Shown: positions 1-64,000 of the stretch, in pieces
Layout: every line of letters begins with the position of its first letter
Position numbering within the stretch: the stretch's first letter is position 1
Position numbers and translations under genes: made by a program
The notes under the pieces: model-generated
Databases searched by the model: none
Told to the model about the DNA's origin: nothing
Seen by the model: the letters and a program-made list of their open reading frames with translations, nothing else
Assembly: GCA_003169735.1 (NCBI GenBank)
Contig: PNAP01000025.1
Coordinates: forward strand, 179-64,178
Length of the DNA: 64,000 bases
Reading direction: 5' to 3'
From: Chloroflexota bacterium
Lineage (GTDB): Bacteria > Chloroflexota > Limnocylindria > Limnocylindrales > CSP1-4

Positions 1-296
1 GTGCCGAGCGAGGTGACGATGGTGGCGCATGTGCCATCGCCGGCGGGGGCAGCTGGCGGCGAGGCGAGCGGCGTCGCTTCGGGCGGGCCGCTCGGGCGCG
101 CGGTGGCAGCTGCCAGCGGCGTGGTCGAGCACGTCCCCGGCGCGTAGGTCGGGGACGGCCCCGTGGACGTCGGGACCGGCTCGGACGTAGGCCCAGGGGT
201 GATGTGAGGCTTGGAGCTGAACACCGTGCAGCCGGTCGCAACGACGACCACCACGATGGCCAGGGCGGCGATGTTCGGGAGTCGGCGTCGAGACAT
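1..296 (-). CDS. Lipoprotein, N-terminal fragment; the gene runs off the window start
   Basis: Reverse-strand ATG at 296-294 with GAGG 8 nt upstream; translation MSRRRLPNIAALAIVVVVVATGCTVFSS gives a signal peptide with an ATGC lipobox, followed by a Pro/Thr-rich linker. It is not in the ORF track because no stop lies within the window. Confidence 0.5.
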   Translation of the reverse strand, partial: MSRRRLPNIAALAIVVVVVATGCTVFSSKPHITPGPTSEPVPTSTGPSPTYAPGTCSTTPLAAATARPSGPPEATPLASPPAAPAGDGTCATIVTSLG

Positions 297-321
297 CCGA
301 TCGGACCTCATTTGTGCTGGG

Positions 322-1026
322 CTATGCCGCGGCGGCAACGGCGGCGGTGAGATCGATGGTGCCGGTGAAGAGGACCTCGCCGAGGATCACCGCGGCCACC
401 CCGACGTCCCGCATCCGGGAGACCGTGGCCAGTTCGGTGATGCCGCCCGCGACCAGGATCTCGCCGTCAACCGTACGGCAAAGCGCGCCGAGGCGCTCAA
501 GGTCGGGCTGCGCGCCACCGTGCGAGACGATGAAGCGGTGCACGCCGGCGGCCGCGAGTTCGGCGACGAACTCGGCCAGTGTCGGCGCCACCGCTCGCCG
601 CCACGGATACGCGGCCAGCCGCTCGGGGCGCGCGTCAAGGCCGACGGCCAGCCAATCGCCGCCGACCCGCACGCACGCGGCCAGTCGATCGGCCGCATCG
701 GCCACGATCCACGAGGGGATCACGACGCGAGTCGCACCGGCCGCGAAGGCCAGCTCGATCTGGTCCGGGCCGTCGATGCCGCCGGCCAGCTGGAGTGGCG
801 TGGCCACGGCCCGCGCCACGGCCTGGATGGCATCCGTGTTGACAGGCCGTCCGGCGGCTGCGCCATCGAGGTCGACGAGATGCACCAAGGGCGCCCCGGC
901 CTCCACGAACGAGCGGCAGATCCGATCGGGTCGGTCGGTTGGGGAACCCGCTCCGGTCGCGGCGCCCGGCCAGAACACCAACCGCGATCGCCCAGCCTGG
1001 AGGTCGATGCTGGGGATGACCTGCAC
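322..1026 (-). CDS. hisA: HisA/PriA: 1-(5-phosphoribosyl)-5-[(5-phosphoribosylamino)methylideneamino]imidazole-4-carboxamide isomerase
   Basis: The C-terminal 235 aa of ORF 322..1440 begins VQVIPSIDLQAGRSRLV, the classic HisA N-terminus, and has a TIM-barrel HisA-like sequence throughout. The longer N-terminal extension overlaps the upstream gene, so the GTG at 1026 was chosen as start. Confidence 0.8.
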   Translation of the reverse strand: MQVIPSIDLQAGRSRLVFWPGAATGAGSPTDRPDRICRSFVEAGAPLVHLVDLDGAAAGRPVNTDAIQAVARAVATPLQLAGGIDGPDQIELAFAAGATRVVIPSWIVADAADRLAACVRVGGDWLAVGLDARPERLAAYPWRRAVAPTLAEFVAELAAAGVHRFIVSHGGAQPDLERLGALCRTVDGEILVAGGITELATVSRMRDVGVAAVILGEVLFTGTIDLTAAVAAAA

Positions 1027-1036
1027 GCGACCGCCG

Positions 1037-2758
1037 TCAGGCCGAGGCTGACACGCCCACCGCGCTGGGCAGGGTCGGGCCGCCGCCCTCGCCGGCCAGC
1101 AGGCGCCGATGAAAGCTGACGGGCAAGCTGCCCGAGTAGAGCAGCGCGTCATGGAAGTCGCGCAGCGAGAAGCGGTCGCCGAGCCGGCGCCGCTCGTCCT
1201 CGCGCAGCCGCAGCAGCAGGACCTTGCCGAGCAGGTAGCTGAGCTGGTACGTCGGGGTCGAGGTGTAGCGGTGCACCTCGGCTGTCGCGTTGGGCCGCTC
1301 GAAGCCGGTGTGCGCGACCAGGAAGTCGATGGCGTCATCGACGCCGATCTCGCCGCGGTGAAGCTGGACGTCCAGGATGATCCGGCACGAGCGCCAGATC
1401 GCGTCCGTGTACATGACCACGCGGTGGGCGGGCGTGGCATCGAAGCCCTGCTCGCGCATCATCTGCTCCGAGTACATGCCCCAGCCCTCCGTGAACTCGG
1501 GCGCGTCGATCATCGCCCGGGCCAGGCTCGGGTGGTAGTTGGCTGCCGAGAGCTGCTGGTGGTGACCGGGGTACGCCTCGTGGATGCTCGTGTTGCTGAT
1601 CGAGGCGTAGTTGTGTTCGCGCATCGCGCGCGCGTCGCCGTCGACCGAGGGCGTGACGATGTAGATGCCGCGCGGATCCCGGTCGAACCTGGCCGGCGAG
1701 AAATAGGCCGCGAACGGCATCACGCGACGCAGGTACTCGGGCGTGGGGATGACCGAGAGGCTCTCCGGCGGCACGGTCGCCAGGCCGTGCTCGATGATGT
1801 GGTCGCGGGCGCGGAACATCGCCTCGCGGTATCCATCGAGCGCCTCTTCGAACGTCGCGGGATGGTCGCTCTTGAGGCGATCGATGACCTCGTCCTCACT
1901 GGCATCGGGGTCGACCTCGCGGGCCGCGGCACGCCGGCCGTCGTGGTTGAAGGCCAGCTGCTGGTGGCCGATCTCGAGGATCTCATCGGTGGTCAGGCCA
2001 TCGAAGGCCCGCAGCCCGATGAGCTCGTCATAGGCCTCCCGACCAAGGGCGAAGTCGTCCACCGACCGGGCGATGACCTCCTTCACCCACCCGCCATAGG
2101 CCTCGAGCGCCTGGCTGGCCGTATCGGCTGCCTTCGCGAGTCGCCGCTGCTCCGCGCTTCCCTCGGCGAATTCGGAAGCGCCGGCCGACACGATCTCGCC
2201 GAACAGTCCGGGGAGAGACTGCGCCGAGTCCAGCTCCAATTCGTTCCAGAGACGGACGGGGCGGTCGCCGATGCGCGTCTTGGCCTGCTCGATCGCCGCC
2301 GGCGCCGCCTCGAGTCGAGCGGCCATCGACATCAGCCGTTCGGACAGCGGCGCAAAGTCGCGCGCGAACAGGAGGAAGAGGTCGTCGCCGATCTCATCGC
2401 AGGCCGCAGCGCGACGTTCCCACACCCGATGGACGTCGGCATCGAAGATCGAGCGCTTTGCCGACATGACCGACAACTCGCGCTCGAACCGCTCGGCCGG
2501 CGACATCGCGTCGGCGTCAAGGGCTTCGAGATCGGCCAGGAACCGCCGCTCCTCGGCCAGCTCGGCAAGGACCGCATCGCGCGACAGGTCGGCCAGCCGC
2601 TCGTCCTCGGTGTGGACCCCGAAGTAGGTGGCGAATCCCGGATGAGCGCGCAACACCCGGTCGAATCGCTGCCGGACCAGTTCCTGGTGGCGTCGGTCGG
2701 CGCCCTGGACGTCCGCCGGGATGGGCGGCAGCACGCTGCTCGGATCAGACACGGGCAA
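1037..2758 (-). CDS. DUF885 family protein (putative HExxH metallo-hydrolase)
   Basis: 573-aa ORF carrying a HEAYPGHH motif and the overall DUF885-like architecture. Confidence 0.65.
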   Translation of the reverse strand: MPVSDPSSVLPPIPADVQGADRRHQELVRQRFDRVLRAHPGFATYFGVHTEDERLADLSRDAVLAELAEERRFLADLEALDADAMSPAERFERELSVMSAKRSIFDADVHRVWERRAAACDEIGDDLFLLFARDFAPLSERLMSMAARLEAAPAAIEQAKTRIGDRPVRLWNELELDSAQSLPGLFGEIVSAGASEFAEGSAEQRRLAKAADTASQALEAYGGWVKEVIARSVDDFALGREAYDELIGLRAFDGLTTDEILEIGHQQLAFNHDGRRAAAREVDPDASEDEVIDRLKSDHPATFEEALDGYREAMFRARDHIIEHGLATVPPESLSVIPTPEYLRRVMPFAAYFSPARFDRDPRGIYIVTPSVDGDARAMREHNYASISNTSIHEAYPGHHQQLSAANYHPSLARAMIDAPEFTEGWGMYSEQMMREQGFDATPAHRVVMYTDAIWRSCRIILDVQLHRGEIGVDDAIDFLVAHTGFERPNATAEVHRYTSTPTYQLSYLLGKVLLLRLREDERRRLGDRFSLRDFHDALLYSGSLPVSFHRRLLAGEGGGPTLPSAVGVSASA

Positions 2759-3854
2759 GCTCCTTGTCGGGGGCGAAGGCGACGCTCAGCGCCCGGCGCG
2801 TCGCGTCGATGGTGCGGTCGATGTCGGCAGCGGTGATGCCGTAGTGAGGCACGGCGCGGACTCGGCCATCGTGGAAATCGATCATCAGCACGCCTTCGGC
2901 CTCGAGCGCCGCGAGGAAGGCGGTGCTGTGGGCGATGGTCGGCGTCGCCCCGGGCGGACCGACCCAGAACAGGACGAAGTTGGTACGGACTTGCGTCGGA
3001 TCCAGGCCGCTGATACCCGGCAGGGTGGCCAGCGCCTCGGCCAGCCGGCGCGCATTGGCGTGATCCTCGGCGAGGCGCGCGACCATGCCGTCCGGGCCAT
3101 CGCTGAGTGCCACGAGGCCGGCCGCAGCGAGGATGCCGGCCTGGCGCATACCGCCGCCGAGCATCTTGCGCGCGCGGCGCGCCCGCCAGATGAAGTCACG
3201 TTCCCCGACGACGAGCGAACCGACGGGGCAGGCGAGACCCTTCGAGAGGCAGAAGCTGGCGGAATCGGCGCCGGCCAGCATCTCGCGGGCCGTCGTGTCC
3301 AGCGCCACGACCGCGTTGAACAGCCGCGCTCCGTCGATGTGGAGAGGTACACCCCGCTCCCGGGCCACGTCACCGACGGCCCGGATGTACTCGGGCGGCA
3401 GAGGCTGGGCCATCGAATCGGAATGGGTGTTCTCGACGATCACGAGCGAGGTGATCGGGTCGTGGACGTCGGTCGGATCGCGGAACGCGGCACGAATGTC
3501 GTCCAGGTCCATCCGTCCGTCGGGGCCCCAGGGGAGCGTTCTCATCGACGCTCCGACGACGACCGCATGGTTGGCAGCCTCGTGCAGGATGGTATGGCCG
3601 CCCTCGCCACAGATGATCTCGCCGCCGCGCGGCACGTGCGCCATCTCGCTGACGAGATTGCCCATCGTGCCGCTCGTCACGAAGAGTGCCGCTTCCTTGC
3701 CGGTCAGCTCGGCGGCACGCGCCTCGAGGGCGTTGACGGTCGGGTCATCGCCGAAGACGTCATCGCCGACTTCGGCGTCGGCCATGGCGCGGCGCATCGC
3801 CGGCGTGGGATGGGTCACCGTGTCGGAGCGAAGGTCGATGGGAGCGGCTGCCAT
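2745..3854 (-). CDS. ltaE: Low-specificity L-threonine aldolase
   Basis: [40 protein letters not shown] and the downstream PLP-fold motifs match threonine aldolase. The first ATG (3854) was chosen over the TTG at 3983, whose 43-aa extension is Arg/Gly-rich with no recognisable homology. Confidence 0.85.
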
Positions 3855-3997
3855 GGGCGGCGAGGATAGCGCAGCGGGCCCGGGCCGGCCGCTTGACACG
3901 CCGGCCGCTCGACAGCCGAGTCGATATGACCGAGGAGTAGCATGCCCGACATCGGGCGCCGACCCGGCAGCCCGGCGCAGCAAGGTGGGGCCTCGTC

Positions 3998-5131
3998 ATG
4001 ATCGACGTTTCGCGGCGATCCCTTCTGGTCGTTCCAAGCGCAGTCGCGCTCGCCATCGTGCTCATCGCGGCACCGGTCGCGGCCATCACGTGGGTCAAGA
4101 CGACCCTCGCGGTCGAGACCGGGCTCGCTCTCCAGGACGCGGCGTTCTCCGGCCACGACGTGGCGATCGCCTGGCAGGGGCCGGGGCCGGTCACGAACGT
4201 GAGCACCAGCACCAACGACGGCTCATCGTTCGGCACGACGCATGCGGTCGAGAGCGGGGCTCCGACGCGTCAGGCGTCGACCGTCCTGTGCGGCAGCGAT
4301 CTGTACGTCGCCTACGCCTGGAACATCACCTTCGGCGGCACGCCACAGCAGTGGATCATCTATGTCGACCTTGACTCGGCGTCCGGGGCGAACCACGGGT
4401 ACACCATCGGCTGGGAGAATCAGGTAGCCAATGGTCGATACCCGGAGATCGCCTGCGCCGGGCAGGAGTTGTTCGTGTCCTGGGAACAGAAGGTCGGCAG
4501 CGACTGGCATGTGTTCGTCAACTTCGCGCCGCGCTCGAATCCCATCTTCAGCCTGAACCCGTTCGACCTCGGTGTCATCGGTTCGGATGCCGGCATCCCG
4601 GTCATTGCCGGTGACAACAACCATGCCTACGTCGCCTGGTCGAACTCCAGCGGCGCCATCCGCCTCCATCGGTGGAGCGTCGGGCCCGGCACGCTCACCG
4701 ATCTCGGCGAGCGGCAGATCGGTGCCGGCCCGACAGCTGGCGTGCCGCGCATCGCCGCCGTCGGCGGCAAGGTCGCCGTCGCCTGGTTCGACTGCGGCGA
4801 CATGCGCGCCCGAGTCAGCAATGATCACGGTGCGACGTGGGGCGCGGTCACGACCATCTTCACGGGCGCGTGCGGCAGCGAGTTCGGCGGCATCCCGAAC
4901 AGCGTCGCGATCGATGGTTCGCGCGTGCTCGTCGCGTACTACTGGTTCCAGGGCCTCGACCAGAAGGAGCGGATGATCTCGACCACGAGCGACTTTGGCA
5001 GCTTCAGCGACAGCCTGGCGTATGGCACGAGCGATCAGCTGCTGCTCGGCTTCGTCCATCCGTCCGGCGTGAGCAAGATCGCCGGGGCGGTCGACGAGGG
5101 CACGCGATTGCGTTACCTGCGCCAACCCTGA
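3998..5131 (+). CDS. Secreted BNR/Asp-box repeat protein (sialidase-like beta-propeller)
   Basis: N-terminal signal peptide; Asp-box SNDHGATW plus repeated xxVAW/YVAW blade-like segments; AAGGTGGGG Shine-Dalgarno upstream of the ATG. Confidence 0.6.
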
Positions 5132-5192
5132 GGCCGGCCGGGTCGCCGCGGCCGCACGGCCCCGACTTCCTGTTATCCTCGCTGTCCGCCGC

Positions 5193-5269
5193 GGGCCCGT
5201 GGTGTAGCGGCCCAACATGCCAGCCTGTCACGCTGGAGATCGCCGGTTCGAATCCGGTCGGGCCCGCCA
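5193..5269 (+). tRNA. tRNA-Asp (anticodon GTC)
   Basis: Cloverleaf readable directly. Acceptor stem GGGCCCG/CGGGCCC, U8, anticodon stem CCAGC/GCTGG with loop CTGTCAC (GTC), T-loop GGTTCGAAT, discriminator G, and an encoded CCA. Confidence 0.9.
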
Positions 5270-5351
5270 GCTTCTTCTTGACCGTATTCTTTCGCGTCTC
5301 CGTGGCGCCGGTTTCCACCGCCACTGACGCCTTGCGCCGTCCGCGGTTACG

Positions 5352-7175
5352 ATGCGGCGCGATGTCCCGACCGTCTCGACGCAACGGCCGATGAGCGCGC
5401 CTGATCGCACGCCGTCCCCAGGCGGCACCACCACGAACGGCGGAACCAGCGCCACGACGTCCAAGGTCCTGGTCATCATCCTGGTGGTCCTCTTCCTGGT
5501 CGCGAGCGTCGGCTTCTACTTCATGGTTCAGGACCAGCCGCTGCTCGACGCCACGCCGACCCCATCGGGGCTGACGGGCGCCGCCTCGCCGACACCGACC
5601 GGCGCACCGGGCACGAGTTCGGCCCCGAACGCGAGCGGCAGCCCGGTAGCGACTCCGCCCGCCAGCGGTGGCGCCAACCCGACGCCGACCCCGAGCGGCA
5701 GCCCGTCACCGACGCCGACGACCCCGCCGGCGCTGGTCGAGACGGACATGCCGATCGTTCCCGTGGTCGACTTCTGGGGAACGGACCCCGGGCTTTCCAA
5801 GAGCGACTTGACGGACGCGCTCGAGGGTCACAGTGCGAAGTACCCGACGGTCATCGTCCCGACCGAGGATCGCGGCGCCATCGCCGCCGCGGCCGGCGTG
5901 ACCATCGCCGACTCTGTCCAGAGCGGCGACGCGGCGGCCATCGATGCCGCGGTCAAGACCGGGGCTCTCGGCTTCCTGCGCGCGGCCGACGTCACCGCGC
6001 TCGTCCACGCGGTCCCGCTCGAGGGCAAGCAGCTCTTCGGCGAGGACCGCGTCAAGAGCGTCGCCGACTGGCCGCTCACCATCCATGTCACCGAGACAGC
6101 GGACCGCGTCTGGGACCAGTCCGCAACGTGGACACTGCTGGCGGGCGGCGACATGATCCTCGACCGCGGCATCTACGCGCGGGTCGTCAACCAGCACAAG
6201 GGTCTGAACTACCCGTTCGATGGTGGCACGGCCGTGGTCACCGGCCGGCATTGCTGTGGCACGTACTTCGGCTACGGGGCGTTCGACGTGCCCGACTTCC
6301 ATCTCACCGGCAACGCTGGCGCCGTTCGGTCGCTCGTCCAGAACGCCGACCTCGCCATCGCCAACCTGGAAGACCCGACGCCCGACAACTGGATCTTCCA
6401 CGTCTTCGGCATCCCATTCTCGGGTGACCCGGCGCTCCTCCAGATGTTCACCAACGCCGGTATCGACTGGGTGACGATCGCCAACAACCACATCGACGAT
6501 TACGGCGCGTCGGGCATCAAGGACACCATGCGCCACCTGCCCGAGTACGGCCTCCAGTTCGCCGGAGCGGGCCTGAACATCGACCAGGCCAGCCAGTACT
6601 CGGTGCTCGACGTGCACGGCGTCAAGGTCGCCATCCTGCCCTGCGTGGCGGTCTTCCCCTCGGAGTGGGCGAAGGGGTCCTCCAAGGCCGGCGGCATGCC
6701 GTGCACCGATCCACGGATGATCCCCAACATCCAGAAGGCCGCGGCGGAGGACGACTTCGTCATCGTCTTCCCCCACTGGGGCATCGAATACACCCTCGTG
6801 CCCATCGATTCCGAGCGGAAGCTGGCCGCCCAGTTCATGGCCGCCGGCGCGGACCTGATCCTCGGCGCGCACCCGCATGTCGCGCAGGCGGTCGAGGACA
6901 TCAACGGCAAGCTGGTCTTCTACTCGATGGGCAACTTCGTGTTCGACCAGAACTGGGCCGAGATCACCATGGAAGGCCTGCTCGTGGAATCGACCTTCGA
7001 GGGCAAGCACCTCATGCAGACGCAGATGCTGCCCATCATCGATGCCGATCAGTCCCAGCCCAACCTGCTCGACCCGAACGGCTCGGGCAAGATCGTCCTG
7101 CAACGGATGGAGAAAGCGTCGCATGCCCTCGGCGGGCATGGCGTCAGCGACGTCGACCGACCCCGTATCGCATGA
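5352..7175 (+). CDS. CapA family protein (PGA_cap metallophosphatase-like), membrane-anchored, paralog 1
   Basis: N-terminal TM helix, Pro/Thr-rich linker, then a CapA domain with ANNHIDDYG (GNHE-like), FPHWGIEY and FYSMGNFVFDQ motifs. The ATG at 5391 is an alternative start. Confidence 0.8.
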   Translation: MRRDVPTVSTQRPMSAPDRTPSPGGTTTNGGTSATTSKVLVIILVVLFLVASVGFYFMVQDQPLLDATPTPSGLTGAASPTPTGAPGTSSAPNASGSPVATPPASGGANPTPTPSGSPSPTPTTPPALVETDMPIVPVVDFWGTDPGLSKSDLTDALEGHSAKYPTVIVPTEDRGAIAAAAGVTIADSVQSGDAAAIDAAVKTGALGFLRAADVTALVHAVPLEGKQLFGEDRVKSVADWPLTIHVTETADRVWDQSATWTLLAGGDMILDRGIYARVVNQHKGLNYPFDGGTAVVTGRHCCGTYFGYGAFDVPDFHLTGNAGAVRSLVQNADLAIANLEDPTPDNWIFHVFGIPFSGDPALLQMFTNAGIDWVTIANNHIDDYGASGIKDTMRHLPEYGLQFAGAGLNIDQASQYSVLDVHGVKVAILPCVAVFPSEWAKGSSKAGGMPCTDPRMIPNIQKAAAEDDFVIVFPHWGIEYTLVPIDSERKLAAQFMAAGADLILGAHPHVAQAVEDINGKLVFYSMGNFVFDQNWAEITMEGLLVESTFEGKHLMQTQMLPIIDADQSQPNLLDPNGSGKIVLQRMEKASHALGGHGVSDVDRPRIA

Positions 7176-8968
7176 CGAGACGGGATCCGAGCGTCCCTTC
7201 TCGACCGCAGGCGACGCCGCGACACGATCCGCGCCTCCCCCGCGCACCCCGCAACGGGCCGGCCATCGGCCAGATCCTGGTCGCGGTCACCTTCCTGGCG
7301 ATGCTCGTCGGCACGGCCGGGTTCGTTTTCGCCGCCCTGCATCCAGGTCCGTCGCCGAAGCCCGCGCCATCCGGTCTGACCGCTGCCGGCACCACACCGG
7401 GCCCGACCTCGCCGGGTACGAGCGCGCCGGGGTCGAGCGTGGCGGCCGCGGACCAGCCGGACTCTGCGCCACCGTCCGGATCGGCGCCTTCGGGTGCGCC
7501 GGCACCATCTGACTCAGCGTCCCCAGGGCCCACCGCGACGCCGACGCCGGCGCCGACGCCCGGTTCGGGCGGATCGCTGATGCCCATCGTGCCGGTGGTG
7601 AGTTTCTGGGACGTCGGGCCGGGTCTATCCCGCGCCGACCTGACCGCCGCGCTGCAAGGTCAGAGCAGCCGCTATCCCACCGTCATCGTGCCCAGCGCCG
7701 ATCGTGACGCCATCGCCGCGGCACTTGGCGTGACCATCGCCGATGCGGTCACGAGCGGCACTGCGGACGACATCCGCGCCGCGGTCAAGGACGGCGCCCT
7801 CGGCTTGCTGCGTGCAACGGACGTCACGCCGCAGGTGCGCGCGCTGCCGCTCGACGGCAAGGACCTGTTCGGCAACGACCGCGTCGCCAAGACCGCCGAT
7901 TGGCCGCTCTCGATCCCCATCGCCGACGCGTCAGCAGCAGCCTGGGACCAGGGCGCGTCGTGGACGCTGGTCGCCGGTGGCGACATCGTGCTAGACCGGG
8001 GCACCTACCTGAAGGTCGTCAAGGACGGCAAGGGCGTCACCTACCCCTTCGATGGTGGGACCGCCCAGGTGACCGGCCGCCACTGTTGCGGCTGGTTCAC
8101 CGAACTGGGCAAATACGACATCCCGGATTACGTCCAGACGGGCAACGCGGGGGTCGTCCGATCGCTCGTCAGCGGCGCCGACCTGACCATCGCCAACCTC
8201 GAGGACCCGACTCCCGACGATTGGGTCTATCACGCTCACGGCCTGCCGTTCTCGGGCGATCCGGCTCTCCTGTCGATGCTCTCGGGCGCCGGCATCGACT
8301 TCGTCACCCTCGCGAACAACCACATCGAGGACTACGGCACCAGCGGCATCAAGGACACTGTCAAGCACCTGCCACAAGCCGGCCTCGCGTTCGCTGGTGC
8401 CGGACTCGATCTCGGCCAGGCCCAGCAGCCGGGCGTGCTCACCGCCGACGGTCAGACGGTCACCATCCTGCCCTGCGTGGCGGTCGATCCGAACGTCTTC
8501 GCCACCGCGAAACGCTCGGGCGGCCGGCCGTGCGATGACCCCCAGCTCATCCCCGACATCCGGGCCGCGGCGGCCAAGCCGGGCGTGGTCATCGTCTTCC
8601 CGCACTGGGGCACCGAGTACGTGTACCCGCCTTCGGGCCTTCAACGCAGCTTCGCCAAGCACTGGCTGGCGGCCGGCGCCGACCTGGTCCTCGGCTCCGG
8701 ACCGCACATCGCCGGCGCGATCGGCGATTTCGGCGGCAAGCTCTGCATCTTCTCGATGGGCAACTTCCTGCTCGACCAGAACTGGGCCGAGATCACGATG
8801 GAAGGGCTGCTCGTGGAGGTCACGTTCAACGGCGACCAGGTCGTCCAGACGCGCCTTCACCCGACGCTGATCCTGGACCTCACCCAGCCCAACCTGCTCG
8901 ACCCGGAGACCACCGCCGTCGTCTACGGGCGGATCGAGAAAGCTTCGAAAGGCATGCTCGACTTCTGA
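7172..8968 (+). CDS. CapA family protein, paralog 2
   Basis: Collinear with paralog 1 along the whole CapA domain (ANNHIEDYG, FPHWGTEY, FSMGNFLLDQ); own TM helix plus PT-rich linker. The start ATG overlaps the paralog-1 stop (ATGA at 7172-7175). It is the internal portion of ORF 6665..8968. Confidence 0.8.
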   Translation: MTRRDPSVPSRPQATPRHDPRLPRAPRNGPAIGQILVAVTFLAMLVGTAGFVFAALHPGPSPKPAPSGLTAAGTTPGPTSPGTSAPGSSVAAADQPDSAPPSGSAPSGAPAPSDSASPGPTATPTPAPTPGSGGSLMPIVPVVSFWDVGPGLSRADLTAALQGQSSRYPTVIVPSADRDAIAAALGVTIADAVTSGTADDIRAAVKDGALGLLRATDVTPQVRALPLDGKDLFGNDRVAKTADWPLSIPIADASAAAWDQGASWTLVAGGDIVLDRGTYLKVVKDGKGVTYPFDGGTAQVTGRHCCGWFTELGKYDIPDYVQTGNAGVVRSLVSGADLTIANLEDPTPDDWVYHAHGLPFSGDPALLSMLSGAGIDFVTLANNHIEDYGTSGIKDTVKHLPQAGLAFAGAGLDLGQAQQPGVLTADGQTVTILPCVAVDPNVFATAKRSGGRPCDDPQLIPDIRAAAAKPGVVIVFPHWGTEYVYPPSGLQRSFAKHWLAAGADLVLGSGPHIAGAIGDFGGKLCIFSMGNFLLDQNWAEITMEGLLVEVTFNGDQVVQTRLHPTLILDLTQPNLLDPETTAVVYGRIEKASKGMLDF

Positions 8969-9014
8969 CCCAGACGGCGACCGGGGCGCGCGAAGGCCTC
9001 CGTGCACGAGAAAA

Positions 9015-9039
9015 GGCCTCGACCCTTGCGGGCCGAGGC
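9015..9039. terminator. Hairpin between convergent capA-2 and S53 peptidase genes (likely bidirectional terminator)
   Basis: GGCCTCGACCC-ttgc-GGGCCGAGGC forms a 10-bp stem with one mismatch. On the minus strand it is followed by TTTTCTCG. Confidence 0.5.
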
Positions 9040-9068
9040 TTCCCAATGGGGATGTTCGAGGGTCGGCG

Positions 9069-11336
9069 TCAGCAGGAGGTGCCGACGCGGTAATCCGAGC
9101 CGGGGCCGGCGCTGTCGTCCGGCTCGAGCAGGCCGCCGGCGGGCGTGCCGACCGAAGCGTAGGTCTGGGCCCCGGGCCCGGACAGCGCGGCGCTTTGCGC
9201 CGGTGCTCCGACGGTACTGAGCGGCGTGGAGATGGTGATGAACCCATTCGCAAGGTCCATCGAGCCCGTCGCCGTGCCAACGTTGTTGAAGAGCGAGCCG
9301 CCGGTCGCCGTCGTATCGACCGTCCCGTAGCTGTAATCGACCAGCAGGGTCGGGTCGTTCGGATTAGGCGTCGTGCCCGGATACTGCGCGCCGAGGTAGT
9401 ACTCGGTGCCGCCTGACTGCCAGGTGGCATACCAGTTGTCGCCATCACCGCCGAGGCCGGGATGGCCGACGGGATCGCTGTTCAGGCTGACCATGCGCAG
9501 TACGGTCGTGACGTTCGTGGCATCGCTGCTGAGGCCCATGGCCCGGATGTCCATCGCGTCGACGTTGCCGTTGGATGCGATCGGATGCGAGTCGCCGACC
9601 GGGTCCTTGAGGACGCGGCACGAAGGCGATGGCACCGTGGCCGGCGGTGTGGGGACCGTCGGCGGATGCGCGATGAGGGTGGCCGCCTGGGCGATGTCGA
9701 ACGAGCCGTTGCCCGTCGCGTAGTCCCAGCCGGGCGTGGCCGGATAGATGCCGACATCACCGAGGGTCACATCGTGGAAGCCGGCGCTGCCGGCCATCGC
9801 GTAGAGCCGCGGCGCGGCGAATCCGAGGGTGTTGCCGTTGACGGTCTGGAGTCGCGCCCAGACGCCGAGCGCGAGCGGCGACGCCAGGCTGGTGCCGCCG
9901 ATCTGTTCCGGCTGGCCGCCGACCATCACGGTCGCGCCCGTGTTCGGATCGGCGTCCATGGCGATGTCGGGCAGGTTCTTGCCGACGCACGCGACGGTGT
10001 CGACGCATGCCGAGCCGGTCGGCGGGGTCACGCCCTGCTGCCAGTAGGGCTGGTACTCGTAGAGGCTCGGCCCGCCGCCACCGGCGACCCAGGCGACTTC
10101 GTTGTTGTAGGTACCGTCGGCGTTGGCGAGCAGCGTCGTGCCGCCGACCGAGACGACATAGGAGGATGACGCGGGGTAGTTGACGTCGGGCACGCCGGCC
10201 GGGACGCCGTTGTTCGGCGCGACCGGGCAGAAGCTGCCGGTATCGCCGGATGAGGCGAACACGGTCTGGCCCTGCGCTGCGGCTTCGCTCATGACCTCGT
10301 CGTTGACGACCATGAAGCCATCCGCCCATGCCTGGTACTCGCACTCGCCGAAGCTGGCGCTGCCGGCGCGGGCGACGTCCTGGGTCACGAAACGGTTGAA
10401 CTCGAGGCCGATGTCCGCGTCGGTCAGCGACGTGGCGTCGTAGATGTAGAGATGCTTGACCGTGCCGGCGATGCCGGTCGAGGTCTGGGTATCCATGTCC
10501 CACTCGTCGGCACCGGCCGTGTCGGGGCTCTTGAGGCCGACCTTGACGACGCTGAACGGCACCTGCGGCAGCTTGTTGGTGGGGTCCGCCTCATAGCTTC
10601 GAAGGTCCTTGACCACCTGGGTCAGATCGCCTTCGGCGAAGATGGCGATGGGCGTGGCCGAGCCGCGCTTGGTGCCCCCGACGTCATAGACCTTCCAGAA
10701 GTCGCGCGCCGAATAGCCCTTGATGGTCGGCACGGTGTCGGCCGACGGCGCGGCCTGGTGCGGCAGCTGCATCGTCGAGGCGCTGGTCAGACCCAGGACG
10801 GCGACGACGGTGTTGCCCAGCGAGGTCGGCACGCGCGCCGGGCGCGAGTTGGCATAGATCTCGACGCCATGCTGGCGATAGCGCATCAGCGTCGTGTCGA
10901 AGGCGCTCTCCGCCTGCGACGCGGTGCCGTCGGCGGTCACGTAGAGACGGTTCGACTCGACGTGGACCTTGGTGAAGCCCTGCGATCGCAGGTAAGCGGC
11001 GACGGCCGCCGGTTGCGCGCTCGTCGGCCCGTAGCGCTCCGTGAACTGCGCCGGGGTCAGGTAGTGCCCGTACGCGGGCGTGCCCGCGATGGAGGCGTCG
11101 TGGGTGAACTGCGCCAGTCCGGCCTGATCGCGCAGGGCGAGACCGACCGAGATGCGCAGCGGCGTATTGGCCGCGAGCCGCCCAAGCGACGTCGCGTCGG
11201 CCAGGTTCTCCGTGCCGGTGCGCGTGGCGCTCCAGCCCGATGCCGCCGAGACGCCGGCGCCCGCGCCGAACGTCAGGACGAGCGCGAGACCCGCTCCCGC
11301 GAGCCCGAGGCGACTGATCCGATCCAAGGTGTCCAT
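9069..11336 (-). CDS. Secreted S53 family peptidase (sedolisin/kumamolisin-like) with C-terminal extra domain
   Basis: Signal peptide, pro-kumamolisin-like propeptide, catalytic segments SGDTGS and GGTSLASPLALG, and about 240 aa of extra C-terminal domain. ATG at 11336 with GGAGGA 14 nt upstream; the longer ORF start at 11474 has no signal peptide. Confidence 0.8.
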   Translation of the reverse strand: MDTLDRISRLGLAGAGLALVLTFGAGAGVSAASGWSATRTGTENLADATSLGRLAANTPLRISVGLALRDQAGLAQFTHDASIAGTPAYGHYLTPAQFTERYGPTSAQPAAVAAYLRSQGFTKVHVESNRLYVTADGTASQAESAFDTTLMRYRQHGVEIYANSRPARVPTSLGNTVVAVLGLTSASTMQLPHQAAPSADTVPTIKGYSARDFWKVYDVGGTKRGSATPIAIFAEGDLTQVVKDLRSYEADPTNKLPQVPFSVVKVGLKSPDTAGADEWDMDTQTSTGIAGTVKHLYIYDATSLTDADIGLEFNRFVTQDVARAGSASFGECEYQAWADGFMVVNDEVMSEAAAQGQTVFASSGDTGSFCPVAPNNGVPAGVPDVNYPASSSYVVSVGGTTLLANADGTYNNEVAWVAGGGGPSLYEYQPYWQQGVTPPTGSACVDTVACVGKNLPDIAMDADPNTGATVMVGGQPEQIGGTSLASPLALGVWARLQTVNGNTLGFAAPRLYAMAGSAGFHDVTLGDVGIYPATPGWDYATGNGSFDIAQAATLIAHPPTVPTPPATVPSPSCRVLKDPVGDSHPIASNGNVDAMDIRAMGLSSDATNVTTVLRMVSLNSDPVGHPGLGGDGDNWYATWQSGGTEYYLGAQYPGTTPNPNDPTLLVDYSYGTVDTTATGGSLFNNVGTATGSMDLANGFITISTPLSTVGAPAQSAALSGPGAQTYASVGTPAGGLLEPDDSAGPGSDYRVGTSC

Positions 11337-11360
11337 GGTTCGTGAGGTTCCTCCGCCTGT

Positions 11361-11381
11361 GACACCACGACCTGTGGTGTC
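11361..11381. promoter_or_regulatory. Perfect inverted repeat GACACCAC-N5-GTGGTGTC in the S53/trmB divergent intergenic region (candidate TrmB-type operator)
   Basis: 8-bp arms are exact reverse complements. A second, related palindrome CCACCA-ttgcaa-GTGGTG lies at 11410..11427. Confidence 0.35.
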
Positions 11382-11406
11382 GAGTGCGGCGCACCATAAC
11401 AGAGGG

Positions 11407-11436
11407 TTGCCACCATTGCAAGTGGTGTTGTAAAGT
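11407..11436 (+). promoter_or_regulatory. Candidate sigma70-like promoter for trmB (-35 TTGCCA, 18-nt spacer, -10 TAAAGT) overlapped by the second palindrome
   Basis: Hexamers read directly from the sequence. The CACCA/TGGTG palindrome sits in the spacer. Confidence 0.3.
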
Positions 11437-11475
11437 TCGCTCCAGCCCAGACGCAACCACCGCTCGGAGGGCACC

Positions 11476-12315
11476 GTGGAGATCCAGAACGAGGCCGAAC
11501 TGACCTCCCGACTGATCCAGCTCGGGCTGACCAGCTACGAGGCGAAGGCCTACCTCGCGCTCATCCGACGCGACTCGTTCACCGCGGCACAGGTCGCGCG
11601 GCAGGCGAACCTTCCCCGCCAGCGCATCTATGACGTGCTGGGCAGCCTCGTCGAGAAGGGCCTCGCGACCACGCGGCCCGGCGACGTCATCAAGTACGCG
11701 GCCACCGCTCCCGAACTCGCCATCGAGCGGCTGCTCGAGGCGCATCGCCAGAGCCTCGAAGGGCTGGAGATCGACGCGCGCGACACGATCAAGCGCATGA
11801 CCCCGGCCTGGGCGGCCGGGCAATCGCACACCGATCCGCTCGAGTACATCGAGGTGCTGCGTGACCGGCGCGCCATCAACGAGCGTTTCGGCGAGCTGCA
11901 GGCATCGGTGAAGAAGGAGATCCTCGTCTTCACCAAGCCGCCCTACGCCACGCCGCCGCAGGAGAACGACGAGGGCATCGCGGTCACCCAGACCCACACC
12001 GCCCGCAGCGTCTACGAGTTCTCCGCCTTCGATGATCCGCGCTTCATCGCTGGCGTCAAGGCGTTCGTGGCGGCCGGGGAGGAGGCCCGTTTCGTCCCCG
12101 AGCTGCCGCTCAAGCTGGTCATCATCGACGAGACCATCGTCATGTTCGGCATGGAGGATCCGGTCGCCGGCACGACCGAACTGACCATCGTCGTCGTCGA
12201 ACACCCGTCGCTTGCCAAGACACTGAAACTGTCGTTCGACGCGGTCTGGGCATCGGGGCTGACATTCGAAGAGGCGCAGCAGCGTCTCCAGGATCGGCAA
12301 CTCGAACCGGCGTAG
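11476..12315 (+). CDS. TrmB family transcriptional regulator
   Basis: N-terminal wHTH LGLTSYEAKAYLALIRRDSFTAAQVARQANLPRQRIYDVLGSLVEKGL and a TrmB-like C-terminal sensor domain. GTG start with GGAGGG Shine-Dalgarno 5 nt upstream. Confidence 0.8.
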   Translation: MEIQNEAELTSRLIQLGLTSYEAKAYLALIRRDSFTAAQVARQANLPRQRIYDVLGSLVEKGLATTRPGDVIKYAATAPELAIERLLEAHRQSLEGLEIDARDTIKRMTPAWAAGQSHTDPLEYIEVLRDRRAINERFGELQASVKKEILVFTKPPYATPPQENDEGIAVTQTHTARSVYEFSAFDDPRFIAGVKAFVAAGEEARFVPELPLKLVIIDETIVMFGMEDPVAGTTELTIVVVEHPSLAKTLKLSFDAVWASGLTFEEAQQRLQDRQLEPA

Positions 12316-12347
12316 GCAGGCGCCACACAAGCACAGGAGATGACGAG

Positions 12348-15068
12348 ATGAGGATCCGCGTCGCGGCCGCCCTGGTCGCCCTCCTCGCAGTGGGGATCGT
12401 GGCCGCGCCGACGGTAGCCGCCGGAGGCGTAGCCGCCATCGGCAAGACCGCCCATCCGAAGCCCGCGGCCGACGGAGCGACGCCGTTCCGCGACGGCCTT
12501 GCGGACCTGCTCGCTCACCCGGAGCGTGTCGACGCGCGCGTCCCGTCACTCATCGCCGGCTACACCGCGGGTGAGGTGCCCGTGCTGGCCAAACTGCGCC
12601 GCCAGCCGACGACGAGCGATCTCCGTCAACTGCGACACCTCGGCGCGCGCGTCCTGCGCACGTACGTGACCATCCCGGTCGTGGCGTTGTCTGGCCAGCC
12701 GTCGGCGATCACCGCCGTGGCGCAGCTCGCGTGGGTGCGCTGGATGGTGCCGATCGAAGTCGTCCAACTGCTGTCCGAGCCCGAGGTCGATCAATCGAAC
12801 CCACCCACCGGCGGCCCCATCGACGTCGGCGTGCCCGCGCTCTGGGACGAGGGCATGACCGGTCAGGGCGTGACCATCGCCGTCCTCGACACGGGCGTGG
12901 ACATGACCCATCCCGATCTCGACGACAACGATTTCCGCGCGTGGGGCGATCCACCCAACGCCCCGGTGCTGACCAACGGGCCTAAGGTGATCCAGGCGCG
13001 CAATTTCAACGAGGGCGCATGCGCCGTCCCCGACAGCGGCGCCTTCGACGGACACGGCCACGGCACGCACGTTGCGGCCATCGCGGCGGGGACCGGCGAG
13101 GGCGATCCGACCACCTCGAGCGACGACGGCCTCCACATGGGCATGGCCCCGGACGCGACGCTGGCGGTCGCCAAGGTCCTGACCGATGCCGGGATCGGCG
13201 TCAACAGTGACCTCCTGGCCGCGCTCGAGTGGGCAGCCATGCCCGCCGGCAGCGGATCACCGACCTGCCCGGCCGTCGGAGCGCAGGTGGTCAACACCAG
13301 CCTCGGCACCGACTCGCGCCCGACCCGCCTGAACTCCGGTCATGACACCGACCTCGTCAGCCAGATGGTCGATACCCTGGCAACGAAGTACGGGACGGTC
13401 TTCGTCGCCGCGGTCGGCAACAGCGGCCCGTACATCGGCAGCGCGCTCGAGGCACCGGGCGGTGCCTCGCAGGCCCTTTCGGTGGGCGCCACGGCCAAGG
13501 ATTGGGACGTCGATCACGATGCGACCGCGGCCGGCGACACGTGTTCCGGCTATCAGCACACGCAGCCTACCTGCCCGGCTGACGCCCCCGGCACGCAGCG
13601 CACGTCACTCGCCGAGTTCTCGTCGCGCGGCCCTCTCGAGGGTCGCCTCCTGAAGCCCGATGTGGTCGCGCCCGGCTACGACATCGTCTCGGCGCAGGCC
13701 GCGGAGGGCGCCGCCCTCGCCTCCAACGATCTCAACATGGGCACGCGCACCGACCCGTACTACGCCACCGCGAGCGGCACGTCGATGGCGTCGCCGGCGA
13801 CGGCGGGCGTGGTCGCGCTGTTGCTCGACGGCTATCACGACCGATATGGCAAGGCACCGCAGGGACCTTCCGGCGTGGCTGGGTTCAAGGCGAGCGCCGA
13901 GGTCCTCGTCCGTGCCGCGCTGATGAATACGGCCGACTCCGGGCTCTACGAGTCGCGCTGGATCCTGACGACCGATGACGGCACGGTCTCATCGGCAGCG
14001 GGGTGCCCCGTGCCCGACCCGCTCGCGCCGACGGTGTGCAGTTTCGCCGACATCATCACCGGTGGACTGACCGGTTCGCTGGTCTTGGCCGGGACGCGCA
14101 ACGGCCCCACCGACCCGTATGTCGGTCCACTCGCCGAAGGCGCCGGCAAGATCCAGCCGGCCGCCGCGATCGCGGCGCTGCGCGACGGCGTGGTCATCTA
14201 CCGCGCTGCGAGTCACGCATCGGCGGCGACCCTTCCCGGCGATACCGCGTACCAGGGCGCGTGGATGATCACCAACGCCGTCCCGGGCAAGATCGAGACG
14301 GATCCGTTCATCCTGCGCAACGCTCCCGGCGCCCCGGCCACGGTCGCACGCTTCCGGTTCGCGTCTGGCAACCCGAGCGACGGCAGCCACGCCATCCCGA
14401 CCGGTTCGGCGCCGGGCGCATGGACGATCCAGCTGCCGAAACCGACCGCCGTGCGCGCCGGCGGCAGCGCCAAGGTGGGCTTCAGCATCACGCCGCCCCC
14501 GGGCACGCCCGCTGGCACCTACTCGGGCGCCGTCATCGTCGAGGTCGCCAACGGGCAGCATCTCCGCATCCCCGTCCTGGCGACGGTCGCCCTTCACGAC
14601 CCCGACCTGGCCGCCGGCAACGCGCCGAGCCCCCGATGCGAGATCGTCTCGGACCACGACGTCTTCGCCAAGGGCGACACGGTCTGGCCATCGGCGGCTG
14701 GTGTCGCCAACGGCGCCATGTCCGACTGGCTCGTGTATCCCGTCGACCTGGCGCCCGGCCTCGCCTACGCGCGCTTCTCGGTCTACGACGCCGCGGCCGG
14801 CGACGAGACCTACGACCTGTACCTCTACGCGAGCGACTTCTCGCTCGTCTCGAGCACGCACCCGTTCGCTGCGCCGGGCGTGACCGACGTGAACGCCAAC
14901 AACGCGCGTGGTCCATCGACGCAAGCCGATCCGCAGGTCCTCGTCCTCGATCACCCGACGTCCACGAGGTACTACATCGCCGTCAGCCGGGCGCGCGTGG
15001 GCACGGTCGACGCGATCAACGGCGACTTCGGAGCCTTCGTGCTGACACTCGACGAGGTGGGGCCCTGA
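12348..15068 (+). CDS. Secreted S8 family serine peptidase (subtilase) with large C-terminal beta-sandwich extensions
   Basis: Signal peptide; catalytic triad motifs VLDTGVD (Asp), HGTHVAA (His) and GTSMASP (Ser); about 400 aa of additional C-terminal domains. Confidence 0.85.
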   Translation: MRIRVAAALVALLAVGIVAAPTVAAGGVAAIGKTAHPKPAADGATPFRDGLADLLAHPERVDARVPSLIAGYTAGEVPVLAKLRRQPTTSDLRQLRHLGARVLRTYVTIPVVALSGQPSAITAVAQLAWVRWMVPIEVVQLLSEPEVDQSNPPTGGPIDVGVPALWDEGMTGQGVTIAVLDTGVDMTHPDLDDNDFRAWGDPPNAPVLTNGPKVIQARNFNEGACAVPDSGAFDGHGHGTHVAAIAAGTGEGDPTTSSDDGLHMGMAPDATLAVAKVLTDAGIGVNSDLLAALEWAAMPAGSGSPTCPAVGAQVVNTSLGTDSRPTRLNSGHDTDLVSQMVDTLATKYGTVFVAAVGNSGPYIGSALEAPGGASQALSVGATAKDWDVDHDATAAGDTCSGYQHTQPTCPADAPGTQRTSLAEFSSRGPLEGRLLKPDVVAPGYDIVSAQAAEGAALASNDLNMGTRTDPYYATASGTSMASPATAGVVALLLDGYHDRYGKAPQGPSGVAGFKASAEVLVRAALMNTADSGLYESRWILTTDDGTVSSAAGCPVPDPLAPTVCSFADIITGGLTGSLVLAGTRNGPTDPYVGPLAEGAGKIQPAAAIAALRDGVVIYRAASHASAATLPGDTAYQGAWMITNAVPGKIETDPFILRNAPGAPATVARFRFASGNPSDGSHAIPTGSAPGAWTIQLPKPTAVRAGGSAKVGFSITPPPGTPAGTYSGAVIVEVANGQHLRIPVLATVALHDPDLAAGNAPSPRCEIVSDHDVFAKGDTVWPSAAGVANGAMSDWLVYPVDLAPGLAYARFSVYDAAAGDETYDLYLYASDFSLVSSTHPFAAPGVTDVNANNARGPSTQADPQVLVLDHPTSTRYYIAVSRARVGTVDAINGDFGAFVLTLDEVGP

Positions 15069-15980
15069 CTACGCCTCGGCCGGGAGGCCCTCGAAGAGAT
15101 CCGTTTCGGGGATGCGCACACCGACGTCCGAGACGCGCAGGGTGAAGTCCTCGGTCGGCTGGACCGCCCGCCACTCATCCGGGGAGAGCATCAGGAAGAA
15201 CCCGTCGGCGGGAAGTTGCGTCACGTGCTCGCGCATCGCGGCCAGCTTGGCCTCGAACGCGTCTGAGACGTCCACGCGCGTGGTCACCGGACCCTGCGCA
15301 TCGGCCATCTTCTTCATGTGGGCTTCGCGGCCGGCCCGCTGCTCGTCGGTCTCGTCCTCGGGCGGCGTCCACCAGGTCTTGACGCCCTTCTCCCTGAGCA
15401 GGTCCTGGAACTCCTGCCGACGGGCGATGTCGAGCACGGTCTCGTACAGCTTGAGAGGCTGCCACGGCTCCAGGCCGTCCTTGAGTTGCTCGGGATACGC
15501 GGCCGAGTCGCCGGCGCGTTCGAAGGCGCGCTTGGTCGTGGTCGCGGCGCGGATGTGGTCGGGATGGCCATAACCGCCGAAATCGTTGTACGAGACGAGC
15601 ACCTGCGGGCGGTACCGGCGGATGAGGAGCACCAGGCGACCGGCGGCCTCGTCCTCGTCGGCCTGCCAGAAGCTGCGCTTGTCCCCGTTCTGTGGCGTGC
15701 CCATCATCCCCGAGTCGTGATAGCCGAGCCACTCGTGCTCGATCGGGCCGAGGCGGGCCAGGGCGCGTTTGAGTTCCTCGGCGCGGATCTCGGCCAGTCG
15801 GGCGTGGTTCTCGGGCGTGTCCATCTCGGGCACGACGATCTCGCCGTGCTCACCGCCCGTGCAGGTGACGCAGATGACGCGGTCGCCCGCGTGCGCGTAG
15901 CGCGACATGACGCCGCCGGTGGCGATCGTCTCGTCGTCGGGGTGGGCATGGACGGTCATGAGGGAGTGTCGATCAGCCAT
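15069..15980 (-). CDS. mca: Mca/MshB (LmbE/PIG-L) family zinc amidase; mycothiol S-conjugate amidase-like
   Basis: TVHAHPDDE, TGGEHGEI, YNDFGGYGHPDHI and C-terminal ETDLFEG align along the whole length with mycobacterial Mca. The stop abuts the convergent S8 gene stop. Confidence 0.75.
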   Translation of the reverse strand: MADRHSLMTVHAHPDDETIATGGVMSRYAHAGDRVICVTCTGGEHGEIVVPEMDTPENHARLAEIRAEELKRALARLGPIEHEWLGYHDSGMMGTPQNGDKRSFWQADEDEAAGRLVLLIRRYRPQVLVSYNDFGGYGHPDHIRAATTTKRAFERAGDSAAYPEQLKDGLEPWQPLKLYETVLDIARRQEFQDLLREKGVKTWWTPPEDETDEQRAGREAHMKKMADAQGPVTTRVDVSDAFEAKLAAMREHVTQLPADGFFLMLSPDEWRAVQPTEDFTLRVSDVGVRIPETDLFEGLPAEA

Positions 15981-16833
15981 GGTCGGATGCTACCCGAGGT
16001 GCGGCGCGGACCGTCGGCCAGAGGGCCAGATCGATCTCCGGGGCGAGTGCAGCGAGTTCGGCAAGGTCGGGCGCATAGGCAGCGGCGAGCGTTGCGCGGA
16101 GGGCGGCCGACAGCTCGAGCTTGTGCCCGGTGGTCGGGTTGACTGGACGCTCGAACGCGCTGGCCGGCGGGCTGAACGGGCGGAGGCCGAGGAAGTCGAA
16201 CGTCCTGGCCAGCTCGGCGGCCGGGTCAGCCCGGCAACGCTCGTACTGGAGGATCAGCACCTGATCGTGCGGCAGGGCCCGGAAGACCCGCCGGAGCTGC
16301 TGCGAGTAGAGGCCGCGCTGGAAGGCGCCCATCGCACCCAGCCGGTCGAGCGGCGACCGCGACAGCTCCTCGGTGTGGGCCATGCTCGACCGGTAGCGCT
16401 CCACGGGGTCGCGCAGGAGGATCAGGATGCGTGCCTCGGGCGCTGCGCGGTGGATGAGCGCCGGAGCCCAGAAGTCGATCATGTAGCCGGGCGTCCACTC
16501 GCCGGAACGGCCGCCCGCCGGCCGCGGGAAGTAGCGGGCGTAGAGCGCCGCGTCCGCGGTCGTGAAGGGGCGCTCCCAGTAGCCGTCGAAGAAGTGCAGC
16601 TCCTTCGGCTGGCTGGCGATGCGATGCACGTCGGGGTGCTCGTGGATGAGCGCGCTCCACCAGGACGTGCCCGCCTTCTGCGCCCCGATGCCCACGAAAT
16701 CGGGCGGTCCGGCGACCCAACCGCGCGGCGTTCCTGGCGGGGCGCCGGGTCCGGGCGGCCTGTGGCCGCGCCATCGCCGCACGGTTCGCAACCCGCGGAC
16801 GGCCTGTTGGCGCACCCGTGCCGATGTCGTCAT
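15973..16833 (-). CDS. PAPS-dependent sulfotransferase family protein, paralog A
   Basis: 5'-PSB loop GIGAQKAGTSWW and 3'-PB motif LLRDPVERYRS. The ATG at 16833 overlaps the stop of paralog B (ATGA), and the stop overlaps the mca start by 8 nt. It is the internal portion of ORF 15973..17070. Confidence 0.7.
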   Translation of the reverse strand: MTTSARVRQQAVRGLRTVRRWRGHRPPGPGAPPGTPRGWVAGPPDFVGIGAQKAGTSWWSALIHEHPDVHRIASQPKELHFFDGYWERPFTTADAALYARYFPRPAGGRSGEWTPGYMIDFWAPALIHRAAPEARILILLRDPVERYRSSMAHTEELSRSPLDRLGAMGAFQRGLYSQQLRRVFRALPHDQVLILQYERCRADPAAELARTFDFLGLRPFSPPASAFERPVNPTTGHKLELSAALRATLAAAYAPDLAELAALAPEIDLALWPTVRAAPRVASDHG

Positions 16834-17720
16834 CGGCCGAACCCGCTCCACAGTGACGGGTCGAAGTCGTCCGGCAGCAGCGCGGCGAGGCGCGCGTTCT
16901 CCGGCGCGTAGGCGTCGGCCAGGGCGGCGCGCTGGTCGGGGCGCAGCTCCGTCTTGGCGACGCGCGATTCGTTGACGCGCCGATCGACGTCGATGGCGTC
17001 GGCGGCGTCCGGATCGAGCCCCAGGAATGCGAAGGTCCGACGCAGCTCTCCGCGTGGATCGCGGACGCAACGCTCGAACTGGAGCACCAGCACCTGCTCA
17101 CGCGGGAAGATCGACCACAGGCGCAGCAGCTGGTCGGCGTAGCAACCTCGCTGGAAGCCGCCGTTGGCGGCGGCGCGCGCCGTCCAGGCAAGCGTCAGGC
17201 GGTTCTCGGTCAGCGTCACGCCGGAGCGGAAGCGCTCGATCGGGTCGCGCAGGAGGACCAGCAGCCTGGCCTCGGGGGCCGCCCGCCGGAGCAGCGCCGG
17301 GATCCAGAAATCGACCATGTAGCCGGGCGTCCACTCGCCGGCCCTGCCACCCGCCGGTCGCGGGAAGAAGCGCGCGTAGGTCGCGGCGTCTGCCTCGCGA
17401 TAGCTGCCGTCCCAGAAGCGGTCGAAGAAGTGGACCTCCTTCGGGACGCCTTCGGCGCGATGGACGAGGGGATGGGTGTGGATCAGCTCATCCCACCAGG
17501 TCGTCCCCGAGCGGGCGGTCCCGACACCGACGAAATCGGGCGGAGCGACGATCCAGCCGGGTGGCGTGGCCGGAGGCTCGTTCCGGGCGGGCGGGGCGGC
17601 CCCACCACCACTTCGAGCGAGGCCGCTGATGCCGCGCGCGATCTTTCGGACGCCGGTCACCGGGCGCGGGGCGAGGGATGCATCGCGGCGATGATACGGG
17701 AGGGCTTCGGGGGCTAGCAT
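16830..17720 (-). CDS. PAPS-dependent sulfotransferase family protein, paralog B
   Basis: GVGTARSGTTWW and LLRDPIERFRS; the last 296 codons of ORF 16830..18962. The upstream 400 codons of that ORF are antisense to the CoA-transferase gene and are rejected. ATG at 17720. Confidence 0.65.
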   Translation of the reverse strand: MLAPEALPYHRRDASLAPRPVTGVRKIARGISGLARSGGGAAPPARNEPPATPPGWIVAPPDFVGVGTARSGTTWWDELIHTHPLVHRAEGVPKEVHFFDRFWDGSYREADAATYARFFPRPAGGRAGEWTPGYMVDFWIPALLRRAAPEARLLVLLRDPIERFRSGVTLTENRLTLAWTARAAANGGFQRGCYADQLLRLWSIFPREQVLVLQFERCVRDPRGELRRTFAFLGLDPDAADAIDVDRRVNESRVAKTELRPDQRAALADAYAPENARLAALLPDDFDPSLWSGFGR

Positions 17721-17738
17721 CGGCGCGTGCCTGACCCC

Positions 17739-18989
17739 ATGAGCGACGCGCGCCCGGAAGGTCCGTCGCGCGGCCCACTGGCCGGCCTCCTGGTTTGCGA
17801 CCTCTCGACCGTGCTCGCCGGCCCGTACTGCACGATGCTCCTGGCGGATCTCGGGGCGGAAGTCATCAAGGTCGAGCCGCCGACCGGCGATCCGACCCGA
17901 CTGTATGGCCCGCCCTACGTCGGTGGCACGGCCGGCGGCGATCCGGGCGAATCGGCCTACTACCTCTCGATCAACCGCAACAAGCGCGGCATCGCGCTCG
18001 ATCTCAAGTCCGACGCCGGCCGCGAGGTCCTGCGGCGGCTCATCGCCCGCAGCGATGTGCTCGTCGAGAACCAGCGGCCGGGCGGCATGGACCGGCTCGG
18101 ATTCCCCGACGCCGAGTTGGAGCGCCTCGATCCCCGCCTGGTCCGACTGTCGATCAGCGGTTACGGTCAGTCCGGCCCGGACGCCGACAAGCCCGGCTTC
18201 GACTTCATCGCCCAGGCGGTCTCCGGACTGATGTCGATCACCGGCCAGCCCGATCGGGCCGACGGACAGCCGACCAAGGTGGGCGTGGCCATCTCCGACC
18301 TGACCACGGGGATGCTCGGTGCAGTGGCCATCCTGGCGGCGCTGCGTGAGCGCGACGTTTCCGGGCGCGGCCAGCGCATCGATCTGAGCCTGCTCGACGC
18401 GACCGTCTCGTGGCTCATCAATCAGGCCGCGAACTACCTCGTGGGCGGCGTGGTGCCGGGGCGGATGGGCAACCTGCATCCCAACATCACGCCCTACGAG
18501 ACGTTCCCGACTGCCGACGGGGAGATCGCCGTGGCGGTCGGGTCGGAGCGGCAGTGGGTGAGGTTCTGCGAGGCTCTCGGTGTCGCGGCGTTGGCCGCCG
18601 ACCCGCGATTCGCCACCAACGGCGCGCGTGTCGCGAACCGTGACGCGCTCCGGGCGCTGTTGGCGCCGCTGTTCGCGGCACGCACCTCGGCCGTGGCGCT
18701 GGCCGAGCTGCAGGCGGCCGACGTGCCCTGCGGCGCGGTCCGCGACCTCGCCCAGGTCTTCGCCGATCCGCAGGTCATCGCCAACGAGATGGTGGCGACG
18801 GTCGAGCATCCGACGATCGGTCCGCTGCGCCTGACGGGCATCCCCTACAAGTTGAGCGCGACGCCGGGGAGCATCCGCCGACCGCCGCCGCTCTTCGGCG
18901 AGCACACCGACGAGATCCTCGCCGAACTCGGATACGCGCCGGCCGAGATCGCCACGCTCCACGCCGAGGGCGCTGCGCGGCGCCGTTAA
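17739..18989 (+). CDS. CoA-transferase family III (CaiB/BaiF) protein
   Basis: N-terminal PLAGLLVCDLSTVLAGPYCTMLLADLGAEVIKVEPP signature. The ATG at 17739 is preferred over the GTG at 17727. Divergent from sulfotransferase B with only an 18-bp gap. Confidence 0.8.
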   Translation: MSDARPEGPSRGPLAGLLVCDLSTVLAGPYCTMLLADLGAEVIKVEPPTGDPTRLYGPPYVGGTAGGDPGESAYYLSINRNKRGIALDLKSDAGREVLRRLIARSDVLVENQRPGGMDRLGFPDAELERLDPRLVRLSISGYGQSGPDADKPGFDFIAQAVSGLMSITGQPDRADGQPTKVGVAISDLTTGMLGAVAILAALRERDVSGRGQRIDLSLLDATVSWLINQAANYLVGGVVPGRMGNLHPNITPYETFPTADGEIAVAVGSERQWVRFCEALGVAALAADPRFATNGARVANRDALRALLAPLFAARTSAVALAELQAADVPCGAVRDLAQVFADPQVIANEMVATVEHPTIGPLRLTGIPYKLSATPGSIRRPPPLFGEHTDEILAELGYAPAEIATLHAEGAARRR

Positions 18990-19022
18990 GGTCAGCGCCG
19001 ATCCGTCATCGCGTGGTCACCG

Positions 19023-20351
19023 ATGGTGGGAAGCGTAGGCTTGTCGGCGATGATCTTCTCTCGTGCGCGCTGGGTCGCGGTCGCTCTCGCGCTCGGGGCC
19101 ATCGCCGTGGTCGAGTTGCTGAGTGACACCGTGCTCGACTCCGCGCTGACGTTCCCGTGGAACACGCTCATGGTGGTGGCCACCATCGGCATCGTGGGGG
19201 CGCTCGGCGCTGTGCTCGCCTTCCGGAGCATCGATCGGCTGGCCGCGACGCTGCGCGAGCGCAACGCGGAGTTGGAGGCGAGCGAAGCCGCCACGCGGGC
19301 GCTGCTTCGGGTGAGCATCTCGTTATCGACGCTCTCCGAACTCGACCAGATCCTGGGCGCGGTCGTCGAGAACGCCCGCTCGCTGCTCGCCGCCGACGTT
19401 GCGTTGCTCGTGCTCTTCCGTTCCGATGCCACGCTCCGCCTCGCCGCGTCATCCGGCCCAGCTGCCGCCTTCGTCAGCACCGGCGAGCAGCCTGGCACGG
19501 ATTTCCGGCGTTTCGTGGATCCGACGATGGTGCGCAGCCACCTCGCGGCACCGGTCCAACGCGCCGGACGCTCGGTCGGGACGCTGGCCGTTGGTTCCCA
19601 AGAGGAACGGGCCTATGGCGTCGACGCCGTCGAGATCCTCGCCTCGCTCGCCAGCCAGGCCGCCGTCGCCATCGAGAACGAGCGGTTGGCCGAGCAACTG
19701 CGCGAGCTCGCCATCCGCGGCGAGCGCGAACGCATCGCTCGCGAGATGCATGACGGGTTGGCACAGGTGCTCGGCTACGTCAACACCAAGTCGCAGGCGG
19801 TCGAAGAGCTGCTGGCCGGCGGACGCACCGAGGCGGCCCGCGCCCAGCTTGCCGAGCTGGCGGCAGCGGCCCGGTCGGTCTACGTGGATGTGCGTGAAGC
19901 CATCCTCGGCTTGACCAGCCCCATCGCGCCCGAGCGCGGCCTCGTCGGGGCCATCGAGGAGTACGCCCGACGCTTCTCCAGTGCATCGAAACTGGCGACG
20001 TCGGTCGAGGCGAGCCCCATGGCTCGCGAAGTGCGCCTCGCTCCGGAGGCGCAGGCACAGACGTTCCGGATCGTCCAGGAGGCGCTCACGAACGTGCGCA
20101 AGCACGCCGCGGCGCATCGCGCTTCGATCGCCGTCGACTCGGACGCAGGGGAGCTCCGGGTGACGGTCCAGGACGATGGCCGCGGCATCGGGCCCGACCC
20201 GGGCCAGCCCGGCGAGTGGCCGCGTTTCGGCATCAAGGCGATGCATGAGCGCGCCGAGGCGCTTGGCGGGACGCTCCGGATCGAGCGCACGGAGCCCGGC
20301 ACGCGGCTCGTGCTGAGCGTGCCGCTCGGTGCCGCGCTCGAGATCGGCTGA
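19023..20351 (+). CDS. Membrane-anchored GAF-domain sensor histidine kinase (HisKA_3/NarX-type)
   Basis: Two N-terminal TM helices, a GAF domain, an H-box RERIAREMHDGLAQ typical of HisKA_3, and a HATPase_c domain (DDGRGIG). Confidence 0.8.
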   Translation: MVGSVGLSAMIFSRARWVAVALALGAIAVVELLSDTVLDSALTFPWNTLMVVATIGIVGALGAVLAFRSIDRLAATLRERNAELEASEAATRALLRVSISLSTLSELDQILGAVVENARSLLAADVALLVLFRSDATLRLAASSGPAAAFVSTGEQPGTDFRRFVDPTMVRSHLAAPVQRAGRSVGTLAVGSQEERAYGVDAVEILASLASQAAVAIENERLAEQLRELAIRGERERIAREMHDGLAQVLGYVNTKSQAVEELLAGGRTEAARAQLAELAAAARSVYVDVREAILGLTSPIAPERGLVGAIEEYARRFSSASKLATSVEASPMAREVRLAPEAQAQTFRIVQEALTNVRKHAAAHRASIAVDSDAGELRVTVQDDGRGIGPDPGQPGEWPRFGIKAMHERAEALGGTLRIERTEPGTRLVLSVPLGAALEIG

Positions 20352-20995
20352 TGCGCATCCTGCTCGCCGACGATCACTCGCTGTTCCGCGACGGTGTCGC
20401 GTCGCTGCTCGAAGCGTGGGGCCACGAGGTGGTCGGCCAGGCCTCCGATGGCGCCGAGGCCATCGTGCTGGCCGATCGATCGCGTCCCGACCTGGTTCTG
20501 ATGGACGTCCGGATGCCGGTCCTCTCCGGGCTGGCCGCCACGCAGCGCATCAAGGCCGACCACCCTGAGATCCCCATCGTCATGCTCACCGTCAGTGAAG
20601 ACGAGGACGACCTCTTCACCGCCATCAAGGCCGGCGCACAGGGGTATCTGCTCAAGAACCTGGAGAGTCGTCAGTTGCGCCGCATGCTTGAGGCGGTGGC
20701 CCGCGGCGAACCAGCCATCACGCCAGCCACGGCAGCTCGGATCCTCGAGGAATTCGCGCGCATCGACAGAGCCGCCGGCGCTCCGGCCGACCCCGATCGC
20801 CTGACCGACCGCGAGCTGGAGGTACTCGGGCTCGTGACCCGTGGCCTCCGCAACAAGGAGATCGCCGCGCGGCTGGGGATCAGCGAGAACACTGCCAAGT
20901 TCCATCTGAAGAACATCCTCGAGAAGGTGCATGTGCGGAGCCGCACCGAGCTCGCCGCACGAGCGGTCCAGCAACGGCTCGTCGCGGGCGACTGA
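20351..20995 (+). CDS. NarL/FixJ family response regulator (REC + LuxR-type HTH)
   Basis: MRILLADDHSLFRDG...DLVLMDVRMP receiver plus LTDRELEVLGLVTRGLRNKEIAARLGISENTAKFHLKNIL HTH. TGATG overlap with the kinase stop. Confidence 0.9.
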   Translation: MRILLADDHSLFRDGVASLLEAWGHEVVGQASDGAEAIVLADRSRPDLVLMDVRMPVLSGLAATQRIKADHPEIPIVMLTVSEDEDDLFTAIKAGAQGYLLKNLESRQLRRMLEAVARGEPAITPATAARILEEFARIDRAAGAPADPDRLTDRELEVLGLVTRGLRNKEIAARLGISENTAKFHLKNILEKVHVRSRTELAARAVQQRLVAGD

Positions 20996-21057
20996 CCAGC
21001 CCAGCGACTGACCAGCCGAGCCGGCGGCCTCACCGGCACGGGCCGGATGGCCCCCCG

Positions 21058-21082
21058 GCGCCTACCCGTATGAGTAGGGCGC
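21058..21082. promoter_or_regulatory. Imperfect palindrome GCGCCTAC-ccgtatga-GTAGGGCGC upstream of the oxidoreductase operon; contains NarL-heptamer-like TACCCGT / TACTCAT
   Basis: Read directly from the sequence. It lies between the response-regulator stop and the first candidate start of the ferredoxin-GltD gene. Confidence 0.25.
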
Positions 21083-21097
21083 ATCCCCTGCCATCGC

Positions 21098-23122
21098 ATG
21101 TGGTCGTCGGGCTCGCGGGCCGCGATGCTCCGGGACATGGGCTATCGCATCACGATCGATCGGACCGGCTGTATCAACTGCGGCGTCTGCATGGATGTCT
21201 GCCCCGTGCAGGCGCTCGACATGACCCGACCGAACCGTCCCGGTGTGGAGACGGGCGGGCACGGAGCGCCTCTCCGTTGGATGATGGAGTTCCCGACCCA
21301 GGTCGGAGAGTGCATCGGCTGCTCGATCTGTATCCGGGAGTGTCCGGTCGAGGTCATGACCCTCGACGCGGTGTCCGGCTTGACGCCGCTCCAGCCCCGC
21401 CAGGGACCGATCACCCCGCCGTCGCCGATCGGCAACGCGTGGCTGCCGCTCGGCCTGGTGACCCGCGAATCGCTGAAGCCGGATCACCCGGAGCCATACG
21501 ATGGGCTCCACAGTTGGCGCACCTCGGAGCGTCCGCAGTCGTGGCAGGTGTGGCGGACCATGCTGGGCGACGCTCGCCCCGATCCCATCGCCCCGTGCCA
21601 GGCCGCCTGCCCGGCGGGAACTGATGCCGGCCGATACGTCGGCCTGATCGGCAAGGGCCTCTATGCGGATGCCTATGCGGTGGCGGCCGAGGTCAATCCG
21701 TTCCCGTCGGTCTGCGGATGGATCTGCACGGCACCGTGCGAATCGGCCTGCCGCCGGGGGACCCTTGACGAGCCGATCGCAATCCGTGACCTGAAGCGAT
21801 TCGCAGCCGAAGCAGGCAAGTTGCCATCGATCGAGCCGCCAAAGCAGCGCCGGCCCGAGAAGGTCGCCATCGTCGGTGGCGGACCGGCCGGGATGTCCGC
21901 CGCGTACTACCTGGCGCGTCTCGGCTATCCGGTCACCGTCCTCGAGGCGATGCCCGTGCCGGGCGGGATGATGGCCATCGGCATCCCCGAGTACCGCCTG
22001 CCGCGCGACGTGCTGCGCGAGGAGATCGGCCGTATCGTCGGCCTGGGCGTCGATCTTCGCCTCGACACGGCGATGGGCCGCGATTTCACGCTGAGCGACC
22101 TGGAAACGCAGGGCTATCGCGCCATCTTCGTGGCGACGGGCGCGTCCAAGAGTCGGCGCCTGGGCGTCCCCGGAGACGAGTCACCGGGCGTCGTGCCCGC
22201 GACCTACTTCCTGAAGCAGGTCAACCTGGGCGAGAAGCCCAGGCTATCCGGACCGGTGATGGTCGTCGGCGGCGGAAGCACCGCCATGGACGCGGCGCGG
22301 TCCGCGCTTCGCAGCGGCGCGGCGTCAGTGACGATCCTGTATCGCCGCGATCGCGCCGACATGCCTGCGCAGGCCGAGGAGGTCGAGGCGGCGGAGCGTG
22401 AGGGCGTCGTCGTGCGCACCGGTACCTCGGTCGTCGAGGTCCTCGGCGACCACGGCATGACCGCCATCCGGATCGTTCGCCAGGAACCGACCGGTAAGGT
22501 CGAGAGCGGCCGCGCCCTCTTCGCTCCGGTTGCGGGCAGCGAGGAGGAACTGCCCGCGACGACGCTCCTGGTGGCCGTCGGCGAGGAGCCCGACCCATCG
22601 ATCCTGCCCGAGGGGGCCGGCATCGAGGTCAGTGCCTTCGCGGGCATCGCGGCCGACCGACGGACGCTGGCCACCGGTCGCGCTGGTGTCTTCGCCGGTG
22701 GCGACGTCGTGTCGGGCCCCAAGACCATCATCGACGCGGTCGCGGCCGGGCGGCGAGCCGCCGCGTCCATCCACGAGTATCTGTCTGGCGCGCGCGACGG
22801 CGAGGCCGAGATCCTGGCCACGGTCCGCTATCGGACCGCCCATGAGAAGGTCCTGACCGTCAACCTCGCGACCACGCCGCGCACGCACCGCCCGCTGCCG
22901 ATGTACGAGCCGGGCTCGTTCACCGCGACGCAGGTCGGCTTCGACGAGACCGCCGCGCGCCACGAAGCGAGCCGGTGCTTCCGCTGTGACGCCGTCTACC
23001 GCGCCGCCGAGGTCGACGTCGTCGACGGTCGAGGACCCGGTCGCTCGGGGCCACCGACGATATCCACCGCCATGCCGGGAACAACGCCGGCACCCTTCAC
23101 CACACCGGAGGTCGCCTCATGA
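21098..23122 (+). CDS. Fusion of a 2x[4Fe-4S] ferredoxin domain with a GltD-like (glutamate synthase small subunit / DPD PreT-like) FAD/NAD(P)-binding oxidoreductase
   Basis: CINCGVCMDVCP and CIGCSICIRECP ferredoxin motifs; GltD-type cysteine clusters PCQAACPAG and CGWICTAPCESACRRG; FAD fold KVAIVGGGPAGMSAAYYLARLG; NAD(P) fold VMVVGGGSTAMDAARSA. The ATGs at 21125 and 21137 are alternative starts. Confidence 0.8.
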   Translation: MWSSGSRAAMLRDMGYRITIDRTGCINCGVCMDVCPVQALDMTRPNRPGVETGGHGAPLRWMMEFPTQVGECIGCSICIRECPVEVMTLDAVSGLTPLQPRQGPITPPSPIGNAWLPLGLVTRESLKPDHPEPYDGLHSWRTSERPQSWQVWRTMLGDARPDPIAPCQAACPAGTDAGRYVGLIGKGLYADAYAVAAEVNPFPSVCGWICTAPCESACRRGTLDEPIAIRDLKRFAAEAGKLPSIEPPKQRRPEKVAIVGGGPAGMSAAYYLARLGYPVTVLEAMPVPGGMMAIGIPEYRLPRDVLREEIGRIVGLGVDLRLDTAMGRDFTLSDLETQGYRAIFVATGASKSRRLGVPGDESPGVVPATYFLKQVNLGEKPRLSGPVMVVGGGSTAMDAARSALRSGAASVTILYRRDRADMPAQAEEVEAAEREGVVVRTGTSVVEVLGDHGMTAIRIVRQEPTGKVESGRALFAPVAGSEEELPATTLLVAVGEEPDPSILPEGAGIEVSAFAGIAADRRTLATGRAGVFAGGDVVSGPKTIIDAVAAGRRAAASIHEYLSGARDGEAEILATVRYRTAHEKVLTVNLATTPRTHRPLPMYEPGSFTATQVGFDETAARHEASRCFRCDAVYRAAEVDVVDGRGPGRSGPPTISTAMPGTTPAPFTTPEVAS

Positions 23123-23751
23123 CACCAGACCAGGTCTCCGGCTTCTTCGCTGCCGGCGAGAGCTTCGTCGAGGGGACCATCGCGGCCGCCCTCGTCGCGT
23201 TCTGGTTCATCGTCGTGGCCGTGCAGCTGGCACGTCCCTACATGCTCCGCAACCTGAAGAAGTTCACCCTGCGCCTGGGCGCCGACCTGTGGTGGATCAT
23301 CTATGTCGGGCTGCGAGATCTGCTCATCGTGTCGCTGTTCCTCGGCGGGTTCATCTTCTTCTACCCCGATGTCGTGGCCGCTCAGGACCTGCCCATCACC
23401 GGTGGCCTGGCGACCGCCTGCGTCTTCGCCGTAATGCTCCTGAAGCTCGTCTCGAAGGGCGAGGCGGATGTCCGGAGCTATCGCCTCCAGACATTCCTCA
23501 TCGGGCTCGGGGCGACCCTCTACATCGTCCCGTACATCCTGGGCGTCCAGGTCACCCAGCTCGGAGGGGACTCCGCCGACTGGCTGGCCTCGATCTTCGT
23601 CAGCTCGCGCAACACCGATGTGTCCCTGCCGCTGGCATACCTGTCCGCCGCGTTGGTCGGGATCATGGCGCTGGTGGCCGTCGCCTACAACCTGCGCCAG
23701 CCCAGCGCTCGACCGCAACGTGAGATGTCGACCGAGGAGACCGCTCGATGA
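23119..23751 (+). CDS. Integral membrane protein (about 5 TM), paralog A of an operon-specific pair
   Basis: ATGA overlap with the upstream gene and GGAGG Shine-Dalgarno. Hydrophobic helices. Shares ARPYML, G-D-WW-YV-RD and YIVP-I-G blocks with the next gene. Confidence 0.6.
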   Translation: MTPDQVSGFFAAGESFVEGTIAAALVAFWFIVVAVQLARPYMLRNLKKFTLRLGADLWWIIYVGLRDLLIVSLFLGGFIFFYPDVVAAQDLPITGGLATACVFAVMLLKLVSKGEADVRSYRLQTFLIGLGATLYIVPYILGVQVTQLGGDSADWLASIFVSSRNTDVSLPLAYLSAALVGIMALVAVAYNLRQPSARPQREMSTEETAR

Positions 23752-24395
23752 GTGCCGACGACTTCACCCACGCCCTGGTAACGGGCGGTTCCGCATGGCT
23801 GGTCCTGTCGGTGTCGGCGGTCCTGCCGATCCTGTGGGCGTTCACGCTGATCCTCCACTTCGCTCGACCGTACATGCTGCAGTTCCTGCAGACCCTCACG
23901 CTCCGCTTCGGGGGCGACGTGTGGTGGCTCGGCTACGTCCTCTTCCGTGACGGGCTGATGCTCGTCACGCTCGTCCTCAGCATCACCTTCCTGTTCCCGA
24001 ACCTGTACATCGGCCTGGGCCTGCCGCTCACCGCGCCACTCGCCGTGGTCGTGCTGTTCTGGGCATTGACCGTCAAGTTCCTGCGCGACACCGACGACGA
24101 CCAGAAAGCCTTCCAGCTCGAGAGCGTGCTGTTGATCATCGCCTCCGTGCTGTACATCGTCCCGCAGATCTATGGCCTGGAAGCGACCGACCAGGTCGAC
24201 CGGCTGAACTCGGTCGGCCTCGGATGGGTGCCGGGCACGCTCGTGGCGCAAACCGACAGCGGCGTCAACGGCCTCGCCTGGCCGATCCTCGCGGTCAGCC
24301 TGCTGCTCTTCGCCGTCACCGGCGCCGCACTGTTCTGGCGGTTCCTGATCGGCATCGGCCACGAGGCGGAAACGGAGGACGCGACCGCCGCCTGA
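23748..24395 (+). CDS. Integral membrane protein (about 5 TM), paralog B
   Basis: ATGA overlap with paralog A and GAGGAGA Shine-Dalgarno; collinear motif blocks with paralog A. Confidence 0.6.
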   Translation: MSADDFTHALVTGGSAWLVLSVSAVLPILWAFTLILHFARPYMLQFLQTLTLRFGGDVWWLGYVLFRDGLMLVTLVLSITFLFPNLYIGLGLPLTAPLAVVVLFWALTVKFLRDTDDDQKAFQLESVLLIIASVLYIVPQIYGLEATDQVDRLNSVGLGWVPGTLVAQTDSGVNGLAWPILAVSLLLFAVTGAALFWRFLIGIGHEAETEDATAA

Positions 24396-24414
24396 TCCTC
24401 TGCCCTCACTGGGA

Positions 24415-24445
24415 ACGTGAGCCGGGCGTCATGCCCGGCTCACGT
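24415..24445 (+). terminator. Strong GC hairpin (13-bp perfect stem ACGTGAGCCGGGC / GCCCGGCTCACGT, 5-nt loop) 20 nt after the membrane-protein B stop
   Basis: Read directly from the sequence. There is no U-tract, which is common in high-GC genomes. Confidence 0.5.
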
Positions 24446-24539
24446 GATTCGTGGCCACATCTGCCGATGCGAGCCCGGGACACGGTCGCGGCGAGGATTC
24501 CCGATACTTGGCGGCGATCACCTCGCACGGAGCGGACCA

Positions 24540-25358
24540 TTGACCGACACGCGCGAACGCTGGGCGCTCATCCTTGGAGCCAGCAGCGGATTCGGGGAGG
24601 CGACGGCACTCGCCCTGGCCGCCGATGGGTACGAGATCGCCGGTGTCCACCTCGATCGACGAGAAGGACAGCGGCACGCCGACGAGATCAGGGCCCGCAT
24701 CGAGGCGATGGGCCGGCGCGCCGCGTTCTTCAACGGCAACGCCGCCGACGATGAGAATCGGGCCGCGGTCATCGGCCGCGTCGCGGCCATCCTCGCCGAG
24801 CGCCGCGCCGCAGGCGCCCAGCCGTACGTCCGGGTGATGCTCCACTCGCTCGCGTTCGGCACGCTCAAGCCGTTCCTGGCCACGGCACCCGGCGACGCCA
24901 TCAGCCGCCGGAACATGGAGATGACGCTCGATGTGATGGCCCACAGCCTCGTTTACTGGGCGCAGGACGTCTGGCGCGCCGGCCTGTTCGGCGACGGCTC
25001 CAAGATCTACGCCATGACCAGCGAGGGCTCGACGCGGGTGATCGCCTCGTACGGGGCGGTCAGTGCCGCCAAGACGGCGCTCGAGTCGCACTGCCGCCAG
25101 CTGGCCATGGAGTTCGCCCGACTCGGCACCGGCGTGACCGTCAATGCTGTTCGTGCGGGCGTGACGATGACGCCGGCCCTGATGCAGATCCCCGAGCGCG
25201 ACAAGCTCATCGCCCATGCCAACGACAAGAACCCGATGGGCCGCATGACCACCGTCGACGACGTTGCCGCCGCCCTCGTCGCGCTGTCCGGTGACGGCAC
25301 ACAGTGGATCACCGGCAACGTCATCGGCATCGACGGCGGCGAGCTTGTCTCCGGCTGA
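24540..25358 (+). CDS. SDR family NAD(P)-dependent oxidoreductase
   Basis: Rossmann start ALILGASSGFGEATALALAADGY and a YxxxK region (YGAVSAAK). The TTG at 24540 with GGAGCGG 5 nt upstream is preferred; the 41 codons upstream (from the GTG at 24417) are Cys/His/Arg-rich, with no homology. Confidence 0.7.
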   Translation: MTDTRERWALILGASSGFGEATALALAADGYEIAGVHLDRREGQRHADEIRARIEAMGRRAAFFNGNAADDENRAAVIGRVAAILAERRAAGAQPYVRVMLHSLAFGTLKPFLATAPGDAISRRNMEMTLDVMAHSLVYWAQDVWRAGLFGDGSKIYAMTSEGSTRVIASYGAVSAAKTALESHCRQLAMEFARLGTGVTVNAVRAGVTMTPALMQIPERDKLIAHANDKNPMGRMTTVDDVAAALVALSGDGTQWITGNVIGIDGGELVSG

Positions 25359-25391
25359 GCTCGGGCTGAGTGCGGGATCGCTGAGCGGTCG

Positions 25392-26234
25392 GTGATCCTC
25401 ACCCCGGGTAGTGACGTCGCTCTCCTGCTGGTCAGCGTCGCGGCCGGGCTCCTCGGTGCGCTGGGCGGGGTCGGCGGCGGTCTCATCGTCGTGCCGGTCC
25501 TGACCATCATCTTCGGCGTCGACATCCACCTCGCTGCTGGGGCCAGCATCGTGGCAGTCATCGCGACCAGCTCCGGAGCTGGCGTCGCGTTCGTCCGCGA
25601 CGGACTTGCCAACATCCGCATCGCGATGTTCCTCGGGTGGGCGACCGCCATCGGAGCCATCGTCGGGGCACTGGCCGCATCGGAGCTGCCGGCATCGGTG
25701 CTGCTCCTGGTGCTGGCCGCCGTCCTGCTCGTCTCGGTTGCGATGCAGCTGCTCCGGCTGAGCGAGGAACCAGGATCGGAGCCGCTGCCCGCGCACGACC
25801 GCTTCCGCCTGTCCGGGTCCTACTACAGCATCCGGCTGCGAAGCGAGGTGCCCTACGCCAGCCGACGCGTGCCGCTCGGGCTCGCCCTGATGGCGGTGGC
25901 AGGCGTCGTGTCCGGGCTGCTCGGCATCGGATCGGGTGCCGTGAAGGTGCTCGCCATGGACGGCGCGATGCGGCTGCCCATGAAGGTCAGCTCCGCCACC
26001 AGCAACCTGATGATCGGTGTGACCGCGGCGGCATCGGTCGGCATCTACCTGGCCCGCGGCTACGTGGACGCCCGTCTGGCGGCCCCGGTCGCCCTGGGCA
26101 TCCTGATCGGCGCTCTCGTCGGTGCCCGGATGCTCGGCCGGCTCACCAACCGCAACGTCCGCGTGATCTTCATCCCGGTGCTCCTTGCCATCGCCGTCGA
26201 GACGCTCCTGCGCGGCCTGGGGGTCGGCGCATGA
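25392..26234 (+). CDS. TauE/SafE family sulfite/anion exporter (DUF81)
   Basis: Two-repeat 4+4 TM topology with Gly-rich TM starts (GALGGVGGGLIVVP, GLLGIGSGAV). Confidence 0.8.
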   Translation: MILTPGSDVALLLVSVAAGLLGALGGVGGGLIVVPVLTIIFGVDIHLAAGASIVAVIATSSGAGVAFVRDGLANIRIAMFLGWATAIGAIVGALAASELPASVLLLVLAAVLLVSVAMQLLRLSEEPGSEPLPAHDRFRLSGSYYSIRLRSEVPYASRRVPLGLALMAVAGVVSGLLGIGSGAVKVLAMDGAMRLPMKVSSATSNLMIGVTAAASVGIYLARGYVDARLAAPVALGILIGALVGARMLGRLTNRNVRVIFIPVLLAIAVETLLRGLGVGA

Positions 26235-26590
26235 CCGACACTCGTCTTGACCGCGCGATCGCCCTTGTGATGCGCGTCGGCGTCACCGTCAGCGCCACGC
26301 TCATCACGGTCGGCTTCTTGCTGGCGCTGGTCCTCGGCTGGGCCGGCAACGGCACATCGGCTGACGCCGCCGCCCTCGACACGACCGACTTCGCAAGGCT
26401 GCTGGAGAGGCTGGGGGATTTGCAGCCGCTTGCCATCGTGCAGGCCGGCCTGCTGGTCCTCATCGCCACGCCGGTCGTCCGCGTCGCCGTGACGGCGATC
26501 GGCTTCGCGCAGGAGCGAGACCGGCTCTATGCCGCCACGTCGGTGGTTGTCCTGCTCCTCCTGCTGGCGAGCCTGCTGCTGATCCGATGA
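26231..26590 (+). CDS. DUF1634 family small membrane protein (TauE partner)
   Basis: ATGA overlap with the tauE stop; 119 aa with two TM helices. This is the internal portion of ORF 25637..26590, whose upstream part is out-of-frame junk over tauE. Confidence 0.6.
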   Translation: MTDTRLDRAIALVMRVGVTVSATLITVGFLLALVLGWAGNGTSADAAALDTTDFARLLERLGDLQPLAIVQAGLLVLIATPVVRVAVTAIGFAQERDRLYAATSVVVLLLLLASLLLIR

Positions 26591-26603
26591 GCCGGGGAAT
26601 GGC

Positions 26604-29600
26604 TCAGGGTGCCGCGCTCGGTGTCGCCGAGGGCAGACCCGCGGGCCCGTAGCCCGTGAGCTCGACGTAAGCCTGGCCGCCATCGGGCTGGCCGTCGATG
26701 GTGGCGTGGACGGTCTGCGAGCCTTCCCAGTAGACGACCCCGGTCGTTGGGCGCGTGTCGAGTTCCTGGTCGGCGACTGTCGGCGTGAGGTCGAGGACGA
26801 GCGATTCGATGGGCAGCACGATGTGCCAGCCGGCCGGATAGACGGCCCCCGTCGCGGGCGACGTCCACGAGCCGGTCGAGCTGACGGTGAAGGCGGTCGA
26901 CGGCAGGTGCTCAACGGTCTGGCCACGAATCAGCGTTCCGTACACGAGCGTGTCCGTGCCCGCGGTGTCGCGCACCAACGAGAGGGTCAGGCCCGTGCCG
27001 TCGTCGAGGTTCACCGCGAACCAATCCCAGCCGCCGCCGCCGACGGCGATGAAGTCGCCCCACTGGTGGTCGAACCAGGCCTCGCCGTCGACCGCCAGCG
27101 TCTGGCCACCGACGGTGATGGTGCCGCTCGCCGAGAGCCGCGGCCGCGAGTAGTAGTACGAGCCACCGGCAGCGCCGAAGTCGACGTACCCGTCGGTGTC
27201 CTCGAGCGCGACCGGGACCGTGCCCGCGTCGAGGGCCAGGTCGATGCCGAACGGCGACGCGTCGGCAGCGGTGCCATGCGCATCGAGCTGGTCGTGGCCG
27301 CCGGAGCCGACCATCGTCCACGGCTGCGCGGTGAGCTGCGGGACGCCCGGCAGGCGATCGCCGACGATGCCGAGATCGAAGCCGCTCGCCGCACCCAGGT
27401 CAACCTCGGGGCCGATCTGGGCGCGCTGGTCGTACAGGAATCGGTCGCCGCTCTCGTCGGTCAGCGCGAGATGCGACGCCCACGCGACCGGGAAACTGCC
27501 GCGCTCTGCCCGGAAGACCACGAACTCGAAGCCGAAGTGCTTGCCTGCCGCTGTCTGCAGGTGGCCGGTGTAATACCACCACTCGGTCAATCGATGGTGG
27601 GGCGCGTCATCGGCGGGCAGGACGATCGGTTGTGGGTCGGGTGGCCGAACGGCGCTGGCCGTCGGGGTCGGCAGCGAGGGCACGACGGACGGCTGGTTGG
27701 CCATCAACAGCCCGGACGGAGAGCAGGCACTCACGAGCAGCACCGCGATCAGCCCGAGCACGACCAGCTGGAGGGCCGTCCCCTCGATGACCGGCAGGCG
27801 TGACGCGATGAGGCGCTTCAGGCGCTCCGGCATCCACCAGTTCCAGTGCCCGAGCAGGCGCATCGTCGACGGCACGAGCAGCGCCCGCACGACGGTGGCA
27901 TCCAGGGCCACGGCGATGGCCACGCCAAGACCGACCGCCTTGATGAGCACGATGTCGGCGAACGCGAACGAACCCGCCACCACGACCACGATGAGCGCGG
28001 CGCTGGTGACGATCCGACCGCTGCGCTCCATGCCACTCGCCACTGCAAGGCGATTGTCGCCGGTCCGGTCGTAGACCTCCTTCATGCGCGTCAGGAGGAA
28101 GACCTCGTAGTCCATCGACAGGCCGAACAGGACGCAGAAGAGGATGACGGGCAGCGTCGTCTCGACGAAACCGAGCGGCTCGAAGCCGAGGATCGCCGAC
28201 AGGTTGCCGTCCTGGAAGATCCAGACGAGTGCCCCGAAACTGGCCACGATGGAGAGCGCGTTCATGATCAGCGCCTTGGCCGGCAGGACGACCGAGCGCA
28301 GCAGCACGAACAGAACGAGGTAGGTCGAGATGAGGATGAACGCGGCGCTGCGCGGGAAGTCGGCGCCCATCCGGTCGACGACGTCCTTGACCTCGGCCGC
28401 GCCGCCGCCGACCGCCACGGTCACGCCGGCCGGCGGTGCCAGCGCCGAGTGCGGGTCGCGCAACTCATCGACCAGGGCGCGGCCCTCCGGCGCGTTCGGC
28501 CCGAAGTCCGTGACGACCGAGAACGCCGTCAGGTCGCCGTTGGTGGTCCGTGCAAGCGTGTCAGCCACGAACCGATCAGCCGGGCCGTTGGGCGCGCCGA
28601 GGATGAGCTGGTACTGCGCCTCGTCCAGGCGCGGGTCGATGTCCACGATGCTGTCGACGCGCGCCACGCGCGGATCGGCCGCGATCTCACGCGAGTACGC
28701 GTACAGCCGCGCGATGTTGTCGGGCGACGTCACCGGTCCGTCCGTCTGGACGGCCAGCAGGAGTGGCGCGAACTCGCCGCGCTGGAAGTCGTCGAGCAGC
28801 AGGTCGAACGCCTGGCGCGACGGCACGCTCGGAGGCAGGATCGATTCATCGGGAGCGTCGAAGCGGACGTGCAGGAACGGAACGCCGAGGAGGACGAGCA
28901 CCGCGAGCGTCGCCACGAAGATCCTGACGGGCTGATCCATGACCCGATTGGCGAGGCGCGCCCACGCGCCTTCGCCGGGCACCGCCGGCGTGCGCGGCCC
29001 GCGGCGCAGGCTGGGCACGCGCAGGGCGTCGATGCGCGGTCCGGCCACCGCCAGCACGGCCGGCAGCAGGGTCACCGCTCCAGCGAGCGCGAAGCCGACG
29101 ACGATCGCGCCGGCGATGCCGACCGAGCGCAGGACCATGAACTCGAACAGGATCAGGCCGATCAACCCAAGCAGCACCGTCACGCCGCTGAAGAAGGCCG
29201 CCCGGCCGGCGGTGGCGACGGTGACGCCGATGGCATCCTCGATGACCGCCCGATCGGGCGATCCGTCCGGCAGCCGGCCGCCGCCGCGCCGCGCCAGCTC
29301 CTCGCGGAAGCGGCTCGACAACAGCAGCGAGTAGTCCACGCCGAGGCCGAATCCGAGCAGCGTGGCGATGTTCAGCACGAAGATGCTCATCGGCATGACC
29401 GAGGCGACGAGGAAGATCACGGCGACCGCGATGAGCACCGAGACGCCGCCCACGATGACCGGCACCCCGGCGGCCACGAAACTGCCGAAGACGAGCAGCA
29501 GGGCGAGCGCCGCCAGCGGCAACGAGATCAGCTCGCTGCGCTGCAGATCCTGCTCACTGACGACCTGGACATCGCCGTAGAAGACGGGGCTGCCGGCGAG

Positions 29601-30071
29601 ATAGGTGCTGATCCCCGGGGCGGCATGGATGGCCGCCTGGATGCCGGGCACCGCGTCGGGCGCGTCATCGGGCGACAGGTCGAGCGAGACGACCTCATAG
29701 ACGGTTCGCCCGTCGGCGCTGACCTGGTTGGGAGCGAGACGATGGGTCAGGATGCCCGTCACGTGCGGTGCTGACGGCACGTCCACCAGCGCGGTCGCGA
29801 CGGCCGACTCGAACGCGAGATCACCAGCCTTGGCGTCGGTGTCGGAGCGGACGACGATGGCCAACGCCGACGGCGGCAGGCCGATGGCCGATTCGAGAAG
29901 CTTGCTCGTGCGCGCTGCCTCGAGATCGTCGAGCGAGAAGCCGCCCGATTGGAGGACGCTCGACGCTCGCGGCGCGAGCGGCAACGCGACCAGCGCCAGC
30001 ACCGCCCAGACGGCGATGACCCACCACCGGTGGCGCGCGCACGCCCGGCCAAGTCGCTCGAACGTCGTCAT
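26604..30071 (-). CDS. MMPL family RND-type transporter fused to a C-terminal AttH/CrtC-like (COG5621, lipocalin-type) domain
   Basis: Residues 1-790 form a 12-TM MMPL core with LGFGLGVDYSLLL and LFGLSMDYEVFLLTRMKE motifs. Residues about 795-1155 carry HHRLTEWWYYTGHL...FGFEFVVFRAE...WFDHQWGDF, characteristic of AttH/hydroxyneurosporene-synthase-like beta-barrels. Confidence 0.8.
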   Translation of the reverse strand: MTTFERLGRACARHRWWVIAVWAVLALVALPLAPRASSVLQSGGFSLDDLEAARTSKLLESAIGLPPSALAIVVRSDTDAKAGDLAFESAVATALVDVPSAPHVTGILTHRLAPNQVSADGRTVYEVVSLDLSPDDAPDAVPGIQAAIHAAPGISTYLAGSPVFYGDVQVVSEQDLQRSELISLPLAALALLLVFGSFVAAGVPVIVGGVSVLIAVAVIFLVASVMPMSIFVLNIATLLGFGLGVDYSLLLSSRFREELARRGGGRLPDGSPDRAVIEDAIGVTVATAGRAAFFSGVTVLLGLIGLILFEFMVLRSVGIAGAIVVGFALAGAVTLLPAVLAVAGPRIDALRVPSLRRGPRTPAVPGEGAWARLANRVMDQPVRIFVATLAVLVLLGVPFLHVRFDAPDESILPPSVPSRQAFDLLLDDFQRGEFAPLLLAVQTDGPVTSPDNIARLYAYSREIAADPRVARVDSIVDIDPRLDEAQYQLILGAPNGPADRFVADTLARTTNGDLTAFSVVTDFGPNAPEGRALVDELRDPHSALAPPAGVTVAVGGGAAEVKDVVDRMGADFPRSAAFILISTYLVLFVLLRSVVLPAKALIMNALSIVASFGALVWIFQDGNLSAILGFEPLGFVETTLPVILFCVLFGLSMDYEVFLLTRMKEVYDRTGDNRLAVASGMERSGRIVTSAALIVVVVAGSFAFADIVLIKAVGLGVAIAVALDATVVRALLVPSTMRLLGHWNWWMPERLKRLIASRLPVIEGTALQLVVLGLIAVLLVSACSPSGLLMANQPSVVPSLPTPTASAVRPPDPQPIVLPADDAPHHRLTEWWYYTGHLQTAAGKHFGFEFVVFRAERGSFPVAWASHLALTDESGDRFLYDQRAQIGPEVDLGAASGFDLGIVGDRLPGVPQLTAQPWTMVGSGGHDQLDAHGTAADASPFGIDLALDAGTVPVALEDTDGYVDFGAAGGSYYYSRPRLSASGTITVGGQTLAVDGEAWFDHQWGDFIAVGGGGWDWFAVNLDDGTGLTLSLVRDTAGTDTLVYGTLIRGQTVEHLPSTAFTVSSTGSWTSPATGAVYPAGWHIVLPIESLVLDLTPTVADQELDTRPTTGVVYWEGSQTVHATIDGQPDGGQAYVELTGYGPAGLPSATPSAAP

Positions 30072-30127
30072 CTCACGGGTCCGTCGTCACTTGTCGCCGG
30101 GGCGCGCGTCGGTCGTCGCGCGGCCGC

Positions 30128-30550
30128 TCAGACGATCTCGAAGGTGGTCGTGACGGTGGCGACCCCTCGGACGGTCGCGAGCACCGAGCAGTAGCGCTCG
30201 CAGCTCAGCGTCACGGCCCGCTCGACGGCCGCGGGGCGAAGCTCACCACGCACGATGAAGTGGACGGTGATGGCGGTATACGCGTACGGCGCCTCGGTCG
30301 ATTGCTCGCCGGTCACGCGCACCTCCACGCCCTCGACAGGGTGGCGGCCCTTGCCCAGGATCTGGACCACGTCCCAGGCCGCGCACGAGCCGGCCGAGGC
30401 GAGCAGCAGTTCGGCCGGGCTGAAGCCGGTCGGCGGATGGCCCGAATCGGGCGGATGCGGGGCATTGATGGCGATGACCTGGCCCGGGTGCGTCCCGATC
30501 GCGCTGAACCGCTCTTCCTCCGGTTGCCACGCGACCGTCACGGTTCGCAT
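30128..30550 (-). CDS. osmC: OsmC/Ohr family peroxiredoxin-like protein
   Basis: OsmC fold with two conserved Cys (SAGSCAAWDV and LSCERYCSV). The ATG at 30550 with AGGAGGG 7 nt upstream is preferred over the ORF start at 30583. Confidence 0.75.
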   Translation of the reverse strand: MRTVTVAWQPEEERFSAIGTHPGQVIAINAPHPPDSGHPPTGFSPAELLLASAGSCAAWDVVQILGKGRHPVEGVEVRVTGEQSTEAPYAYTAITVHFIVRGELRPAAVERAVTLSCERYCSVLATVRGVATVTTTFEIV

Positions 30551-30644
30551 CAGGCCCTCCTGCTCCTCGCGCTGGCTCGCCACGGCGGGCGACGTTCGCG
30601 GCCACGCCCATCATGCGCCGAGACCGCCGGAGAGGCTCGCGAGG

Positions 30645-30779
30645 TCAGATGTTGGCGGCGATGACCGAGAGGATGGCGCTGATCTGGGTGCCCAGGAAGA
30701 GCAGCGCGACCAGCGCCACGATGGCGATCAACCCGACGATCAGCGCGTACTCGACGAGGCCCTGTCCATGCTGTGGCAC
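30645..30779 (-). CDS. flp: Flp/Fap family type IVb pilin (44 aa), absent from the ORF track
   Basis: GTG at 30779; the product MPQHGQGLVEYALIVGLIAIVALVALLFLGTQISAILSVIAANI carries the Flp processing/assembly signature G-x4-EY followed by a single hydrophobic helix; stop at 30647-30645. Confidence 0.55.
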   Translation of the reverse strand: MPQHGQGLVEYALIVGLIAIVALVALLFLGTQISAILSVIAANI

Positions 30780-30783
30780 CGGG

Positions 30784-31185
30784 TCACTCGCCGATGACCG
30801 ACCAGATGAAGCCCATGAAGATGAAGAAGCCGGCGAAAAGTCCCACCAGCGCCGGGGCGCCGACCTTGTTGGCCGGCAGGTCCTGGCTGGCCAGGAACGC
30901 CATGACCGCCATCCACAGGATGAGCAGGACAGCGAAGAAGTAGCGCGAATTGCGCCCTGTCACGAGGTGGACCCACGTCGTCTGCTTGCGCTCCGCGCTC
31001 AGCGCCACGCGCAGGAACACCGTCACCATCAGCCCGGCGATGGCGATCCCCAGGACGAGCGCGATGGGTTGCGCGATGGCCGTCTGGAATCCGCCGTACA
31101 GCGAGACGATCACGACGAACAGCGTCAAGAGAGCGACCAGGGTGCCCAACCGCTGAAGGCGTTCCATCAGGGGGGAGTCTAACAA
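30784..31185 (-). CDS. Small integral membrane protein (4 TM), unknown function
   Basis: Hydrophobic profile only. Lies 4 nt upstream of flp on the same strand. Confidence 0.45.
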   Translation of the reverse strand: MLDSPLMERLQRLGTLVALLTLFVVIVSLYGGFQTAIAQPIALVLGIAIAGLMVTVFLRVALSAERKQTTWVHLVTGRNSRYFFAVLLILWMAVMAFLASQDLPANKVGAPALVGLFAGFFIFMGFIWSVIGE

Positions 31186-31289
31186 AGGGTCGTCGGCGCG
31201 AACGGGTCGGCTGACCAGCGTGTCGGCGCTGGGGTATCATCGGCCGCTATCCAGCTTGCATAGTGTTTATGCACAGGGAGGCTCGGAGC

Positions 31290-32912
31290 GTGGACATCAT
31301 CGCGAGCCCGGAGACGGCGCCGTTCGTGAATCAGCGTGACCCGTCGCGCGCGCTCGGGCCTGACGGCAAGCCGGCGGTCAGCCGACGCGCACCGATCTGG
31401 GCCGACGTGCCCGACGAGAAGTGGAACGACTGGCGCTGGCAACTGTCGAATCGCGTCAACGACCTCGATGAGATCGAGGGCATCCTCAACCTGACGCCCG
31501 AGGAGCGCGACGGCCTCTCCGCGCCCGACAAGTTCCGCGTCGACATCACGCCCTACTTCATCAGCCTCATCGACCCCGACGACCCGACCGACCCGATCCG
31601 CCGCCAGGTCATCCCGCTCGGCCGCGAGAACGAGGCGTTCACGGGGATGATGGAGGACTCGCTGGCCGAGGATCGCCACTCGCCGGTGCCGGGCCTTGTC
31701 CACCGCTACCCCGATCGCGTGCTGATGCTGGTGACCACGCAGTGCGCGTCATATTGCCGCTACTGCACGCGGTCGCGCATCGTCGGCGATCCGACCCAGA
31801 ACTTCAACCGCAAGGACCACGAAGCGCAGCTCGAATACCTGCGCCGCACGCCGCAGGTGCGCGACGTGCTCATCAGCGGCGGCGACGGGCTGACCCTCGC
31901 GCCGAAGCTCTTCGAATCGATCCTGCGCGGCCTGCGCGAGATCCCGCACATCGAGATCGTCCGCATCGGAACGCGCGTGCCGGTCTTCCTGCCGCAGCGC
32001 GTCGATGACGAGCTGTGCGAGATGCTCGCCAAGTACCACCCGATCTGGATGAACCTGCATTTCAACCACGCCCAGGAGATCACGCCCGAGGTCTCGCGTG
32101 CGGTCGACAAGCTGACGCGGGCGGGCATCCCGGTCGGCAACCAGTCGGTCCTGCTGGCCGGCGTGAATGACTGCGTCAACATCCAGCGCGAGCTGGTCCA
32201 CCGCCTGGTCGAGAACCGGATCCGCCCGTACTACCTCTACCAGTGCGACCTCGTCGAGGGCTCCGGCCACTTCCGGACGCCGGTCGGCAAGGGCATCGAG
32301 ATCATGGAGGGGCTGCGCGGCCACACCTCGGGCTACGCCGTGCCGACCTACGTCATCGATGCGCCCGGAGGCGGCGGCAAGATCCCGGTCGCGCCGAACT
32401 ACCTCATCAGTTACTCGGACCACAAGATCGTCCTGCGCAACTACGAGGGCTACATCACGACCTACGAGGAGCCGCTCGAGTACAAGCAGCACGACAAGGC
32501 CAACTGCAGGGCCTGCCAGAAGCCGCGGCCGGAGCCAGGCCAATCGGGCATCCTCGGGCTGCTCGAGGGGGAGCGGATGTGGATCGAGCCGCGCGGTTTC
32601 GCCGAGATCCACGAGCGCGGCAATCTTGAACAGCATCGCCTCCAGGACCCGTCGAAGTGGGTGCCCTACGGCGTCGGAGCCATCGAGGGCCAGGCGCGCG
32701 GGGCGCTCCCGGTCCTCGAGAGCGGGAATGGCAACGGCCTGCTCGACAGCGAGCGAGCCGCCACTGACACCAATGCCGGTCTCGTCGAGCCAGGCGACCT
32801 GCTGAGCGAAGAGCAGCGCGCGGAGATGGGGCGGCCCCACTACGGACCCGGCGAGGAACCACGGCCGCGCGACGGAGAACCGACCGGATCCGCCCACGGG
32901 GAGCTGCTCTAG
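31290..32912 (+). CDS. kamA: Lysine 2,3-aminomutase (KamA family radical SAM)
   Basis: WNDWRWQLSNRV, CASYCRYCTRSR (CxxxCxxC) and a PLP-binding region. The GTG at 31290 with AGGGAGG 8 nt upstream is preferred. Carries a roughly 120-aa acidic C-terminal tail. Confidence 0.85.
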   Translation: MDIIASPETAPFVNQRDPSRALGPDGKPAVSRRAPIWADVPDEKWNDWRWQLSNRVNDLDEIEGILNLTPEERDGLSAPDKFRVDITPYFISLIDPDDPTDPIRRQVIPLGRENEAFTGMMEDSLAEDRHSPVPGLVHRYPDRVLMLVTTQCASYCRYCTRSRIVGDPTQNFNRKDHEAQLEYLRRTPQVRDVLISGGDGLTLAPKLFESILRGLREIPHIEIVRIGTRVPVFLPQRVDDELCEMLAKYHPIWMNLHFNHAQEITPEVSRAVDKLTRAGIPVGNQSVLLAGVNDCVNIQRELVHRLVENRIRPYYLYQCDLVEGSGHFRTPVGKGIEIMEGLRGHTSGYAVPTYVIDAPGGGGKIPVAPNYLISYSDHKIVLRNYEGYITTYEEPLEYKQHDKANCRACQKPRPEPGQSGILGLLEGERMWIEPRGFAEIHERGNLEQHRLQDPSKWVPYGVGAIEGQARGALPVLESGNGNGLLDSERAATDTNAGLVEPGDLLSEEQRAEMGRPHYGPGEEPRPRDGEPTGSAHGELL

Positions 32913-32967
32913 ACCGTCGCCGGTGCGACCGGATCAACGGGCGAACTGGGGCGTATCCTCAGAAGTG

Positions 32968-34062
32968 ATGGCAACCGGTGGCCCCGAGCGGCTCAGCCCC
33001 GCCCGCCCCCGGCCCGCCCTATGGCTCCTGCCTGCGCTCGCCGCGATGGTCTGTGGCGCCTTTCTGATCGTGGCCCTGGCCGCGACGCCTCCGCAGAACG
33101 CGATCTTCGTCGACTGGACGACCTATTCGCTGGGCAGCGAGCGGGTCCTCGACGGTCAGTCCCTGTACCTGCCGGAGCAGCTTGCCGGTCCGTACCATCT
33201 GCCAGACGTGACGCCGCAAGGCTATGTCTATCCGCCTCCTTCGGCCGTGCTGTTCGTGCCTTTCTCGTACGGTCAGGTCGGGCTCGCGCTGTGGCTGATC
33301 CTGAACCTCGGGTTGCTCTTCTCGGGGCTGGCGGCGGTCGTTCGCCGCGAATTCAGGCAGCTGAGACCCGTCCCCCTGGCCCTCGTCTTCATCGGCCTGC
33401 TCATCATCATCCCGGTCCCCGGGACGGTCCTCGCGCCATTCCCCAACGGCGTGCTGACGGCGAATGTGAACGTGGCCCTGGCCGGGCTCCTGGCATGGTG
33501 CTGGGCCGTCGGGTCGCGGCGCGGTTGGATCCCCTACGTGGCCGGTGTCGTCGGGACGTTCAAGATCTTCCCCGGTGCCCTGGCGCTCTGGGCCGTCCGC
33601 CGCGATGGCTGGCGGGCACTTGCCATCGCCATCGGGGTCGCCGCCGCGATCGTCGTGGTGACCCTGCCCCTGGTCGGGATCAGCGAGTGGTCCGCCTTCT
33701 TTCGCGCGCTATCGAACGCGGAGCCGACGTGCGACGGGGGCCGGTCGTCGATCGCGTGCCTTGCGCTTCCGCTGATCGGCTCGAGCCTTGCCAAGATCCT
33801 CGGGCTCGTGGTCGGTGGCGTCCTGCTTCTGCTGGCCCTGCGAGCTCGCGGCGAGTTCATGGCGTTCGTGCTCCTGACGGCGGGGATGCTCGCGGCGGTC
33901 GAAGACGGCCACTCCCATTACCTGCTGTTCGGGTATGTGCTGCTGGTCATCGGCCTGTGCCGGCTGCGCGTCCGCCGCGGACTCCCCACTCAGGCGCCTG
34001 ACGCGATGATCCCGTCGATGGGGAGCGGCGCTCCAGCAGGTACCCGAACAGCGGCAGGATGA
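32968..34062 (+). CDS. Polytopic membrane protein, GT87/DUF2029-like (GT-C fold mannosyltransferase candidate)
   Basis: Multiple TM helices with conserved-loop style FKIFPGALALW. ATG at 32968 in frame with ORF 32923. Its 3' end overlaps the next gene convergently by 116 nt. Confidence 0.5.
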   Translation: MATGGPERLSPARPRPALWLLPALAAMVCGAFLIVALAATPPQNAIFVDWTTYSLGSERVLDGQSLYLPEQLAGPYHLPDVTPQGYVYPPPSAVLFVPFSYGQVGLALWLILNLGLLFSGLAAVVRREFRQLRPVPLALVFIGLLIIIPVPGTVLAPFPNGVLTANVNVALAGLLAWCWAVGSRRGWIPYVAGVVGTFKIFPGALALWAVRRDGWRALAIAIGVAAAIVVVTLPLVGISEWSAFFRALSNAEPTCDGGRSSIACLALPLIGSSLAKILGLVVGGVLLLLALRARGEFMAFVLLTAGMLAAVEDGHSHYLLFGYVLLVIGLCRLRVRRGLPTQAPDAMIPSMGSGAPAGTRTAAG

Positions 34063-34990
34063 CCAGCAGGTAGCCGACGCTCGCCCAGCGGTCGAAGAAG
34101 AGCACGACGACGAAGATCGCTGTCCCTGACAGCACGACGAGGGTCCAGCGCCGCACGAGGAGCGACAGCGCGCCGATGGGGATGGCCAGCAGCCGCCCGG
34201 CCGGCAGGTCGAAGCTGTTGGCCGGCACCGGGTGGGCGGCCGCGGCGAGGTCGAGCGAGCGCAGGAAGCTGCTCGGGCCCCACACCACGAGTGGCGCCCA
34301 GCAGATCGCCGTCACGCCCAGCGCTGCCACGGCCGTGGCCATGCCGCCGAACCCGATGGCCGCCGGGAACCACGCGAACGCGTAGGGCTTCAACGCCGCC
34401 GCGACCGCCAGCAGGACCCCGCCGGCGCGCCGATGCCGTTCCAGTGCGAGCAGACCGGCAAACACCACGAAGGCCGGGATGCCGTCGTTGATTCCCGAGG
34501 TACTCAGCTGGACGGCGAATCCGAGCGCGCCGTAGACGGCGAGCGTCACGAAGCTTCCGCGCAGCGTGAGCAGCACCATCACTCCCGCCCCGGCGAGCAC
34601 TTCGCCGATCACGCCGAGTGGCGCCGTGAGCAACATCAATGGTCCGTAGACGAACGGCGCGCCCGGCGGCATGGACGCCGCGTAGCCGATGCCATATGGG
34701 CTGCCGCCGGCGAGCACCTGCTGCAGCGCCGCTTGCCCCACGATGAGTTGGTCGGCGCCGACCGGCAGGCCGGCGAAGACGAGGCGCAGCCATATCGCCC
34801 CGACCGTCAGCGCGAGGCCGAAGAGCAGCGGTCGTCGATGGACGAGGGCAGCGGCCGGGATGGCCGCCATCGCCAGCCAGGCGGCAGGGTGCCCGAGGTT
34901 GGTGGCGTCGACGCACGTCAGCGCTCCGAGCGCCGTGAAGACTCCGAGCGCCACCCGCATGCCGAGCGGCACGCTGCGGACACGCGCCAT
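33947..34990 (-). CDS. Polytopic membrane protein, GT-C/DUF2029-like
   Basis: AAALKPYAFAWFPAA and multiple TM helices. ATG at 34990 within ORF 33947..35053. Confidence 0.5.
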   Translation of the reverse strand: MARVRSVPLGMRVALGVFTALGALTCVDATNLGHPAAWLAMAAIPAAALVHRRPLLFGLALTVGAIWLRLVFAGLPVGADQLIVGQAALQQVLAGGSPYGIGYAASMPPGAPFVYGPLMLLTAPLGVIGEVLAGAGVMVLLTLRGSFVTLAVYGALGFAVQLSTSGINDGIPAFVVFAGLLALERHRRAGGVLLAVAAALKPYAFAWFPAAIGFGGMATAVAALGVTAICWAPLVVWGPSSFLRSLDLAAAAHPVPANSFDLPAGRLLAIPIGALSLLVRRWTLVVLSGTAIFVVVLFFDRWASVGYLLVILPLFGYLLERRSPSTGSSRQAPEWGVRGGRAAGTGR

Positions 34991-35070
34991 GATCACGCGG
35001 TCAAGGCCGCCACGGGGCGCTCGAGAACACGCCGCGACCTTAGCACCCGGCATGGAGATACCCTCTCGTC

Positions 35071-36411
35071 ATGACCATGCCTGATCGATCGTTCCCGACG
35101 GATTTCGTGTGGGGTGCCGCGACGGCCGCGTATCAGGTCGAGGGGGCGGTCCACGAAGACGGCCGCAGCGAAAGCATCTGGGACCGCTTCGCGCACACGC
35201 CGGGCACGACGTTCCACGGCGATACGGGCGACGTCGCCTGCGACCACTACCACCGCTACCGCGAGGACGTGGCGCTGCTGGCCGAACTCGGTCTCGGCGC
35301 GTACCGGTTCTCCGTCGCGTGGCCGCGGGTCATCCCAGGCGGCACAGGCCCGGTCAACGAGGCAGGGCTCGACTTCTACGATCGCCTGGTCGACGAGCTG
35401 CTCGCCAAGGGCATCGCGCCGTTCGTGACGCTCTATCACTGGGACCTGCCGCAGGTCCTCGAGGACGCCGGGGGGTGGCCCCTTCGGGCGACCGTGGATG
35501 CGTTCGCCGAGTACGCCGCGGTCGTGGCCGGGCGCCTCGGTGACCGCGTCCGCCACTTCGTCACGTTCAACGAACCGCGGGTCGTGGCGACGCTGGGATA
35601 CGAGGACGGCATCTTCGCGCCGGGACGCCACGACCTCGATGACGGACTGGCCGCAGCTCACCATCTGCTCGTGGCTCACGGCAGGGCCGTCCAGGCCATC
35701 CGCGCCGTGGCACCGGACGCGAGTGTCGGCATCGTCCTCGACATCGTGCCGAAGCAGTCGGCCAGCACGGAGATGCTCGACCTCGAGTCCGCCGCCGCCG
35801 CGCAAGAGCGTCACGACCGGTGGTTCCTCGACCCGCTCACCGGCCGCGGCTATCCCCCTGACCCGCCGGAGAACTCCTGGCGTCACCTCATCCGCGACGG
35901 CGATCTCGAGCTCATCACGGCGCCCATCGACTTCCTGGGCGTCAACTACTACACGCGCGACATCGTCCGTTCGCCGATGCTGCCGCCCCTCCCCGCCGTC
36001 GAGCGAGAGAAGACGGGCTTCGGCTGGGAGGTTTACCCCGAAGGCCTCGGTGAGGTCCTCCGGTTCGTCGCCTCGCGGACCGGCGACCTGCCGCTGTACA
36101 TCACCGAGAACGGCGCTGCCTACCCGGATCATCCATCCGACCCGACCCATGACCCGGAACGCGTCAGGTATCTCCGCCGGCACCTGGCCGCACTCGCCGA
36201 CGCGCGCTCGACGGGCATTCCGGTGCGCGGCTACTTCGTCTGGTCGCTGCTCGACAACTTCGAGTGGATCTTCGGCTACTCGCAGCGCTTCGGCATCGTG
36301 CACGTCGATTTCGCCACGCAGGAGCGCCGGGTCCGCGACTCGGGGCGATTCCTCGAAGCGGTGGCGCGGAGCGGCCGGCTGCCCGCGGAACCCTCGACCG
36401 CCGGCGACTGA
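35071..36411 (+). CDS. GH1 beta-glucosidase
   Basis: FVWGAATAAYQVEGA, TFNEP (acid/base) and ITENGAAY (nucleophile). GGAGATA Shine-Dalgarno. Confidence 0.9.
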   Translation: MTMPDRSFPTDFVWGAATAAYQVEGAVHEDGRSESIWDRFAHTPGTTFHGDTGDVACDHYHRYREDVALLAELGLGAYRFSVAWPRVIPGGTGPVNEAGLDFYDRLVDELLAKGIAPFVTLYHWDLPQVLEDAGGWPLRATVDAFAEYAAVVAGRLGDRVRHFVTFNEPRVVATLGYEDGIFAPGRHDLDDGLAAAHHLLVAHGRAVQAIRAVAPDASVGIVLDIVPKQSASTEMLDLESAAAAQERHDRWFLDPLTGRGYPPDPPENSWRHLIRDGDLELITAPIDFLGVNYYTRDIVRSPMLPPLPAVEREKTGFGWEVYPEGLGEVLRFVASRTGDLPLYITENGAAYPDHPSDPTHDPERVRYLRRHLAALADARSTGIPVRGYFVWSLLDNFEWIFGYSQRFGIVHVDFATQERRVRDSGRFLEAVARSGRLPAEPSTAGD

Positions 36412-37200
36412 TCAGATCGAGCCGCGCATCCGGGCCATGCCCGCCTCGAGCGGCTCGACGCCGCCACCACCGACCCGGGCCAGCTCCCAGTGCTCGGTCA
36501 GCACGGCCGATCGGCCAGGCTCCAACTGCTCGACCGGCCCGAGGATCTCGAGTTCCTGGTAACTCGGGCAGCCGTACGCCTCGACGTTGCAGCCGAGATC
36601 GGCATGGGCGAAGCCCGGCGCGGGCTGGAAGTGGCGAACGACCAGCACGTCCCCGCAGAGGTAGCCAACGCAGCCGCCTGCGCTGAACGTGCCCACCTTG
36701 AGCGGCGGCCCGGCGACGCCACGGACGGCTATCAGGCCGTCGCTGAGCGCCAGCCGCTCGTCCTCCCACGATGTCGACGGCCAGAGCACGACGGTCCGGT
36801 TTGGCCGAACGTCCGGGACCGCGCTGGCGATCGGCTGCGGCAGCAGGACCGCGCCGCTGAGCGGCACCTGGCTGATCGCCCACGGCGCGAGCTCCACCAC
36901 CACGTCACCAGCGTTCCGGATCTCGTGGCGCAACTCCATGGTCGGCGTGAGCGGATCGAGGCGGACGGTGATCGACCGCTCCAGGCCGGTGGCTGGCTCG
37001 ACCGGTCCCCGCAACCGGACGCCCGGTCCATCCTCCTCGACGACGAGGCCCTGACCATCTGGGACAGCGGCGCGGCCGGCATGCTCGGGTGCCACCCAGA
37101 GGCGATGACCGCCCACGAGGTCGTAGCGTCCGAGCGGCGTCTCCCAGCCCAGGTCCGGCGTCTCTGCGAACAGGTTCTCGGACGAACCGGCCAGACCCAA
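36412..37200 (-). CDS. Conserved hypothetical protein co-located with GH94 (possible sugar-binding / mutarotase-like accessory)
   Basis: 262-aa ORF with a TTG start; the frame remains open upstream into the GH94 3' end, so the true start is uncertain. Confidence 0.45.
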   Translation of the reverse strand: MGLAGSSENLFAETPDLGWETPLGRYDLVGGHRLWVAPEHAGRAAVPDGQGLVVEEDGPGVRLRGPVEPATGLERSITVRLDPLTPTMELRHEIRNAGDVVVELAPWAISQVPLSGAVLLPQPIASAVPDVRPNRTVVLWPSTSWEDERLALSDGLIAVRGVAGPPLKVGTFSAGGCVGYLCGDVLVVRHFQPAPGFAHADLGCNVEAYGCPSYQELEILGPVEQLEPGRSAVLTEHWELARVGGGGVEPLEAGMARMRGSI

Positions 37201-37292
37201 TCGGACGAGGCGCGGCCCGGCCTCGGTCAGGACATCGACCCACAGGTGCTCGCTCTGGAGGCGTCGCGTCGGACGACCGAAGTAGTCCCCGC

Positions 37293-39737
37293 TCAGGAGA
37301 TCACCGCTTCGACCGACACCGATGTCGTTCCCGGGCTCGGCAGGGCGATGGTCTGGCCCGCGACCGGCCGGCCATCGACGATGAGCGAGACGGCGTTGCC
37401 GGGGCCTTCCCGGCGCACGGCGATCTCGTAGTCCGCTCCCCGAAAGCGCCGGTGCGCCCGGAAGCCCGACCAGTCGGCCGGCATGACCGGTGCGATCCGC
37501 AGGCCGTCATGGGTCGGCGCGATGCCCAGGATCCACTGCGTGATGGCGACGTAGTTCCAAGCTGCGGTCCCGGTCAGCCACGAATTCTTGGCCTCGCCGT
37601 GCGTCGGCGCGTCCCGGCCGGCGATCATCTGGGCGTAGACGTACGGCTCGCAGCGATGGATCTCGGAGATCGTCTCGCGTGCTGATGGGTTGATGCGCAG
37701 GTAGTAGTCGAGCGCGCCGGCGCCGTTGCCGACGATCGCCTCGGCGATCATGACCCACGGATTGGTGTGGCAGAAGATCCCGGCGTTCTCCTTGTAGCCC
37801 GGCGGATAGGTCGAGATCTCGCCGAGCTCGAGGTAGTAATGCGAGAACGCCGGCTGCTGGAGCACGATGCCGTGGGCCGTCGCCAGCCGTTCGCGCACCG
37901 AGGCGAGTGCCTCGGTCGCCCGCCCATCGGCGACCCCGAGACCGGCCAGGATGCACATGCCCTGGGGCTCGATGAAGATCTGGCCCTCGGCGTTGGCGGC
38001 CGAGCCGATCACGTGGCCGAAGTGGTCGTACGCGCGCCGGAACCAGGCACCGTCCCAGCCGTGGGCGTCGACGGCAGCCGTCATGCGCTCCGCCGACGAT
38101 CGGCAGCGCTCCGTTTCCGCATCGTCGCCGCGCAGCCCGGCAAGGGCTGCCATCTCGTTCGCAGCAAGCACGAAGAGCCCGGCGATGAAGACTGACTCGG
38201 CCACCCCGCCTTCGCGATTCTCGGTCGTCTGGAATGACTCGCCGGGCGTCTCGGAGAAGCAGTTCAGGTTGAGGCAGTCGTTCCAGTCGGCACGGCCGAT
38301 GAGCGGCAGGCCGTGCGGCCCGAGTCGGTCGATGGTGTATCCGATGGAGCGCTGGAGATGGTCGTACAGCGGGCGCTCCGACCCAGCGGAGTTGTCGTAC
38401 GGGACCGGTTCGTCGAGGATGCCCGCATCGCCGGTCTCCTTGACGTACGCCGCGACGCCTAGAACGAGCCACGCCGGGTCGTCGTTGAAGCCCGATCCGA
38501 CCGCATCGTTGCCGCGCTTGGTCAGCGGCTGGTACTGGTGATAGGCGCCACCGGTGGGCAGCTGCGTCGACGCGATGTCCAGGATCCGCTGGCGCGCCCG
38601 CCCCGGGACCATGTGCACGAACCCCAGCAGGTCCTGGTTCGAGTCGCGGAATCCCATCCCTCGACCGATGCCCGATTCGAACATCGAGGCCGAGCGCGAC
38701 AGGTTGAACGTGACCATGCACTGGTAGGCGTTCCAGATGTTGACCATCCGGTCGACATGCTCGTTGCCCGTCTCGACGTGGAGGACACCGAGCCGCTCGG
38801 TCCAGCGGGCGCGCAACTCGTCGAAGGAGCGCGCCACGACGGCAGGGTCGAGGTACCGCTCGATGACCGGCCGAACGCGCCGCTTGTCGATGGTCTGCGT
38901 GCCGGGCGGATCGAACTTGGCGTCGCGCGGATTCTCGGCATAGCCGAGCACGAAGATGACCTCGCGGGTCTCGCCGGGCGCGAGCTCGAGACGCACGTGG
39001 TGCGATCCCATCGGCTGCCAGCCGTGCGCCACCGAGCCGGTCGCTGCGCCGCGTTCCACGACCAGCGGCCGGTCCCAGCCGCGGTACGGGCCGAGGAAGG
39101 CATCGCGCTGCGTGTCGAAGCCGGCCAGCGGCTCGGAGCAGGCGAAGTAGGCGAAATGGTCGCGCCGTTCCCGGTACTCCGTCTTGTGGTAGATGACGCC
39201 GTCCTCGACCTCGACCTCGCCGACCGAGTAGTTGCGCTGGAAGTTCGTCGCATCGTCCTGGGCATCCCAGAGGCAGAACTCGAGCGCGCTGAAGAGCGAC
39301 AGACGAGCCGGGGCTGATCGCTCGTTGGTCACGCGCGTGCGCCACACCTCGAGCGTCTCGGAGAGCGGCACGAAGAAGAGCGTCTCAGTGGCGATTCCGG
39401 CAGAACGTGATGCGATGACGGTGTAGCCCAGGCCGTGCCGGCACGAGTAGTCCTCGACGTCGCGCTGGGTGGGCTGCCAGCCGGGGCTCCAGAAGTCCCC
39501 GGTCTCGTCGTCGCGCAGGTAGAGATAGCGCCCGCCCTCATCGAGCGGCGCGTTGTTGTAGCGGTACCGCGTCAACCGCCGGAGTCGGGCGTCGCGGTAG
39601 AAGGAGTAGCCACCGGCCGTGTTGCTGATGATCCCGAAGTAGTCCTCGCTGCCGAGGTAGTTGATCCACGGCAGCGGGGTGTCCGGGCGCGTGATGACGT
39701 ACTCGCGACGGTCGTCATCGAAGTGGCCATAGCGCAC
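37293..39737 (-). CDS. GH94 cellobiose / chitobiose / cellodextrin phosphorylase
   Basis: N-terminus [47 protein letters not shown] is diagnostic of GH94; about 810 aa. GTG start at 39737. Confidence 0.9.
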
Positions 39738-39791
39738 GGCCCGATGATAGGCTTCCGAGCCTCAGTCGAGACGTGGCACGGAGGGAGGCCG

Positions 39792-40769
39792 ATGACCGAC
39801 GCGCTCCCGAAAATCCCATGGCAGGATCGCCCGGCCGGTTCGAGCGACCTCCTGTGGCGGTCGGATCGCAATCCCATCATCGGGCGGCACCACCTGCCGC
39901 GCTCGAACAGCATCTTCAACTCGGCCGTGGTGCCGTTCGGCGATGCGTTTGCCGGCGTCTTCCGCGTCGATGACATGACCCGCACCATGAACCTGCACGC
40001 CGGCCGCAGCCTGGACGGCGTCGAGTGGCAGATCGACCCCGATCCGATCGCGTTCCAACCGGCCGACGCACGTGTGCGCGAGATCCAGGAGACGTTCGTC
40101 CACGCCTATGACCCGCGCGTCACGTGGCTCGAGGATCGCTACTACGTGACGTGGTGCAACGGCTACTTCGGGCCGACCATCGGCGTCGCCTACACGCATG
40201 ACTTCGAGACGTTCACGCAGCTCGACAACGCCTACCTGCCGTTCAACCGCAACGGCGTCCTCTTCCCGCGCCGCATCGGCGATCACTACGCGATGCTCAG
40301 CCGGCCGAGTGACAACGGCCACACGCCCTTCGGGGACATCTTCTATTCGGAGAGCCCGGATCTCACCCACTGGGGCCGGCACCGCCACGTCATGGCGCCG
40401 CTCGATTGGACCTGGCAGGGGACCAAGATCGGCGCCGGCCCGACGCCCATCGAGACGCCACAGGGCTGGCTGCTCATCTATCACGGCGTGCTGACCTCGG
40501 CGAACGGCTTCGTCTACTCGATGGGCGCCGCCCTGCTCGACCTCGACGAGCCCTGGAAGGTCATCGCCCGTGGCAAGGACTACCTCCTCTCGCCACAGGT
40601 GCCATACGAGCAGGTGGGCGACGTTCCCAACGTCGTCTTCCCCTGCGCGGCGCTGCTCGACCGCCCCACCGACCGCATGACCATCTACTACGGCGGCGCC
40701 GACACCGTCGTGTGCATGGCCCACGGCCATCTGTCGGAGATCGTCACTGCGCTCCTGGCTGGGCGCTGA
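39792..40769 (+). CDS. GH130 family beta-mannoside phosphorylase-like protein
   Basis: GH130/DUF377-type beta-propeller sequence ([23 protein letters not shown]...YDPRV...YYVTW). ATG at 39792 with GGAGGGAGG Shine-Dalgarno. The upstream part of ORF 39435 is antisense to GH94. Confidence 0.8.
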
Positions 40770-40773
40770 CGGG

Positions 40774-41154
40774 ATGCCCACGCCGCGAGTCTTCGACCAG
40801 GAAACGCTCGACCTCTTCGACCGGACGATCGAGGTCGACATCGAGACCCGGCCCGGCCCCGATGCCCCCGCACGACGCACGACCATCTGGGTCGTCGTGG
40901 TCGATGGCCGTGCCTACATCCGCTCGTACGTCGGGGCGGCCGCGCGCTGGTATCGCGACGTGCTGGCCCTGCCCGCCGCGGCGCTCATCGTCGGGGAGCG
41001 CCACATCCCCATCCGTGTCGTGCCCGCGGCCGACGCCGCATCGATCGCGGCCTGCTCGCGCGGTCTGATGATCAAGTACGCCAATGACCCTGCGACGCGC
41101 GCCATGGTGCGCGAAGACGTGCTCGCCACGACCCTGCGCCTGGAGCCCGCCTGA
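40774..41154 (+). CDS. Small conserved hypothetical protein (DUF2255-like)
   Basis: 126-aa ORF that is not low-complexity; weak family assignment. Confidence 0.4.
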   Translation: MPTPRVFDQETLDLFDRTIEVDIETRPGPDAPARRTTIWVVVVDGRAYIRSYVGAAARWYRDVLALPAAALIVGERHIPIRVVPAADAASIAACSRGLMIKYANDPATRAMVREDVLATTLRLEPA

Positions 41155-41255
41155 TCGAGGGGAGCGGCGAGGTCGAGACATCGGTCGCGGGAGGCGCCGC
41201 TGCTGAAGCGGGCCTTGACGCGGCGCGAGCAGCCCAGTCGTTCCGCGCCGACGCG

Positions 41256-42515
41256 ATGGCCACTGCGGCCAGCGCGGACGGCCCAGGAGCATCTCTGCCA
41301 CTCCGCCAGAACCGCGATTTCAAGGTCTTCATGGGCGGCCAGGGCGTGTCCGCCTTCGGCGACGCGGTCACCTTCACGGCGCTGCCATTGCTCGTGGTGC
41401 TGCTGACCGGGTCAGGCGTGGCGATGGGCGTCGTGGGTACGCTCTCGACGATCCCCGATCTGGTCTTCGGGCTGGTCGCGGGAGCGCTGGCCGACCGCTG
41501 GGATCGGCGGCGGATGATGCTCTACTCGGACATCGGTCGGGCGGTGCTGACCGCGATGATCCCCATCTCGTACCTCCTCGGCATCGACACGATGGGCGTC
41601 ATCCTCCTCGTGACGCTGCCCATCAACGCCTTGCGTGTCCTGTTCATGGCGGGGTTCACGGCGGCCGTGCCGGCGCTCGTCGGGCGTGACCAGATCAGTC
41701 GCGCGAGCGGTGTCGTCGAAGCGGTCAGCAGCCTCAGTTTCATCGTCGGGCCGAGCATCGCCGGCGTCCTCGTCAACATCGTCGGCGCCGCTCCCACGCT
41801 GGCCATCGACGCCGTTTCCTTCCTCTTTTCGGCCGGCGCGCTCTGGTTCATCCGTCGTCCGATGAAGGCGCAGCGAGATCCGTTGGCCGCGCCACAGCAC
41901 ATCGTGGCCGACATCGCCGAAGGCCTTCGATTCATCGTGGGCGAACGGACGCTGCGCACGGCCATCGGCTTCTGGGGGTTGGTCAGCGTCGTCGGTGCAC
42001 CGGTCGTGCCGGCCGTCATCTTCTACCTGGTCAAGGACCTCCACCAGCCTGAGGCTGTGGTCGGCCTCGTCCTCTCCGGATACGGCGTCGGTTATCTCGC
42101 CGGTGCGCTGCTCGCCGGCCGCTTCGCGAAGGGCAGGCTCGGACTGATCATGCTCTATTCGAATGCCGCGCAGGGACTTGCCCTCCTGCTGTTCGCGGTC
42201 GGCGGAACGAGCCTCATCGAGTTCGCGGCGGCGGCCGCAGCCGGATTCTTCGGTGCGCTGGTGCTCATCCCGTACGTCACCCTGCGCGCGAGCATCCCTC
42301 CCAACGAGTTGCTGGGCCGGGTCGGCAGCGCGGCGCGGACCCTCTCGTTCGGCCTGAGCCCGGTCGGGCTGCTGGTCGGTGGCGTGCTGCTGGACGCCGT
42401 CGGTGGTGAGGCGACGATGATCGTCATCGGTGCGGTCGGTATCCTCGCCTCGGCCGGATTCGCGCTCGCGCCCGCCATGCGTCACGCCGTCGCCGGCACC
42501 GGCCGCCGCCCGTGA
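41256..42515 (+). CDS. MFS transporter
   Basis: 12 TM helices in two MFS halves, with a GxLaDRxxRR motif (ALADRWDRRR). Confidence 0.8.
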   Translation: MATAASADGPGASLPLRQNRDFKVFMGGQGVSAFGDAVTFTALPLLVVLLTGSGVAMGVVGTLSTIPDLVFGLVAGALADRWDRRRMMLYSDIGRAVLTAMIPISYLLGIDTMGVILLVTLPINALRVLFMAGFTAAVPALVGRDQISRASGVVEAVSSLSFIVGPSIAGVLVNIVGAAPTLAIDAVSFLFSAGALWFIRRPMKAQRDPLAAPQHIVADIAEGLRFIVGERTLRTAIGFWGLVSVVGAPVVPAVIFYLVKDLHQPEAVVGLVLSGYGVGYLAGALLAGRFAKGRLGLIMLYSNAAQGLALLLFAVGGTSLIEFAAAAAAGFFGALVLIPYVTLRASIPPNELLGRVGSAARTLSFGLSPVGLLVGGVLLDAVGGEATMIVIGAVGILASAGFALAPAMRHAVAGTGRRP

Positions 42516-42554
42516 CCGGGCGCGGAATGAGCCTGTGCTAGGCTCCCGGGCACT

Positions 42555-42971
42555 GTGCTGACGCTGCGTGAACTGCCCGGCCTGCCGGACCCGAACCTCC
42601 AGCCCCCGACCATCGCGGATGCTGGTGACCCGTTCACGGACCTGCGTGTCGTGCACGTCCTGGCTCGCCTGCCGCGCGGCGTCCCGGTGCGCGTCCGTGA
42701 CGTGGTCGACCGCCTCAACGCCGAACATGTCGATTGGTCTTTCTCGCGGCCGGTCGTGCTCGCGGCCATCGTCCAGCTTCAGACGAACTGGATGGCCGAC
42801 TATCGCAACACCAGCGGCATCCAGCTCACCGATGGCCGGACCGGCCCCGAGGTGACCATCGAGTCGAGCGCCCGGGTCGATCCCTGGATGATCGCGCAGA
42901 CGACGCGGCTGGCGGCAGCGTGTACCGGGCGTCTCCGTGCCTTCGCGGTCGAAGAGGGAGCTATCCCCTAG
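42555..42971 (+). CDS. Hypothetical protein
   Basis: 138-aa ORF with a GTG start; no recognised motif. Confidence 0.35.
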   Translation: MLTLRELPGLPDPNLQPPTIADAGDPFTDLRVVHVLARLPRGVPVRVRDVVDRLNAEHVDWSFSRPVVLAAIVQLQTNWMADYRNTSGIQLTDGRTGPEVTIESSARVDPWMIAQTTRLAAACTGRLRAFAVEEGAIP

Positions 42972-43055
42972 ACCGATCCGGGCGCGGCGGACGCTGGCAG
43001 CGTCGTCGGGGTAGGCTTCTACCACCAAGTCGGTAGGGAAACATGGAGTAAGTCA

Positions 43056-43898
43056 ATGATGAGCGATTACGCGAACGACAACGCCCTGGTCAGCCCGGAG
43101 TGGGCGAAGCAACATCTCTCGGACCCGGCCGTCCGGTTCGTCGAGGTCGATGTGGACACGGCCGCCTACGAGCAGAGCCATCTGCCGGGAGCGGTCGGCT
43201 GGAACTGGACCAGCCAGCTCTCCGACGGCCTCCGCCGTGATATCACGAGCCGCGAGGACCTGTCCGCGCTGCTCAGCACGAGCGGAATCGGGCCGGACAC
43301 GCACGTCGTGCTCTACGGTGACAACAACAACTGGTTCGCCTGCTGGGCGTACTGGCAGTTAAAGCTTCACGGTCTCGAGAACGTGAGCATCCTCAACGGT
43401 GGGCGCCGCTACTGGCTGGACAACGGCCTGCCCGTCACGACGGATGTCCCGTCCTACCCGCCGACGGGGATCGAGCTGCCCGCGGCCGACTTCAAACTGC
43501 GCGCTTTCCGCGACGACATCATCCCGCGGCTCGGCCAGAGCGGCTTCACCCTCGTCGATGTCCGCTCGCCGGCCGAGTACAGCGGCGAGGTCATCGCCCC
43601 TCCCGGCATGACGGAGACGGCCCAGCGCGGTGGCCACATCCCGGGCGCCCAGTCCATCCCGTGGGGACAGGCCGTTCGCGAGGACGGCACGTTCAAGAGC
43701 GCCGATGACCTGCGCACGCTCTACGCGGGCAAGGGCGTCACGCCCGACAAGGACGTCGTCGCCTATTGCCGCATCGGCGAGCGCTCCAGTCTCAGCTGGT
43801 TCGTGCTGCGCGAGCTGCTCGGTTACCCGAACGTCCGCAACTACGACGGCTCGTGGACCGAGTGGGGCTCCATGGTCAACATGCCCATCGAGAAGTAA
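43056..43898 (+). CDS. sseA: Thiosulfate / 3-mercaptopyruvate sulfurtransferase (two-domain rhodanese, CysA/SseA-type)
   Basis: Near-collinear with mycobacterial CysA2/SseA; active-site loop YCRIGERSS; tandem rhodanese domains. Confidence 0.9.
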   Translation: MMSDYANDNALVSPEWAKQHLSDPAVRFVEVDVDTAAYEQSHLPGAVGWNWTSQLSDGLRRDITSREDLSALLSTSGIGPDTHVVLYGDNNNWFACWAYWQLKLHGLENVSILNGGRRYWLDNGLPVTTDVPSYPPTGIELPAADFKLRAFRDDIIPRLGQSGFTLVDVRSPAEYSGEVIAPPGMTETAQRGGHIPGAQSIPWGQAVREDGTFKSADDLRTLYAGKGVTPDKDVVAYCRIGERSSLSWFVLRELLGYPNVRNYDGSWTEWGSMVNMPIEK

Positions 43899-43949
43899 CT
43901 CACCGAGGGCGCGGCGAGGCGGTCCGGTCCGAGAGGGTCCGGGCCGCCT

Positions 43950-44003
43950 CTTCGATTCGTGGCGGGTCGCCGCCGAGTGGCGGGTCGCCGCCGAGTGGCG
44001 GGT
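43950..44003. repeat. Three tandem 18-bp repeats (GTGGCGGGTCGCCGCCGA) between convergent sseA and serine-hydrolase genes
   Basis: Read directly from the sequence. Each unit contains the GGCGG/CCGCC mini-hairpin. Confidence 0.7.
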
Positions 44004-44179
44004 CGCCGCCGCGTCACGCGTGTCTCCAAATGGGCACCTGAGGGCCATCGTTTCGCCGATTCGACTGGTGTCCTTCCACATGCGCGCCGTGCAACGCATC
44101 TGGCGAGAGGTGGCGGAATCGTGGCTCTGAGATGCCCATCTGGCGGGACGTGGCTGGCCAGCTCCCGGGCCTGAGCGGC

Positions 44180-45298
44180 TCAGCTCCGAGCGTCGACGAC
44201 CTTGTAGATCTCGGCCAGGGTGGCGAACATCGCCGCGTCCTCAGCCCCCCAGACATTGGTCAGGAAGACGAACACGAGGTCCTGGTCGGGATCGATCCAC
44301 AGGCGCGTGCCCGTCGCGCCGCCATGGGTGAACGTGCCCGGGGACGCGGGCACGAACTCCTTGACGGGCGCGCCCCAACCGATGACCGACGGCACGCCGC
44401 CGTCGGTGCGTGGCTTGCCCCAGCCAAGCGCATAGCGCGGATCGCGCGTCGTCCCATCGGCCGCGATCTCGAGGATGCCCGCCGTCTGCTCACGAGTCAT
44501 CTCGGCGATGGCCGCGGCCGAAAGGATGCCGTTGCCCCCGCCTGTCCTGCGCGGCAGGAGCGCCTGCCCGAAGCGCAACAGGTCATCGGCCGTGCCCCAC
44601 AGCCCGCCACCCGGGACGGCGGCACGCGCCAGGAAGCGCAGCAGCAGCTCCCGAAGGATGCGGTTGCCGAGCGGGATGCCCTCCACGACGACGATGCGCG
44701 ACCGGTCGTGGCGCGGGTCGAAGGAGGTGTCGGGCATGCCGATCGGGTCGAGCAGCAGCGAGCGCAACGCCGCCGGGAACGGCCGAGCCTCGAGGCGGGC
44801 CATGGTTTCGGCCAGGAGATAGAAGCTCCCCGAGCAGTACTCGTAGCGCGAGCCGGGCTCCCATTTGAGCGGCGTCCGGCAGACCAGGTCCAGCATCCGC
44901 GCCGCCGACGGCCGCTCGCGCCGGATGACGTCCCAGTCCTGGTCGGGGATGCCCGACGTGTGGGTCAGCACGTGCCACGCCGTGACCTTCTCCTTGCCCG
45001 GGCCGGTGAAGGCGGGTACGTATGTCGCGATCGGCGCGTGGAGGTCGACCCGGCCGGCATCCACGAGGCGCATGAACGCGGTGGCGACGACGGGCTTGGT
45101 CACCGACGCCAGGAAGAACAGCCCGTCCGGCCGAAGCTTCGGCGTCTTGGGGCCGGCGATGGTCTCGACCACAAGGACGCCCGACGAATCGGCCACACCG
45201 ACGACGACGCCGGGCAGCGCGCCCTCACGCACCGCCGTCCGTGCGGGCTCGAGCGCTCCATCGATGGCAGAGAGGTCGACGCGCTGAGGCGCGGTCAT
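44180..45298 (-). CDS. Serine hydrolase, beta-lactamase/transpeptidase-like family (class C / PBP4-like)
   Basis: SVTK active-site motif (LASVTKPVVATAF), a YxN-like region and HTSG. The ATG at 45298 is preferred over the longer ORF start at 45466. Confidence 0.8.
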   Translation of the reverse strand: MTAPQRVDLSAIDGALEPARTAVREGALPGVVVGVADSSGVLVVETIAGPKTPKLRPDGLFFLASVTKPVVATAFMRLVDAGRVDLHAPIATYVPAFTGPGKEKVTAWHVLTHTSGIPDQDWDVIRRERPSAARMLDLVCRTPLKWEPGSRYEYCSGSFYLLAETMARLEARPFPAALRSLLLDPIGMPDTSFDPRHDRSRIVVVEGIPLGNRILRELLLRFLARAAVPGGGLWGTADDLLRFGQALLPRRTGGGNGILSAAAIAEMTREQTAGILEIAADGTTRDPRYALGWGKPRTDGGVPSVIGWGAPVKEFVPASPGTFTHGGATGTRLWIDPDQDLVFVFLTNVWGAEDAAMFATLAEIYKVVDARS

Positions 45299-45332
45299 CG
45301 TCACTGGGTCACAGCCTCCGTCCGGCCGACCG

Positions 45333-45752
45333 ATGATAGGCGCCATGACGCGCGACCAGCTGGAACGCGAGACCCGCCGCCTCATCGACGAAGGCGAACG
45401 GCTCATCGACGCCCCGACGATGCCCGATCTCCGGGCCTGGATCCAGCGCTCGGACGATCTCCTCATCGCCGCGTGGGGCCAGATGGATCGGTACCACCTC
45501 GCCTGGCTGATGGTCGGCCGCCCGAAGGATCTCGTGCGCGGCCGCCCGATGACCGCGGCCGAGGAGCGCGCCTATGTCCGCGAGGTGGCCGAGCAAAAGA
45601 CAGCCGCGCTGCGGATGAGCCTCAAGGCCGTCACCGACGGCATGCCCTTCCTTGGCGCGGAGGTCGACGCGGCTACGCGATCAGATCCGGCGGATCTGGT
45701 CGATGGGCAGGACGAAGATGGTGGCGCCGCCGTGGGTGACCTCGGCCGGTAG
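45333..45752 (+). CDS. Hypothetical protein
   Basis: 139-aa ORF. Its 3' end overlaps darA convergently by 72 nt. The start lies 34 nt from the divergent hydrolase start. Confidence 0.3.
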   Translation: MIGAMTRDQLERETRRLIDEGERLIDAPTMPDLRAWIQRSDDLLIAAWGQMDRYHLAWLMVGRPKDLVRGRPMTAAEERAYVREVAEQKTAALRMSLKAVTDGMPFLGAEVDAATRSDPADLVDGQDEDGGAAVGDLGR

Positions 45753-46004
45753 CCAGGGCGCATCAAGGCCGCCGGTCACGTCGACCGGCACCTGCTCGGT
45801 GCGCGTTCGGCAGTTCGCCTCGAGGATGCCCATCGCCTTGGCCACCTGTTCGTCCTCCAGGCCGAGCATCAGCGTGACGTTGCGTGCTCGCAGGAACCCG
45901 CCCTGCGACCCCAGTTCCGTGACCCGCAACCCGCTCGCCTGGAAGGCGTTGACGACGCGCCGCGAATCGTCGCGATGGACGATGGCGATGATCAGCTTCG
46001 ACAT
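45681..46004 (-). CDS. darA: PII-like c-di-AMP receptor DarA/PstA (DUF970)
   Basis: 107-aa product MSKLIIAIVHRDDSRRVVNAFQASGLRVTELGSQGGFLRARNVTLMLGLEDEQVAKAMGILEANCRTRTEQV...HGGATIFVLPIDQIRRI, collinear with PstA/DarA. The rest of ORF 45681..46661 is antisense filler. Confidence 0.8.
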   Translation of the reverse strand: MSKLIIAIVHRDDSRRVVNAFQASGLRVTELGSQGGFLRARNVTLMLGLEDEQVAKAMGILEANCRTRTEQVPVDVTGGLDAPWLPAEVTHGGATIFVLPIDQIRRI

Positions 46005-46015
46005 TCCGCGCAAGC

Positions 46016-46573
46016 CTACCGACGGGCCGCGCGCCAGGCAAGGACGATGAGCAGGACGATCGACAGGTAGTCGAAGCCCGATAGCTGCGGTGTCAGCCAG
46101 TCGAGGAACGGTTGCGCGTCGAGGCGTTGCTGGAACGTCAGGTCGGAGGCGGGCAGGAGCAGCTTCGCGAGCAGATACGCAAGGTAGCTGCCGGCCAGCC
46201 AGCTCACGGCGCCGAGAACGGCCGCGAGCGCGCTCACCGAACGTGCTGGCACGTGGCCGTGGCCGGACCAGGCGCCCCATCCGACGGTGGCACCGATGAA
46301 CAAGCCGCCGACGGCCGCGACCACCAGTAGCCCGACCTCGATGTCGACGATCGATGCCACGGCCCCCCAGGCAGCGGCCGTCCCGAAGGCGGCAAGGAGG
46401 CCGAACAGGAACGCCAGAAGCCTGTTCGCGGTGGCCGGCGGGGCCATCGAGGCGCTCGTGGCCGGATCCCGGTAACGCTCGCCGGGCGCTCGATCGAGCG
46501 GTGGAGTCGGCGCCCCGCCGGGCCGGCCGACCTCGCCTGGCATCGACCCTCCAGCCTGCGTCCGCTCGGTCAT
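46016..46573 (-). CDS. Membrane protein, unknown function
   Basis: Four predicted TM helices. Lies immediately upstream of darA on the same strand. Confidence 0.45.
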   Translation of the reverse strand: MTERTQAGGSMPGEVGRPGGAPTPPLDRAPGERYRDPATSASMAPPATANRLLAFLFGLLAAFGTAAAWGAVASIVDIEVGLLVVAAVGGLFIGATVGWGAWSGHGHVPARSVSALAAVLGAVSWLAGSYLAYLLAKLLLPASDLTFQQRLDAQPFLDWLTPQLSGFDYLSIVLLIVLAWRAARR

Positions 46574-46594
46574 CAGCCGTTAGACTACCCGCCG

Positions 46595-47098
46595 ATGGTC
46601 CATCCCAGCCTGGGGCTACCCCCGTCCGATGCCACCGCCGGATCACCCGCCGCCGCGGCACGGCTGCGTGGCTCGCGCGAACGGTTGGCGCAGGTGGCGC
46701 TGGAAGCCTCCGTGCGGCTGGCGCCGTACTTCGCCGAGCGCTACTCCGACCTTGAGATGCGGCGGTTCCTGCGCGACCTCGACCGCCACATCGAGCAGCT
46801 GGCGCGGGCCCTCGAGACCGGCGAAGACGGCTACGTGACCGACTATGGGGAGTGGCTCGTGCCCGTCTACCGGCGGCGCCACGTGCCGATGAAGGACTTC
46901 ATCGTGATGCTCGGCGGGCTGCGCGATGCCGCCCTGGCCGTCCTCCCTTCCGATGAGGCACGGCTCACGCGGGCGCTGATCGAGCGCTGGGCGGCGCGCC
47001 TGAAGCATCACGGCCGCCTGGCCGGCGATCACAAGGGCAACCCAGTCGTCCGATTCTTCTGGAAGGCCGCCGGCATCGGCGACGACTCGGTCGTCTGA
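46595..47098 (+). CDS. Hypothetical protein
   Basis: 167-aa helical-looking ORF with no family call. Divergent from the membrane-protein gene with a 21-bp gap. Confidence 0.45.
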   Translation: MVHPSLGLPPSDATAGSPAAAARLRGSRERLAQVALEASVRLAPYFAERYSDLEMRRFLRDLDRHIEQLARALETGEDGYVTDYGEWLVPVYRRRHVPMKDFIVMLGGLRDAALAVLPSDEARLTRALIERWAARLKHHGRLAGDHKGNPVVRFFWKAAGIGDDSVV

Positions 47099-47130
47099 CG
47101 CTGTGACGACCCGCAGATGACTACCAGCCG

Positions 47131-47478
47131 ATGACCATCAAATGGGTCAAGAGCGACCCGCTCGTCATGAACGGGGAGCCGTTCTGCTACAACACGCGGC
47201 TGACCGTCCGCAACCTGCTCGAGATGCGCGCCAACGGGCTGACGCCCTCGCAGATGCTCGCCCAGAGCCCAGAGCTGCGGCCGGTCGGTATCGCCGAGGC
47301 ATTCCGCTTCGCCGCTGAGAACCGGGAGCGCTACGCGGAGTTCTTCGCTGCCGACGGTTCGCTGGAGGGGCCTGGTTTCACGGCCGCGGGGGCGGCGCGC
47401 TTGCCCGAGCATCTGCGCTCGATGGCCGGCATCGTGGTCAGCGTGGGCGAACCGGACCCGGCCGGCGCCATCGGCTGA
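47131..47478 (+). CDS. DUF433 domain protein
   Basis: N-terminal region DPLVMNGEPFCYNTRLTVRNLLEMRANGLTPSQMLAQSPEL matches the DUF433 pattern. Confidence 0.6.
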   Translation: MTIKWVKSDPLVMNGEPFCYNTRLTVRNLLEMRANGLTPSQMLAQSPELRPVGIAEAFRFAAENRERYAEFFAADGSLEGPGFTAAGAARLPEHLRSMAGIVVSVGEPDPAGAIG

Positions 47479-48100
47479 GGCAGGGAGTGGCGTGTCCGCG
47501 GACGCGTCCCGGCGAGTGGTCCTCGGCGGAGTGGGAGCCGAACGATCGGCCCGGCCGCACGCCGCATTCCCGTCAGACAGTCCTCGGCAGAGTGCAAAGC
47601 GAGTGCTCGTCCGATTCGATGGCATCCACTCGCCGAATCGACCGCCGCCGGAGCGTGGGTCCCGCGACTCTGCCCGGTTTCGACACCGGCGCGGCGGCGG
47701 CGACCCGCTTATCACTCTCTCCAGTCATGGATGACGGGAGCGCAACCGGGGAGGGAGGGTTCTCGCGCCCGTGTCCGGCGGCGCGGGCTCGTGACCAGCT
47801 GCGCGCGCTCGTGACCAGATTCAAACGCAGGTAGCGTTCGGCGGCGCGGAGCGGTCGGAACACCGCGGATCAGCGTCCGAGATCGGGTGCGAACGAGCGA
47901 CGACGCCCAACTCCACGCTCACAGCAGTACCCCGATGCCGCCTCGGCGCCCGGTCTCGGGGCGGCATGCGGCCGACTGCCACCCGGGTTTGCGTCTGGAC
48001 CGAAACGGTCGTTGGTGCACGCGTGGCGGCGTGGCGCTGAGCGGGTCAGTCTGCAGCCGGGTGCTAGGATGCCCCGACGCAGCTCCCTGAGGAACCCTGG

Positions 48101-48442
48101 ATGACCGACACCATCACGACCGAGACCGCGACCGCGACCGAGACCGTCAGCGTGGCCGACCCGCAGGCGCGCGCGACCGAGCTGGCCATCCTCGATGCGC
48201 TGCGCAGCGTCGTCGATCCGGAGATCGGCATGAATGTCGTCGAGCTCGCACTCATCAAGCAGATCGTGGTTGGCCCGGAAACCACCGAGATCCGGATGAT
48301 CCTGACGACGCCGTTCTGCCCCTACGCGGGATCGATGATCGCGCAGGTCAAGGAGGCGACCGAAGAAGTGGTCGGGCACGAGGTCAAGGTGACCCTCCTG
48401 GCCGAGCGATGGGACCCGCGCGAAGCGGGCCTCGTCTGGTAG
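48101..48442 (+). CDS. DUF59 (MIP18/SufT-like) Fe-S cluster assembly protein
   Basis: VVDPEIGMNVVELALI...ILTTPFCPYAG is the FeS_assembly_P signature. Confidence 0.8.
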   Translation: MTDTITTETATATETVSVADPQARATELAILDALRSVVDPEIGMNVVELALIKQIVVGPETTEIRMILTTPFCPYAGSMIAQVKEATEEVVGHEVKVTLLAERWDPREAGLVW

Positions 48443-48482
48443 TCGACTCGTAGCAGGCACCCCCCGCACGAGCCGCGCCACC

Positions 48483-48551
48483 GGCGCGAAGCGCGCCCCC
48501 GGCGCGAAGCGCGCCCCCGGCGCGAAGCGCGCCCCCGGCGCGAAGCGCGCC
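48483..48551. repeat. About 3.8 tandem copies of an 18-bp repeat GGCGCGAAGCGCGCCCCC, in frame with the downstream PduO-type reading frame
   Basis: Read directly from the sequence. Each unit is a GGCGCG/CGCGCC hairpin, and a degenerate copy precedes the array. The array translates as (GAKRAP)n in the adenosyltransferase frame. Confidence 0.7.
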
Positions 48552-48698
48552 ACTCGTCCCGCCATCGCCACGAGCGTCGTCGCGACGGGGCGCGGCGACG
48601 ACGGCACGACCGGGCTGCTCTTCGGCGGCCGCGTCGAGAAGGATGACCCGCGGACCGAGGCCTACGGCACGATCGATGAAGCGGTCGCGGCGCTTGGA

Positions 48699-49235
48699 TT
48701 GGGGAGGGCGGAGATCGGCGAGCTTGCCCTGGCCGGCCGGTCGTCGGACGAGCTGCGGCGCCTCGACGCGATCCTGGTGATCCTCCAGCGTGGCCTCTTC
48801 GTCGCCGGCAGCGAGTTGGCCGCGAATCCCGAGGCATGGGATCGGCTCGAGGACCGCGTGACCCGCGTCGACGAAACGATGCTCCAGGAGCTCGAGACCG
48901 CGCTCGCCGAGTACGAGTCACGCATCACCATGCCGAGGGAGTTCGTGGTTCCCGGCGCTTCGCGCCTCTCCGCTGCGCTGGAACTTGCCCGCACGATCCT
49001 GCGCCGCGCCGAACGCCGCGCGGTGACCCTCCGGCGAGACGGCCGCGTCCCCGGGGAGTGGCTCCTGCCCTATCTCAATCGCCAGGCCGACCTCGTGTGG
49101 GTCCTCGCCCGCGCCGCCGAACAGGCCGAGGAACGCGTTACCGTATTCGCCCGCGAGGGCCGCGCCCGGCCACTCCGCCGATCCGCCGCGAACGCGGGTG
49201 ACCCCAGCAAGGAGCGACTGGACGAGCATCGCTAG
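48699..49235 (+). CDS. PduO-type ATP:cob(I)alamin adenosyltransferase; conserved N-terminus encoded upstream of any canonical start
   Basis: The frame is open from 48393. Residues encoded at 48564..48698 (IATSVVATGRGDDGTTGLLFGGRVEKDDPRTEAYGTIDEAVAALGLG) match the PduO N-terminal ATP-binding region, yet the first ATG/GTG/TTG in frame is the TTG at 48699. Possible non-canonical start, pseudogene or sequence error. Confidence 0.55.
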   Translation: MGRAEIGELALAGRSSDELRRLDAILVILQRGLFVAGSELAANPEAWDRLEDRVTRVDETMLQELETALAEYESRITMPREFVVPGASRLSAALELARTILRRAERRAVTLRRDGRVPGEWLLPYLNRQADLVWVLARAAEQAEERVTVFAREGRARPLRRSAANAGDPSKERLDEHR

Positions 49236-49320
49236 ACTCTTGCGGTCGGGCCGGACGCGGGCGCCCGATACCGGGAGAGATTCACCCCTACGCCCGATCA
49301 AAGAAAAGGAACCAACCACC

Positions 49321-50127
49321 GTGTTCGATCGAGATCGCAACCAGCCCGACCGCTACCAGGGCCCCAAGCCGGCCGGACAGCCAGTCGGTGGCGCGCCGAC
49401 CCAGGGCGGCATCACCGGCGGGGTCGTCATCAACGGCCAGCGCGTCGGCATCAACCAGCGCGAAGGCCTCCTGACGATGAGCTTCGTCTGGATGTTCGCG
49501 GCGCTGCTCCTGAGCGCCTTTGCCGCCTACTTCGTCTATTCGAACCCGAGCATCCAGACCTTCGTGGTCAAGTGGTACTTCGCGCTCATCATCGGTGAGC
49601 TCGGTCTCGTGCTGGCCATCAGCTTCGGCATCAACAAGATCGGCGCGCTGCCGGCGCTGGCGCTCCTGTTCGTCTACGCCCTGCTCACCGGGCTCACCAT
49701 CGGTGCCCTCGTCCAGGCCTACGTCGGCAAGGGCGATCCCACGGCCATGGCCGCGGTCGCATCGTCGTTCGTCGGTGCCTCAGCGGTCTTCGGTGGAGCG
49801 GCGCTCTACGGCTTCGCCACCAAACGAGATCTGACCGGCATCGGCGGCATCCTCTTCATGGGCCTCATCGGGCTCATCGCGATGTCGTTCGTGCAGGTCT
49901 TCTTCTTTTCCGGGAACAGCACGTTCAACCTGGTCATCGGCGCCGTCGGCGTGCTGATCTTCACCGGCCTGACTGCCTACCACGTCCAGGCCCTCAAGAA
50001 CGGCAAATTGAGCCGGGTCCAGAACGCCCAGTCGGCCTCGGTCGTCGGGGCGCTCGTGCTCTACCTCGACTTCATCAACCTGTTCCTGATGATGCTGCGC
50101 ATCTTCGGCGGAGGCGGGCGCAGCTGA
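49321..50127 (+). CDS. Bax inhibitor-1 / YccA family membrane protein
   Basis: Seven TM helices with the BI-1 family C-terminal pattern. GTG at 49321 with AAGGAA 9 nt upstream; ORF 49198 is the alternative longer start. Confidence 0.7.
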   Translation: MFDRDRNQPDRYQGPKPAGQPVGGAPTQGGITGGVVINGQRVGINQREGLLTMSFVWMFAALLLSAFAAYFVYSNPSIQTFVVKWYFALIIGELGLVLAISFGINKIGALPALALLFVYALLTGLTIGALVQAYVGKGDPTAMAAVASSFVGASAVFGGAALYGFATKRDLTGIGGILFMGLIGLIAMSFVQVFFFSGNSTFNLVIGAVGVLIFTGLTAYHVQALKNGKLSRVQNAQSASVVGALVLYLDFINLFLMMLRIFGGGGRS

Positions 50128-50149
50128 CGCCGGGGCCCCGCTGCGCTCG

Positions 50150-51031
50150 ATGACCGATCAGCGGGTCGGCTTCTGCGGGCTTGGCACGATGGGCGCCGCG
50201 ATGGCGGCCAATCTCCGACGCAGCGGCTTCTCGCTGACCGTCTGGAATCGGACGCCCGGCCGCGCCGCTGACCTCGTGGCGGCTGGCGCGAGCGAGGCCG
50301 CGACGCCGGGAGCCGCTGCCGCGGCATCTGATGTCGTGGTCGTCTGCGTCTCGGACACGCCCGATGTCGAGGCCGTGCTGTTCGGGCCCGACGGGGTCAC
50401 GGTCGGTGCCGCGGCGGGGACGCTGATCATCGACTGCTCGACCATCAGCCCGTCGGCGACGCGCGACTACGCGGCGCGTCTCGCGACGGGTGGCGTGGCG
50501 ATGATCGATGCGCCCGTCTCCGGCGGGTCGGAGGGCGCGGTCAAGGCGACCCTCTCCATCATGGTCGGCGGCGACGCCGACGATGTCGAACGCGCGCGGC
50601 CGATCCTGTCGGCGATGGGCACGTCCGTCACGCACATGGGACCGATCGGGTCGGGGCAGGCGACCAAGGCGGTCAACCAGGTCATCCTGTGCGGCGCCTA
50701 CCTCGGGGTCGCCGAGGGTCTCGTCCTGGCGATGCGAGCCGGCCTCGACCCGGAACGGGTGGTCGCCGCGCTGAGCGGAGGCGCGGCCCAGTCCTGGGTC
50801 CTCGCCAATCGCAGCGGACGGATGATCGCCGACGAGTACCCGCTCGGGTTCAAACTCGCGCTCCACTTGAAGGACGTTCACATCGCCCTCGGCATGGCCG
50901 AGGACCTCGACCTGGCGTTGCCCGTCACGGCGCTCGCGGCTCGCTTCGAGGAGCAGCTCATGGCCGAGGGGCACGGCGACGAGGACGTCTCGAGCCTGGC
51001 GCGCGCCATCCGCTCCGGCATCGAGGGATGA
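50150..51031 (+). CDS. NAD(P)-dependent 3-hydroxyisobutyrate / 2-hydroxy-3-oxopropionate reductase family dehydrogenase
   Basis: VGFCGLGTMGAAMAANL Rossmann start, catalytic Lys region GSGQATKAVNQ, and a 6PGD-like C-terminal domain. Confidence 0.85.
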   Translation: MTDQRVGFCGLGTMGAAMAANLRRSGFSLTVWNRTPGRAADLVAAGASEAATPGAAAAASDVVVVCVSDTPDVEAVLFGPDGVTVGAAAGTLIIDCSTISPSATRDYAARLATGGVAMIDAPVSGGSEGAVKATLSIMVGGDADDVERARPILSAMGTSVTHMGPIGSGQATKAVNQVILCGAYLGVAEGLVLAMRAGLDPERVVAALSGGAAQSWVLANRSGRMIADEYPLGFKLALHLKDVHIALGMAEDLDLALPVTALAARFEEQLMAEGHGDEDVSSLARAIRSGIEG

Positions 51032-51498
51032 GGCGGCGGCCGGCGAACGCGCTCCTCTCGCTCGCCCTCGCCGCGGTCGCCATGCTCGCCTTCGTCTCCT
51101 GCGACGACATCACCGGCCCGCCCGATGCATCGACCCCGACGCCGATCGATTCGGGCATCCGGGGCCTGGTCCAGCTTTCCCCGACATGCCCCGGGCCGAC
51201 GCTCGCCGACCCCTGTACATCTCCGCTGGCGAAGCAACTCGTCATCGTCGACGCAAGCGGCAAGGAAGTGACGCGTGTCACGTCCGCCGTCGATGGCACC
51301 TTCCAGGTGACCCTGCCGCCCGGTGAATACACGGTCAATCCCGCGCCGAACGATCCACTCCCCATCGCGCCGCCGCAATCGGTGTCGGTCGTGGCCGGGA
51401 CGTATACCGACGTGCAGATCGACTACGACTCGGGTATCCGGATCCCCGATACGCCGCTGCCGACCGACTTCCCCGGCCCGTCGCCGTCGAGCTCGTAG
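51028..51498 (+). CDS. Lipoprotein with prealbumin/carboxypeptidase-regulatory-like beta-sandwich
   Basis: ATGA overlap with the upstream gene; signal peptide with lipobox (LAFVSC); VDGTFQVTLPPGEYTV segment. This is the internal portion of ORF 50689..51498. Confidence 0.55.
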   Translation: MRRRPANALLSLALAAVAMLAFVSCDDITGPPDASTPTPIDSGIRGLVQLSPTCPGPTLADPCTSPLAKQLVIVDASGKEVTRVTSAVDGTFQVTLPPGEYTVNPAPNDPLPIAPPQSVSVVAGTYTDVQIDYDSGIRIPDTPLPTDFPGPSPSSS

Positions 51499-51527
51499 CT
51501 CGCCTCAGGCCGGGCGCGTCCGGCAGT

Positions 51528-52601
51528 TCAGTGCGTGAGCGTCACCTTCGAGAGGCCGCGCGGCGTCTCCGGATCCATGCCGCGCGCCCTTGTCAGATAC
51601 AGGCAGAAGAGCTGGCCGGGGACGATGGCCGGGATGGGTGAGAGCCATTCCGGGAGTCGCGGCGGGAATGGCAATCGGAGGACCGGCGGCGCGGCGAGGC
51701 GCGGCTCCGGTCCGGTCGCTCCGCCATCGGGTCCGGGTTCGTCGCTCACCAGCAGGACGCGCGCCCGTCGCTCGGTGCGCAGCCGCGCGACCAGCTCCGA
51801 GATCTCGTCGGCGAGCGGCCCGCGAGCGCGGACGGCCAGGACGCAGCCGCCATCGTCGAGGCTGGCCACCGGTCCGTGCAGGTAATCGGCCGATGAATAC
51901 GCCTGGGCGCCGATCCCGGCCAGTTCCTTGAGCTTGAGTGCCCACTCGAGTGACGTGGCCAGGTTGTAGCCGCGGCCGAGGACGACGCAGCGATCCATGT
52001 CGGCGAGGTACCCGGCGGCATCCTCGGCTGACGCGTCGGCCGTCAGCGCGTCCGTGATGACCGCGGGGATCGTCTCGAGCTCGCGGCGAGCCGCGTCGGG
52101 ATCGGCCGATAGCGCAGCGGCCAGCATGGCGATGGCCGTCAGCTCCGCCGTGTAGGTCTTGGTCGCGGCCACCGCACGTTCGGCACCAGCGGCGAGATCC
52201 AGCACCTGGCCGGCCGCTGACGCGAGGGGAGAATCGGCGTCATTGGTGATGGCCAGCGTCAACGCGCCCTGCCGCTGCGCCTCTTCGATGACCTCGACCA
52301 CGTCCGGCGAGCGGCCCGACTGGCTGATGCCAAGGACCAGCGCGTTGGCCATCCGCGGTCGACCACCGTATTGCGTCACCACCGACGGCGTGGCGAGTGC
52401 GACGGGCAGGCCAGCCAGCACTCCCAGCACGTACTGTGCATAGACCGCGGCATGGTCCGAGCTGCCCCGCGCAGCGATGACCACGAACGAGAGGTCGCGC
52501 CGGCGTGCCTCGGCGGCGACGGCATCGATCACCGACCGACCGCGTTGGAGGAGACGGGCGCAGACATCCGGTTGCTCGCGGATCTCATCGATGAGCGCCA
52601 T
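51528..52601 (-). CDS. SIS-domain sugar-phosphate isomerase/deaminase (AgaS / NagB-II / FrlB-like, GlmS C-terminal-domain homolog)
   Basis: Two SIS domains (VVIAARGSSDHAAVY and ALVLGISQSGRSPDV) with no glutaminase domain. Confidence 0.8.
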   Translation of the reverse strand: MALIDEIREQPDVCARLLQRGRSVIDAVAAEARRRDLSFVVIAARGSSDHAAVYAQYVLGVLAGLPVALATPSVVTQYGGRPRMANALVLGISQSGRSPDVVEVIEEAQRQGALTLAITNDADSPLASAAGQVLDLAAGAERAVAATKTYTAELTAIAMLAAALSADPDAARRELETIPAVITDALTADASAEDAAGYLADMDRCVVLGRGYNLATSLEWALKLKELAGIGAQAYSSADYLHGPVASLDDGGCVLAVRARGPLADEISELVARLRTERRARVLLVSDEPGPDGGATGPEPRLAAPPVLRLPFPPRLPEWLSPIPAIVPGQLFCLYLTRARGMDPETPRGLSKVTLTH

Positions 52602-52614
52602 CGTGGGTCTCCCG

Positions 52615-54255
52615 TCAGTTGGCGAGGCGGGTCAGGCCGTGACCCCGCGGGTAGAGGTCCGCGACGGCGGCGGGTAGCCGGCCGAGCGGCGGGATGAGCC
52701 CCCACAACACGTCCGCCAGCGCGTCGAGCGTGGGCCGCAGGATGCCGTACGTGCAGAGATGCGTCTTCGACGCAGGGTAGGCTCCGAGGTCGAAGGGCGT
52801 GCGCAGGGCGACCGTGACCGTTGGCACGCCCGTCGAGAGGAGCGTCTGCACCAGCGTGGCCTGGGCCGCGTCCGCCGACGCGGAGATGGTGCCGATGAGG
52901 AGTAGGTCGAAGTCTCGCGCCTTGGCCCGGAGCGCGGCGACCTCCGCGTCGGTCGGCGGTTGGCCGGTCACGAACGACTCAACGGATCCATGGTGGCGAC
53001 GCAGGGCATCGGCGAGCGCGGCCGGCACCGTGCTCGACGTGTCCGCCGGGGTCAGGTCGCGCGGCGTCGGCATGATCGCGGCGATGCGTGACCCGGGCGG
53101 CAGCTGCAGCGGCAGGAGCCCATCCTCGTCACGGACCAGCGTGATCGAGCGCTGCGCGAGCTCGCGCGCGAGTCGGGCGTGCTCGACGCACCCGACGACC
53201 TCGAGGTCGGGCTGGGTCGCCGCCGCCAGCCGTCGGCGCAGCGCCGCCGCCCTGGCCAACGAGACGCGCACGCCCTCGCCATCGATCAGCCGGCGCCCGA
53301 CCGCGTGCCGAAGCCCAGCCTCGATGCGCTCGAGGGCTGCCGCATCGGGCGCACAGAGGAGGAGGTCGACCCCGGCGCGCAGCGCGGCGATGACGTCGAG
53401 CACCTGGCCGCCGCCCTGGGCCATGGCGTGCATGTCCAGGGCATCGGTGATGGACAGGCCGTCGAATCCCATCTCCGTACGCAACAGGTCGTGCATCACC
53501 TCGCGCGCGAGCGTGGCCGGCAGCGATGCCTCTCCGGTCAGCGCGGGCACGGCGAGGTGCGCCGACATGACGAGGTCGACGCCGGCCGCGATGGCGGCGC
53601 GGAAGGGCACGAGCTCCACCGACTCCAGGCGATCGCGGCCGTGAGCGGTCGATGCGAGCGCAAGGTGCGTGTCGAGCGCGACATCGCCGAGACCCGGGAA
53701 GTGCTTGGCCGTGGCCGCCACCCCCGCCGCGCGCAGCCCGCGGATGACCGCTGCGGCCATCGCCCCAGCCGCCGCGGGGTCATCGCCAAACGAGCGGATG
53801 CCGATGGCCGGGTTGTCCGGGTTCGTTGCCAGGTCGCACACCGGCGCGTAGGCCACGTTGACGCCGAGCGCGAGCAGCTCGCGCGCGGTCGCGGAACCCA
53901 CGCGCTCGGCGAGCGCGGTATCGCCGACCGCACCGATGGCCATGTTGCCTGCGAACGGCGTCGTGGCGCCGCCGAGCCCCTGGAGCTGGCCGCCCTCCTG
54001 GTCAGCGGCGATGAGCAACGGCAGGTGGGCTGCGGCACCTCCTGCCGCGGCATCTCGCGCCGCAGCCGCCCGCTGGAGCTGATCGGTCAGGCCGCGCACC
54101 TCGCTCGGCGTGCCGATATTGACGTAGCGGAAGAGCGTCACCCCGGCGGCCGGCGCCGCTGTGAGCCTTCGTTGCATGCCGGCCGGCAGCTCCCGGCCCT
54201 CGAACGCCAGGACGAGGAGGCCGAGGACCTCATCGCCCTGGCTCGCGGAGTTCAT
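52615..54255 (-). CDS. nagZ: GH3 beta-N-acetylhexosaminidase (NagZ-like)
   Basis: KHFPGLGDVALDTH motif and GH3 N-terminal domain layout, plus a C-terminal alpha/beta sandwich. Confidence 0.8.
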   Translation of the reverse strand: MNSASQGDEVLGLLVLAFEGRELPAGMQRRLTAAPAAGVTLFRYVNIGTPSEVRGLTDQLQRAAAARDAAAGGAAAHLPLLIAADQEGGQLQGLGGATTPFAGNMAIGAVGDTALAERVGSATARELLALGVNVAYAPVCDLATNPDNPAIGIRSFGDDPAAAGAMAAAVIRGLRAAGVAATAKHFPGLGDVALDTHLALASTAHGRDRLESVELVPFRAAIAAGVDLVMSAHLAVPALTGEASLPATLAREVMHDLLRTEMGFDGLSITDALDMHAMAQGGGQVLDVIAALRAGVDLLLCAPDAAALERIEAGLRHAVGRRLIDGEGVRVSLARAAALRRRLAAATQPDLEVVGCVEHARLARELAQRSITLVRDEDGLLPLQLPPGSRIAAIMPTPRDLTPADTSSTVPAALADALRRHHGSVESFVTGQPPTDAEVAALRAKARDFDLLLIGTISASADAAQATLVQTLLSTGVPTVTVALRTPFDLGAYPASKTHLCTYGILRPTLDALADVLWGLIPPLGRLPAAVADLYPRGHGLTRLAN

Positions 54256-54256
54256 G

Positions 54257-55156
54257 TCACGACTTGACGGAGCCCGCCAGAAGCCCCCGGATGAATGACC
54301 GCTGGAGGATCAGGAACACCACCATCGGCACGAGCATCGTCACGAAAGCGCCGGCGGTCAGGATGTGCCATTGCTCTTGATGACTTCCGACGAGAAGGCT
54401 GAGCGCCGTTGGCATGACCACGACGCTCGAGTTGATGCCCAGGAAGACGAGCGCGACCAGCAGGTCATTCCAGACCCAGAGGAACTGGAAGATCGCGAAT
54501 GCGCCGAGCGCCGGGACGGACAAGGGCAGCACGATCCTGGTGAACACCTGGAAGTGCGACGCTCCATCGATAGCGGCTGACTCGAAGAGGTCCTTGGGCA
54601 GCTGCGAGATGAAGTTGTAGAGCAGGAAGATCGCCAGCGGGAGCCCGAACGCCGTATGCGCCAACCAGATACCCAGGAACGTGCCCTGCAAGTGGAGCTG
54701 GGAGTACACCTGGAGGATGGGGATGAGCGACATCTGGATGGGCACCACCAGCAGTCCCACCACGATGGTGAACAGGATGCCCCGTCCCGGGAAGCGGATC
54801 CAGGCGAACGCGTAGGCAGCGAACGCGGCCATCGTGATCGGGATGACCGTCGATGGGATGGTCACGATCAGGCTGTTCAGAAAGGCGTTGCCCATGCCGT
54901 CGCTGTTGATGACCTGGGAGTAGTTGTTCAGCGTCCACTGGCTCAGATTGAATGGGTTCAGGAGCGCGCTCCACCAGCCGGTCACCGTGATGTCCTGGCC
55001 GGGTCGCACGGAGCTGACCAGCAGGCCGAGGGTCGGGATGAACCAGATGACGCAGATCCCGATGACCGCGAATCGCAACGGCGCCCGATTGAGCCAGGCC
55101 GGTCGCCAAGGGCCACGGGGTGCCATCGTTCGGACGGTCTGGGCTGGCGCGGTCAT
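54257..55156 (-). CDS. Carbohydrate ABC transporter permease (MalG/UgpE-like)
   Basis: Six TM helices with an EAA-loop region. Confidence 0.85.
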   Translation of the reverse strand: MTAPAQTVRTMAPRGPWRPAWLNRAPLRFAVIGICVIWFIPTLGLLVSSVRPGQDITVTGWWSALLNPFNLSQWTLNNYSQVINSDGMGNAFLNSLIVTIPSTVIPITMAAFAAYAFAWIRFPGRGILFTIVVGLLVVPIQMSLIPILQVYSQLHLQGTFLGIWLAHTAFGLPLAIFLLYNFISQLPKDLFESAAIDGASHFQVFTRIVLPLSVPALGAFAIFQFLWVWNDLLVALVFLGINSSVVVMPTALSLLVGSHQEQWHILTAGAFVTMLVPMVVFLILQRSFIRGLLAGSVKS

Positions 55157-56349
55157 GCTCCGACTCCCTGGTGGCGAAGGTTGCGAAGGTTGATGTACAT
55201 CACCGGTAACACGGCGATGAGCAGGATCACGGCGAGGGCGGCGCCGATTCCCGGCTGGTTGAACTGGAACACCTCGTCATACATCCGGTTGGCGATGACG
55301 TCCGTGCCCGACCGACCGCCGGTCATGACATAGACGATGTCGAAGATCTTGAGGACGGCGATGGCGACGGTGGTCGCGACGGTGATGATCGAGCCCTTGA
55401 TCATCGGCACGATGACCCGGAAGAAGAGCTGGCGTTCATTCGCGCCGTCCAGGCGCGCGGCCTCCACGACCTCGGTCGAGACGCCCTTGATGGCCGCCGA
55501 GAGGATGACCATCGAGAAACCGGTCTGGAGCCAGACCATGATGACGATCAACAGGTACGTGTTGATCGGCTGCGTGTGCACCCAATCGAGTGGTTGGCCG
55601 CCGGCCGCGGTGTAGATGGCGTTGAACAGGCCGTACTGCGGCGCACCCGGCGGCCGATAGGCGTAGACGAACTGCCAGATCACCGACGCACCGACCAGCG
55701 AGATCGCCAGCGGCAGGAAGATGAACGTCTTGGCCAGGGCCTCGCGCTTGACCCGATCGACCAGGCCGGCGATCAACAGACCGAGGCCGACGCTGCCGGA
55801 CGTGGCGACGACCAGCCAGATGACGTTGTTCAAGATGACGTGGGGGAAGTCCTGCGTCCCGAGCGTTGCGTAGTTGGCCAGCGGGTTGGCGAGGGCCGCC
55901 CCGTTGTTCCCGTGGGTGAAGCTCTGGTAGATCGTGGCGATGGTCGGATAGACGAGGTAGATGCCCAGCAGCGTGATGGCTGGCAGCACGAACACCCACG
56001 GGATGATCCGCTGCTGCTTGCGCAGGCTGAGCAGCCCGACGACCGCGCTGACGCCGGTGTACAGGAGCCAGACGCCGCCGACGCCGACGAGGAGCGCCAT
56101 GGCGGCCAGGACGAGCTTGGCCACGAACTGATCGCCGCCGCCATTGCGCAGGGCGGTCGCGCCCGCGTTGTTACCGAGAAGCTGGTAGATCCCCGCCAGG
56201 AGGTTCTCGGCGCCATTCTTGTCGTACAGGAAGGCCGTTCCGAAGACGACGATCGCCAGCCCGATGACCGCGCCGATCGGGAGCAGGAAGCGACGGAGAG
56301 TGTCGTCCCGCGCAGCGTCCCGATCCTTGTCCCTGACCCCGCCAGTCAT
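55153..56349 (-). CDS. Carbohydrate ABC transporter permease (MalF/UgpA-like)
   Basis: TM profile with an EAA-like loop; 4-nt overlap with the downstream permease. Confidence 0.85.
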   Translation of the reverse strand: MTGGVRDKDRDAARDDTLRRFLLPIGAVIGLAIVVFGTAFLYDKNGAENLLAGIYQLLGNNAGATALRNGGGDQFVAKLVLAAMALLVGVGGVWLLYTGVSAVVGLLSLRKQQRIIPWVFVLPAITLLGIYLVYPTIATIYQSFTHGNNGAALANPLANYATLGTQDFPHVILNNVIWLVVATSGSVGLGLLIAGLVDRVKREALAKTFIFLPLAISLVGASVIWQFVYAYRPPGAPQYGLFNAIYTAAGGQPLDWVHTQPINTYLLIVIMVWLQTGFSMVILSAAIKGVSTEVVEAARLDGANERQLFFRVIVPMIKGSIITVATTVAIAVLKIFDIVYVMTGGRSGTDVIANRMYDEVFQFNQPGIGAALAVILLIAVLPVMYINLRNLRHQGVGA

Positions 56350-56444
56350 GAACTCCCTCCTCTGAACGGCCTCTTGGAGATAGTACAGGGGCGCGCTACT
56401 CGCTGGCAGCGCGCCCCTGCAGTATTCAGGCCTTCAAACGACCG

Positions 56445-58037
56445 TCAGGGGGTCGCCGGCCAACTTGCGTCGATGGCGTCGAGGACGGTCTTGGTGTCGG
56501 GGTTCGTCCCTCCACCGTTGATCCAGTCCGTCAACTCGGACCATTCCGTTCCTGCGCCGACCGCGGCCGGCATCAGGTCAGAAGCGTCGAAACCGAAGGA
56601 CGTCGCCTTCGCGACGATGTCGGCTGCGACCTGAAGCTTGTACGCCCCCGCATACCAATCGGTCGGCGTGGTCGAGTTTGCGGAGATGGCGCTGCCTGCC
56701 TGGATCCAGCGCTCGGTGCCTTCGGGGGTGGCGAGGAACTCGGCCACAGCCTCGACCTCGGGCCGAACGGCAGAGCCATCCGGGGGAGCGGGGACGAGGA
56801 GCGTGTCGCCAGAGCCCTCGACCGGCGTTCCCTCGGCGGGATCGATGGTCGGGAAGTAGAACAGGCCGATGTCCTGTCCGAGGATGTACTTGGACACCGT
56901 GCCGGCGCCGCCGGCCTTGACATCCGGGAAGAAGTCCGGGCCGTACCACGTGGCCTGCTTCTGCATCCAGCAGCCGGGCGTCGTGGCGGTCCAGTTGTCA
57001 GTGCCGTCCGTCGGGAACATCGGGTCCATCGGGTCGGTCTGCGGCGTTGCGATGATGGAGGTCGGGCCACCAGCGACGTAGCCCGGCGTGAAGAAGATCT
57101 TGGCTGCGTCGTTCATCGCAAGCGTGACCTGCGGAGAATCGAACAGCAGCTTGTGGGTGATCCAGTTGTTGTAGTCGCTGATGGGCGCGGTCTTGAGCAT
57201 GATCTCTTCGAGCCAGTCAGTGGCCTGCCAGCCGGTCGCGGTGCCGGCACCCATGCCGATGCACCACGGATGGCCGCCAGCCGCAACGATCTGGTCGGAC
57301 AGGGCCATGAGGTCGTCCCACGTCTTCGGCACGGCGTACCCGGCGGCCGCGAAGGACTTGATGGGATACCAGACGACGGACTTGACGTCGACCTTGTACG
57401 GAACGCCCCAGATATGGGTGCCATCGGTCAGGTTGCCGATGGTCGCCTGGTGCTCAGCGGTGAGCTTGGTGGGGTCCATGAACGTCGCGACGTCGACGAG
57501 CTTGTTCTCCTTGCCATACGCGACGACCGCGGACGGCTGGGCAAGCATCGCCAGGTCAGGCGGAGCGCCACCCTCGATGCGCGTGCGAAGCACGGTCTCG
57601 TGGCTGGAGCCGACGCCCTCGATGTTGACGACGATGCCGGTCGCGGCCTCGAAGTCAGCCAGTGATGCGGTGAAGTTGGCGCCCTCGCCGCCGATCCACT
57701 GGGTCTGGATGTCGACGGTCTTGCCCGCGTAGGGCTTGTCCGAACCGAGCGCCTTGTCGAGCTCGGTATAGCCGGTCGGAACCTTCGGCACGGCCGGCGT
57801 GAGTGCGGCGGTGGCCGTCGGCGCGGGCGTCCCGGTGGGGGCGGTCGTGGCGGTCGGCGCGGGCGTCCCGGTTGCCGGAGCCGGAGTCACGACGGGTGTC
57901 GGCACCGGCGTCCCGGTTGCGGGAGCCGGAGTCACAACGGGTGTCGGCACGGGCGTCGGTGACGTCGTCGTGCCCCCGCAGGCCGCGAACACAAGCCCAA
58001 ACGAGGCTGCGAGCGCGAGCCATCTGTGTTTCTGCAT
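56445..58037 (-). CDS. Sugar ABC transporter substrate-binding lipoprotein (family 1 SBP) with Pro/Thr-rich linker
   Basis: Lipobox LVFAACGG, (PTPVVTPAPATGT)x2 linker and an SBP_bac_1-like body. GGAGGA Shine-Dalgarno 12 nt upstream. Confidence 0.85.
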   Translation of the reverse strand: MQKHRWLALAASFGLVFAACGGTTTSPTPVPTPVVTPAPATGTPVPTPVVTPAPATGTPAPTATTAPTGTPAPTATAALTPAVPKVPTGYTELDKALGSDKPYAGKTVDIQTQWIGGEGANFTASLADFEAATGIVVNIEGVGSSHETVLRTRIEGGAPPDLAMLAQPSAVVAYGKENKLVDVATFMDPTKLTAEHQATIGNLTDGTHIWGVPYKVDVKSVVWYPIKSFAAAGYAVPKTWDDLMALSDQIVAAGGHPWCIGMGAGTATGWQATDWLEEIMLKTAPISDYNNWITHKLLFDSPQVTLAMNDAAKIFFTPGYVAGGPTSIIATPQTDPMDPMFPTDGTDNWTATTPGCWMQKQATWYGPDFFPDVKAGGAGTVSKYILGQDIGLFYFPTIDPAEGTPVEGSGDTLLVPAPPDGSAVRPEVEAVAEFLATPEGTERWIQAGSAISANSTTPTDWYAGAYKLQVAADIVAKATSFGFDASDLMPAAVGAGTEWSELTDWINGGGTNPDTKTVLDAIDASWPATP

Positions 58038-58168
58038 CTGTACCTATCCTCCTCGTGGATCCTCGATCCTCAGACCCCGTGACGGCAAGGCGCCGTCATC
58101 TCGTCCTTCTTGATGGGTCCTCTCCGCCGTCGCAACGGCGTTGCCTCTTCCCGTCCTCCACCTCCTCC

Positions 58169-59149
58169 TCAAGGTCCCATTCGCGGGCGCATTCGGGCGA
58201 TGCCTGCGCGGGCGATCACCGCTGCCCCATGCGCCACCGGATCGGTGTCGCCTGGGACCACGCGGATGACACCAGCGGGCACCGCATGACGAATGAGCGA
58301 CGAACTGGCACGCTCCCGTTCCAGCTCGCGCTCGATGGGTTCGATGAAGGCGTCGCCGGATGCGACGACGCCACCGCCGATGTAGACGCGCTCGAGCCCG
58401 AACATCAGCACCAGGGCACGGACGGCTCGGGCAACATGGGCGCCGACTTCGGTGGCGATGCTTGCAGCCACGGGATCACCGGCGGCGGCAGCACGGAAGA
58501 CGGCCTCTGCCGTGACCGGCCCGTCGGCCAGCATCGTCGTCTGCCCGGCCTCCACCGCGGCGCGGCCGCGCCGCTCGATGGCCGGACCGGCAGCGACCGC
58601 TTCCAGGCACCCGCGCAACCCGCAGCCACACGACGGGCCGTTCGGGTCGGCGGAAACGTGGCCGATCTCGCCGGCCAGGCCGGCCGCGCCACGGACGGGT
58701 ACGCCATCGAGGACGATGCCGGCCGAGATGCCGGTGCCCATGCTCAGGTAGGCGATATGGGTCATGCGATAGTCGTCCTTGTCGGGCGGCGATTCGAACA
58801 GCCACGCAGCGGCGGCCCTCGCATCGTGCTCCACGAAACAGGGCACGCCCAGTGCCGTCTGGACCATGCCGGCGATCGGGAGCTCCCCTTCTTCAAGATT
58901 GACGGCCTGCCGGATCCGTCCGCCGGCTACGTCGATCTGGCCGGGCGCCGCGATGCCGACACCGACGAGCCGTCCAGCACCGACCGGCACCTGGGCGAGC
59001 GCCTCCCGTGCGGCGTCGATGACGGCATCGGTCAGGCCGCGGCGAGGCGTGACGACCTGTGCCCGACCGACCGGGCGGTCGGCCTCATCGAAGAGGACAG
59101 CGGCCGTCTTGGTTCCGCCGACGTCGATGCCGAGCACGAACGCGGTCAT
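58169..59149 (-). CDS. ROK family sugar kinase (glucokinase / N-acetylglucosamine kinase-like)
   Basis: LGIDVGGTKTAAVL, zinc motif CGCGLRGCLE and EIGH. The ATG at 59149 is preferred over ORF start 59218. Confidence 0.8.
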   Translation of the reverse strand: MTAFVLGIDVGGTKTAAVLFDEADRPVGRAQVVTPRRGLTDAVIDAAREALAQVPVGAGRLVGVGIAAPGQIDVAGGRIRQAVNLEEGELPIAGMVQTALGVPCFVEHDARAAAAWLFESPPDKDDYRMTHIAYLSMGTGISAGIVLDGVPVRGAAGLAGEIGHVSADPNGPSCGCGLRGCLEAVAAGPAIERRGRAAVEAGQTTMLADGPVTAEAVFRAAAAGDPVAASIATEVGAHVARAVRALVLMFGLERVYIGGGVVASGDAFIEPIERELERERASSSLIRHAVPAGVIRVVPGDTDPVAHGAAVIARAGIARMRPRMGP

Positions 59150-59228
59150 GGCCGCCGAGGCCGTCAACCTGTTCGATGCGGCAACAGGCGGCAGACCGGT
59201 GGCGGACGACTGGCTCATCGGCGGTCGC

Positions 59229-60485
59229 TCATGCCGCTGGGCTCAATCCGAGTTCGCGGGTCATCAGCAGCGCGGCCGATCCCAGCACCACGATGTTGGG
59301 CGTCAGCTTGCCGATCTCGACGCGCGTCGCATCGACGAGCAGCGTCAGGGCGCTCCGTTGCGCCTCTCGCCGAATGGCAGCGAGCCAGGGATCGCCGAAG
59401 ACGGTCATCGCCCCGACCAGGATCACGTGCGATGGGTCGAGCGAGCCGATGAGCGCGCCGATGGTCCGTCCGAGGTGGTGGGCCGAGTCGAGGACCACCT
59501 CCCTCGCGAGCCTGTCGTGTGCCTCGAACGCTGAGACGAGGCGCGCGAACGTGATGTCTTCGGGATCCGTCGTGCCGTGGAGGACGGAGTCGGGCGCGTC
59601 CGGCGCGAGTTCCCGCGCTCGTTCGAGGACCGCGTGCATGGTGGCCACCGTCTCGAGGCACCCTACACGACCGCATCGACAGATGCGCCGGTTATCTGCG
59701 ACCGCCGTGTGTCCGATCTCGCCCGCTCCCGACCTGGTGCCCTGGAAGAGCCGGCCATCGAGCACCAGCCCCGCCCCGATGCCTTCGCCGACCTTGACCA
59801 CCAGGAGGTTGCTCGAGCCATGATGGCCGAAGGCGTACTCGGCCAACGCCGCCGCCTGCGAGTCGTTCGCGACATAGACCGGCAGCCGGTAGCGCTTCTG
59901 GAGCCGCTCGCCGAGCGCCAGGTCGTGCCAGTCGAGGTTGACCGCCCAGCGCACCGTCCCGGTCGCGGTATCGATGAAACCCGGCGTGCCCAGGCCGATG
60001 CCGAGGAGTGGCTTGTCGGTGGCGGCGACGAGCCGATCGAGCAGATCCTCGATGCGTGACAGGGCCTGTTCGCCGTCGCGGCCGTCAAGCGGCACCTGGG
60101 ATTCGTGGCGGACGTGGCCGCGCAGATCGACGATGGCCCCCGACACGCGGCTGTCACCGACGTCCACGCCGATCAAGTGGCGCGCCTCATCGGGCACGTT
60201 GAGCAGGATGGGCGCCTTGCCGCCGGTCGAGCGACCCGTGCCCACCTCTTCGGTCAGGCCGGAGCGGATGAGGTGCTCGACGGCGCCAGAAACGGTCGTG
60301 CGGGTCAGGCCCGTGGCTCGCGCGACATCAGCGCGACTGGTCGGGCTGCTGTCGTAGATGACCTTCAGCACGAGCCGTTGGTTGAACAGGCGTGTCCCTT
60401 GATTGGTGGCCTTCTGGAGCACAGCACCGCTCGACTTGGACTTTGTCCATGGGCTGAACAAAGCCACGATACGCCCCTTTGTCAA
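59229..60485 (-). CDS. ROK family transcriptional repressor (NagC/Mlc-like)
   Basis: N-terminal wHTH (SRADVARATGLTRTTVSGAVEHLIRSGL) plus a ROK sugar-binding domain with CRCGRVGCLE. An alternative GTG start at 60422 would place both TGGAC palindromes upstream. Confidence 0.8.
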   Translation of the reverse strand: MTKGRIVALFSPWTKSKSSGAVLQKATNQGTRLFNQRLVLKVIYDSSPTSRADVARATGLTRTTVSGAVEHLIRSGLTEEVGTGRSTGGKAPILLNVPDEARHLIGVDVGDSRVSGAIVDLRGHVRHESQVPLDGRDGEQALSRIEDLLDRLVAATDKPLLGIGLGTPGFIDTATGTVRWAVNLDWHDLALGERLQKRYRLPVYVANDSQAAALAEYAFGHHGSSNLLVVKVGEGIGAGLVLDGRLFQGTRSGAGEIGHTAVADNRRICRCGRVGCLETVATMHAVLERARELAPDAPDSVLHGTTDPEDITFARLVSAFEAHDRLAREVVLDSAHHLGRTIGALIGSLDPSHVILVGAMTVFGDPWLAAIRREAQRSALTLLVDATRVEIGKLTPNIVVLGSAALLMTRELGLSPAA

Positions 60486-60503
60486 GGCTATGGACTAAGT
60501 CCA
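60437..60503. promoter_or_regulatory. Two palindromes TGGAC-ttt-GTCCA (60437..60449) and TGGAC-taa-GTCCA (60491..60503) at the divergent ROK-repressor / rrf2-suf junction
   Basis: Read directly from the sequence; 5-bp perfect arms 54 bp apart. Confidence 0.35.
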
Positions 60504-60548
60504 ACCAGGCAGTCAGTCCGCGCAACAAAGCATGCGTGAGGCCCCTCG

Positions 60549-60578
60549 TTGACGGCCGCGAGCGGGACCGGCTAAACT
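60549..60578 (+). promoter_or_regulatory. Candidate promoter for rrf2-suf operon (-35 TTGACG, 18-nt spacer, -10 TAAACT)
   Basis: Hexamers read directly, 48 nt upstream of the rrf2 ATG. Confidence 0.3.
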
Positions 60579-60625
60579 CAATCCTGACCAGAACACTCGG
60601 GATTAGGGTAGCCGCACCAGGACCT

Positions 60626-61156
60626 ATGAGAACCACCTTCCCCACCACCGGAGCCGTCCACTTCTCCACGCGCGGCGAATATGGCGTGCGCCTCATGGTC
60701 GAGCTTGCCCGCCATCACGGCACCGGGCCGATCAGCCTGACCGACATGGCCGATCATGAATCCCTGCCGCGGCCCTACCTCGAGCAACTCGTGGTCAGCC
60801 TGCGCGAAGCCGGCCTGGTGACGAGCACGCGCGGCGCCCACGGCGGCTACGAGCTGACGAGGGACCCGGCCGACATTCGCATGGGCGAGGTGGTGCGGGC
60901 TCTCGAAGGCCCCATCGCGCCGATGATCTGCGCGAGCGAGGATCCGGCCCACGCCGGCCTGTGCGAGCGAACGAGTTTCTGTAATGTGAACTCGCTCTGG
61001 GGCCGCGTCCGCGACGCGGTCATCGGTGCGCTCGATTCGCTCAGCCTGGCCGAGCTCGCCCAGCCCCGCCCGGCGCACCCGTTCCATCCAGGGGCGCCCG
61101 CGCAACTGGTGAGCCACCGACCGGCACCGTCGACCACCCAGACCGTCAGCCGATAG
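60626..61156 (+). CDS. Rrf2 family transcriptional regulator (IscR/NsrR-like, 3-Cys Fe-S site)
   Basis: HFSTRGEYGVRLMVELARH...ISLTDMADHESLPRPYLEQLVVSLREAGLVTSTRGAHGGYEL and the Cys cluster CASEDPAHAGLCERTSFC. Confidence 0.8.
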   Translation: MRTTFPTTGAVHFSTRGEYGVRLMVELARHHGTGPISLTDMADHESLPRPYLEQLVVSLREAGLVTSTRGAHGGYELTRDPADIRMGEVVRALEGPIAPMICASEDPAHAGLCERTSFCNVNSLWGRVRDAVIGALDSLSLAELAQPRPAHPFHPGAPAQLVSHRPAPSTTQTVSR

Positions 61157-61163
61157 GGACCGC

Positions 61164-62066
61164 ATGACATCGACCGAGACCGCCCCGACCGAGACCGCCC
61201 TAGCCGCGACCCACGCGCCCGTGACCGACTACCCCGTGGACGATGCCGTGCTCGACATCCGCGACCTGCACGTCGTGCCACTGGCCGAGCCCGGCCGCGA
61301 GATCCTCGCCGGCATCGACCTCACCGTCCGCAAGGGCGAGGTCCACGCGATCATGGGTCGCAACGGGTCGGGCAAGACGACGCTCGCCTACGCGCTCATG
61401 GGCCACCCCGGATACCGCGTCACGCACGGCGAGGTCATCTGGAAGGGGCTGGACATCCTCAAGCTCTCGCCCGACAAGCGGGCACGCCTGGGGCTCTTCC
61501 TCGCCTTCCAGTATCCGACCGCCATCCCCGGCCTCTCCGTGGCGAGTTTCCTGCGCACCGCCTTGAATGCCAGGCGACGCGGCCTCGCCGATGGCGACGG
61601 CGAGATCGACCCGTCCGACATGACTCGTGGCGGCATCAAGATGGGCGAATTCCGGACCCTCATCCGCGAGACGATGGCGCTGCTCAAGCTGGACGACGCG
61701 TTCGCTGCGCGCTACGTCAACGAGGGCTTCTCCGGCGGCGAGAAGAAGCGCCTCGAGATGCTCCAGATGGCGATGCTCAAGCCCGAGTTCGCCATCCTCG
61801 ACGAGACCGACTCCGGCCTCGACATCGATGCGCTGCAGTCGGTCGGCAACAGCGTCAACGCGCTGCGCCACAGCGACGAGGGCAAGGACATCGGCTTCCT
61901 CGTCATCACCCACTATCCGCGCATCCTCAAGCACGTCCCGGCCGACCTGGTGCACATCATGATCGACGGCCGGATCGTCAAGAGCGGCGGCCCGGAGCTC
62001 GCCGACGAGATCGAACGCGACGGCTACGACGCGGTCCGCGACGAGGTTGCCGCGACCAGTGTCTAG
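61164..62066 (+). CDS. sufC: Fe-S cluster assembly ATPase SufC
   Basis: Walker A GRNGSGKTTLAYAL, ABC signature FSGGEKKR and Walker B FAILDETDSGLD. The GTG at 61248 (VLDIRDLHV) is an alternative start. Confidence 0.9.
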   Translation: MTSTETAPTETALAATHAPVTDYPVDDAVLDIRDLHVVPLAEPGREILAGIDLTVRKGEVHAIMGRNGSGKTTLAYALMGHPGYRVTHGEVIWKGLDILKLSPDKRARLGLFLAFQYPTAIPGLSVASFLRTALNARRRGLADGDGEIDPSDMTRGGIKMGEFRTLIRETMALLKLDDAFAARYVNEGFSGGEKKRLEMLQMAMLKPEFAILDETDSGLDIDALQSVGNSVNALRHSDEGKDIGFLVITHYPRILKHVPADLVHIMIDGRIVKSGGPELADEIERDGYDAVRDEVAATSV

Positions 62067-63462
62067 CGGCACCATCGCAGGCGTTACCGCGCCGGCGTTC
62101 ACCCCGACGGCGGCGACGCTCGAAACGGCGATCGCCTTCCTGGCGCAGCACCCCGGCCACGGCGGGGCGGTCGATGCCGCGACGCGCCGCGAAGCGTTGG
62201 CGCGCTACGAAGCGCTGCCCGCGCCCGGCGCGCGGCCCAGCCGCGGTTGGAAGTACGACTACGCGAACCTGCCGTTCGAGGATCTGAGCTGGACATCGGA
62301 CCGCCGCAGCGTCGCGACGAGCCCCTTCGCCGCCGCCGCGCCGCCCGACGCGTCCGGCGCCGATCACCCCGCGCTGCAGACCGCGAGCGCCGGCGGGCTC
62401 GTGCACCTCGGCGCGACGCTGCTCCACCTTCGACCGGCTCAGCATGACATGCCCGAGGCCGCGTCGCGACGCGATGCGCGCGTCGTCATCCTGCCGCTCG
62501 CCGACGCCGCCGGCGCGGCGGAGCCGGCGCTGATGCGCGCGCTCGACACGATCGTCGACTGGCGCGGCGACAAGTTCACCGCGCTCGCGACCGCGTTTCA
62601 GAACTGCGGCGCGTTCGTCTACGTCCCCGACGGTGTCCAACTCGACGAGCCGATCCAGCTCGTCTTCGCCGGCGCACCGGACGACGAAGCGGTTTTTCCG
62701 CACGTCGTCGTGGTGGTCGGCAACGGCGCACGCGCGACCGTGCTCGAGCGGCACGTCGGCGCCGGCGATCCGTTCGTGTGCGGGATCGTCGAAGCGCACG
62801 TCGGCGAGGGTGCGCAGCTCGACTACGCCGTCGTGCAGCAAGCCGGCGAAGCCGCCCGCCTGATGTTCACGCGCGGCGCACGCTGCGACCGCGACGGGCA
62901 GGTCCGCTGGCATCTGGCCGAGCTCGGCGGCGCGCTCGCGCGCACCGTCCTGGCCGCGCGGCTCGACGCACCCGGCGGTCGCGCCGAAGCCTCGGCGCTC
63001 TTCTTCAACACCGGAACCCAGCACGTCGACCTCCTCTCGGGCGTCGACCACACCGTTGGACCGACCACGTCCGACACCGTCGTGCGCAGCGCCGCGACCG
63101 ATCGCGGCCAAGGTCGCTACGTGGGCAACATCGTGATCCGGCCGAAGGCGCACGGTAGCGACGCCTCGTTGCGCGACGACGCGCTGCTGCTCTCGAAGCG
63201 GGCGCACATCGACTCCATCCCCGCCCTGGAGATCGCCGCCAACGACGTCAAGGCGTTCCACGGAGCGACCGTCGGATCGCTGGACGAAGACGCGCTCTTC
63301 TATGCGGGCACCCGCGGGATAGCGCGCGCCGAAGCGCTGCGCCTCATCACGCTGGGCTTTTTCGAGCCCGTGATCGCGCGCTTCCCGAGCGAGGCGCTGC
63401 GCGACGAGGTTCGCTCCGCGCTGGACCGCAAACTCGACGACGCGACGGAGCTCGGCGCATGA
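62047..63462 (+). CDS. sufD: Fe-S cluster assembly protein SufD (SufB/SufD family)
   Basis: Conserved C-terminus PALEIAANDVKAFHGATVGSLDEDALFYAGTRGI with a poorly conserved Ala/Pro-rich N-terminus (SufD-like). TTG at 62047 or GTG at 62059 overlaps the sufC stop. Confidence 0.75.
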   Translation: MPRPVSSGTIAGVTAPAFTPTAATLETAIAFLAQHPGHGGAVDAATRREALARYEALPAPGARPSRGWKYDYANLPFEDLSWTSDRRSVATSPFAAAAPPDASGADHPALQTASAGGLVHLGATLLHLRPAQHDMPEAASRRDARVVILPLADAAGAAEPALMRALDTIVDWRGDKFTALATAFQNCGAFVYVPDGVQLDEPIQLVFAGAPDDEAVFPHVVVVVGNGARATVLERHVGAGDPFVCGIVEAHVGEGAQLDYAVVQQAGEAARLMFTRGARCDRDGQVRWHLAELGGALARTVLAARLDAPGGRAEASALFFNTGTQHVDLLSGVDHTVGPTTSDTVVRSAATDRGQGRYVGNIVIRPKAHGSDASLRDDALLLSKRAHIDSIPALEIAANDVKAFHGATVGSLDEDALFYAGTRGIARAEALRLITLGFFEPVIARFPSEALRDEVRSALDRKLDDATELGA

Positions 63463-64000
63463 TCAGCGCCTCCGACCGCAAGCAGGAAGCGATCGTCGCC
63501 GACTTCCCGATCCTGGCCAAGCTCACGTCGCGCGGCAAACGACTCGTGTACCTCGACTCGGCCGCCTCGTCGCAGAAACCGCGCGCGGTGATCCAAGCGC
63601 TGGTCGACTACTACGAGAACGACAACGCCAACATCCACCGCGGCGTGTACGAGCTCGCCGCCCGCGCGACCGACGCGTTCGAGGGAGCGCGCGCGAAGGT
63701 CGCCCGCTTCGTGAACGCCGCGGATACCGCCGAGATCATCTGGACGCGCAACACGACCGAGGCCATCAACCTCGTCTCGTTCGCGTGGGGCTTGGCGAAC
63801 CTGGGCCCCGGCGATGCAATCCTCACGACGCAGCTCGAGCACCACTCGAACCTCGTGCCGTGGCAGCTCCTCGCCGCGAAGACGGGCGCCGAGCTGCGCT
63901 TCATCCCCGCCGACCGCGACGGCGTCCTGGTGCTCGATCATCTCGACGATCTGCTCGCCGGCGTGAAGCTCGTCGCGCTCGCGCACATCTCGAACACGAT
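63459..64000 (+). CDS. sufS: Cysteine desulfurase SufS, N-terminal fragment running off the window end
   Basis: ATGA overlap with the sufD stop. The translation [67 protein letters not shown] is the canonical SufS N-terminus. Confidence 0.85.
   Translation, partial: [180 protein letters not shown]

Follow-up and report, generated by a model that had tools for sequence, protein, structure and literature searches.

Three ORFs on the minus strand, encoding two PAPS-type sulfotransferases (referred to as stB and stA) and, downstream, an MshB/Mca-family amidase, were found in a 64,000-nt stretch of DNA (referred to as the window) from an uncultured soil Limnocylindrales (Chloroflexota) bacterium, not an actinomycete. 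The question raised by this locus is whether these genes constitute one operon serving one pathway, as proposed in a sequence-only reading, or are neighbors with separate histories. The three genes and their motifs, together with overlaps of 4 nt (stB/stA: ATGA, the stA ATG overlapping the stB stop) and 8 nt (stA/amidase: ATGGCTGA), were present in the sequence as that reading had described (Table 1), and all three ORFs had a coding-type GC3 (0.87, 0.87, and 0.90; 0.87 for stB). The two-gene form of stB and stA is real, being seen in the independent same-population assemblies SRR7151625 and SRR7151653. The divergent family III CoA-transferase was confirmed by Pfam (its NCBIfam succinate-glutarate CoA-transferase score, 402.6 bits, was under the cut-off of 750), and no NRPS/PKS was found among the ~40 window proteins scanned, again in agreement with the previous description. 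On balance, we lean toward two neighboring expression units instead of one dedicated three-gene operon.

Table 1. Features of the sulfotransferase-amidase locus (positions counted from the first nucleotide of the window).
Feature	Position	Strand	Basis or remark
MshB/Mca-family (PIG-L/LmbE) metal-dependent deacetylase/amidase, 303 aa	15069..15980	-	Pfam, NCBIfam, PDB MshB
stA, A-type PAPS sulfotransferase, 286 aa	15973..16833	-	Pfam, PDB phmmer, AF2, Foldseek
stB, B-type PAPS sulfotransferase	16830..17660	-	Pfam; start from orthologue alignment and conserved mini-ORF/NTGA overlap
Family III CoA-transferase, divergent neighbor	17727..18989	+	Pfam CoA_transf_3 9.8e-136
stA 3'-PB motif RDPVERYRS	16387..16413	-	Aligned to RDPVTRAIS of 3-OST-3
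stA ELHFFD (stB: EVHFFD)	16585..16602	-	Pattern match to EPHFFD of 3-OST-3
stA 5'-PSB loop GIGAQKAGTS	16663..16692	-	Orthologue comparison
stB 5'-PSB loop GVGTARSGTT	17499..17528	-	Arg at canonical Lys place
Putative leaderless mini-ORF MHPSPRAR-stop	17657..17683	-	TGA overlaps stB GTG start (GTGA)
-10-like hexamer TAGCAT, putative leaderless amidase promoter	15987..15992	-	6 nt upstream of ATG 15980
-10-like hexamer TATCAT, putative stB-stA promoter	17691..17696	-	7 nt upstream of mini-ORF ATG
-10-like hexamer TAGCAT, putative leaderless CoA-transferase promoter	17715..17720	+	6 nt upstream of GTG 17727

stB and stA shared 56% identity, and both matched Pfam Sulfotransfer_3 and Sulfotransfer_1 above the gathering cut-offs (27 and 22, respectively): 5e-14 (53.5 bits) and 1.6e-13 (51.1 bits) for stB, and 5e-15 (56.8 bits) and 1.9e-13 (50.8 bits) for stA. 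The 5'-PSB loop (x-K/R-x-G-T-T/S) was found in both proteins, and every A- and B-type orthologue retained it; in stA, G48, G50, G55, and T56 were invariant and K53 nearly so (alignment A1). In the 38 A- and B-type sequences, E78, H80, F82, and D83 of the E-x-H-F-F-D block were invariant, as were the 3'-PB residues R141, D142, P143, R146, and S149 (the stB motif is RDPIERFRS). The HFFD residues aligned to those of 3-OST-3 with a 3-residue HMMER gap just before them, and the equivalence of the Glu is motif-based; the EPHFFD stretch of 3-OST-3, which the block matches by pattern, is the segment that in 3-OST-1 and 3-OST-3 bears the catalytic Glu, His, and Asp (E184/H186/D189 of 3-OST-3). The assignment of both genes as PAPS-type sulfotransferases was thus borne out by Pfam and by intact motifs on the orthologue alignment. 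The Arg of stB in place of Lys, to which the sequence-only reading had drawn attention, was present and kept in all B-type orthologues (GVG[TS]ARSGTT), but is not unusual, since actinobacterial homologues mostly carried QR[ASC]GTT, Arg being the common state.

The AF2 model of stA (pLDDT 84.8, pTM 0.82) had the sulfotransferase alpha/beta fold. All of the 50 best among the 81 PDB matches given by Foldseek (E <= 0.001) were sulfotransferases, with 3rnl, 3-OST-3, NDST1, and 3-OST-1/5 at the top, while the best match of stA by PDB phmmer was 3-OST-3A1 (2.4e-17). By sequence and predicted fold, stA and stB belong to a heparan-sulfate (HS) 3-OST/NST-like clade, so that, of the options left by the earlier reading (Stf0-like, StaL/Teg-like, or other), the last applies. 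Resembling 3-OSTs is not enough to define the acceptor of stA and stB; other bacterial sulfotransferases with other acceptors, such as Stf9, also resemble 3-OSTs.

Arg in the 5'-PSB loop is the catalytic residue of tyrosylprotein sulfotransferases (TPSTs), and the ARSGTT of stB resembles the TPST loop PRSGTT. One explanation is that the pair acts like TPST/RaxST and sulfates a peptide or protein on Tyr or some other residue, with Flp-type pilins as a possible target. In the structural ranking, TPSTs came second to the HS enzymes (Foldseek E about 3e-6), and three genomes (L002, L114, and L115) have two Flp_Fap pilin genes immediately upstream of the pair. However, TM-scores to TPSTs were low (0.43-0.49, the HS enzymes reaching 0.6-0.67), the invariant E-x-H-F-F-D block fits the 3-OST pattern and not that of TPST, and neither the window nor any triad-type locus has a Flp gene adjoining the pair. 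We consider Tyr sulfation very unlikely.

The third gene product matched Pfam PIG-L (1.7e-27, above the gathering score), and its best NCBIfam models were Mca (TIGR03446; 242.5 bits) and MshB (TIGR03445; 213.6 bits), both below the equivalog cut-offs (277.15 and 224.35, respectively). Membership in the MshB/Mca (PIG-L/LmbE) family, as previously suggested, was therefore upheld, and the sulfotransferases and amidase are all enzyme kinds already known. In the match to MshB (PDB 1Q74; 1.5e-31), HPDD, R, DSG, and GGYGHPDH were aligned: VHAHPDDE and GGYGHPDH corresponded to H13/D15/D16 and Y142/H144/D146/H147 of MshB, leaving the metal site intact. The residues at the positions of MshB R68 and D95, which contact GlcNAc in MshB, were also conserved. 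On the other hand, a scenario involving mycothiol conjugates is weakened, because the host belongs to Limnocylindrales and the amidase reached neither of the two equivalog cut-offs. To our knowledge, mycothiol has not been reported from Chloroflexota, and nothing on mycothiol in Chloroflexota/Limnocylindria was found in the literature searched.

The 5' end of the locus required revision. The gene callers and the sequence-only reading began stB at ATG 17720 (296 aa), and the latter counted 18 bp between the start codons of stB and the CoA-transferase. This ATG was not conserved in orthologues: L004, L031, and L034 read AAGGCTAG there, and in these three loci the equivalent position is upstream of an in-frame stop. 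A mini-ORF whose stop overlaps the NTG start of stB was found in seven of eight lineages (script check), its length being 3, 8, or 10 codons and its peptide sequence variable; in L003, a leaderless ATG begins stB directly. Since the overlap of the mini-ORF TGA with the stB start is conserved, the start is most likely GTG 17660 (276 aa) rather than ATG 17720, as judged from sequence comparison. With the CoA-transferase start placed at GTG 17727 by comparison, 66 bp instead of 18 bp separate the two genes, and two back-to-back -10-like hexamers lie inside this interval. The minus-strand complement of the CoA-transferase hexamer contains the ATG once read as the stB start. If correct, a conserved leaderless mini-ORF handing ribosomes to a gene with no SD via an NTGA overlap would be a separate novelty.

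The start of the amidase bears on the second overlap, which holds only when translation begins at ATG 15980. This start agreed with the MshB alignment and with the coverage of orthologues; the gene callers chose ATG 15959, which gives a 13-nt gap after stA. The stA-amidase spacing elsewhere was 12-800 nt, the 8-nt overlap being peculiar to the lineage of the window.

Promoter-like signals were found before each of the three putative units. The TATCAT hexamer upstream of the mini-ORF and its spacing were identical in L003, L004, L006, L007, L008, L031, and L034; a generic sigma-70 scan requiring a -35 box found nothing. The amidase hexamer sits inside the final codons of stA, and a TAGCAT-type element precedes the amidase ATG in 13 of the 13 sulfotransferase-bearing loci inspected and in most loci with no sulfotransferase. 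When TAnCAT followed by 6-7 nt and a start codon was sought across 38 loci, it was found in 27 (plus 2 by eye) on the amidase/sulfotransferase side and in 23 on the CoA-transferase side, versus 0.6% in shuffles. Strict matches were rare, only four among 3628 RTG triplets in the window: three fall at the initial start codon of an ORF (one each for the amidase, the CoA-transferase, and GH94) and the fourth, read by eye from the sequence, is the mini-ORF ATG 17683. These conserved elements suggest three leaderless units (CoA-transferase, amidase, and stB-stA), the promoters, transcription starts, and leaderless status all being predicted from conservation.

Since the amidase has its own conserved promoter-like signal with or without sulfotransferases, describing an operon coupled to the amidase overstates the case. 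The overlapping stop and start codons of the proposed coupled three-gene operon stood; a lone upstream promoter and co-occurrence across independent lineages did not. Read-through from stA to the amidase is likely, because no terminator-like site was found within 14900-18000 and the spacing is tight, and the ATGGCTGA overlap in the window could yield real coupling of stA and the amidase.

The comparative neighborhoods point in the same direction. The conserved core is a CoA-transferase divergent from the amidase, followed by PGA_cap. Among 57 informative amidase loci (metagenome), the CoA-transferase was directly divergent in 29 and sulfotransferases were present in only 6. In 12 loci, the CoA-transferase/amidase site held other, unrelated genes. 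The sequence-only reading had named a lack of synteny in every related genome as a refuting outcome; this did not hold, since the triad occurs in 13 other loci, restricted to one Limnocylindrales clade, and the sulfotransferases and the amidase are each also found without the other. In the amidase tree, sulfotransferase-bearing loci fell in one clade. A- and B-type sulfotransferases formed sister clades with congruent internal topology, jointly sister to Actinomycetota homologues. Judging from these distributions, the adjacency traces to one lineage, i.e., to one evolutionary event, the amidase being the older, widely conserved stand-alone gene; the pattern indicates that the pair was inserted beside this gene, which is probably expressed independently. 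Sulfotransferase identity across the co-directional triad loci went down to about 50-60%, and the maintenance of a co-directional triad over such divergence would also fit selection for co-expression.

The two-unit reading may be summarized as follows. The first unit would be stB-stA, a bicistronic unit of cytoplasmic PAPS-dependent carbohydrate-type sulfotransferases probably born by an ancient duplication within Limnocylindrales and inherited as a pair since. It appears to be transcribed from the TATCAT -10 element as a leaderless mRNA, the first 3-10 codons of which would form the mini-ORF with no conserved sequence, and we infer that termination-reinitiation carries ribosomes out of the mini-ORF into stB (NTGA) and on into stA (ATGA). 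The second would be the amidase, a putative zinc enzyme and an older gene of this bacterial class, which in most relatives appears directly back-to-back with the CoA-transferase and in every lineage seems to retain its own leaderless signal (TAnCAT, 6-nt spacer, ATG). In one sub-clade, the pair would have entered the gap separating the amidase from the back-to-back promoters; some lineages presumably lost it later, and one lineage may have kept the pair while the amidase and CoA-transferase vanished from the site. With PAPS as the donor, each sulfotransferase would sulfate its own position on a cytoplasmic acceptor that contains a sugar. We give about one chance in three that this acceptor is a GlcN-type compound made or used by the amidase.

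The pathway first proposed, in which the amidase and sulfotransferases of one operon share a GlcN-containing small molecule, is possible, but we regard it as rather doubtful. The amidase may de-N-acetylate a GlcNAc glycoside or cleave a mycothiol-type conjugate, followed by N- and/or O-sulfation of the exposed GlcN by the two sulfotransferases, or it may recycle the sulfated product. This proposal is favored by the co-directional genes with their two overlaps and no terminator found, by the retention of the triad in 14 loci including the window, and by the conserved substrate- and metal-site residues of the amidase. In addition, the nearest enzymes to the sulfotransferases are HS enzymes specific for glucosamine, the NST domain of NDST1 among them; the shared substrate class, with the nearest solved sulfotransferases acting on glucosamine and the amidase family on GlcNAc/GlcN amides, is suggestive by analogy. 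However, besides the single origin of the adjacency and the promoter-like signal of the amidase itself, the majority of amidase orthologues occur without sulfotransferases, none of 22 actinobacterial sulfotransferase homologues had an adjacent amidase, and the pair persists without an amidase in L002, L114, and L115 (absence was judged at the site of the pair only, and the gene may be elsewhere in the genome). No fusion proteins were found among the best 120 homologues of either protein, and the scan of ~40 window proteins gave no gene for the synthesis of mycothiol (mshA, mshC, and mshD), inositol, or PAPS. A more specific form, to which we give a low probability, is that bacteria follow the N-deacetylase/N-sulfotransferase logic in the cytoplasm. 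In this case, by analogy, a pseudodisaccharide or glycoside would have its amine-bearing GlcN unit exposed or set free by the MshB/Mca-type enzyme, and the two 3-OST/NST-like paralogues would then sulfate two positions (N- and/or O-), giving a new sulfated glucosamine-containing metabolite in soil Chloroflexota, which might be a low-molecular-weight thiol in modified form or a precursor of one.

An unlikely alternative for the acceptor is a cell-envelope glycan or glycolipid precursor, leading to a sulfated polysaccharide or lipid-linked sugar, the adjacency to the amidase being an accident at a permissive insertion site. Consistent with this, the site accepts unrelated genes in the 12 loci described above. 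Downstream of the homologue in L009, a Solirubrobacterales MAG, come a GT2 glycosyltransferase gene and five further Sulfotransfer_3 genes, and another Sulfotransfer_3 gene precedes it; epimerase/GT-like neighbors were seen in 6 actinobacterial loci (labeled by eye, without Pfam confirmation). Both sulfotransferases are basic (pI 9.1 and 10.2), although a GC content of 70% also predicts high Arg content. Neither in the window nor in the other Limnocylindrales loci was a glycosyltransferase, flippase, or polysaccharide-export gene found near the pair.

Returning to the favored two-unit reading, its components may be compared with known systems. StaL/Teg12 and Stf0/Stf9 share the fold of the PAPS-sulfotransferase superfamily with stA and stB, but a StaL/Teg or Stf0 identity was rejected: in the PDB sequence search, StaL matched at E about 0.5 and Stf0 gave no match, and by Foldseek Stf9 and Teg12 ranked 37 and 45 (TM 0.35-0.47). 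MshB (Rv1170) and Mca (Rv1082) have the PIG-L domain in common with the amidase, the alignment to MshB being full-length; in contrast, the conserved partners of the window amidase are the CoA-transferase and PGA_cap proteins, not msh genes. The sulfotransferase of Alicyclobacillus acidocaldarius (3RNL) was the top Foldseek match (5.1e-11, 26% identity) and the second-best distinct protein by sequence (3.8e-14). It is bacterial, soluble, and of the same clade, but comes from a different phylum and is no guide to the substrate of stA and stB; we know of no published function for it.

HS 3-OST-1, -3, and -5 and the NST domain of NDST1 provided the best solved-structure sequence matches (about 6e-11 for 3-OST-1 and 4.6e-4 for NST, in addition to 3-OST-3A1) and the best fold matches to stA, and share the 5'-PSB loop, E-x-H-F-F-D, and R-D-P-x-x-R-x-x-S with stA and stB. 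Unlike these enzymes, stA and stB are bacterial, cytoplasmic, and about 280 aa long with no signal anchor, show only 25-30% identity, and occur in a host that makes no HS, and the stB loop has Arg, not Lys. An identity as HS sulfotransferases proper, which are Golgi type II membrane proteins, was rejected, the host being bacterial and neither protein showing a hydrophobic N-terminal segment (read by eye). The deacetylases of the NDST and Nod-factor systems are not known to be of the PIG-L type (NodB belongs to CE4), and NodH was not nearest to stA and stB, only a faint match to NoeE (E 0.0084) being obtained. In its predicted pairing of enzyme activities, this locus is like pathways where GlcNAc de-N-acetylation goes together with PAPS-dependent sulfation (NDST in HS, and NodB with NodH in Nod factors), and the bacterial N-deacetylase/N-sulfotransferase reading given above is built on this likeness.

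Three co-directional open reading frames of the minus strand (15069-17720) had GC3 values of 0.87, 0.87, and 0.90, as in real genes of this genome (70% GC). They encode two sulfotransferases of 56% mutual identity (stB and stA), both exceeding the Pfam gathering scores for Sulfotransfer_3 and Sulfotransfer_1, and an amidase. Gene order, the 4-nt overlap of the stB stop with the stA start (ATGA), the 8-nt overlap of the stA stop with the amidase start (ATGGCTGA), all of the sequence motifs, and the divergent family III CoA-transferase were found as the sequence-only reading had described them. Its remark that no NRPS/PKS lies nearby also held: approximately 40 window proteins were scanned, and no NRPS/PKS, glycosyltransferase, PAPS-synthesis, or mycothiol gene was detected among them. 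On the other hand, its 5' limit did not stand: ATG 17720, regarded there as the stB start, was not conserved (loci L004, L031, and L034 of other genomes read AAGGCTAG at this site, upstream of an in-frame stop), and conserved signals pointed to GTG 17660. The amidase start at ATG 15980 was backed by an alignment with MshB from residue 3 and by orthologues at 100% coverage, while gene callers had selected ATG 15959; the automatically annotated start codons at this locus were corrected.

Features of the sulfotransferase/amidase locus and of its surroundings in the window
Feature	Position	Strand	Description
stB	stop at 16830	minus	Pfam Sulfotransfer_3 and Sulfotransfer_1
stA	16833..15973	minus	Pfam Sulfotransfer_3 and Sulfotransfer_1
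Amidase	15980..15069	minus	Pfam PIG-L; 303 aa from ATG 15980
CoA-transferase	start GTG 17727	plus	Family III (Pfam), divergent
TATCAT, stB side	17696-17691	minus	Putative promoter element
Mini-ORF before stB	ATG 17683; TGA 17659-17657	minus	MHPSPRAR
stB frame, conserved start	GTG 17660	minus
TAGCAT, CoA-transferase side	17715-17720	plus	6 nt before GTG 17727
TAGCAT, 6-nt spacer, ATG, amidase side	15992-15978		Inside the final stA codons
Block common to most related loci	1037-8968		DUF885; beta-eliminating lyase (threonine aldolase-like); 377-aa protein without Pfam match; a tandem pair of PGA_cap (CapA-like) proteins, each with a long N-terminal extension
Protease block	9069-15068		Kumamolisin-like protease (pro-kumamolisin activation domain); TrmB-family regulator; 906-aa S8 subtilase
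TauE/SafE-family membrane protein	25392-26234		Sulfite/organosulfonate exporter family
MMPL transporter/lipocalin fusion	26604-30071		1155 aa; CrtC/AttH-type lipocalin; beside OsmC-like protein
Radical SAM gene	31215-32912		Lysine-2,3-aminomutase-like
Sugar-utilisation cluster	35071-42515		GH1, GH94 (cellobiose/chitobiose phosphorylase type), GH130, MFS transporter
Second sugar-utilisation cluster	51528-58037		SIS-domain protein, GH3, two ABC permeases, solute-binding protein

When stA was compared with all PDB sequences, the best match was human heparan-sulfate glucosamine 3-O-sulfotransferase 3A1 (2.4e-17), followed by an uncharacterised bacterial protein (3RNL; 3.8e-14) and then by 3-OST-1, 3-OST-5, and the N-sulfotransferase domain of NDST1; StaL was not significant (E ~0.5), and Stf0 was absent from the matches. 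The same ranking was obtained by Foldseek with an AlphaFold2 model from 38 family members (pLDDT 84.8): 3RNL, 3-OST-3, NDST1, and 3-OST-1/5 on top (TM 0.6-0.67), tyrosylprotein sulfotransferases as the next group (TM ~0.45), and Stf9, Teg12, and CurM-ST much lower. These rankings ruled out a StaL/Teg or Stf0 placement, and the proteins were heparan-sulfate (HS) 3-OST/NST-like by sequence and fold, a likeness that does not fix the acceptor. The PAPS 5'-phosphosulfate-binding (PSB) loop, E-x-H-F-F-D (ELHFFD in stA and EVHFFD in stB), and R-D-P-x-x-R-x-x-S were invariant over the A- and B-type sequences. We assume that E, H, and D of the second block are the catalytic residues, as in 3-OST-1 and 3-OST-3; because HMMER placed a gap just before this block, its equivalence to 3-OST rests on the motif and not on that alignment. 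Both sulfotransferases were basic (pI 9.1 and 10.2), and no hydrophobic segment was seen in their N-termini when read by eye, from which a cytoplasmic location is predicted as the most likely.

The PSB loop of stB, in which Arg replaces the canonical Lys, was invariant in every B-type orthologue (GVG[TS]ARSGTT), and most of the actinobacterial homologues had Q-R-[ASC]-G-T-T. Arg is also found at this position in tyrosylprotein sulfotransferases. The possibility that Arg marks stB as an inactive or unusual enzyme was ruled out by this distribution (the majority state in actinobacterial homologues and invariant in B-type orthologues); the substitution is a family trait and does not signal lost or altered function.

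Near homologues of the sulfotransferases and of the amidase came from Candidatus Limnocylindrales/Chloroflexota MAGs and soil metagenomes, and the next-nearest sulfotransferase homologues (41-52%) belonged to Solirubrobacterales, Acidimicrobiaceae, and other Actinomycetota. Since all close homologues were from Limnocylindrales/Chloroflexota MAGs, an actinomycete origin was ruled out. In an NJ tree, the A- and B-types formed sister clades with congruent internal branching, jointly sister to the actinobacterial homologues, indicating that the duplication is older than the split of these Limnocylindrales lineages. Both copies have been kept as a pair throughout, and in nearly all cases they overlap by 1-4 nt or lie a short gap apart; this would fit two non-redundant activities, for example, at two positions on one acceptor or in a heteromer. 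A MAG contig matching the window at 99.2-99.5% identity along 12 kb (GCA_003131785.1, PKVI01000121.1) carried a single 303-aa sulfotransferase (L001 8001-8912) instead of the two genes at 15973-17720. It was an exact chimera, with the first ~390 nt from stB and the remainder from stA, and the crossover lay in the GEWTPGYM codons common to both (a 26-nt exact repeat); the single gene came about by collapse during assembly or by a natural deletion through unequal crossover. The two-gene form was carried by independent assemblies (SRR7151625 and SRR7151653), which, together with the conserved A/B orthologue pairs, ruled out that it is the artefact.

In every sulfotransferase-bearing lineage, TATCAT was followed after 6-7 nt by ATG or GTG, conserved as DNA and not as protein. 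In seven of the eight lineages, this codon opened a mini-ORF of 3, 8, or 10 codons without a conserved peptide, whose TGA overlapped the NTG opening the long stB frame (GTGA, TTGA, or ATGA); in the exception (L003), the ATG after TATCAT started stB itself. Loci without sulfotransferases had the same two hexamers back to back, at a distance of 17-18 nt, directly preceding the CoA-transferase and the amidase. Across 38 loci, the motif was found in 27 (plus two by eye) on the amidase/sulfotransferase side and in 23 on the CoA-transferase side, against 0.6% in shuffled sequence. The strict form (TA[N][ACG]AT, 6-7 nt, RTG) matched only four of the 3628 RTG triplets in the 64-kb window: the starts of the amidase and CoA-transferase, the first start codon of GH94 (39737), and a fourth, taken from reading the sequence to be that of the mini-ORF. 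A looser TANNNT was seen at other first start codons (35071, 46573, 46595, and 31167). A generic sigma-70 scan found no promoter. We interpret these TAnCAT-type signals as putative leaderless transcription starts, and the host organism seems to use leaderless transcripts.

An equivalent hexamer preceded the amidase at the same distance in all 13 other sulfotransferase-bearing loci (TAGCAT, GATCAT, TACCAT, or CACAAT), and in other lineages stA ended between 12 and 800 nt before the point reached in the window. Here, the C-terminal tail of stA, which is not conserved, continues across the putative amidase promoter as far as the first stop, and this produces the 8-nt overlap. The three-gene, translationally coupled operon of the sequence-only reading was, therefore, retained in part: the overlaps are present, but the amidase has its own putative promoter, the second overlap is absent elsewhere, and the adjacency goes back to one event (see below). 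Read-through from stA into the amidase is likely because a terminator scan found no terminator-like site.

The divergent CoA-transferase followed by stB-stA-amidase recurred in L003, L004, L006, L007, L008, L031, L034, and L116 and, in part, on the short contigs L005, L032, L033, L036, and L041, so that the triad recurs, wholly or partly, in 13 other loci, and the refuting condition named by the sequence-only reading (no synteny in any related genome) does not hold. The reverse view was obtained with the amidase, a metagenome scan of which gave 80 loci, 57 of them informative on the upstream side. Sulfotransferases were found there in only six, a directly divergent CoA-transferase (<300 bp) in 29, a CoA-transferase with a gap in 12, and something else in 10. 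An HMM from 122 family members found no sulfotransferase in the gap and other-upstream stretches, ruling out a hidden divergent copy in the 370-3730-bp gaps. The gaps inspected held a different conserved hypothetical protein of ~250-290 aa on the opposite strand (e.g., L065 4118-4996, L092 586-1407, and L105 1824-2648, among L060-L105; ...VDFVAYAEDCxLSGRxxL...DRLTDMLN...RDELxLVHAxGPRG...MVPLT...), and the site looks like an insertion hot spot. The conserved core consisted of the divergent CoA-transferase and amidase, then a convergent PGA_cap gene, with DUF885 farther along. In most relatives, PGA_cap directly follows the amidase where the window has the protease block. The S8 gene of this block and the amidase are convergent, and their stops (15068 and 15069, respectively) adjoin without an intergenic base.

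On the long contigs L002, L114, and L115, stB-stA occupied the same chromosomal position beside PGA_cap, and the amidase and CoA-transferase were absent there. In these stretches (L002 4817-8846, L114 4455-6852, and L115 4626-6846), two small Flp/Fap pilin genes immediately preceded the pair and were themselves preceded by a lysine-2,3-aminomutase-like radical SAM gene whose window copy is 14 kb off. These pilin genes and the tyrosylprotein sulfotransferase-like fold neighbours would favor peptide or protein sulfation by the pair, which we regard as very improbable. None of the 22 actinobacterial sulfotransferase loci had an MshB/Mca-like gene within 8 kb, and their homologues had no conserved partners besides further sulfotransferases and occasional GT/epimerase-like genes. 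In an uncultured Solirubrobacterales MAG (CAWCRN010000026.1, L009 5211-15573), a stA/stB homologue had a GT2-like glycosyltransferase and five further Sulfotransfer_3 genes after it and another on its upstream side; L014 seems to be of this kind as well. The GT2 and six additional sulfotransferase genes of this island are consistent with sulfation of an envelope glycan unrelated to the amidase, a possibility that we regard as rather unlikely.

In the amidase NJ tree, the sulfotransferase-bearing loci fell in one clade with some sulfotransferase-less loci nested within. This clade, the loci with the pair alone, and the lack of actinobacterial adjacency suggested one insertion event followed by vertical descent, and the adjacency lends a shared function no independent support. 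Multiple frameshifts in the long-contig assemblies L003 (amidase, 8840-9721) and L116 (most genes) are probably long-read indel errors and not pseudogenes; a pseudogene in L003 as evidence that the amidase is dispensable was dropped because both assemblies have frameshifts elsewhere too and sequencing error is as likely.

The amidase aligned over its full length with MshB from M. tuberculosis (1.5e-31), including VHAHPDDE, Arg, DSG, and GGYGHPDH; the MshB positions aligned with Arg and DSG are known GlcNAc contacts. In NCBIfam, Mca ranked first (242.5 bits; equivalog cut-off, 277.15) and MshB second (213.6; 224.35), both below the cut-off; the protein belongs to the MshB/Mca subfamily and is assignable to neither function. 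Mycothiol is not known outside Actinomycetota; literature searches for it in Chloroflexi, Chloroflexota, or Limnocylindria came up empty, and those on LmbE or PIG-L together with a sulfotransferase gave nothing relevant. The GlcN pathway shared by the sulfotransferases and the amidase, as originally suggested, draws on the common amino-sugar theme and the retained co-orientation, and is opposed by the single insertion, the occurrence of the genes apart, and the amidase's own promoter-like signal; we hold it to be possible, on the unlikely side. A bolder reading, a cytoplasmic bacterial analogue of N-deacetylation/sulfation making a sulfated GlcN metabolite, appears improbable, and the comparative picture makes a dedicated pathway of sulfation plus amidase less convincing. 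Elsewhere in the window, the TauE/SafE-family gene, 7.7 kb away from the sulfotransferases, also occurs in GCA_003131785.1, the MMPL fusion/OsmC-like pair recurs in L003, and neither sugar-utilisation cluster adjoins the locus.

We somewhat favor an architecture in which stB and stA would form a bicistronic unit of 3-OST/NST-like sugar sulfotransferases, leaderless and coupled to the mini-ORF, that was inserted next to an MshB/Mca-family deacetylase/amidase gene of greater age and with its own expression, any biochemical link being left free; the likelihoods of the rivals concern the acceptor and overlap with this statement. Most economically, the module with its mini-ORF may have taken over the ancestral promoter position by the CoA-transferase, and the amidase may have retained, or duplicated, its own promoter. 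A tight gene overlap may result from insertion alone beside an independently expressed gene. If the functions were coupled, the locus would point to a sulfated amino-sugar metabolite not known so far, made by the abundant and almost uncultured soil lineage Limnocylindrales, and to a prokaryotic parallel to HS N-deacetylation and sulfation. On present evidence, it provides two conserved bacterial 3-OST/NST-like enzymes as candidates for glycan sulfation biocatalysis, and a comparative example, outside Actinomycetota, of putative back-to-back leaderless promoters with a start-stop-coupled mini-ORF; this layout and the start-codon corrections are useful and of specialist interest. The cluster is lineage-specific and reproduces no known system, each of its proteins adds a member to a family already described, and stA and stB have the PSB loop, E-x-H-F-F-D, and R-D-P-x-x-R-x-x-S motifs in common with 3-OST and NDST1.

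Follow-up and report, generated by a model that had tools for sequence, protein, structure and literature searches.

A conserved three-gene operon of the Limnocylindria may encode a membrane-docked NADPH dehydrogenase of new architecture under two-component control, a reading that we put forward at somewhat less than even confidence. The operon comprises the gene of a cytoplasmic flavoprotein (F) followed by those of two membrane proteins (M1 and M2) belonging to an undescribed family (M), whose archaeal members are encoded beside a ferredoxin, and this arrangement points to a new route by which electrons could enter the membrane. Few uncultured Chloroflexota of soil and freshwater are as common as the Limnocylindria (Ellin6529), and the operon is present in essentially all of their genomes sampled. 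Literature searches on Limnocylindria respiration, on membrane-bound NfnB/GltD and on ferredoxin or quinone links in Micrarchaeota and Marsarchaeota returned no account of the system. In the window (i.e., the whole 64-kb stretch of DNA analysed), the operon and its surroundings present the following features:

19023..20351, + strand: sensor histidine kinase with two N-terminal transmembrane (TM) segments and GAF, HisKA_3 and HATPase_c domains
20351..20995, + strand: NarL-family response regulator (Pfam Response_reg 1e-29, GerE 2e-19)
21040..21053, no strand assigned: palindrome GGGCCGGATGGCCC (GGGCC-N4-GGCCC), conserved 5' of F
21061..21078, no strand assigned: operator-like inverted repeat CCTACCC-GTAT-GAGTAGG, consensus CCYACCCG-N4-CGGGTRGG
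21124..21129, + strand: GATGCT box, candidate -10 promoter element
21137..23122, + strand: F (longest ORF from 21098), with Pfam, NCBIfam and PDB matches
23119..23751, + strand: M1, 5-TM protein of an undescribed family, with an AF2 model
23748..24395, + strand: M2, M1 paralogue (BLASTP) that adjoins M1 in all bacterial loci
24415..24445, + strand: hairpin 3' of M2, with a perfect 13-bp stem and a 5-nt loop

The three consecutive ORFs on the + strand (21098..23122, 674 aa; 23119..23751, 210 aa; 23748..24395, 215 aa) are joined by ATGA overlaps at both the F/M1 and the M1/M2 junctions, and Shine-Dalgarno sequences precede M1 (GGAGG, 8-12 nt 5' of 23119) and M2 (GAGGAG, 5' of 23748), confirming the translational coupling described in an earlier note on this DNA. 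The ORF that this note had assigned to F stands, and its start is corrected: since orthologue alignments begin at residue 14 of the 674-aa ORF in nearly all loci, translation probably starts at the ATG at 21137 (MGYRITID...) rather than at 21098. The 13-bp perfect hairpin reported after M2 was also recovered; its region folds with -36.4 kcal/mol (z = -3.5 against shuffles), and it is the probable end of the operon, although it lacks a U-tract and was not called in the terminator scan. Orthologues of the downstream SDR ORF, which opens at GTG 24417, align from query residues 42-44; the SDR thus probably starts about 40 codons later, which would make the hairpin intergenic.

As had been claimed for F, its Pfam domains correspond to a 2x[4Fe-4S] ferredoxin fused to a GltD-type NAD(P)H-FAD module (Fer4 dicluster, residues 18-88; Fer4_20, 165-239, 3e-16; Pyr_redox_2, 255-551, 1e-37), with a further match to NAD_binding_8 (1e-10). 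The N-terminus consists of the dicluster domain and an extension of ~70 aa, together named Fd-ext and spanning roughly residues 14-160 in the numbering of the 674-aa ORF, and the core is an NADPH-FAD module of the NfnA/NfnB/GltD type. Eight cysteines of the GltD-like core, located in CQAACP, CGWICTAPCESAC and the C-terminal RCFRC, form motifs for two further [4Fe-4S] clusters; with the two of the ferredoxin domain, the protein has cysteine motifs for four clusters. The FAD-binding Rossmann GxGxxG motif (VAIVGGGPAGMSAAYYL) aligns to NfnA and NfnB. A second Rossmann motif carries the Arg-Arg (YRR) signature for the NADPH 2'-phosphate (VVGGGSTAMDAARSALRSGAASVTILYRRDRADMPA, against VVYRRSKSEMPA in NfnA and IVYRRTEREMPA in NfnB), with the YRR segment ILYRRDRADMPA aligned to VVYRRSKSEMPA of NfnA; F is accordingly predicted to be specific for NADPH. 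No NCBIfam model claims F: the score against PRK12771 (463.7 bits) lies below the cut-off of 516, and the other models score far below theirs.

F matched NfnA of NfnABC in the PDB (T. sibiricus, 9n5u_A; E 9e-105), residues ~152-574 of F aligning to NfnA 92-512, and further matches included 9bov_A, StnC of S. ovata (8oh5_C) and NfnB (4ylf_B). The alignments with 9bov_A and StnC reach the C-terminal EASRCxxC motif, where the Cys motif of F aligns with theirs. NfnA, StnC and 9bov_A, GltD-like NADPH-FAD-[4Fe-4S] entry modules of Bfu-type transhydrogenases, share with F the YRR motif and both Rossmann folds (FAD and NADPH). In contrast, F lacks their formate-dehydrogenase-like or polyferredoxin C-terminal domains and the NfnB/C (Bfu) partners, adds the N-terminal Fd-ext, and is co-encoded with membrane proteins; the motif for its proximal cluster is made up of four Cys (CGWICTAPCESAC), while NfnA uses a Lys ligand (PMC12018979). 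NfnB/NfnL (4ylf_B, 5jca_L) and GltD (6s6s_G, 2vdc_G) have the fold of F (E 8.5e-80 to 1.4e-53) and its cofactors, namely FAD, NADPH and a pair of [4Fe-4S] clusters. F differs from them in its extra ferredoxin domain and in the lack of an NfnA/S or GltB partner gene, and the first CxxC of its cluster motif appears to have been relocated to the C-terminus.

These good scores against GltD and NfnB models would suit an ordinary soluble GltD or Nfn-type enzyme with M1 and M2 as coincidental neighbours, a reading that is effectively refuted by the genomic context. GltB was absent from the neighbourhood in the window and from the orthologous loci, neither NfnA/S nor NfnB/C Bfu genes occurred within +/-7 kb in 82 loci, and a GltB or NfnA/S partner was found in no locus. 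Besides the translational coupling, gene order is invariant in >100 loci: as the reading in the earlier note requires, the three genes stay together, F-M1-M2 being arranged identically in 84/84 genome loci and ~30 metagenome loci of Limnocylindria type. In all bacterial loci an M2 orthologue (57-72% identity) lies directly 3' of M1, and the M family is independently tied to a ferredoxin domain in archaea. Clustering of bacterial neighbours (82 loci, +/-7 kb) returned no third conserved partner or substrate-related gene, only the histidine kinase (HK), the response regulator (RR), F, M1 and M2 being recurrent. The genes flanking the operon differ between loci.

M1 and M2 were found to be mutual paralogues, as previously proposed, with 30% identity over 171 residues (BLASTP, E 1e-26), and each has five hydrophobic helices both by sequence and in the AF2 model. 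That they would fit no described family was borne out by profile and structure searches: neither protein matched Pfam or NCBIfam, 27 diverse M members scanned permissively against Pfam (E<=5) gave scattered single matches and nothing consistent, a PDB sequence profile search (E<=10) gave zero matches, and the confident model of M1 (pLDDT 85.9) resembles only generic helical bundles. Among the representatives, "fusion" proteins of 590-717 aa turned out to be run-on F+M gene calls and not new architectures. M1 identity across the class is 65-79%, its invariant residues being R39, Y41, R52, D56, W58, W59, R66 and P83; all family-invariant residues are retained in M2, the presumed heterodimer partner. 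Because of the charge distribution, and of relatives with an N-terminal signal peptide and an extracellular domain, the predicted topology is N-out/C-in, and the invariant residues map to cytoplasmic loop 1, the start of TM2 and mid-TM2. Invariant charged residues (R66, D67) lie mid-membrane, conserved polar ones (E18, T20, S162, N165) lie on the outer face, and bacterial and archaeal M proteins have the same invariant polar residues within the membrane.

Neither His nor Cys is conserved in the family alignment (position 36 holds H or Q), in agreement with the lack of a heme-ligand pattern noticed before. The haem-handling bundles CtaA, CcsBA and CcmF were ruled out for want of a conserved His in M, and the His haem ligands of haem-b anchors (NarI, HdrE, SdhC/D types A-C, DsrM) have no counterpart in M, which has no invariant His. 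Haem-free anchored FeS(-flavo)protein dehydrogenases, such as those with type D SdhCD or NrfD/PsrC-type anchors (e.g., ActF), are among the closest systems; M proteins show neither an NrfD sequence match nor the 8-10 TM of the latter type. RnfA/RnfE and NqrD/NqrE are, like M1/M2, paralogous polytopic pairs of ~200 aa, found in ferredoxin- or NAD(P)H-linked membrane complexes. M differs from these pairs in having no Rnf-Nqr Pfam match, 5 TM rather than 6, and no conserved Cys pair to hold an intramembrane FeS cluster, and the other Rnf/Nqr subunits are absent.

Archaeal M proteins occur in Micrarchaeota, Marsarchaeota and Nitrososphaerota, with a single M gene per locus followed directly by the gene of a dicluster ferredoxin of 144-179 aa in 15/15 loci, and additionally in loci L165, L169 and L170. 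This ferredoxin aligns to F residues 14-160, including the WMMExP, PLSxYTR, SPW and WRxWRTM motifs. What accompanies the M family throughout is the N-terminal ferredoxin domain with its extension, and not the GltD-like part of F; the link between F and the membrane proteins drawn earlier thus holds as to co-encoding, and had overlooked that archaeal M pairs with the ferredoxin and extension only. Since archaeal M is paired with an Fd-ext homologue, M with this ferredoxin represents the ancestral unit, onto which Limnocylindria fused an NADPH dehydrogenase while duplicating M. Archaeal neighbourhoods contain no third conserved partner, except in a single subgroup, where HTH_10/V4R regulators and small ferredoxins occur. 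Fd-ext has in common with NuoI/FpoI two CxxCxxCxxxCP motifs split by a long insert (best NCBIfam match TIGR01971 NuoI, weak at 42-43.5 bits and far from the 113 required), and the C-terminal extension with PLSxYTR/SPW/WRxWRTM is specific to the Fd-ext family.

In the proposed mechanism, which builds on gene co-occurrence, the M1/M2 heterodimer would receive Fd-ext of F on its two cytoplasmic loops, both highly conserved, and electrons would pass from NADPH via FAD, 2 x [4Fe-4S] and again 2 x [4Fe-4S] to a lipophilic acceptor, along a path that, as in other FeS dehydrogenases with haem-free anchors, would contain no haem. The homologous FAD of NfnABC takes in electrons from NADPH without bifurcating them and passes them into a [4Fe-4S] chain (PMC12018979). 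The acceptor would most likely be menaquinone, in a candidate quinone site of M1/M2 at the cytoplasmic membrane face, whose walls would be formed by Arg39/Tyr41/Arg52/Asp56/Trp58/Trp59, all invariant, and by the buried Arg66-Asp67. From the positions of these conserved residues in the model, we infer that F-M1-M2 could be an NADPH:quinone oxidoreductase; a search for quinone-binding motifs or quinone-site homologues in M1/M2 identified none. R66 and D67, together with E18, T20, S162 and N165 on the outer face, are also compatible with an ion pathway. In the archaeal pair, soluble ferredoxin or a different donor would supply the electrons. More broadly, M plus the NuoI-like Fd-ext may constitute an unrecognised haem-free electron-input module of respiratory membranes, acting as ferredoxin:quinone oxidoreductase in Micrarchaeota, Marsarchaeota and Nitrososphaerota and, once fused to an NfnA-type flavoprotein, as a new type of NADPH:quinone oxidoreductase in Limnocylindria, possibly ion-coupled via the buried Asp/Arg, a generalization that we consider possible and clearly speculative. 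The respiratory chain is only partial in many Micrarchaeota (PMC8407392), so a quinone pool may not be present in every host.

Several other roles for M can be weighed against the same evidence. As pure anchors, M1/M2 would tether F, or archaeal M its ferredoxin, with the electrons handed to another membrane enzyme such as a complex I without NuoEFG, a desaturase/hydroxylase or a terminal reductase. This would agree with the lack of cofactor ligands in M, with the NuoI-type ferredoxins as weak best matches of Fd-ext (42-43 bits), and with the DPANN complex I that lacks an NADH module and for which ferredoxin has been proposed as donor (PMC8407392). However, the conservation of M1 is extreme for a passive role, the intramembrane polar residues are the same in bacteria and archaea, and the operon has no further conserved partner gene in its vicinity, so that we regard a mere tether as unlikely. 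It is rather unlikely that M1/M2, or an archaeal M dimer, provides the ion pathway of an energy-converting module with a minimal Rnf/Fix-like function, in which either NADPH/ferredoxin oxidation would drive H+/Na+ translocation or the pmf would drive electrons from quinol to NADP+/ferredoxin. M might otherwise be a membrane-integral reductase of a hydrophobic non-quinone substrate (isoprenoid, pigment or xenobiotic) supplied with electrons by F or the ferredoxin; a conserved polar pocket within the bilayer, the variability of flanking genes and a two-component control suited to inducible detoxification or modification speak for this. It is nevertheless improbable, as no substrate-related genes are conserved nearby, M has no homology to known membrane reductases, and its occurrence in both soil Chloroflexota and acidophilic DPANN archaea favours a housekeeping redox function.

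If F-M1-M2 is an NADPH:quinone oxidoreductase, it would extend the known respiratory NAD(P)H dehydrogenases (NDH-1, NDH-2 and Nqr) by another class, with a membrane subunit family outside Pfam and NCBIfam. The M plus Fd-ext module, if real, would be a candidate low-potential electron route to the quinone pool without NuoEFG or NDH-2, and archaeal M with a free ferredoxin would explain how reduced ferredoxin is reoxidized in minimal-genome aerobic archaea, which is testable.

Regarding control of the operon, the GAF kinase and NarL-type regulator noted upstream have the expected domains in Pfam and NCBIfam searches (kinase: GAF_3 4e-10, HisKA_3 1e-13, HATPase_c 5e-11), and their genes overlap at 20351. 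The combination of a HisKA_3 + HATPase_c kinase with a REC + GerE regulator identifies a NarL/FixJ-type pair; because scores for the NarL, NarX and NarQ equivalogs fall below their cut-offs (172 bits for the regulator against NCBIfam NarL, cut-off 250), it is a family member and not a nitrate-sensor orthologue. The kinase GAF domain had no informative PDB relative. The association of the pair with the trio is frequent: in 76/101 loci, or 64/82 by neighbour clustering, the pair immediately precedes F on the same strand, with a kinase orthologue directly upstream of F in 64/82 and regulator orthologues (63-83% identity) 5' of F in most loci.

The imperfect palindrome pointed out at 21058..21082 proved to be a conserved motif, restricted to loci linked to the two-component system (TCS) and at a fixed spacing from a promoter-like box. 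The strict operator palindrome was found in 15/76 TCS-linked loci (0.05 expected) versus 0/25 unlinked ones, and the pattern has a single exact match within the 64-kb window. CCYACCCG-N4-CGGGTRGG is presumably the binding site of the regulator, through which it and the kinase would activate the operon, 5' of the -10-like GATGCT box. The half-site starts 60-63 nt 5' of GATGCT in 25/28 loci (62 nt in the window). The second palindrome, GGGCCGGATGGCCC, occurs in 33/66 linked loci (5.0 expected from shuffles) and in 14/22 unlinked ones (1.0 expected), and may either terminate the regulator gene or serve as a second operator. A scan for sigma-70 consensus elements found nothing; exact GATGCT, a putative promoter element, is present in 28/73 unique linked loci. 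The regulator, operator and promoter architecture is well defined and open to direct testing. In most loci GATGCT lies at -29..-40 from the ATG, the window being one of five with the box at -13; its first base is here only 13 nt before ATG 21137, so the F mRNA may be leaderless in the window.

The genes for the flavoprotein (F) and for the two paralogous membrane proteins (M1 and M2) lie directly downstream of a two-component system (TCS) in the window, whose G+C content is 69%, and are arranged as follows:

19023..20351, GAF-HisKA_3-HATPase histidine kinase (HK), directly upstream of the trio
20351..20995, NarL-family REC-GerE regulator (RR), directly upstream of the trio
21098..23122, + strand, F, longest ORF, 674 aa; probable true start at ATG 21137
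23119..23751, + strand, M1, 210 aa
23748..24395, + strand, M2, 215 aa
24415..24445, hairpin after M2, with a perfect 13-bp stem and a 5-nt loop

Both the F/M1 and the M1/M2 junctions are ATGA overlaps, with GGAGG upstream of the M1 start (23119) and GAGGAG upstream of the M2 start (23748), in agreement with the coupled three-gene unit, closed by a 13-bp perfect hairpin, that the earlier note had described. The folding energy of the hairpin region is -36.4 kcal/mol (z = -3.5); a U-tract is lacking, and a simple terminator scan makes no call there. Since the alignment of F orthologues begins at residue 14 in almost every locus, translation of F probably starts at ATG 21137 (MGYRITID...) rather than at 21098. 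The longest ORF of the following gene, a FabL/FabI-like SDR (24417..25358, + strand), opens at GTG 24417, within the hairpin; its orthologues align only from about residue 42, and a start near 24540 is probable, which would leave the hairpin intergenic.

When one genome per GTDB species was scanned, 474 stretches encoding relatives were obtained, the best 80 of these 474 all being from Chloroflexota MAGs. The close relatives all belong to Candidatus Limnocylindrales/Limnocylindria (Chloroflexota) MAGs, and a Stordalen Mire MAG (GCA_003131865.1) encodes an M1 identical to that of the window. Using the window's proteins in tblastn searches, the order F-M1-M2 was found to be kept in 84/84 loci, as well as in about 30 further metagenome loci; the trio is thus clearly conserved as a unit, contrary to the outcome that the earlier note had named as refuting its reading, and a merely coincidental adjacency of F and M1/M2 is effectively excluded. 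When all ORFs within +/-7 kb of M1 were clustered in 82 loci, only the kinase (64 loci), the regulator (60 loci), F, M1 and M2 were recurrent, the remaining genes being variable. In a separate count over 101 loci, 76 had a regulator gene ending no more than 600 nt before F; the HK/RR pair was distant, downstream and on the opposite strand in three loci, and absent in about 15-25.

Pfam searches recovered the predicted fusion of a ferredoxin to a GltD-type oxidoreductase in F, with a 4Fe-4S dicluster domain (residues 18-88), Fer4_20 (165-239) and Pyr_redox_2 (255-551). The nearest NCBIfam model, PRK12771, scored 463.7 bits, under its cut-off of 516. The nearest solved structure was NfnA of Thermococcus sibiricus NfnABC (9n5u_A residues 92-512, E 9e-105); 9bov_A and StnC (8oh5_C) were also among the closest, NfnB/NfnL and GltD being more distant. 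In NfnABC, the FAD homologous to that of F is the non-bifurcating NADPH entry site, from which electrons pass to a chain of [4Fe-4S] clusters (PMC12018979). F carries the FAD GxGxxG motif, and after its second Rossmann fold comes ILYRRDRADMPA, at the place of the YRR motif in alignments with NfnA and NfnB. Eight Cys of the flavoprotein part, located in CQAACP, CGWICTAPCESAC and the C-terminal RCFRC (which aligns with the same motif of 9bov_A and StnC), together with two CxxCxxCxxxCP motifs in the N-terminal domain, imply that F should bind FAD and four [4Fe-4S] clusters. By all its sequence features, the core of F is assigned to the GltD/NfnB/NfnA flavoprotein superfamily; since the partner genes are absent, its genomic context is not that of a glutamate synthase or Nfn subunit. 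The C-terminus of F (window 22970..22990, residues about 622-630) reads HEASRCFRCD and corresponds to the CxxC that opens the N-terminal cluster motif of GltD/NfnB, EAxRCxxC; this CxxC is likewise C-terminal in StnC and 9bov_A, which suggests that the segment binding the cluster has been circularly permuted in this subfamily.

M1 and M2 are mutual paralogs, as previously recognized, sharing 30% identity (E 1e-26) and having five hydrophobic helices each; conservation within Limnocylindria is striking, M1 identity being 65-79%. The Lys/Arg residues of M1 are concentrated in loop 1 (five), loop 3 (four) and the C-terminal tail (four), with 0-1 in the other loops, and this distribution points to an N-out/C-in topology, with which the N-terminal signal peptide and extracellular domain of two other M-family proteins (P0130 and P0136) agree. 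Among P0130, P0136 and a third relative, P0154, some have an extracellular domain of about 100 aa that is Ig-like by eye and has no Pfam match; the alternative N-terminal part of P0154 is an acidic His/Asp/Glu-rich repeat. Neither M1 nor M2 matched any Pfam or NCBIfam model, 27 diverse family members scanned at E<=5 gave no consistent match, and a profile search of the family against all PDB sequences (E<=10) found none. The earlier note could name no family for these proteins and expected either a DUF or a novel family: the novel family is borne out, and the DUF match is not. This family is small, with only 256 clusters (50% identity) matching among 1.84 billion representatives. M1 and M2 failed each test for membership of the haem-b anchors, NrfD and RnfA/E-NqrD/E, and lie outside every known anchor family.

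Across the whole M family, D56 and R66 are invariant and R39, Y41, W59, D67 and P83 nearly so, while R39, Y41, L46, L51, R52, D56, W58, W59, R66 and P83 are invariant in a 61-sequence alignment. Of the invariant residues, those of the ARPY...KFxLRLGAD stretch belong to cytoplasmic loop 1, the WW pair stands where TM2 begins on the cytoplasmic side, and the RD pair follows some ten residues further into that helix. It seems quite unlikely that the buried R66/D67 serve an ion-coupled or reverse-electron-flow module. Neither His nor Cys is conserved in the family, in line with the reported lack of a heme-ligand pattern; the membrane part is therefore unlikely to hold a haem or FeS cofactor.

The most distant M-family members (233-340 aa) are encoded in Candidatus Marsarchaeota, Micrarchaeota/Micrarchaeales and Nitrososphaerota MAGs. 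A single M gene is directly followed by the gene for a 147-169-aa 2x[4Fe-4S] ferredoxin in 15/15 archaeal metagenome loci, and the pair also occurs on a 727-kb Micrarchaeota contig and on two Nitrososphaerota-type contigs; at locus L169, the 295-aa protein upstream of the ferredoxin is an M-family member according to hhalign (99.8% probability). The archaeal ferredoxins align with F residues 14-160, including the cluster motifs, the insert motif WMMExP and a common C-terminal extension of ~70 residues (motifs PLSxYTR-LK, SPW and WRxWRTM); we refer to the ferredoxin domain with its extension as Fd-ext. No GltD-like gene was found near the archaeal pairs. Given that a single M stands beside an Fd-ext homologue where the GltD-like gene is absent, these comparisons identify M plus Fd-ext as the conserved functional, and ancestral, pair; Fd-ext is fused to the NADPH-FAD-FeS module and M is duplicated in Limnocylindria. 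The best, though indirect, evidence at hand that M and Fd-ext would bind each other is their co-inheritance in both bacteria and archaea. The best matches of Fd-ext are to NuoI, weakly (42-43.5 bits vs a cut-off of 113). That M is a pure anchor, placing F or the ferredoxin beside a different membrane enzyme, e.g., a NuoEFG-less complex I, is unlikely. In a Nitrososphaerota-like subgroup (L087, L088, L089, L169 and L170), genes for an 89-119-aa soluble dicluster ferredoxin, an HTH_10 regulator and a V4R-domain protein lie close to the pair, and the small ferredoxin gene hints at a soluble ferredoxin as redox partner; a conserved, Pfam-negative protein of 148-176 aa is encoded after Fd-ext in L086-L089.

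We tentatively propose, judging it somewhat short of an even chance, that cytoplasmic F would use Fd-ext to dock on the conserved loops at the cytoplasmic side of an M1/M2 heterodimer, with electrons passing from NADPH to FAD, then through two and a further two [4Fe-4S] clusters, to a lipophilic acceptor whose site would be at the cytoplasmic membrane face. Transmembrane electron transfer by M1/M2 is unlikely, as ligands for metal or haem are missing from the membrane part. In succinate:quinone oxidoreductases, Arg, Tyr, Asp and Trp line the quinone sites beside the last FeS cluster; the invariant residues of M are of these same types, and menaquinone is the obvious candidate acceptor. That M instead acts as a membrane reductase on a non-quinone lipid substrate is improbable. 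The overall logic of the system resembles that of haem-free membrane-anchored FeS dehydrogenases. A literature search found no description of an F-M1-M2-type system, and there appears to be no earlier account of an NADPH/NfnA-type module joined with a NuoI-like ferredoxin that has its own dedicated extension and with a new 5-TM family.

The earlier note's description of the locus holds, and the findings support its interpretation. Besides the archaeal M plus Fd-ext module, the operator/promoter architecture upstream of F extends what the earlier note had reported:

21040..21053, GGGCC-N4-GGCCC palindrome, ~20 nt upstream of the operator
21061..21078, operator-like inverted repeat, CCTACCC-GTAT-GAGTAGG
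21124..21139 region, GATGCT box, first base 13 nt before ATG 21137

The inverted repeat is the imperfect palindrome formerly suggested as a control site, a suggestion that is supported in that it is a conserved, TCS-linked operator-like element. Upstream regions of orthologous operons contain the same element (consensus CCYACCCG-N4-CGGGTRGG), often in a second copy, and the repeat at 21061..21078 is the sole exact match to the derived pattern within the window. The strict pattern occurs in 15/76 TCS-linked loci (0.05 expected from shuffles) vs 0/25 unlinked loci, clustering at -93 to -101 relative to the start codon. Where GATGCT is exact (28 loci), 25 loci have a half-site beginning 60-63 nt ahead of the box (62 nt in the window), and 13 have another that begins 38-42 nt ahead of it; if GATGCT is a -10 element, the sites would be centred near -65 and -41, typical activator positions. 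GATGCT is found 29-40 nt before the ATG in most loci, and the 13-nt spacing is common to the window and four others (L028, L073, L074 and L081). With the box this close to ATG 21137 and no Shine-Dalgarno sequence before it, the F mRNA may be leaderless in the window's genome. Downstream of the operator, some 38-42 nt ahead of GATGCT, there is another conserved element (21082..21103, CATCCCC...CATGTGG; other loci have CCCATCCCGTCGCGTGTGTG or CCCACCCGGTCGAGGGTGG), probably a degenerate second site for the regulator. The GGGCC-N4-GGCCC palindrome, kept alike in TCS-linked and unlinked loci (upstream regions of L001-L164), may serve as a terminator or as a second operator, or may be a repeat element; some loci have a longer form of it (GTGCCGTTCGGCCCGGGCCGAACGGCAC), and the unlinked ones have a further conserved element, GGCCGGAACGGCAC(A/G)TGGC, after it.

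Downstream of the operon, a TauE/SafE-family permease (25392..26234, + strand) and a DUF1634 protein (26231..26590, + strand) are encoded with a 4-nt overlap and look like a conserved pair; at locus L005, an SDR and a TauE gene lie on the opposite side of the HK/RR-F-M1-M2 cluster. The 1155-aa ORF at 26604..30071 (- strand) encodes an MMPL transporter (E 6e-82) that continues at its C-terminus into CrtC/AttH-like lipocalin domains (E 6e-34 and 1e-31); at the related locus L004, the AttH-like and MMPL parts are separate adjoining genes. Upstream, tandem paralogous sulfotransferase genes (15973..17070 and 16830..about 18100, - strand; Sulfotransfer_3/_1, E 1e-13 to 8e-15), whose products share the motif GW(I/V)xxPPDFVG(I/V)G...WW, adjoin a family III CoA-transferase gene (17727..18989, E 1e-135).

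Follow-up and report, generated by a model that had tools for sequence, protein, structure and literature searches.

MmpL3-like exporters fused to an AttH-like double barrel at an internal lipobox in Chloroflexota

Known exporters, partners, and AttH-like proteins

MmpL3 is an important drug target in tuberculosis; how it hands its lipid to partners outside the membrane is poorly understood. Mycobacterial pump-partner pairs include LprG-Rv1410c, MmpL7-LppX, MmpL3-LpqN, and MmpS4/5-MmpL4/5. In OpuA and GlnPQ of Lactococcus, which are ABC importers, permease and substrate-binding lipoprotein form one protein; these fusions are not known to have kept a functional lipobox. Here, we describe a gene joining an MMPL-family pump to an AttH-like barrel, in which the lipobox is strictly retained. 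The gene lies in a 64,000-nucleotide stretch of DNA (the window) from a soil Chloroflexota bacterium, a member of a phylum that is not known to make mycolic acids.

The N-terminal core resembles MmpL3, the trehalose monomycolate exporter of Mycobacterium (6AJF, 7NVH, and 7N6B), in its 12 transmembrane (TM) helices, two extracytoplasmic domains, and Asp-Tyr pairs, with 28-30% identity, a TM-score of ~0.8, and a phmmer E of 8.7e-81 against M. tuberculosis MmpL3 (7NVH). However, the cytoplasmic C-terminal domain of MmpL3 is missing; in its place, a 13th helix with a lipobox leads to an AttH domain outside the membrane. As in the mycobacterial pairs, an exporter is combined with a partner of the lipid-binding lipoprotein or small periplasmic type that would take the lipid outside the membrane, although the mycobacterial partners have folds unrelated to AttH and are encoded by separate genes. 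The likeness to OpuA and GlnPQ is that the transporter has taken in an extracytoplasmic lipoprotein partner as one of its domains, with the partner's former signal sequence serving as the membrane-crossing segment, whereas the transporter class and the direction of transport differ.

The C-terminal part resembles the AttH-like protein NE1406 of Nitrosomonas europaea (2ICH) in having two flattened lipocalin-like barrels, with 30% identity and the shared motifs EWWY.TG, SYYYS, GWDW, DQEL, YWEG, and YxELTGY, but NE1406 has D-R-E-W where the fused protein has D-H-Q-W. NE1406 is a stand-alone protein encoded in the genome context of a LolD/MacB-type ABC transporter (PMC2954199). The barrel, which contains an H-x-W motif, also shares its Pfam family (PF07143) with CrtC, kievitone hydratase, and the archaeal hydroxy-GDGT synthase Hgs, which add water to isoprenoid C=C bonds without a cofactor (PMC4717167, PMC5805349, bioRxiv 10.1101/2025.10.20.683597) but are neither fused nor coupled to a pump.

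The fused gene, its domains, and its neighbors

An earlier note on this DNA had proposed the fusion. The uninterrupted open reading frame was found at exactly the bounds given there, but on the minus strand, which had not been mentioned (Table 1); a plus-strand reading was ruled out by its many stops. The GC3 of 0.91 fits a genome of 69% GC, as expected of a real gene, and the alignment with 29 homologues begins at M1. A promoter and terminator scan around the gene gave nothing above the shuffled expectation. The CrtC, Lipocalin_9, and MMPL profiles all matched far above their curated cutoffs, in agreement with the proposal of an MMPL pump and an AttH/CrtC double barrel in one protein, and the motifs quoted in its favor (TEWWYYTGHL, FGFEFVVFRAERG, and AWFDHQWGDF) are present in the translation.

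Table 1. Coordinates of the fused gene, its parts, and adjacent genes in the window
Feature	Residues	Position	Strand	Remarks
Fused gene	1-1155	26604..30071	minus	1155 codons + stop, ATG at 30071; from ORF list and translation
MMPL (RND) core	1-745	27837..30071	minus	12 TM helices, two extracytoplasmic domains
TM4 Asp-Tyr, half of proton-relay pair	246-247	29331..29336	minus	aligned with MmpL3 TM4 DY
TM10 Asp-Tyr, second half of proton-relay pair	654-655	28107..28112	minus	aligned with MmpL3 TM10 DY
Cytoplasmic tail after TM12, WMPERLKRLIASRLPVIEGT	746-763	27783..27836	minus	positive "n-region" before 13th helix
13th hydrophobic helix and lipobox, ALQLVVLGLIAVLLVSAC	764-783	27723..27782	minus	model helix 764-782
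Pro/Ser/Thr-rich disordered tether	784-821 (~40)	27609..27722	minus	low pLDDT
AttH first barrel (CrtC N-terminal lipocalin domain)	829-1005	27057..27587	minus	PF07143 E 5.6e-34
AttH second barrel (Lipocalin_9)	1013-1141	26649..27035	minus	PF17186 E 1.4e-31; covered by 2ICH alignment
OsmC-like gene		30128..30583	minus	56 nt upstream; PF02566 E 1.8e-17
Small 4-TM membrane protein gene		30784..31185	minus	Pfam search: no match

In the pump core, the MMPL profile (PF03176) matched two stretches with an E of 6.4e-82 (275.6 bits against a cutoff of 20.5). The AlphaFold model has the 12-TM fold and the two extracytoplasmic domains of solved MmpL structures, and Foldseek searches retrieved MmpL3, MmpL4, and MmpL5 with E down to 1.7e-30 and a TM-score of ~0.8 on the target. 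The 12-TM core described earlier was thus recovered, but it stops near residue 745 and not at ~790. The TM4 segment GLGVDYSLLLSSRFREE aligned with GLGIAIDYGLFIVSRFREE of MmpL3 and the TM10 segment FGLSMDYEVFLLTRM with FGLSTDYEVFLVSRM, and Asp246-Tyr247 and Asp654-Tyr655 are invariant in 30 homologues. Since both relay pairs align with those of MmpL3 and are invariant, the pump is likely active. The NCBIfam MmpL3 equivalog model (NF052608) scored 328.6 bits against a cutoff of 1400, and the protein is hence no MmpL3 orthologue. The remark that MMPL transporters are usually partnered with MmpS is true only of MmpL4/5-type pumps; here, the pump is MmpL3-like, and no MmpS gene was found by profile search among ten neighboring gene products or was listed beside the relatives.

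The first barrel closes with WFDHQWG and was modeled with high pLDDT. Against 2ICH, the double barrel gave a phmmer E of 4.3e-37 over 326 residues and a Foldseek TM-score of 0.84 (rmsd 3.5). Its invariant residues include E830, W831, W832, H837, R854, H867, Y972-974, D1001, H1002, and W1004, as well as W1015, D1016, W1017, E1103, E1116, and E1137. The many invariant polar and aromatic residues suggest that the barrel is enzyme-like. Hydration of archaeal tetraether lipids has recently been demonstrated for an AttH-like protein (bioRxiv 10.1101/2025.10.20.683597). H1002-Q-W1004 is invariant, and its H-x-W spacing matches His239 and Trp241 of R. gelatinosus CrtC, whose catalytic residues are His239, Trp241, Tyr266, and Asp268 (PMC4717167); no Tyr-x-Asp was located in the barrel in alignments to references that are NE1406-like and not authentic CrtC. 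Chloroflexota proteins with strong CrtC matches (E about 1e-60) were considered as true CrtC references and rejected as NE1406-like lipoproteins with a D-R/H-E-W motif. The family is large: a search of 50%-identity cluster representatives gave 5059 matches with E <= 0.001. AttH had been called a stand-alone secreted protein; "stand-alone lipoprotein" is more precise.

The OsmC gene reported immediately upstream on the same strand is present, and its product keeps two Cys motifs (SAGSCAAWD and LSCERYCS). In two relatives (L018 and L019), OsmC occupies the same position, as it does in most of the loci in the window's clade, and the linkage is restricted to this clade and one other locus. By contrast, the Flp pilin neighbor is doubtful: the 44-codon open reading frame scored 24.3 bits against a cutoff of 32.2, and no counterpart was found in two relatives, in which the flanking genes are 46 and 37 nt apart. 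In Limnocylindria, a gene for a homologue of the 4-TM protein adjoins MMPL in most loci, facing either way. Neighbors vary by clade, and no biosynthetic genes were consistently linked to the MMPL-AttH pair.

Split pairs and repeated fusion

Fused and adjacent forms, whose relative frequency had been raised as a question, both exist, and adjacent translationally coupled genes are commoner. Among 81 related loci, 60 were split in the order MMPL then AttH, 15 were fused, and 6 were undetermined (5 of them at contig ends). A 4-nt stop/start overlap was found in 52 of the 57 split loci with a scorable junction. The closest stand-alone relative (P0122), a lipoprotein precursor, is 64% identical, and its ATG start and the stop codon of MMPL overlap within ATGA. 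When 20 AttH loci were sampled separately from other families of Chloroflexota, 14 had MMPL directly upstream, and the pair was found across the phylum. Two genera of the host's own family that lack AttH (g5 and g3) also lack the orthologous MMPL (best match 42% in G151, none in G088). Two distant stand-alone homologues (P0235 and P0173) had no transporter neighbor or lay on a contig too short to tell, so that coupling to MMPL is not family-wide. No published study of the MMPL-AttH pair was found under the terms searched. These comparative results strongly support a direct functional partnership between MMPL and AttH; the direct hand-off of an exported lipid, as put forward in the earlier note, is what we infer from it.

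Deep branches of the tree are all split, and at least three changes between the fused and split states are required. The AU test rejected a single fused clade (p 2.6e-5), and at least four or five distinct sequences occur at the junctions. On these phylogenetic grounds, the fusion is derived and repeated, and adjacent translationally coupled genes are apparently the ancestral state. The initial impression that fusion is universal among homologues was an artifact of the search length filter (0.55-1.75x the whole protein); without the filter, a search of representatives, like the locus survey, shows that split pairs dominate. A 1197-aa frame around AttH in one locus (L104) was rejected as a fusion because it holds no second domain and is an open frame in GC-rich DNA, and a fused-type gene with a frameshift (L103) was left out.

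Junction, processing, and substrate

The MmpL3 alignment stops at the start of the tail after TM12 (model helix 749-758), where MmpL3 enters the cytoplasm, and one more helix follows. The barrel is thus placed outside the membrane by homology and model, in line with the topology expected for it, with the 13th helix crossing the membrane. On the inner side, this helix is preceded by RLKRLIASR, and it continues as LQLVVLGLIAVLLVSAC783, which ends in the lipobox LVSAC783. C783 is invariant in 30 homologues. The junction helix and lipobox align with the N-terminal signal peptides of split AttH lipoproteins; a positive n-region, a hydrophobic h-region, and the lipobox [LVI][ASTVI][GAS]C are all present, but the signal peptide is internal in the fused protein, after 12 TM helices, and N-terminal only in the split relatives. 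From this alignment, the 13th helix and lipobox are the retained h-region and lipobox of an AttH lipoprotein signal peptide, with Cys783 a predicted lipidation-type cysteine.

A signal peptide kept at the junction had not been described before for this DNA. A canonical lipobox ([LVI..]-x-[GAS]-C) was found in 120 of 120 fused homologues, as 28 different tetrapeptides, and a lipobox was found in 56 of 57 split AttH partners. The linker beside it is poorly conserved, with pLDDT <50 at 782-798 and 802-808, and the distance from Cys to EWWY is 44-58 residues across all fused homologues. These patterns suggest that the lipobox is under selection in the fused copies. The uncharged run before Cys is 14 residues or shorter in ~43% of fused copies, as in signal peptides; runs of 7-14 residues often begin with Pro-Pro, and the median in split forms is 14. 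Runs of 17-26 residues are found in over half of the fused copies.

We consider it rather probable that the protein is a pump-barrel fusion with external hand-off, probable modification of the substrate, lipidation of Cys783, and possible cleavage. By analogy with MmpL3, the proton-driven, MmpL3-like RND exporter (residues 1-745) would take a hydrophobic molecule from the cytoplasmic membrane to its outer side. The AttH double barrel (the C-terminal 330 residues), held outside on a flexible tether of ~40 residues, would receive this molecule and probably modify it chemically, as judged from water addition to isoprenoid double bonds, the known activity in the family. At the junction, AttH's own signal peptide, with positive charges supplied by the pump tail, would carry the barrel across the membrane. 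Because the lipobox is kept in every fused copy, Lgt probably still attaches lipid to Cys783, after which LspA may cut the chain, setting the lipoprotein free from the pump. The genome encodes one lspA (PF01252 E 8.6e-34), two lgt (PF01790 E 2.7e-50 and 8.2e-27), and ~56 candidate lipoproteins whose N-terminal lipobox is of the same style.

Tentatively, we suggest a natural bacterial "polyprotein": the fused chain would be recognized by Lgt and cut by LspA after insertion of the pump, releasing diacylated AttH. If true, the AttH lipoprotein would be made in an exact 1:1 ratio with the pump and right beside it, the protein would become the first internal signal peptidase II substrate to be described, and survival of the lipobox through at least three independent fusions would be accounted for. 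A literature search for a natural precedent of Lgt/LspA processing at an internal lipoprotein signal peptide gave only papers on viral polyproteins. Possibly, although this seems somewhat doubtful, the junction is a permanent signal-anchor that tethers the barrel, uncleaved, for the life of the protein, the Cys being lipidated without cleavage or kept otherwise, e.g., for packing at the membrane interface. Signal-anchor fusions of substrate-binding lipoproteins to ABC permeases are known from Lactococcus, the 17-26 uncharged residues of the longer copies are enough for a stable helix, and fixed stoichiometry and proximity are gained only if the parts stay joined. A lipobox without a role should decay, yet it remains canonical through all the fusions, and the shorter h-regions, often with a Pro-Pro start, are short for a permanent TM helix. 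It is most improbable that two real genes only appear fused because a sequencing or assembly error shifted the frame at their 4-nt overlap. A single-base indel at ATGA or TGATG could fuse the frames, and some related metagenome-derived loci have obvious frameshifts (L037, L047, L080, and L088), but the fused frame occurs in more than 100 sequences from independent sources (JGI, ENA, NCBI, and Logan), all with the three-domain architecture, and is common to a whole clade of species. In addition, the junctions are remodeled beyond a one-base shift, the acidic SEAEVEAA tail and the MxRRR start having been lost.

As for the substrate, no match to the phytoene/squalene synthase profile (SQS_PSY, PF00494) was found in the 92.65%-complete genome, whereas the same search matched 8 of 14 control genomes. 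Carotenoids, the best-known substrates of the enzyme family, are therefore probably absent, and a carotenoid or hopanoid substrate is argued against for this genome. It is accordingly very improbable that the barrel is a true carotenoid 1,2-hydratase of the type of CrtC, which acts within carotenoid biosynthesis, and that carotenoids reach the cell surface through the pump. The Pfam CrtC match, the H-x-W motif (PMC4717167), and an MMPL-family gene in the carotenoid operon of Corynebacterium glutamicum (PMC5401885) are consistent with such a module. However, the barrel is closest in sequence to NE1406 and, unlike CrtC, is extracytoplasmic and lipoprotein-derived. That no endogenous squalene or carotenoid pathway was found would also fit efflux coupled to detoxification, in which the pump expels prenylated or terpenoid soil toxins and the external barrel hydrates them against re-entry. 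Kievitone hydratase, a fungal enzyme acting on a plant phytoalexin, belongs to the same family (PMC5805349; bioRxiv 10.1101/2025.10.20.683597), the gene directly upstream in the window's clade encodes OsmC, whose family serves in stress and the detoxification of organic hydroperoxides, and JGI labels these proteins "putative drug exporter." We regard this as unlikely, since the pump most resembles MmpL3, whose dedicated role is the export of envelope lipids, and not multidrug RND pumps, the pair is kept across the whole phylum as a tight, housekeeping-like module, and the OsmC linkage is confined to one clade and one further locus.

An activity is known for only a few members of the large AttH-like family. 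Taken together, fused and split forms argue strongly, on comparative grounds, for one large branch of it acting as the dedicated extracytoplasmic partner of an MmpL3-like exporter. This offers a testable way into AttH function and into the envelope lipids exported by the largely uncultured soil Chloroflexota (Limnocylindria). As a natural covalent fusion of pump and partner, the protein would be convenient for structural work on the lipid transfer step, and if the internal lipobox is processed, the substrate range of Lgt and LspA would widen.

Domain content and topology of the fused gene

The gene at 26604-30071 lies on the minus strand and reads through 1155 codons without interruption; the plus strand of this interval is riddled with stop codons. 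Its codon composition (GC3 0.91, GC2 0.49, in a window of 69% GC) is as in a real gene. The Pfam profiles listed in the table place an MMPL pump ahead of a two-barrel AttH/CrtC-type region, in agreement with the domain assignment of an earlier note, and every AttH/CrtC motif quoted there was found in the translation. The N-terminal part is nearest to MmpL3 in NCBIfam, yet it reaches 328.6 bits against an equivalog cut-off of 1400. Because the fused form is conserved, an indel artefact at the junction appears very unlikely.

Features of the fused gene and its upstream neighbours
Feature	Position	Strand	Remarks
MMPL	N-terminal part, two stretches	minus	Pfam E 6.4e-82
CrtC N-terminal lipocalin domain	residues 829-1005	minus	Pfam E 5.6e-34
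Lipocalin_9	residues 1013-1141	minus	Pfam E 1.4e-31
OsmC-like gene	30128-30583	minus	E 1.8e-17; two Cys motifs kept; upstream of fused gene
Flp-like ORF, 44 codons	30645-30779	minus	24.3 bits vs Pfam cut-off 32.2
Small 4-TM protein gene, no Pfam family	30784-31185	minus	Upstream of OsmC-like gene

An AlphaFold model computed from 30 homologues (mean pLDDT 75.6, pTM 0.69) contains twelve membrane helices and two alpha/beta extracytoplasmic domains in its N-terminal region. Residues 749-758 then form a short helix and 764-782 a hydrophobic 13th one; ~783 to 821 are disordered, and 829-1139 fold into two beta-barrels predicted with confidence. Foldseek matched the pump part with the MmpL3 structures 6AJF, 7N6B, and 7NVH (E ~1e-30, 28-30% identity, TM-score ~0.8 on the target) and the C-terminal part with the AttH-like protein NE1406 (2ICH; E 4e-20, TM-score 0.84); sequence searches of the PDB concurred (E 8.7e-81 for MmpL3 and 4.3e-37 for 2ICH). 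In a residue-level alignment, D246-Y247 of TM4 and D654-Y655 of TM10 fall on the proton-relay pairs of MmpL3, and these four residues are invariant in the 30 homologues; on this basis, the pump appears to be functional. Alignment with MmpL3 stops at NWWMPERLKRL, which is the cytoplasmic exit of MmpL3 TM12 in the topology of the solved structures. As the alignment ends on the cytoplasmic side and one further membrane crossing follows, the barrels are placed outside the cell, in line with the topology check proposed in the earlier note.

Split pairs and repeated fusion

Fusion had appeared to be universal among the homologues because the homology search admitted only proteins of similar total length; this view was rejected, since split pairs dominate the wider survey. 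Searching with the barrel alone, HMMER retrieved 5059 relatives (E <= 0.001) from representatives of clusters at 50% identity, at which level the entire fused clade reduces to one representative. The other matches among the 150 listed are nearly all stand-alone proteins of 350-450 residues, and most of the stand-alone AttH proteins inspected start with a lipoprotein signal peptide. P0122, at 64% identity the closest stand-alone relative among the matches listed, is a lipoprotein precursor; an MMPL gene lies upstream, and its stop and the P0122 ATG overlap as ATGA. Two listed proteins have other fusions: P0136 joins an N-terminal AttH barrel lacking a signal peptide to a UbiA-type prenyltransferase, and P0174 joins a Peripla_BP_6 binding protein to AttH.

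We then compared 80 species-level loci from GTDB genomes, scanned with HMMs built from our own alignments, together with the P0122 locus (L017). Both arrangements were found: an MMPL gene is followed by a separate AttH gene in 60 of the 81 loci, 15 are fused, and 6 were scored as neither, 5 of these because the contig ends. At 52 of 57 scorable split junctions, the MMPL stop and the AttH start share a 4-nt overlap, and the AttH protein carries a lipobox in 56 of 57 scored split pairs. In a Thermomicrobiales MAG (L089), the signal peptide of the split partner (MTMTRRTAAARLLAGL...) lacks a lipobox, and this AttH would be soluble and secreted, not lipid-anchored. The split pair is present too in Thermomicrobiales, in the cultured Ktedonobacteria strain Ktedonosporobacter rubrisoli (L098), and in a Rubrobacter MAG, and an MMPL gene lies directly upstream of AttH in 14 of 20 loci sampled separately from other Chloroflexota families. 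Typical Limnocylindria-type MMPL-AttH genes were also seen on a contig labeled "Patescibacteria group bacterium" (L040) and for a protein labeled "Bathyarchaeia archaeon" (P0082), both probably from mis-binned contigs.

A CrtC-family domain was detected in 236 of 401 sampled Chloroflexota genomes. Two genera of the host's own family that lack AttH (g5 and g3) also lack the orthologous pump; the best pump match in genome G151 is only 42% identical, and genome G088 has none. Outside the window, the host genome carries a second MMPL paralogue (G000:C31:97025-99262) with 30% identity to the pump, and its relatives also carry an MMPL paralogue family at ~42% identity. Five sampled loci without an MMPL neighbor (L107, L108, L109, L114, and L115) encode a separate class of AttH lipoproteins, in which D-R/H-E-W replaces D-H-Q-W and Pfam CrtC scores are very strong. 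NE1406 resembles this second class more than the MMPL-coupled class.

A maximum-likelihood tree was calculated from 60 concatenated pump-plus-barrel sequences with the junction omitted; it leaves out eight loci that have frameshifts or broken pieces, and also those with too short a pump or barrel, such as the ones cut at contig ends. In five loci outside the tree (L037, L047, L080, L088, and L103), the pump or barrel is spread over two frames, likely through assembly indels or as pseudogenes. All deep branches are split, and well-supported branches force at least three state changes. A single fused group was rejected by the AU test (log-likelihood difference 313, p 2.6e-5). Junction sequences also vary among the fused groups: the present gene has the long form keeping RLPVIEG, a short RLRRILPP form is nested in the same clade, a second fused clade has RRVPRIE, and L054 and L027 are among the singletons. 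By itself, the tree fits gains or losses of fusion. Repeated gain through loss of the overlapping stop would be the simpler reading, because the 4-nt overlap is kept phylum-wide and because neither the pump's acidic tail (SEAEVEAA-R) nor the lipoprotein's MxRRR start is present in the fused forms.

The lipobox at the pump-barrel junction

The 13th helix terminates in LLVSAC783. C783 is invariant in the alignment of 30 fused homologues and always closes an L/V-x-A/G-C lipobox; S/T comes next, and ahead of the box are basic residues (RLRR or RLKR) and an uncharged stretch. A canonical lipobox, in 28 tetrapeptide versions, was present in 120 of 120 fused homologues retrieved, and the linker after it is weakly conserved except for a short ILANP motif. 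By these motifs, the junction is a predicted lipoprotein signal peptide. The host genome encodes LspA and two homologues of Lgt, and a crude scan counted ~56 ordinary N-terminal lipoprotein precursors whose lipobox is of this style.

The strict retention of the lipobox in independent fusions suggests that Cys783 is probably still a substrate of Lgt. Cleavage by LspA, which would yield pump and lipoprotein at a fixed 1:1 ratio, is a real possibility, rated somewhat below even. The alternative is that the 13th helix would serve as a permanent signal-anchor instead of a processed site, an arrangement known from ABC importers to which binding domains are fused. The uncharged run ahead of the cysteine spans 7-26 residues (median 17) and is 14 or shorter in ~43% of the 120 fused copies. 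The literature searched yielded no natural case of an internal lipoprotein signal peptide.

Neighboring genes and possible substrates

The OsmC gene noted earlier was found upstream on the same strand, whereas the Flp pilin gene was not upheld: its score is below the Pfam cut-off, and in two close relatives the 4-TM and OsmC genes are only 46 and 37 nt apart, leaving no room for the ORF. A lysine-2,3-aminomutase-like radical SAM gene is divergent from the 4-TM and OsmC genes, and the order radical SAM, 4-TM, OsmC, fused pump is repeated in two relatives on megabase contigs. The 4-TM gene adjoins the pump in almost all Limnocylindria loci in either orientation, co-directional in the window's clade and divergent in most other loci. 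OsmC lies between the two only in this clade and one other locus (L065), and it may tie the module to oxidized-lipid or stress handling.

Many acidic, His, Tyr, and Trp residues of the barrel are invariant in the 30 homologues. They resemble an active site more than they do a pocket that passively holds lipid, and among them is the H-x-W motif that is catalytic in CrtC (PMC4717167). Members of the AttH/CrtC family with known activity hydrate isoprenoid double bonds without a cofactor; they are CrtC, which acts on carotenoids (PMC3145076, PMC4717167), kievitone hydratase (PMC5805349), and a newly reported hydroxy-GDGT synthase (bioRxiv 10.1101/2025.10.20.683597). The paper on the NE1406 structure suggested that the protein acts in lipid or isoprenoid metabolism and pointed out transporter neighbors (PMC2954199). 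No phytoene or squalene synthase was found in the host genome (92.65% complete), which argues against carotenoids and hopanoids as the substrate. The AttH-UbiA fusion P0136 keeps prenylated lipids in view as possible substrates.

The architecture is already in public databases with unspecific labels such as "MMPL family transporter" and "putative drug exporter"; the literature searched held no work on the MMPL-AttH pair or its fusion. Added here are evidence for repeated fusion from a tree and an AU test, the joint loss of barrel and pump in genera of the family, the two AttH classes in the phylum, the clade-specific OsmC link, and the absence of phytoene/squalene synthase. The gene is one of the MMPL exporters that have a lipoprotein partner. 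Comparative analysis shows a pair that is tightly linked, inherited together across the phylum, and fused repeatedly, consisting of a predicted proton-driven MmpL3-like exporter and a predicted extracytoplasmic, membrane-tethered AttH barrel. As in the hand-off first suggested for this gene, the most economical mechanism would have the pump bring a hydrophobic molecule to the outer face and the barrel, held by a flexible 44-58-residue tether, take it over there.
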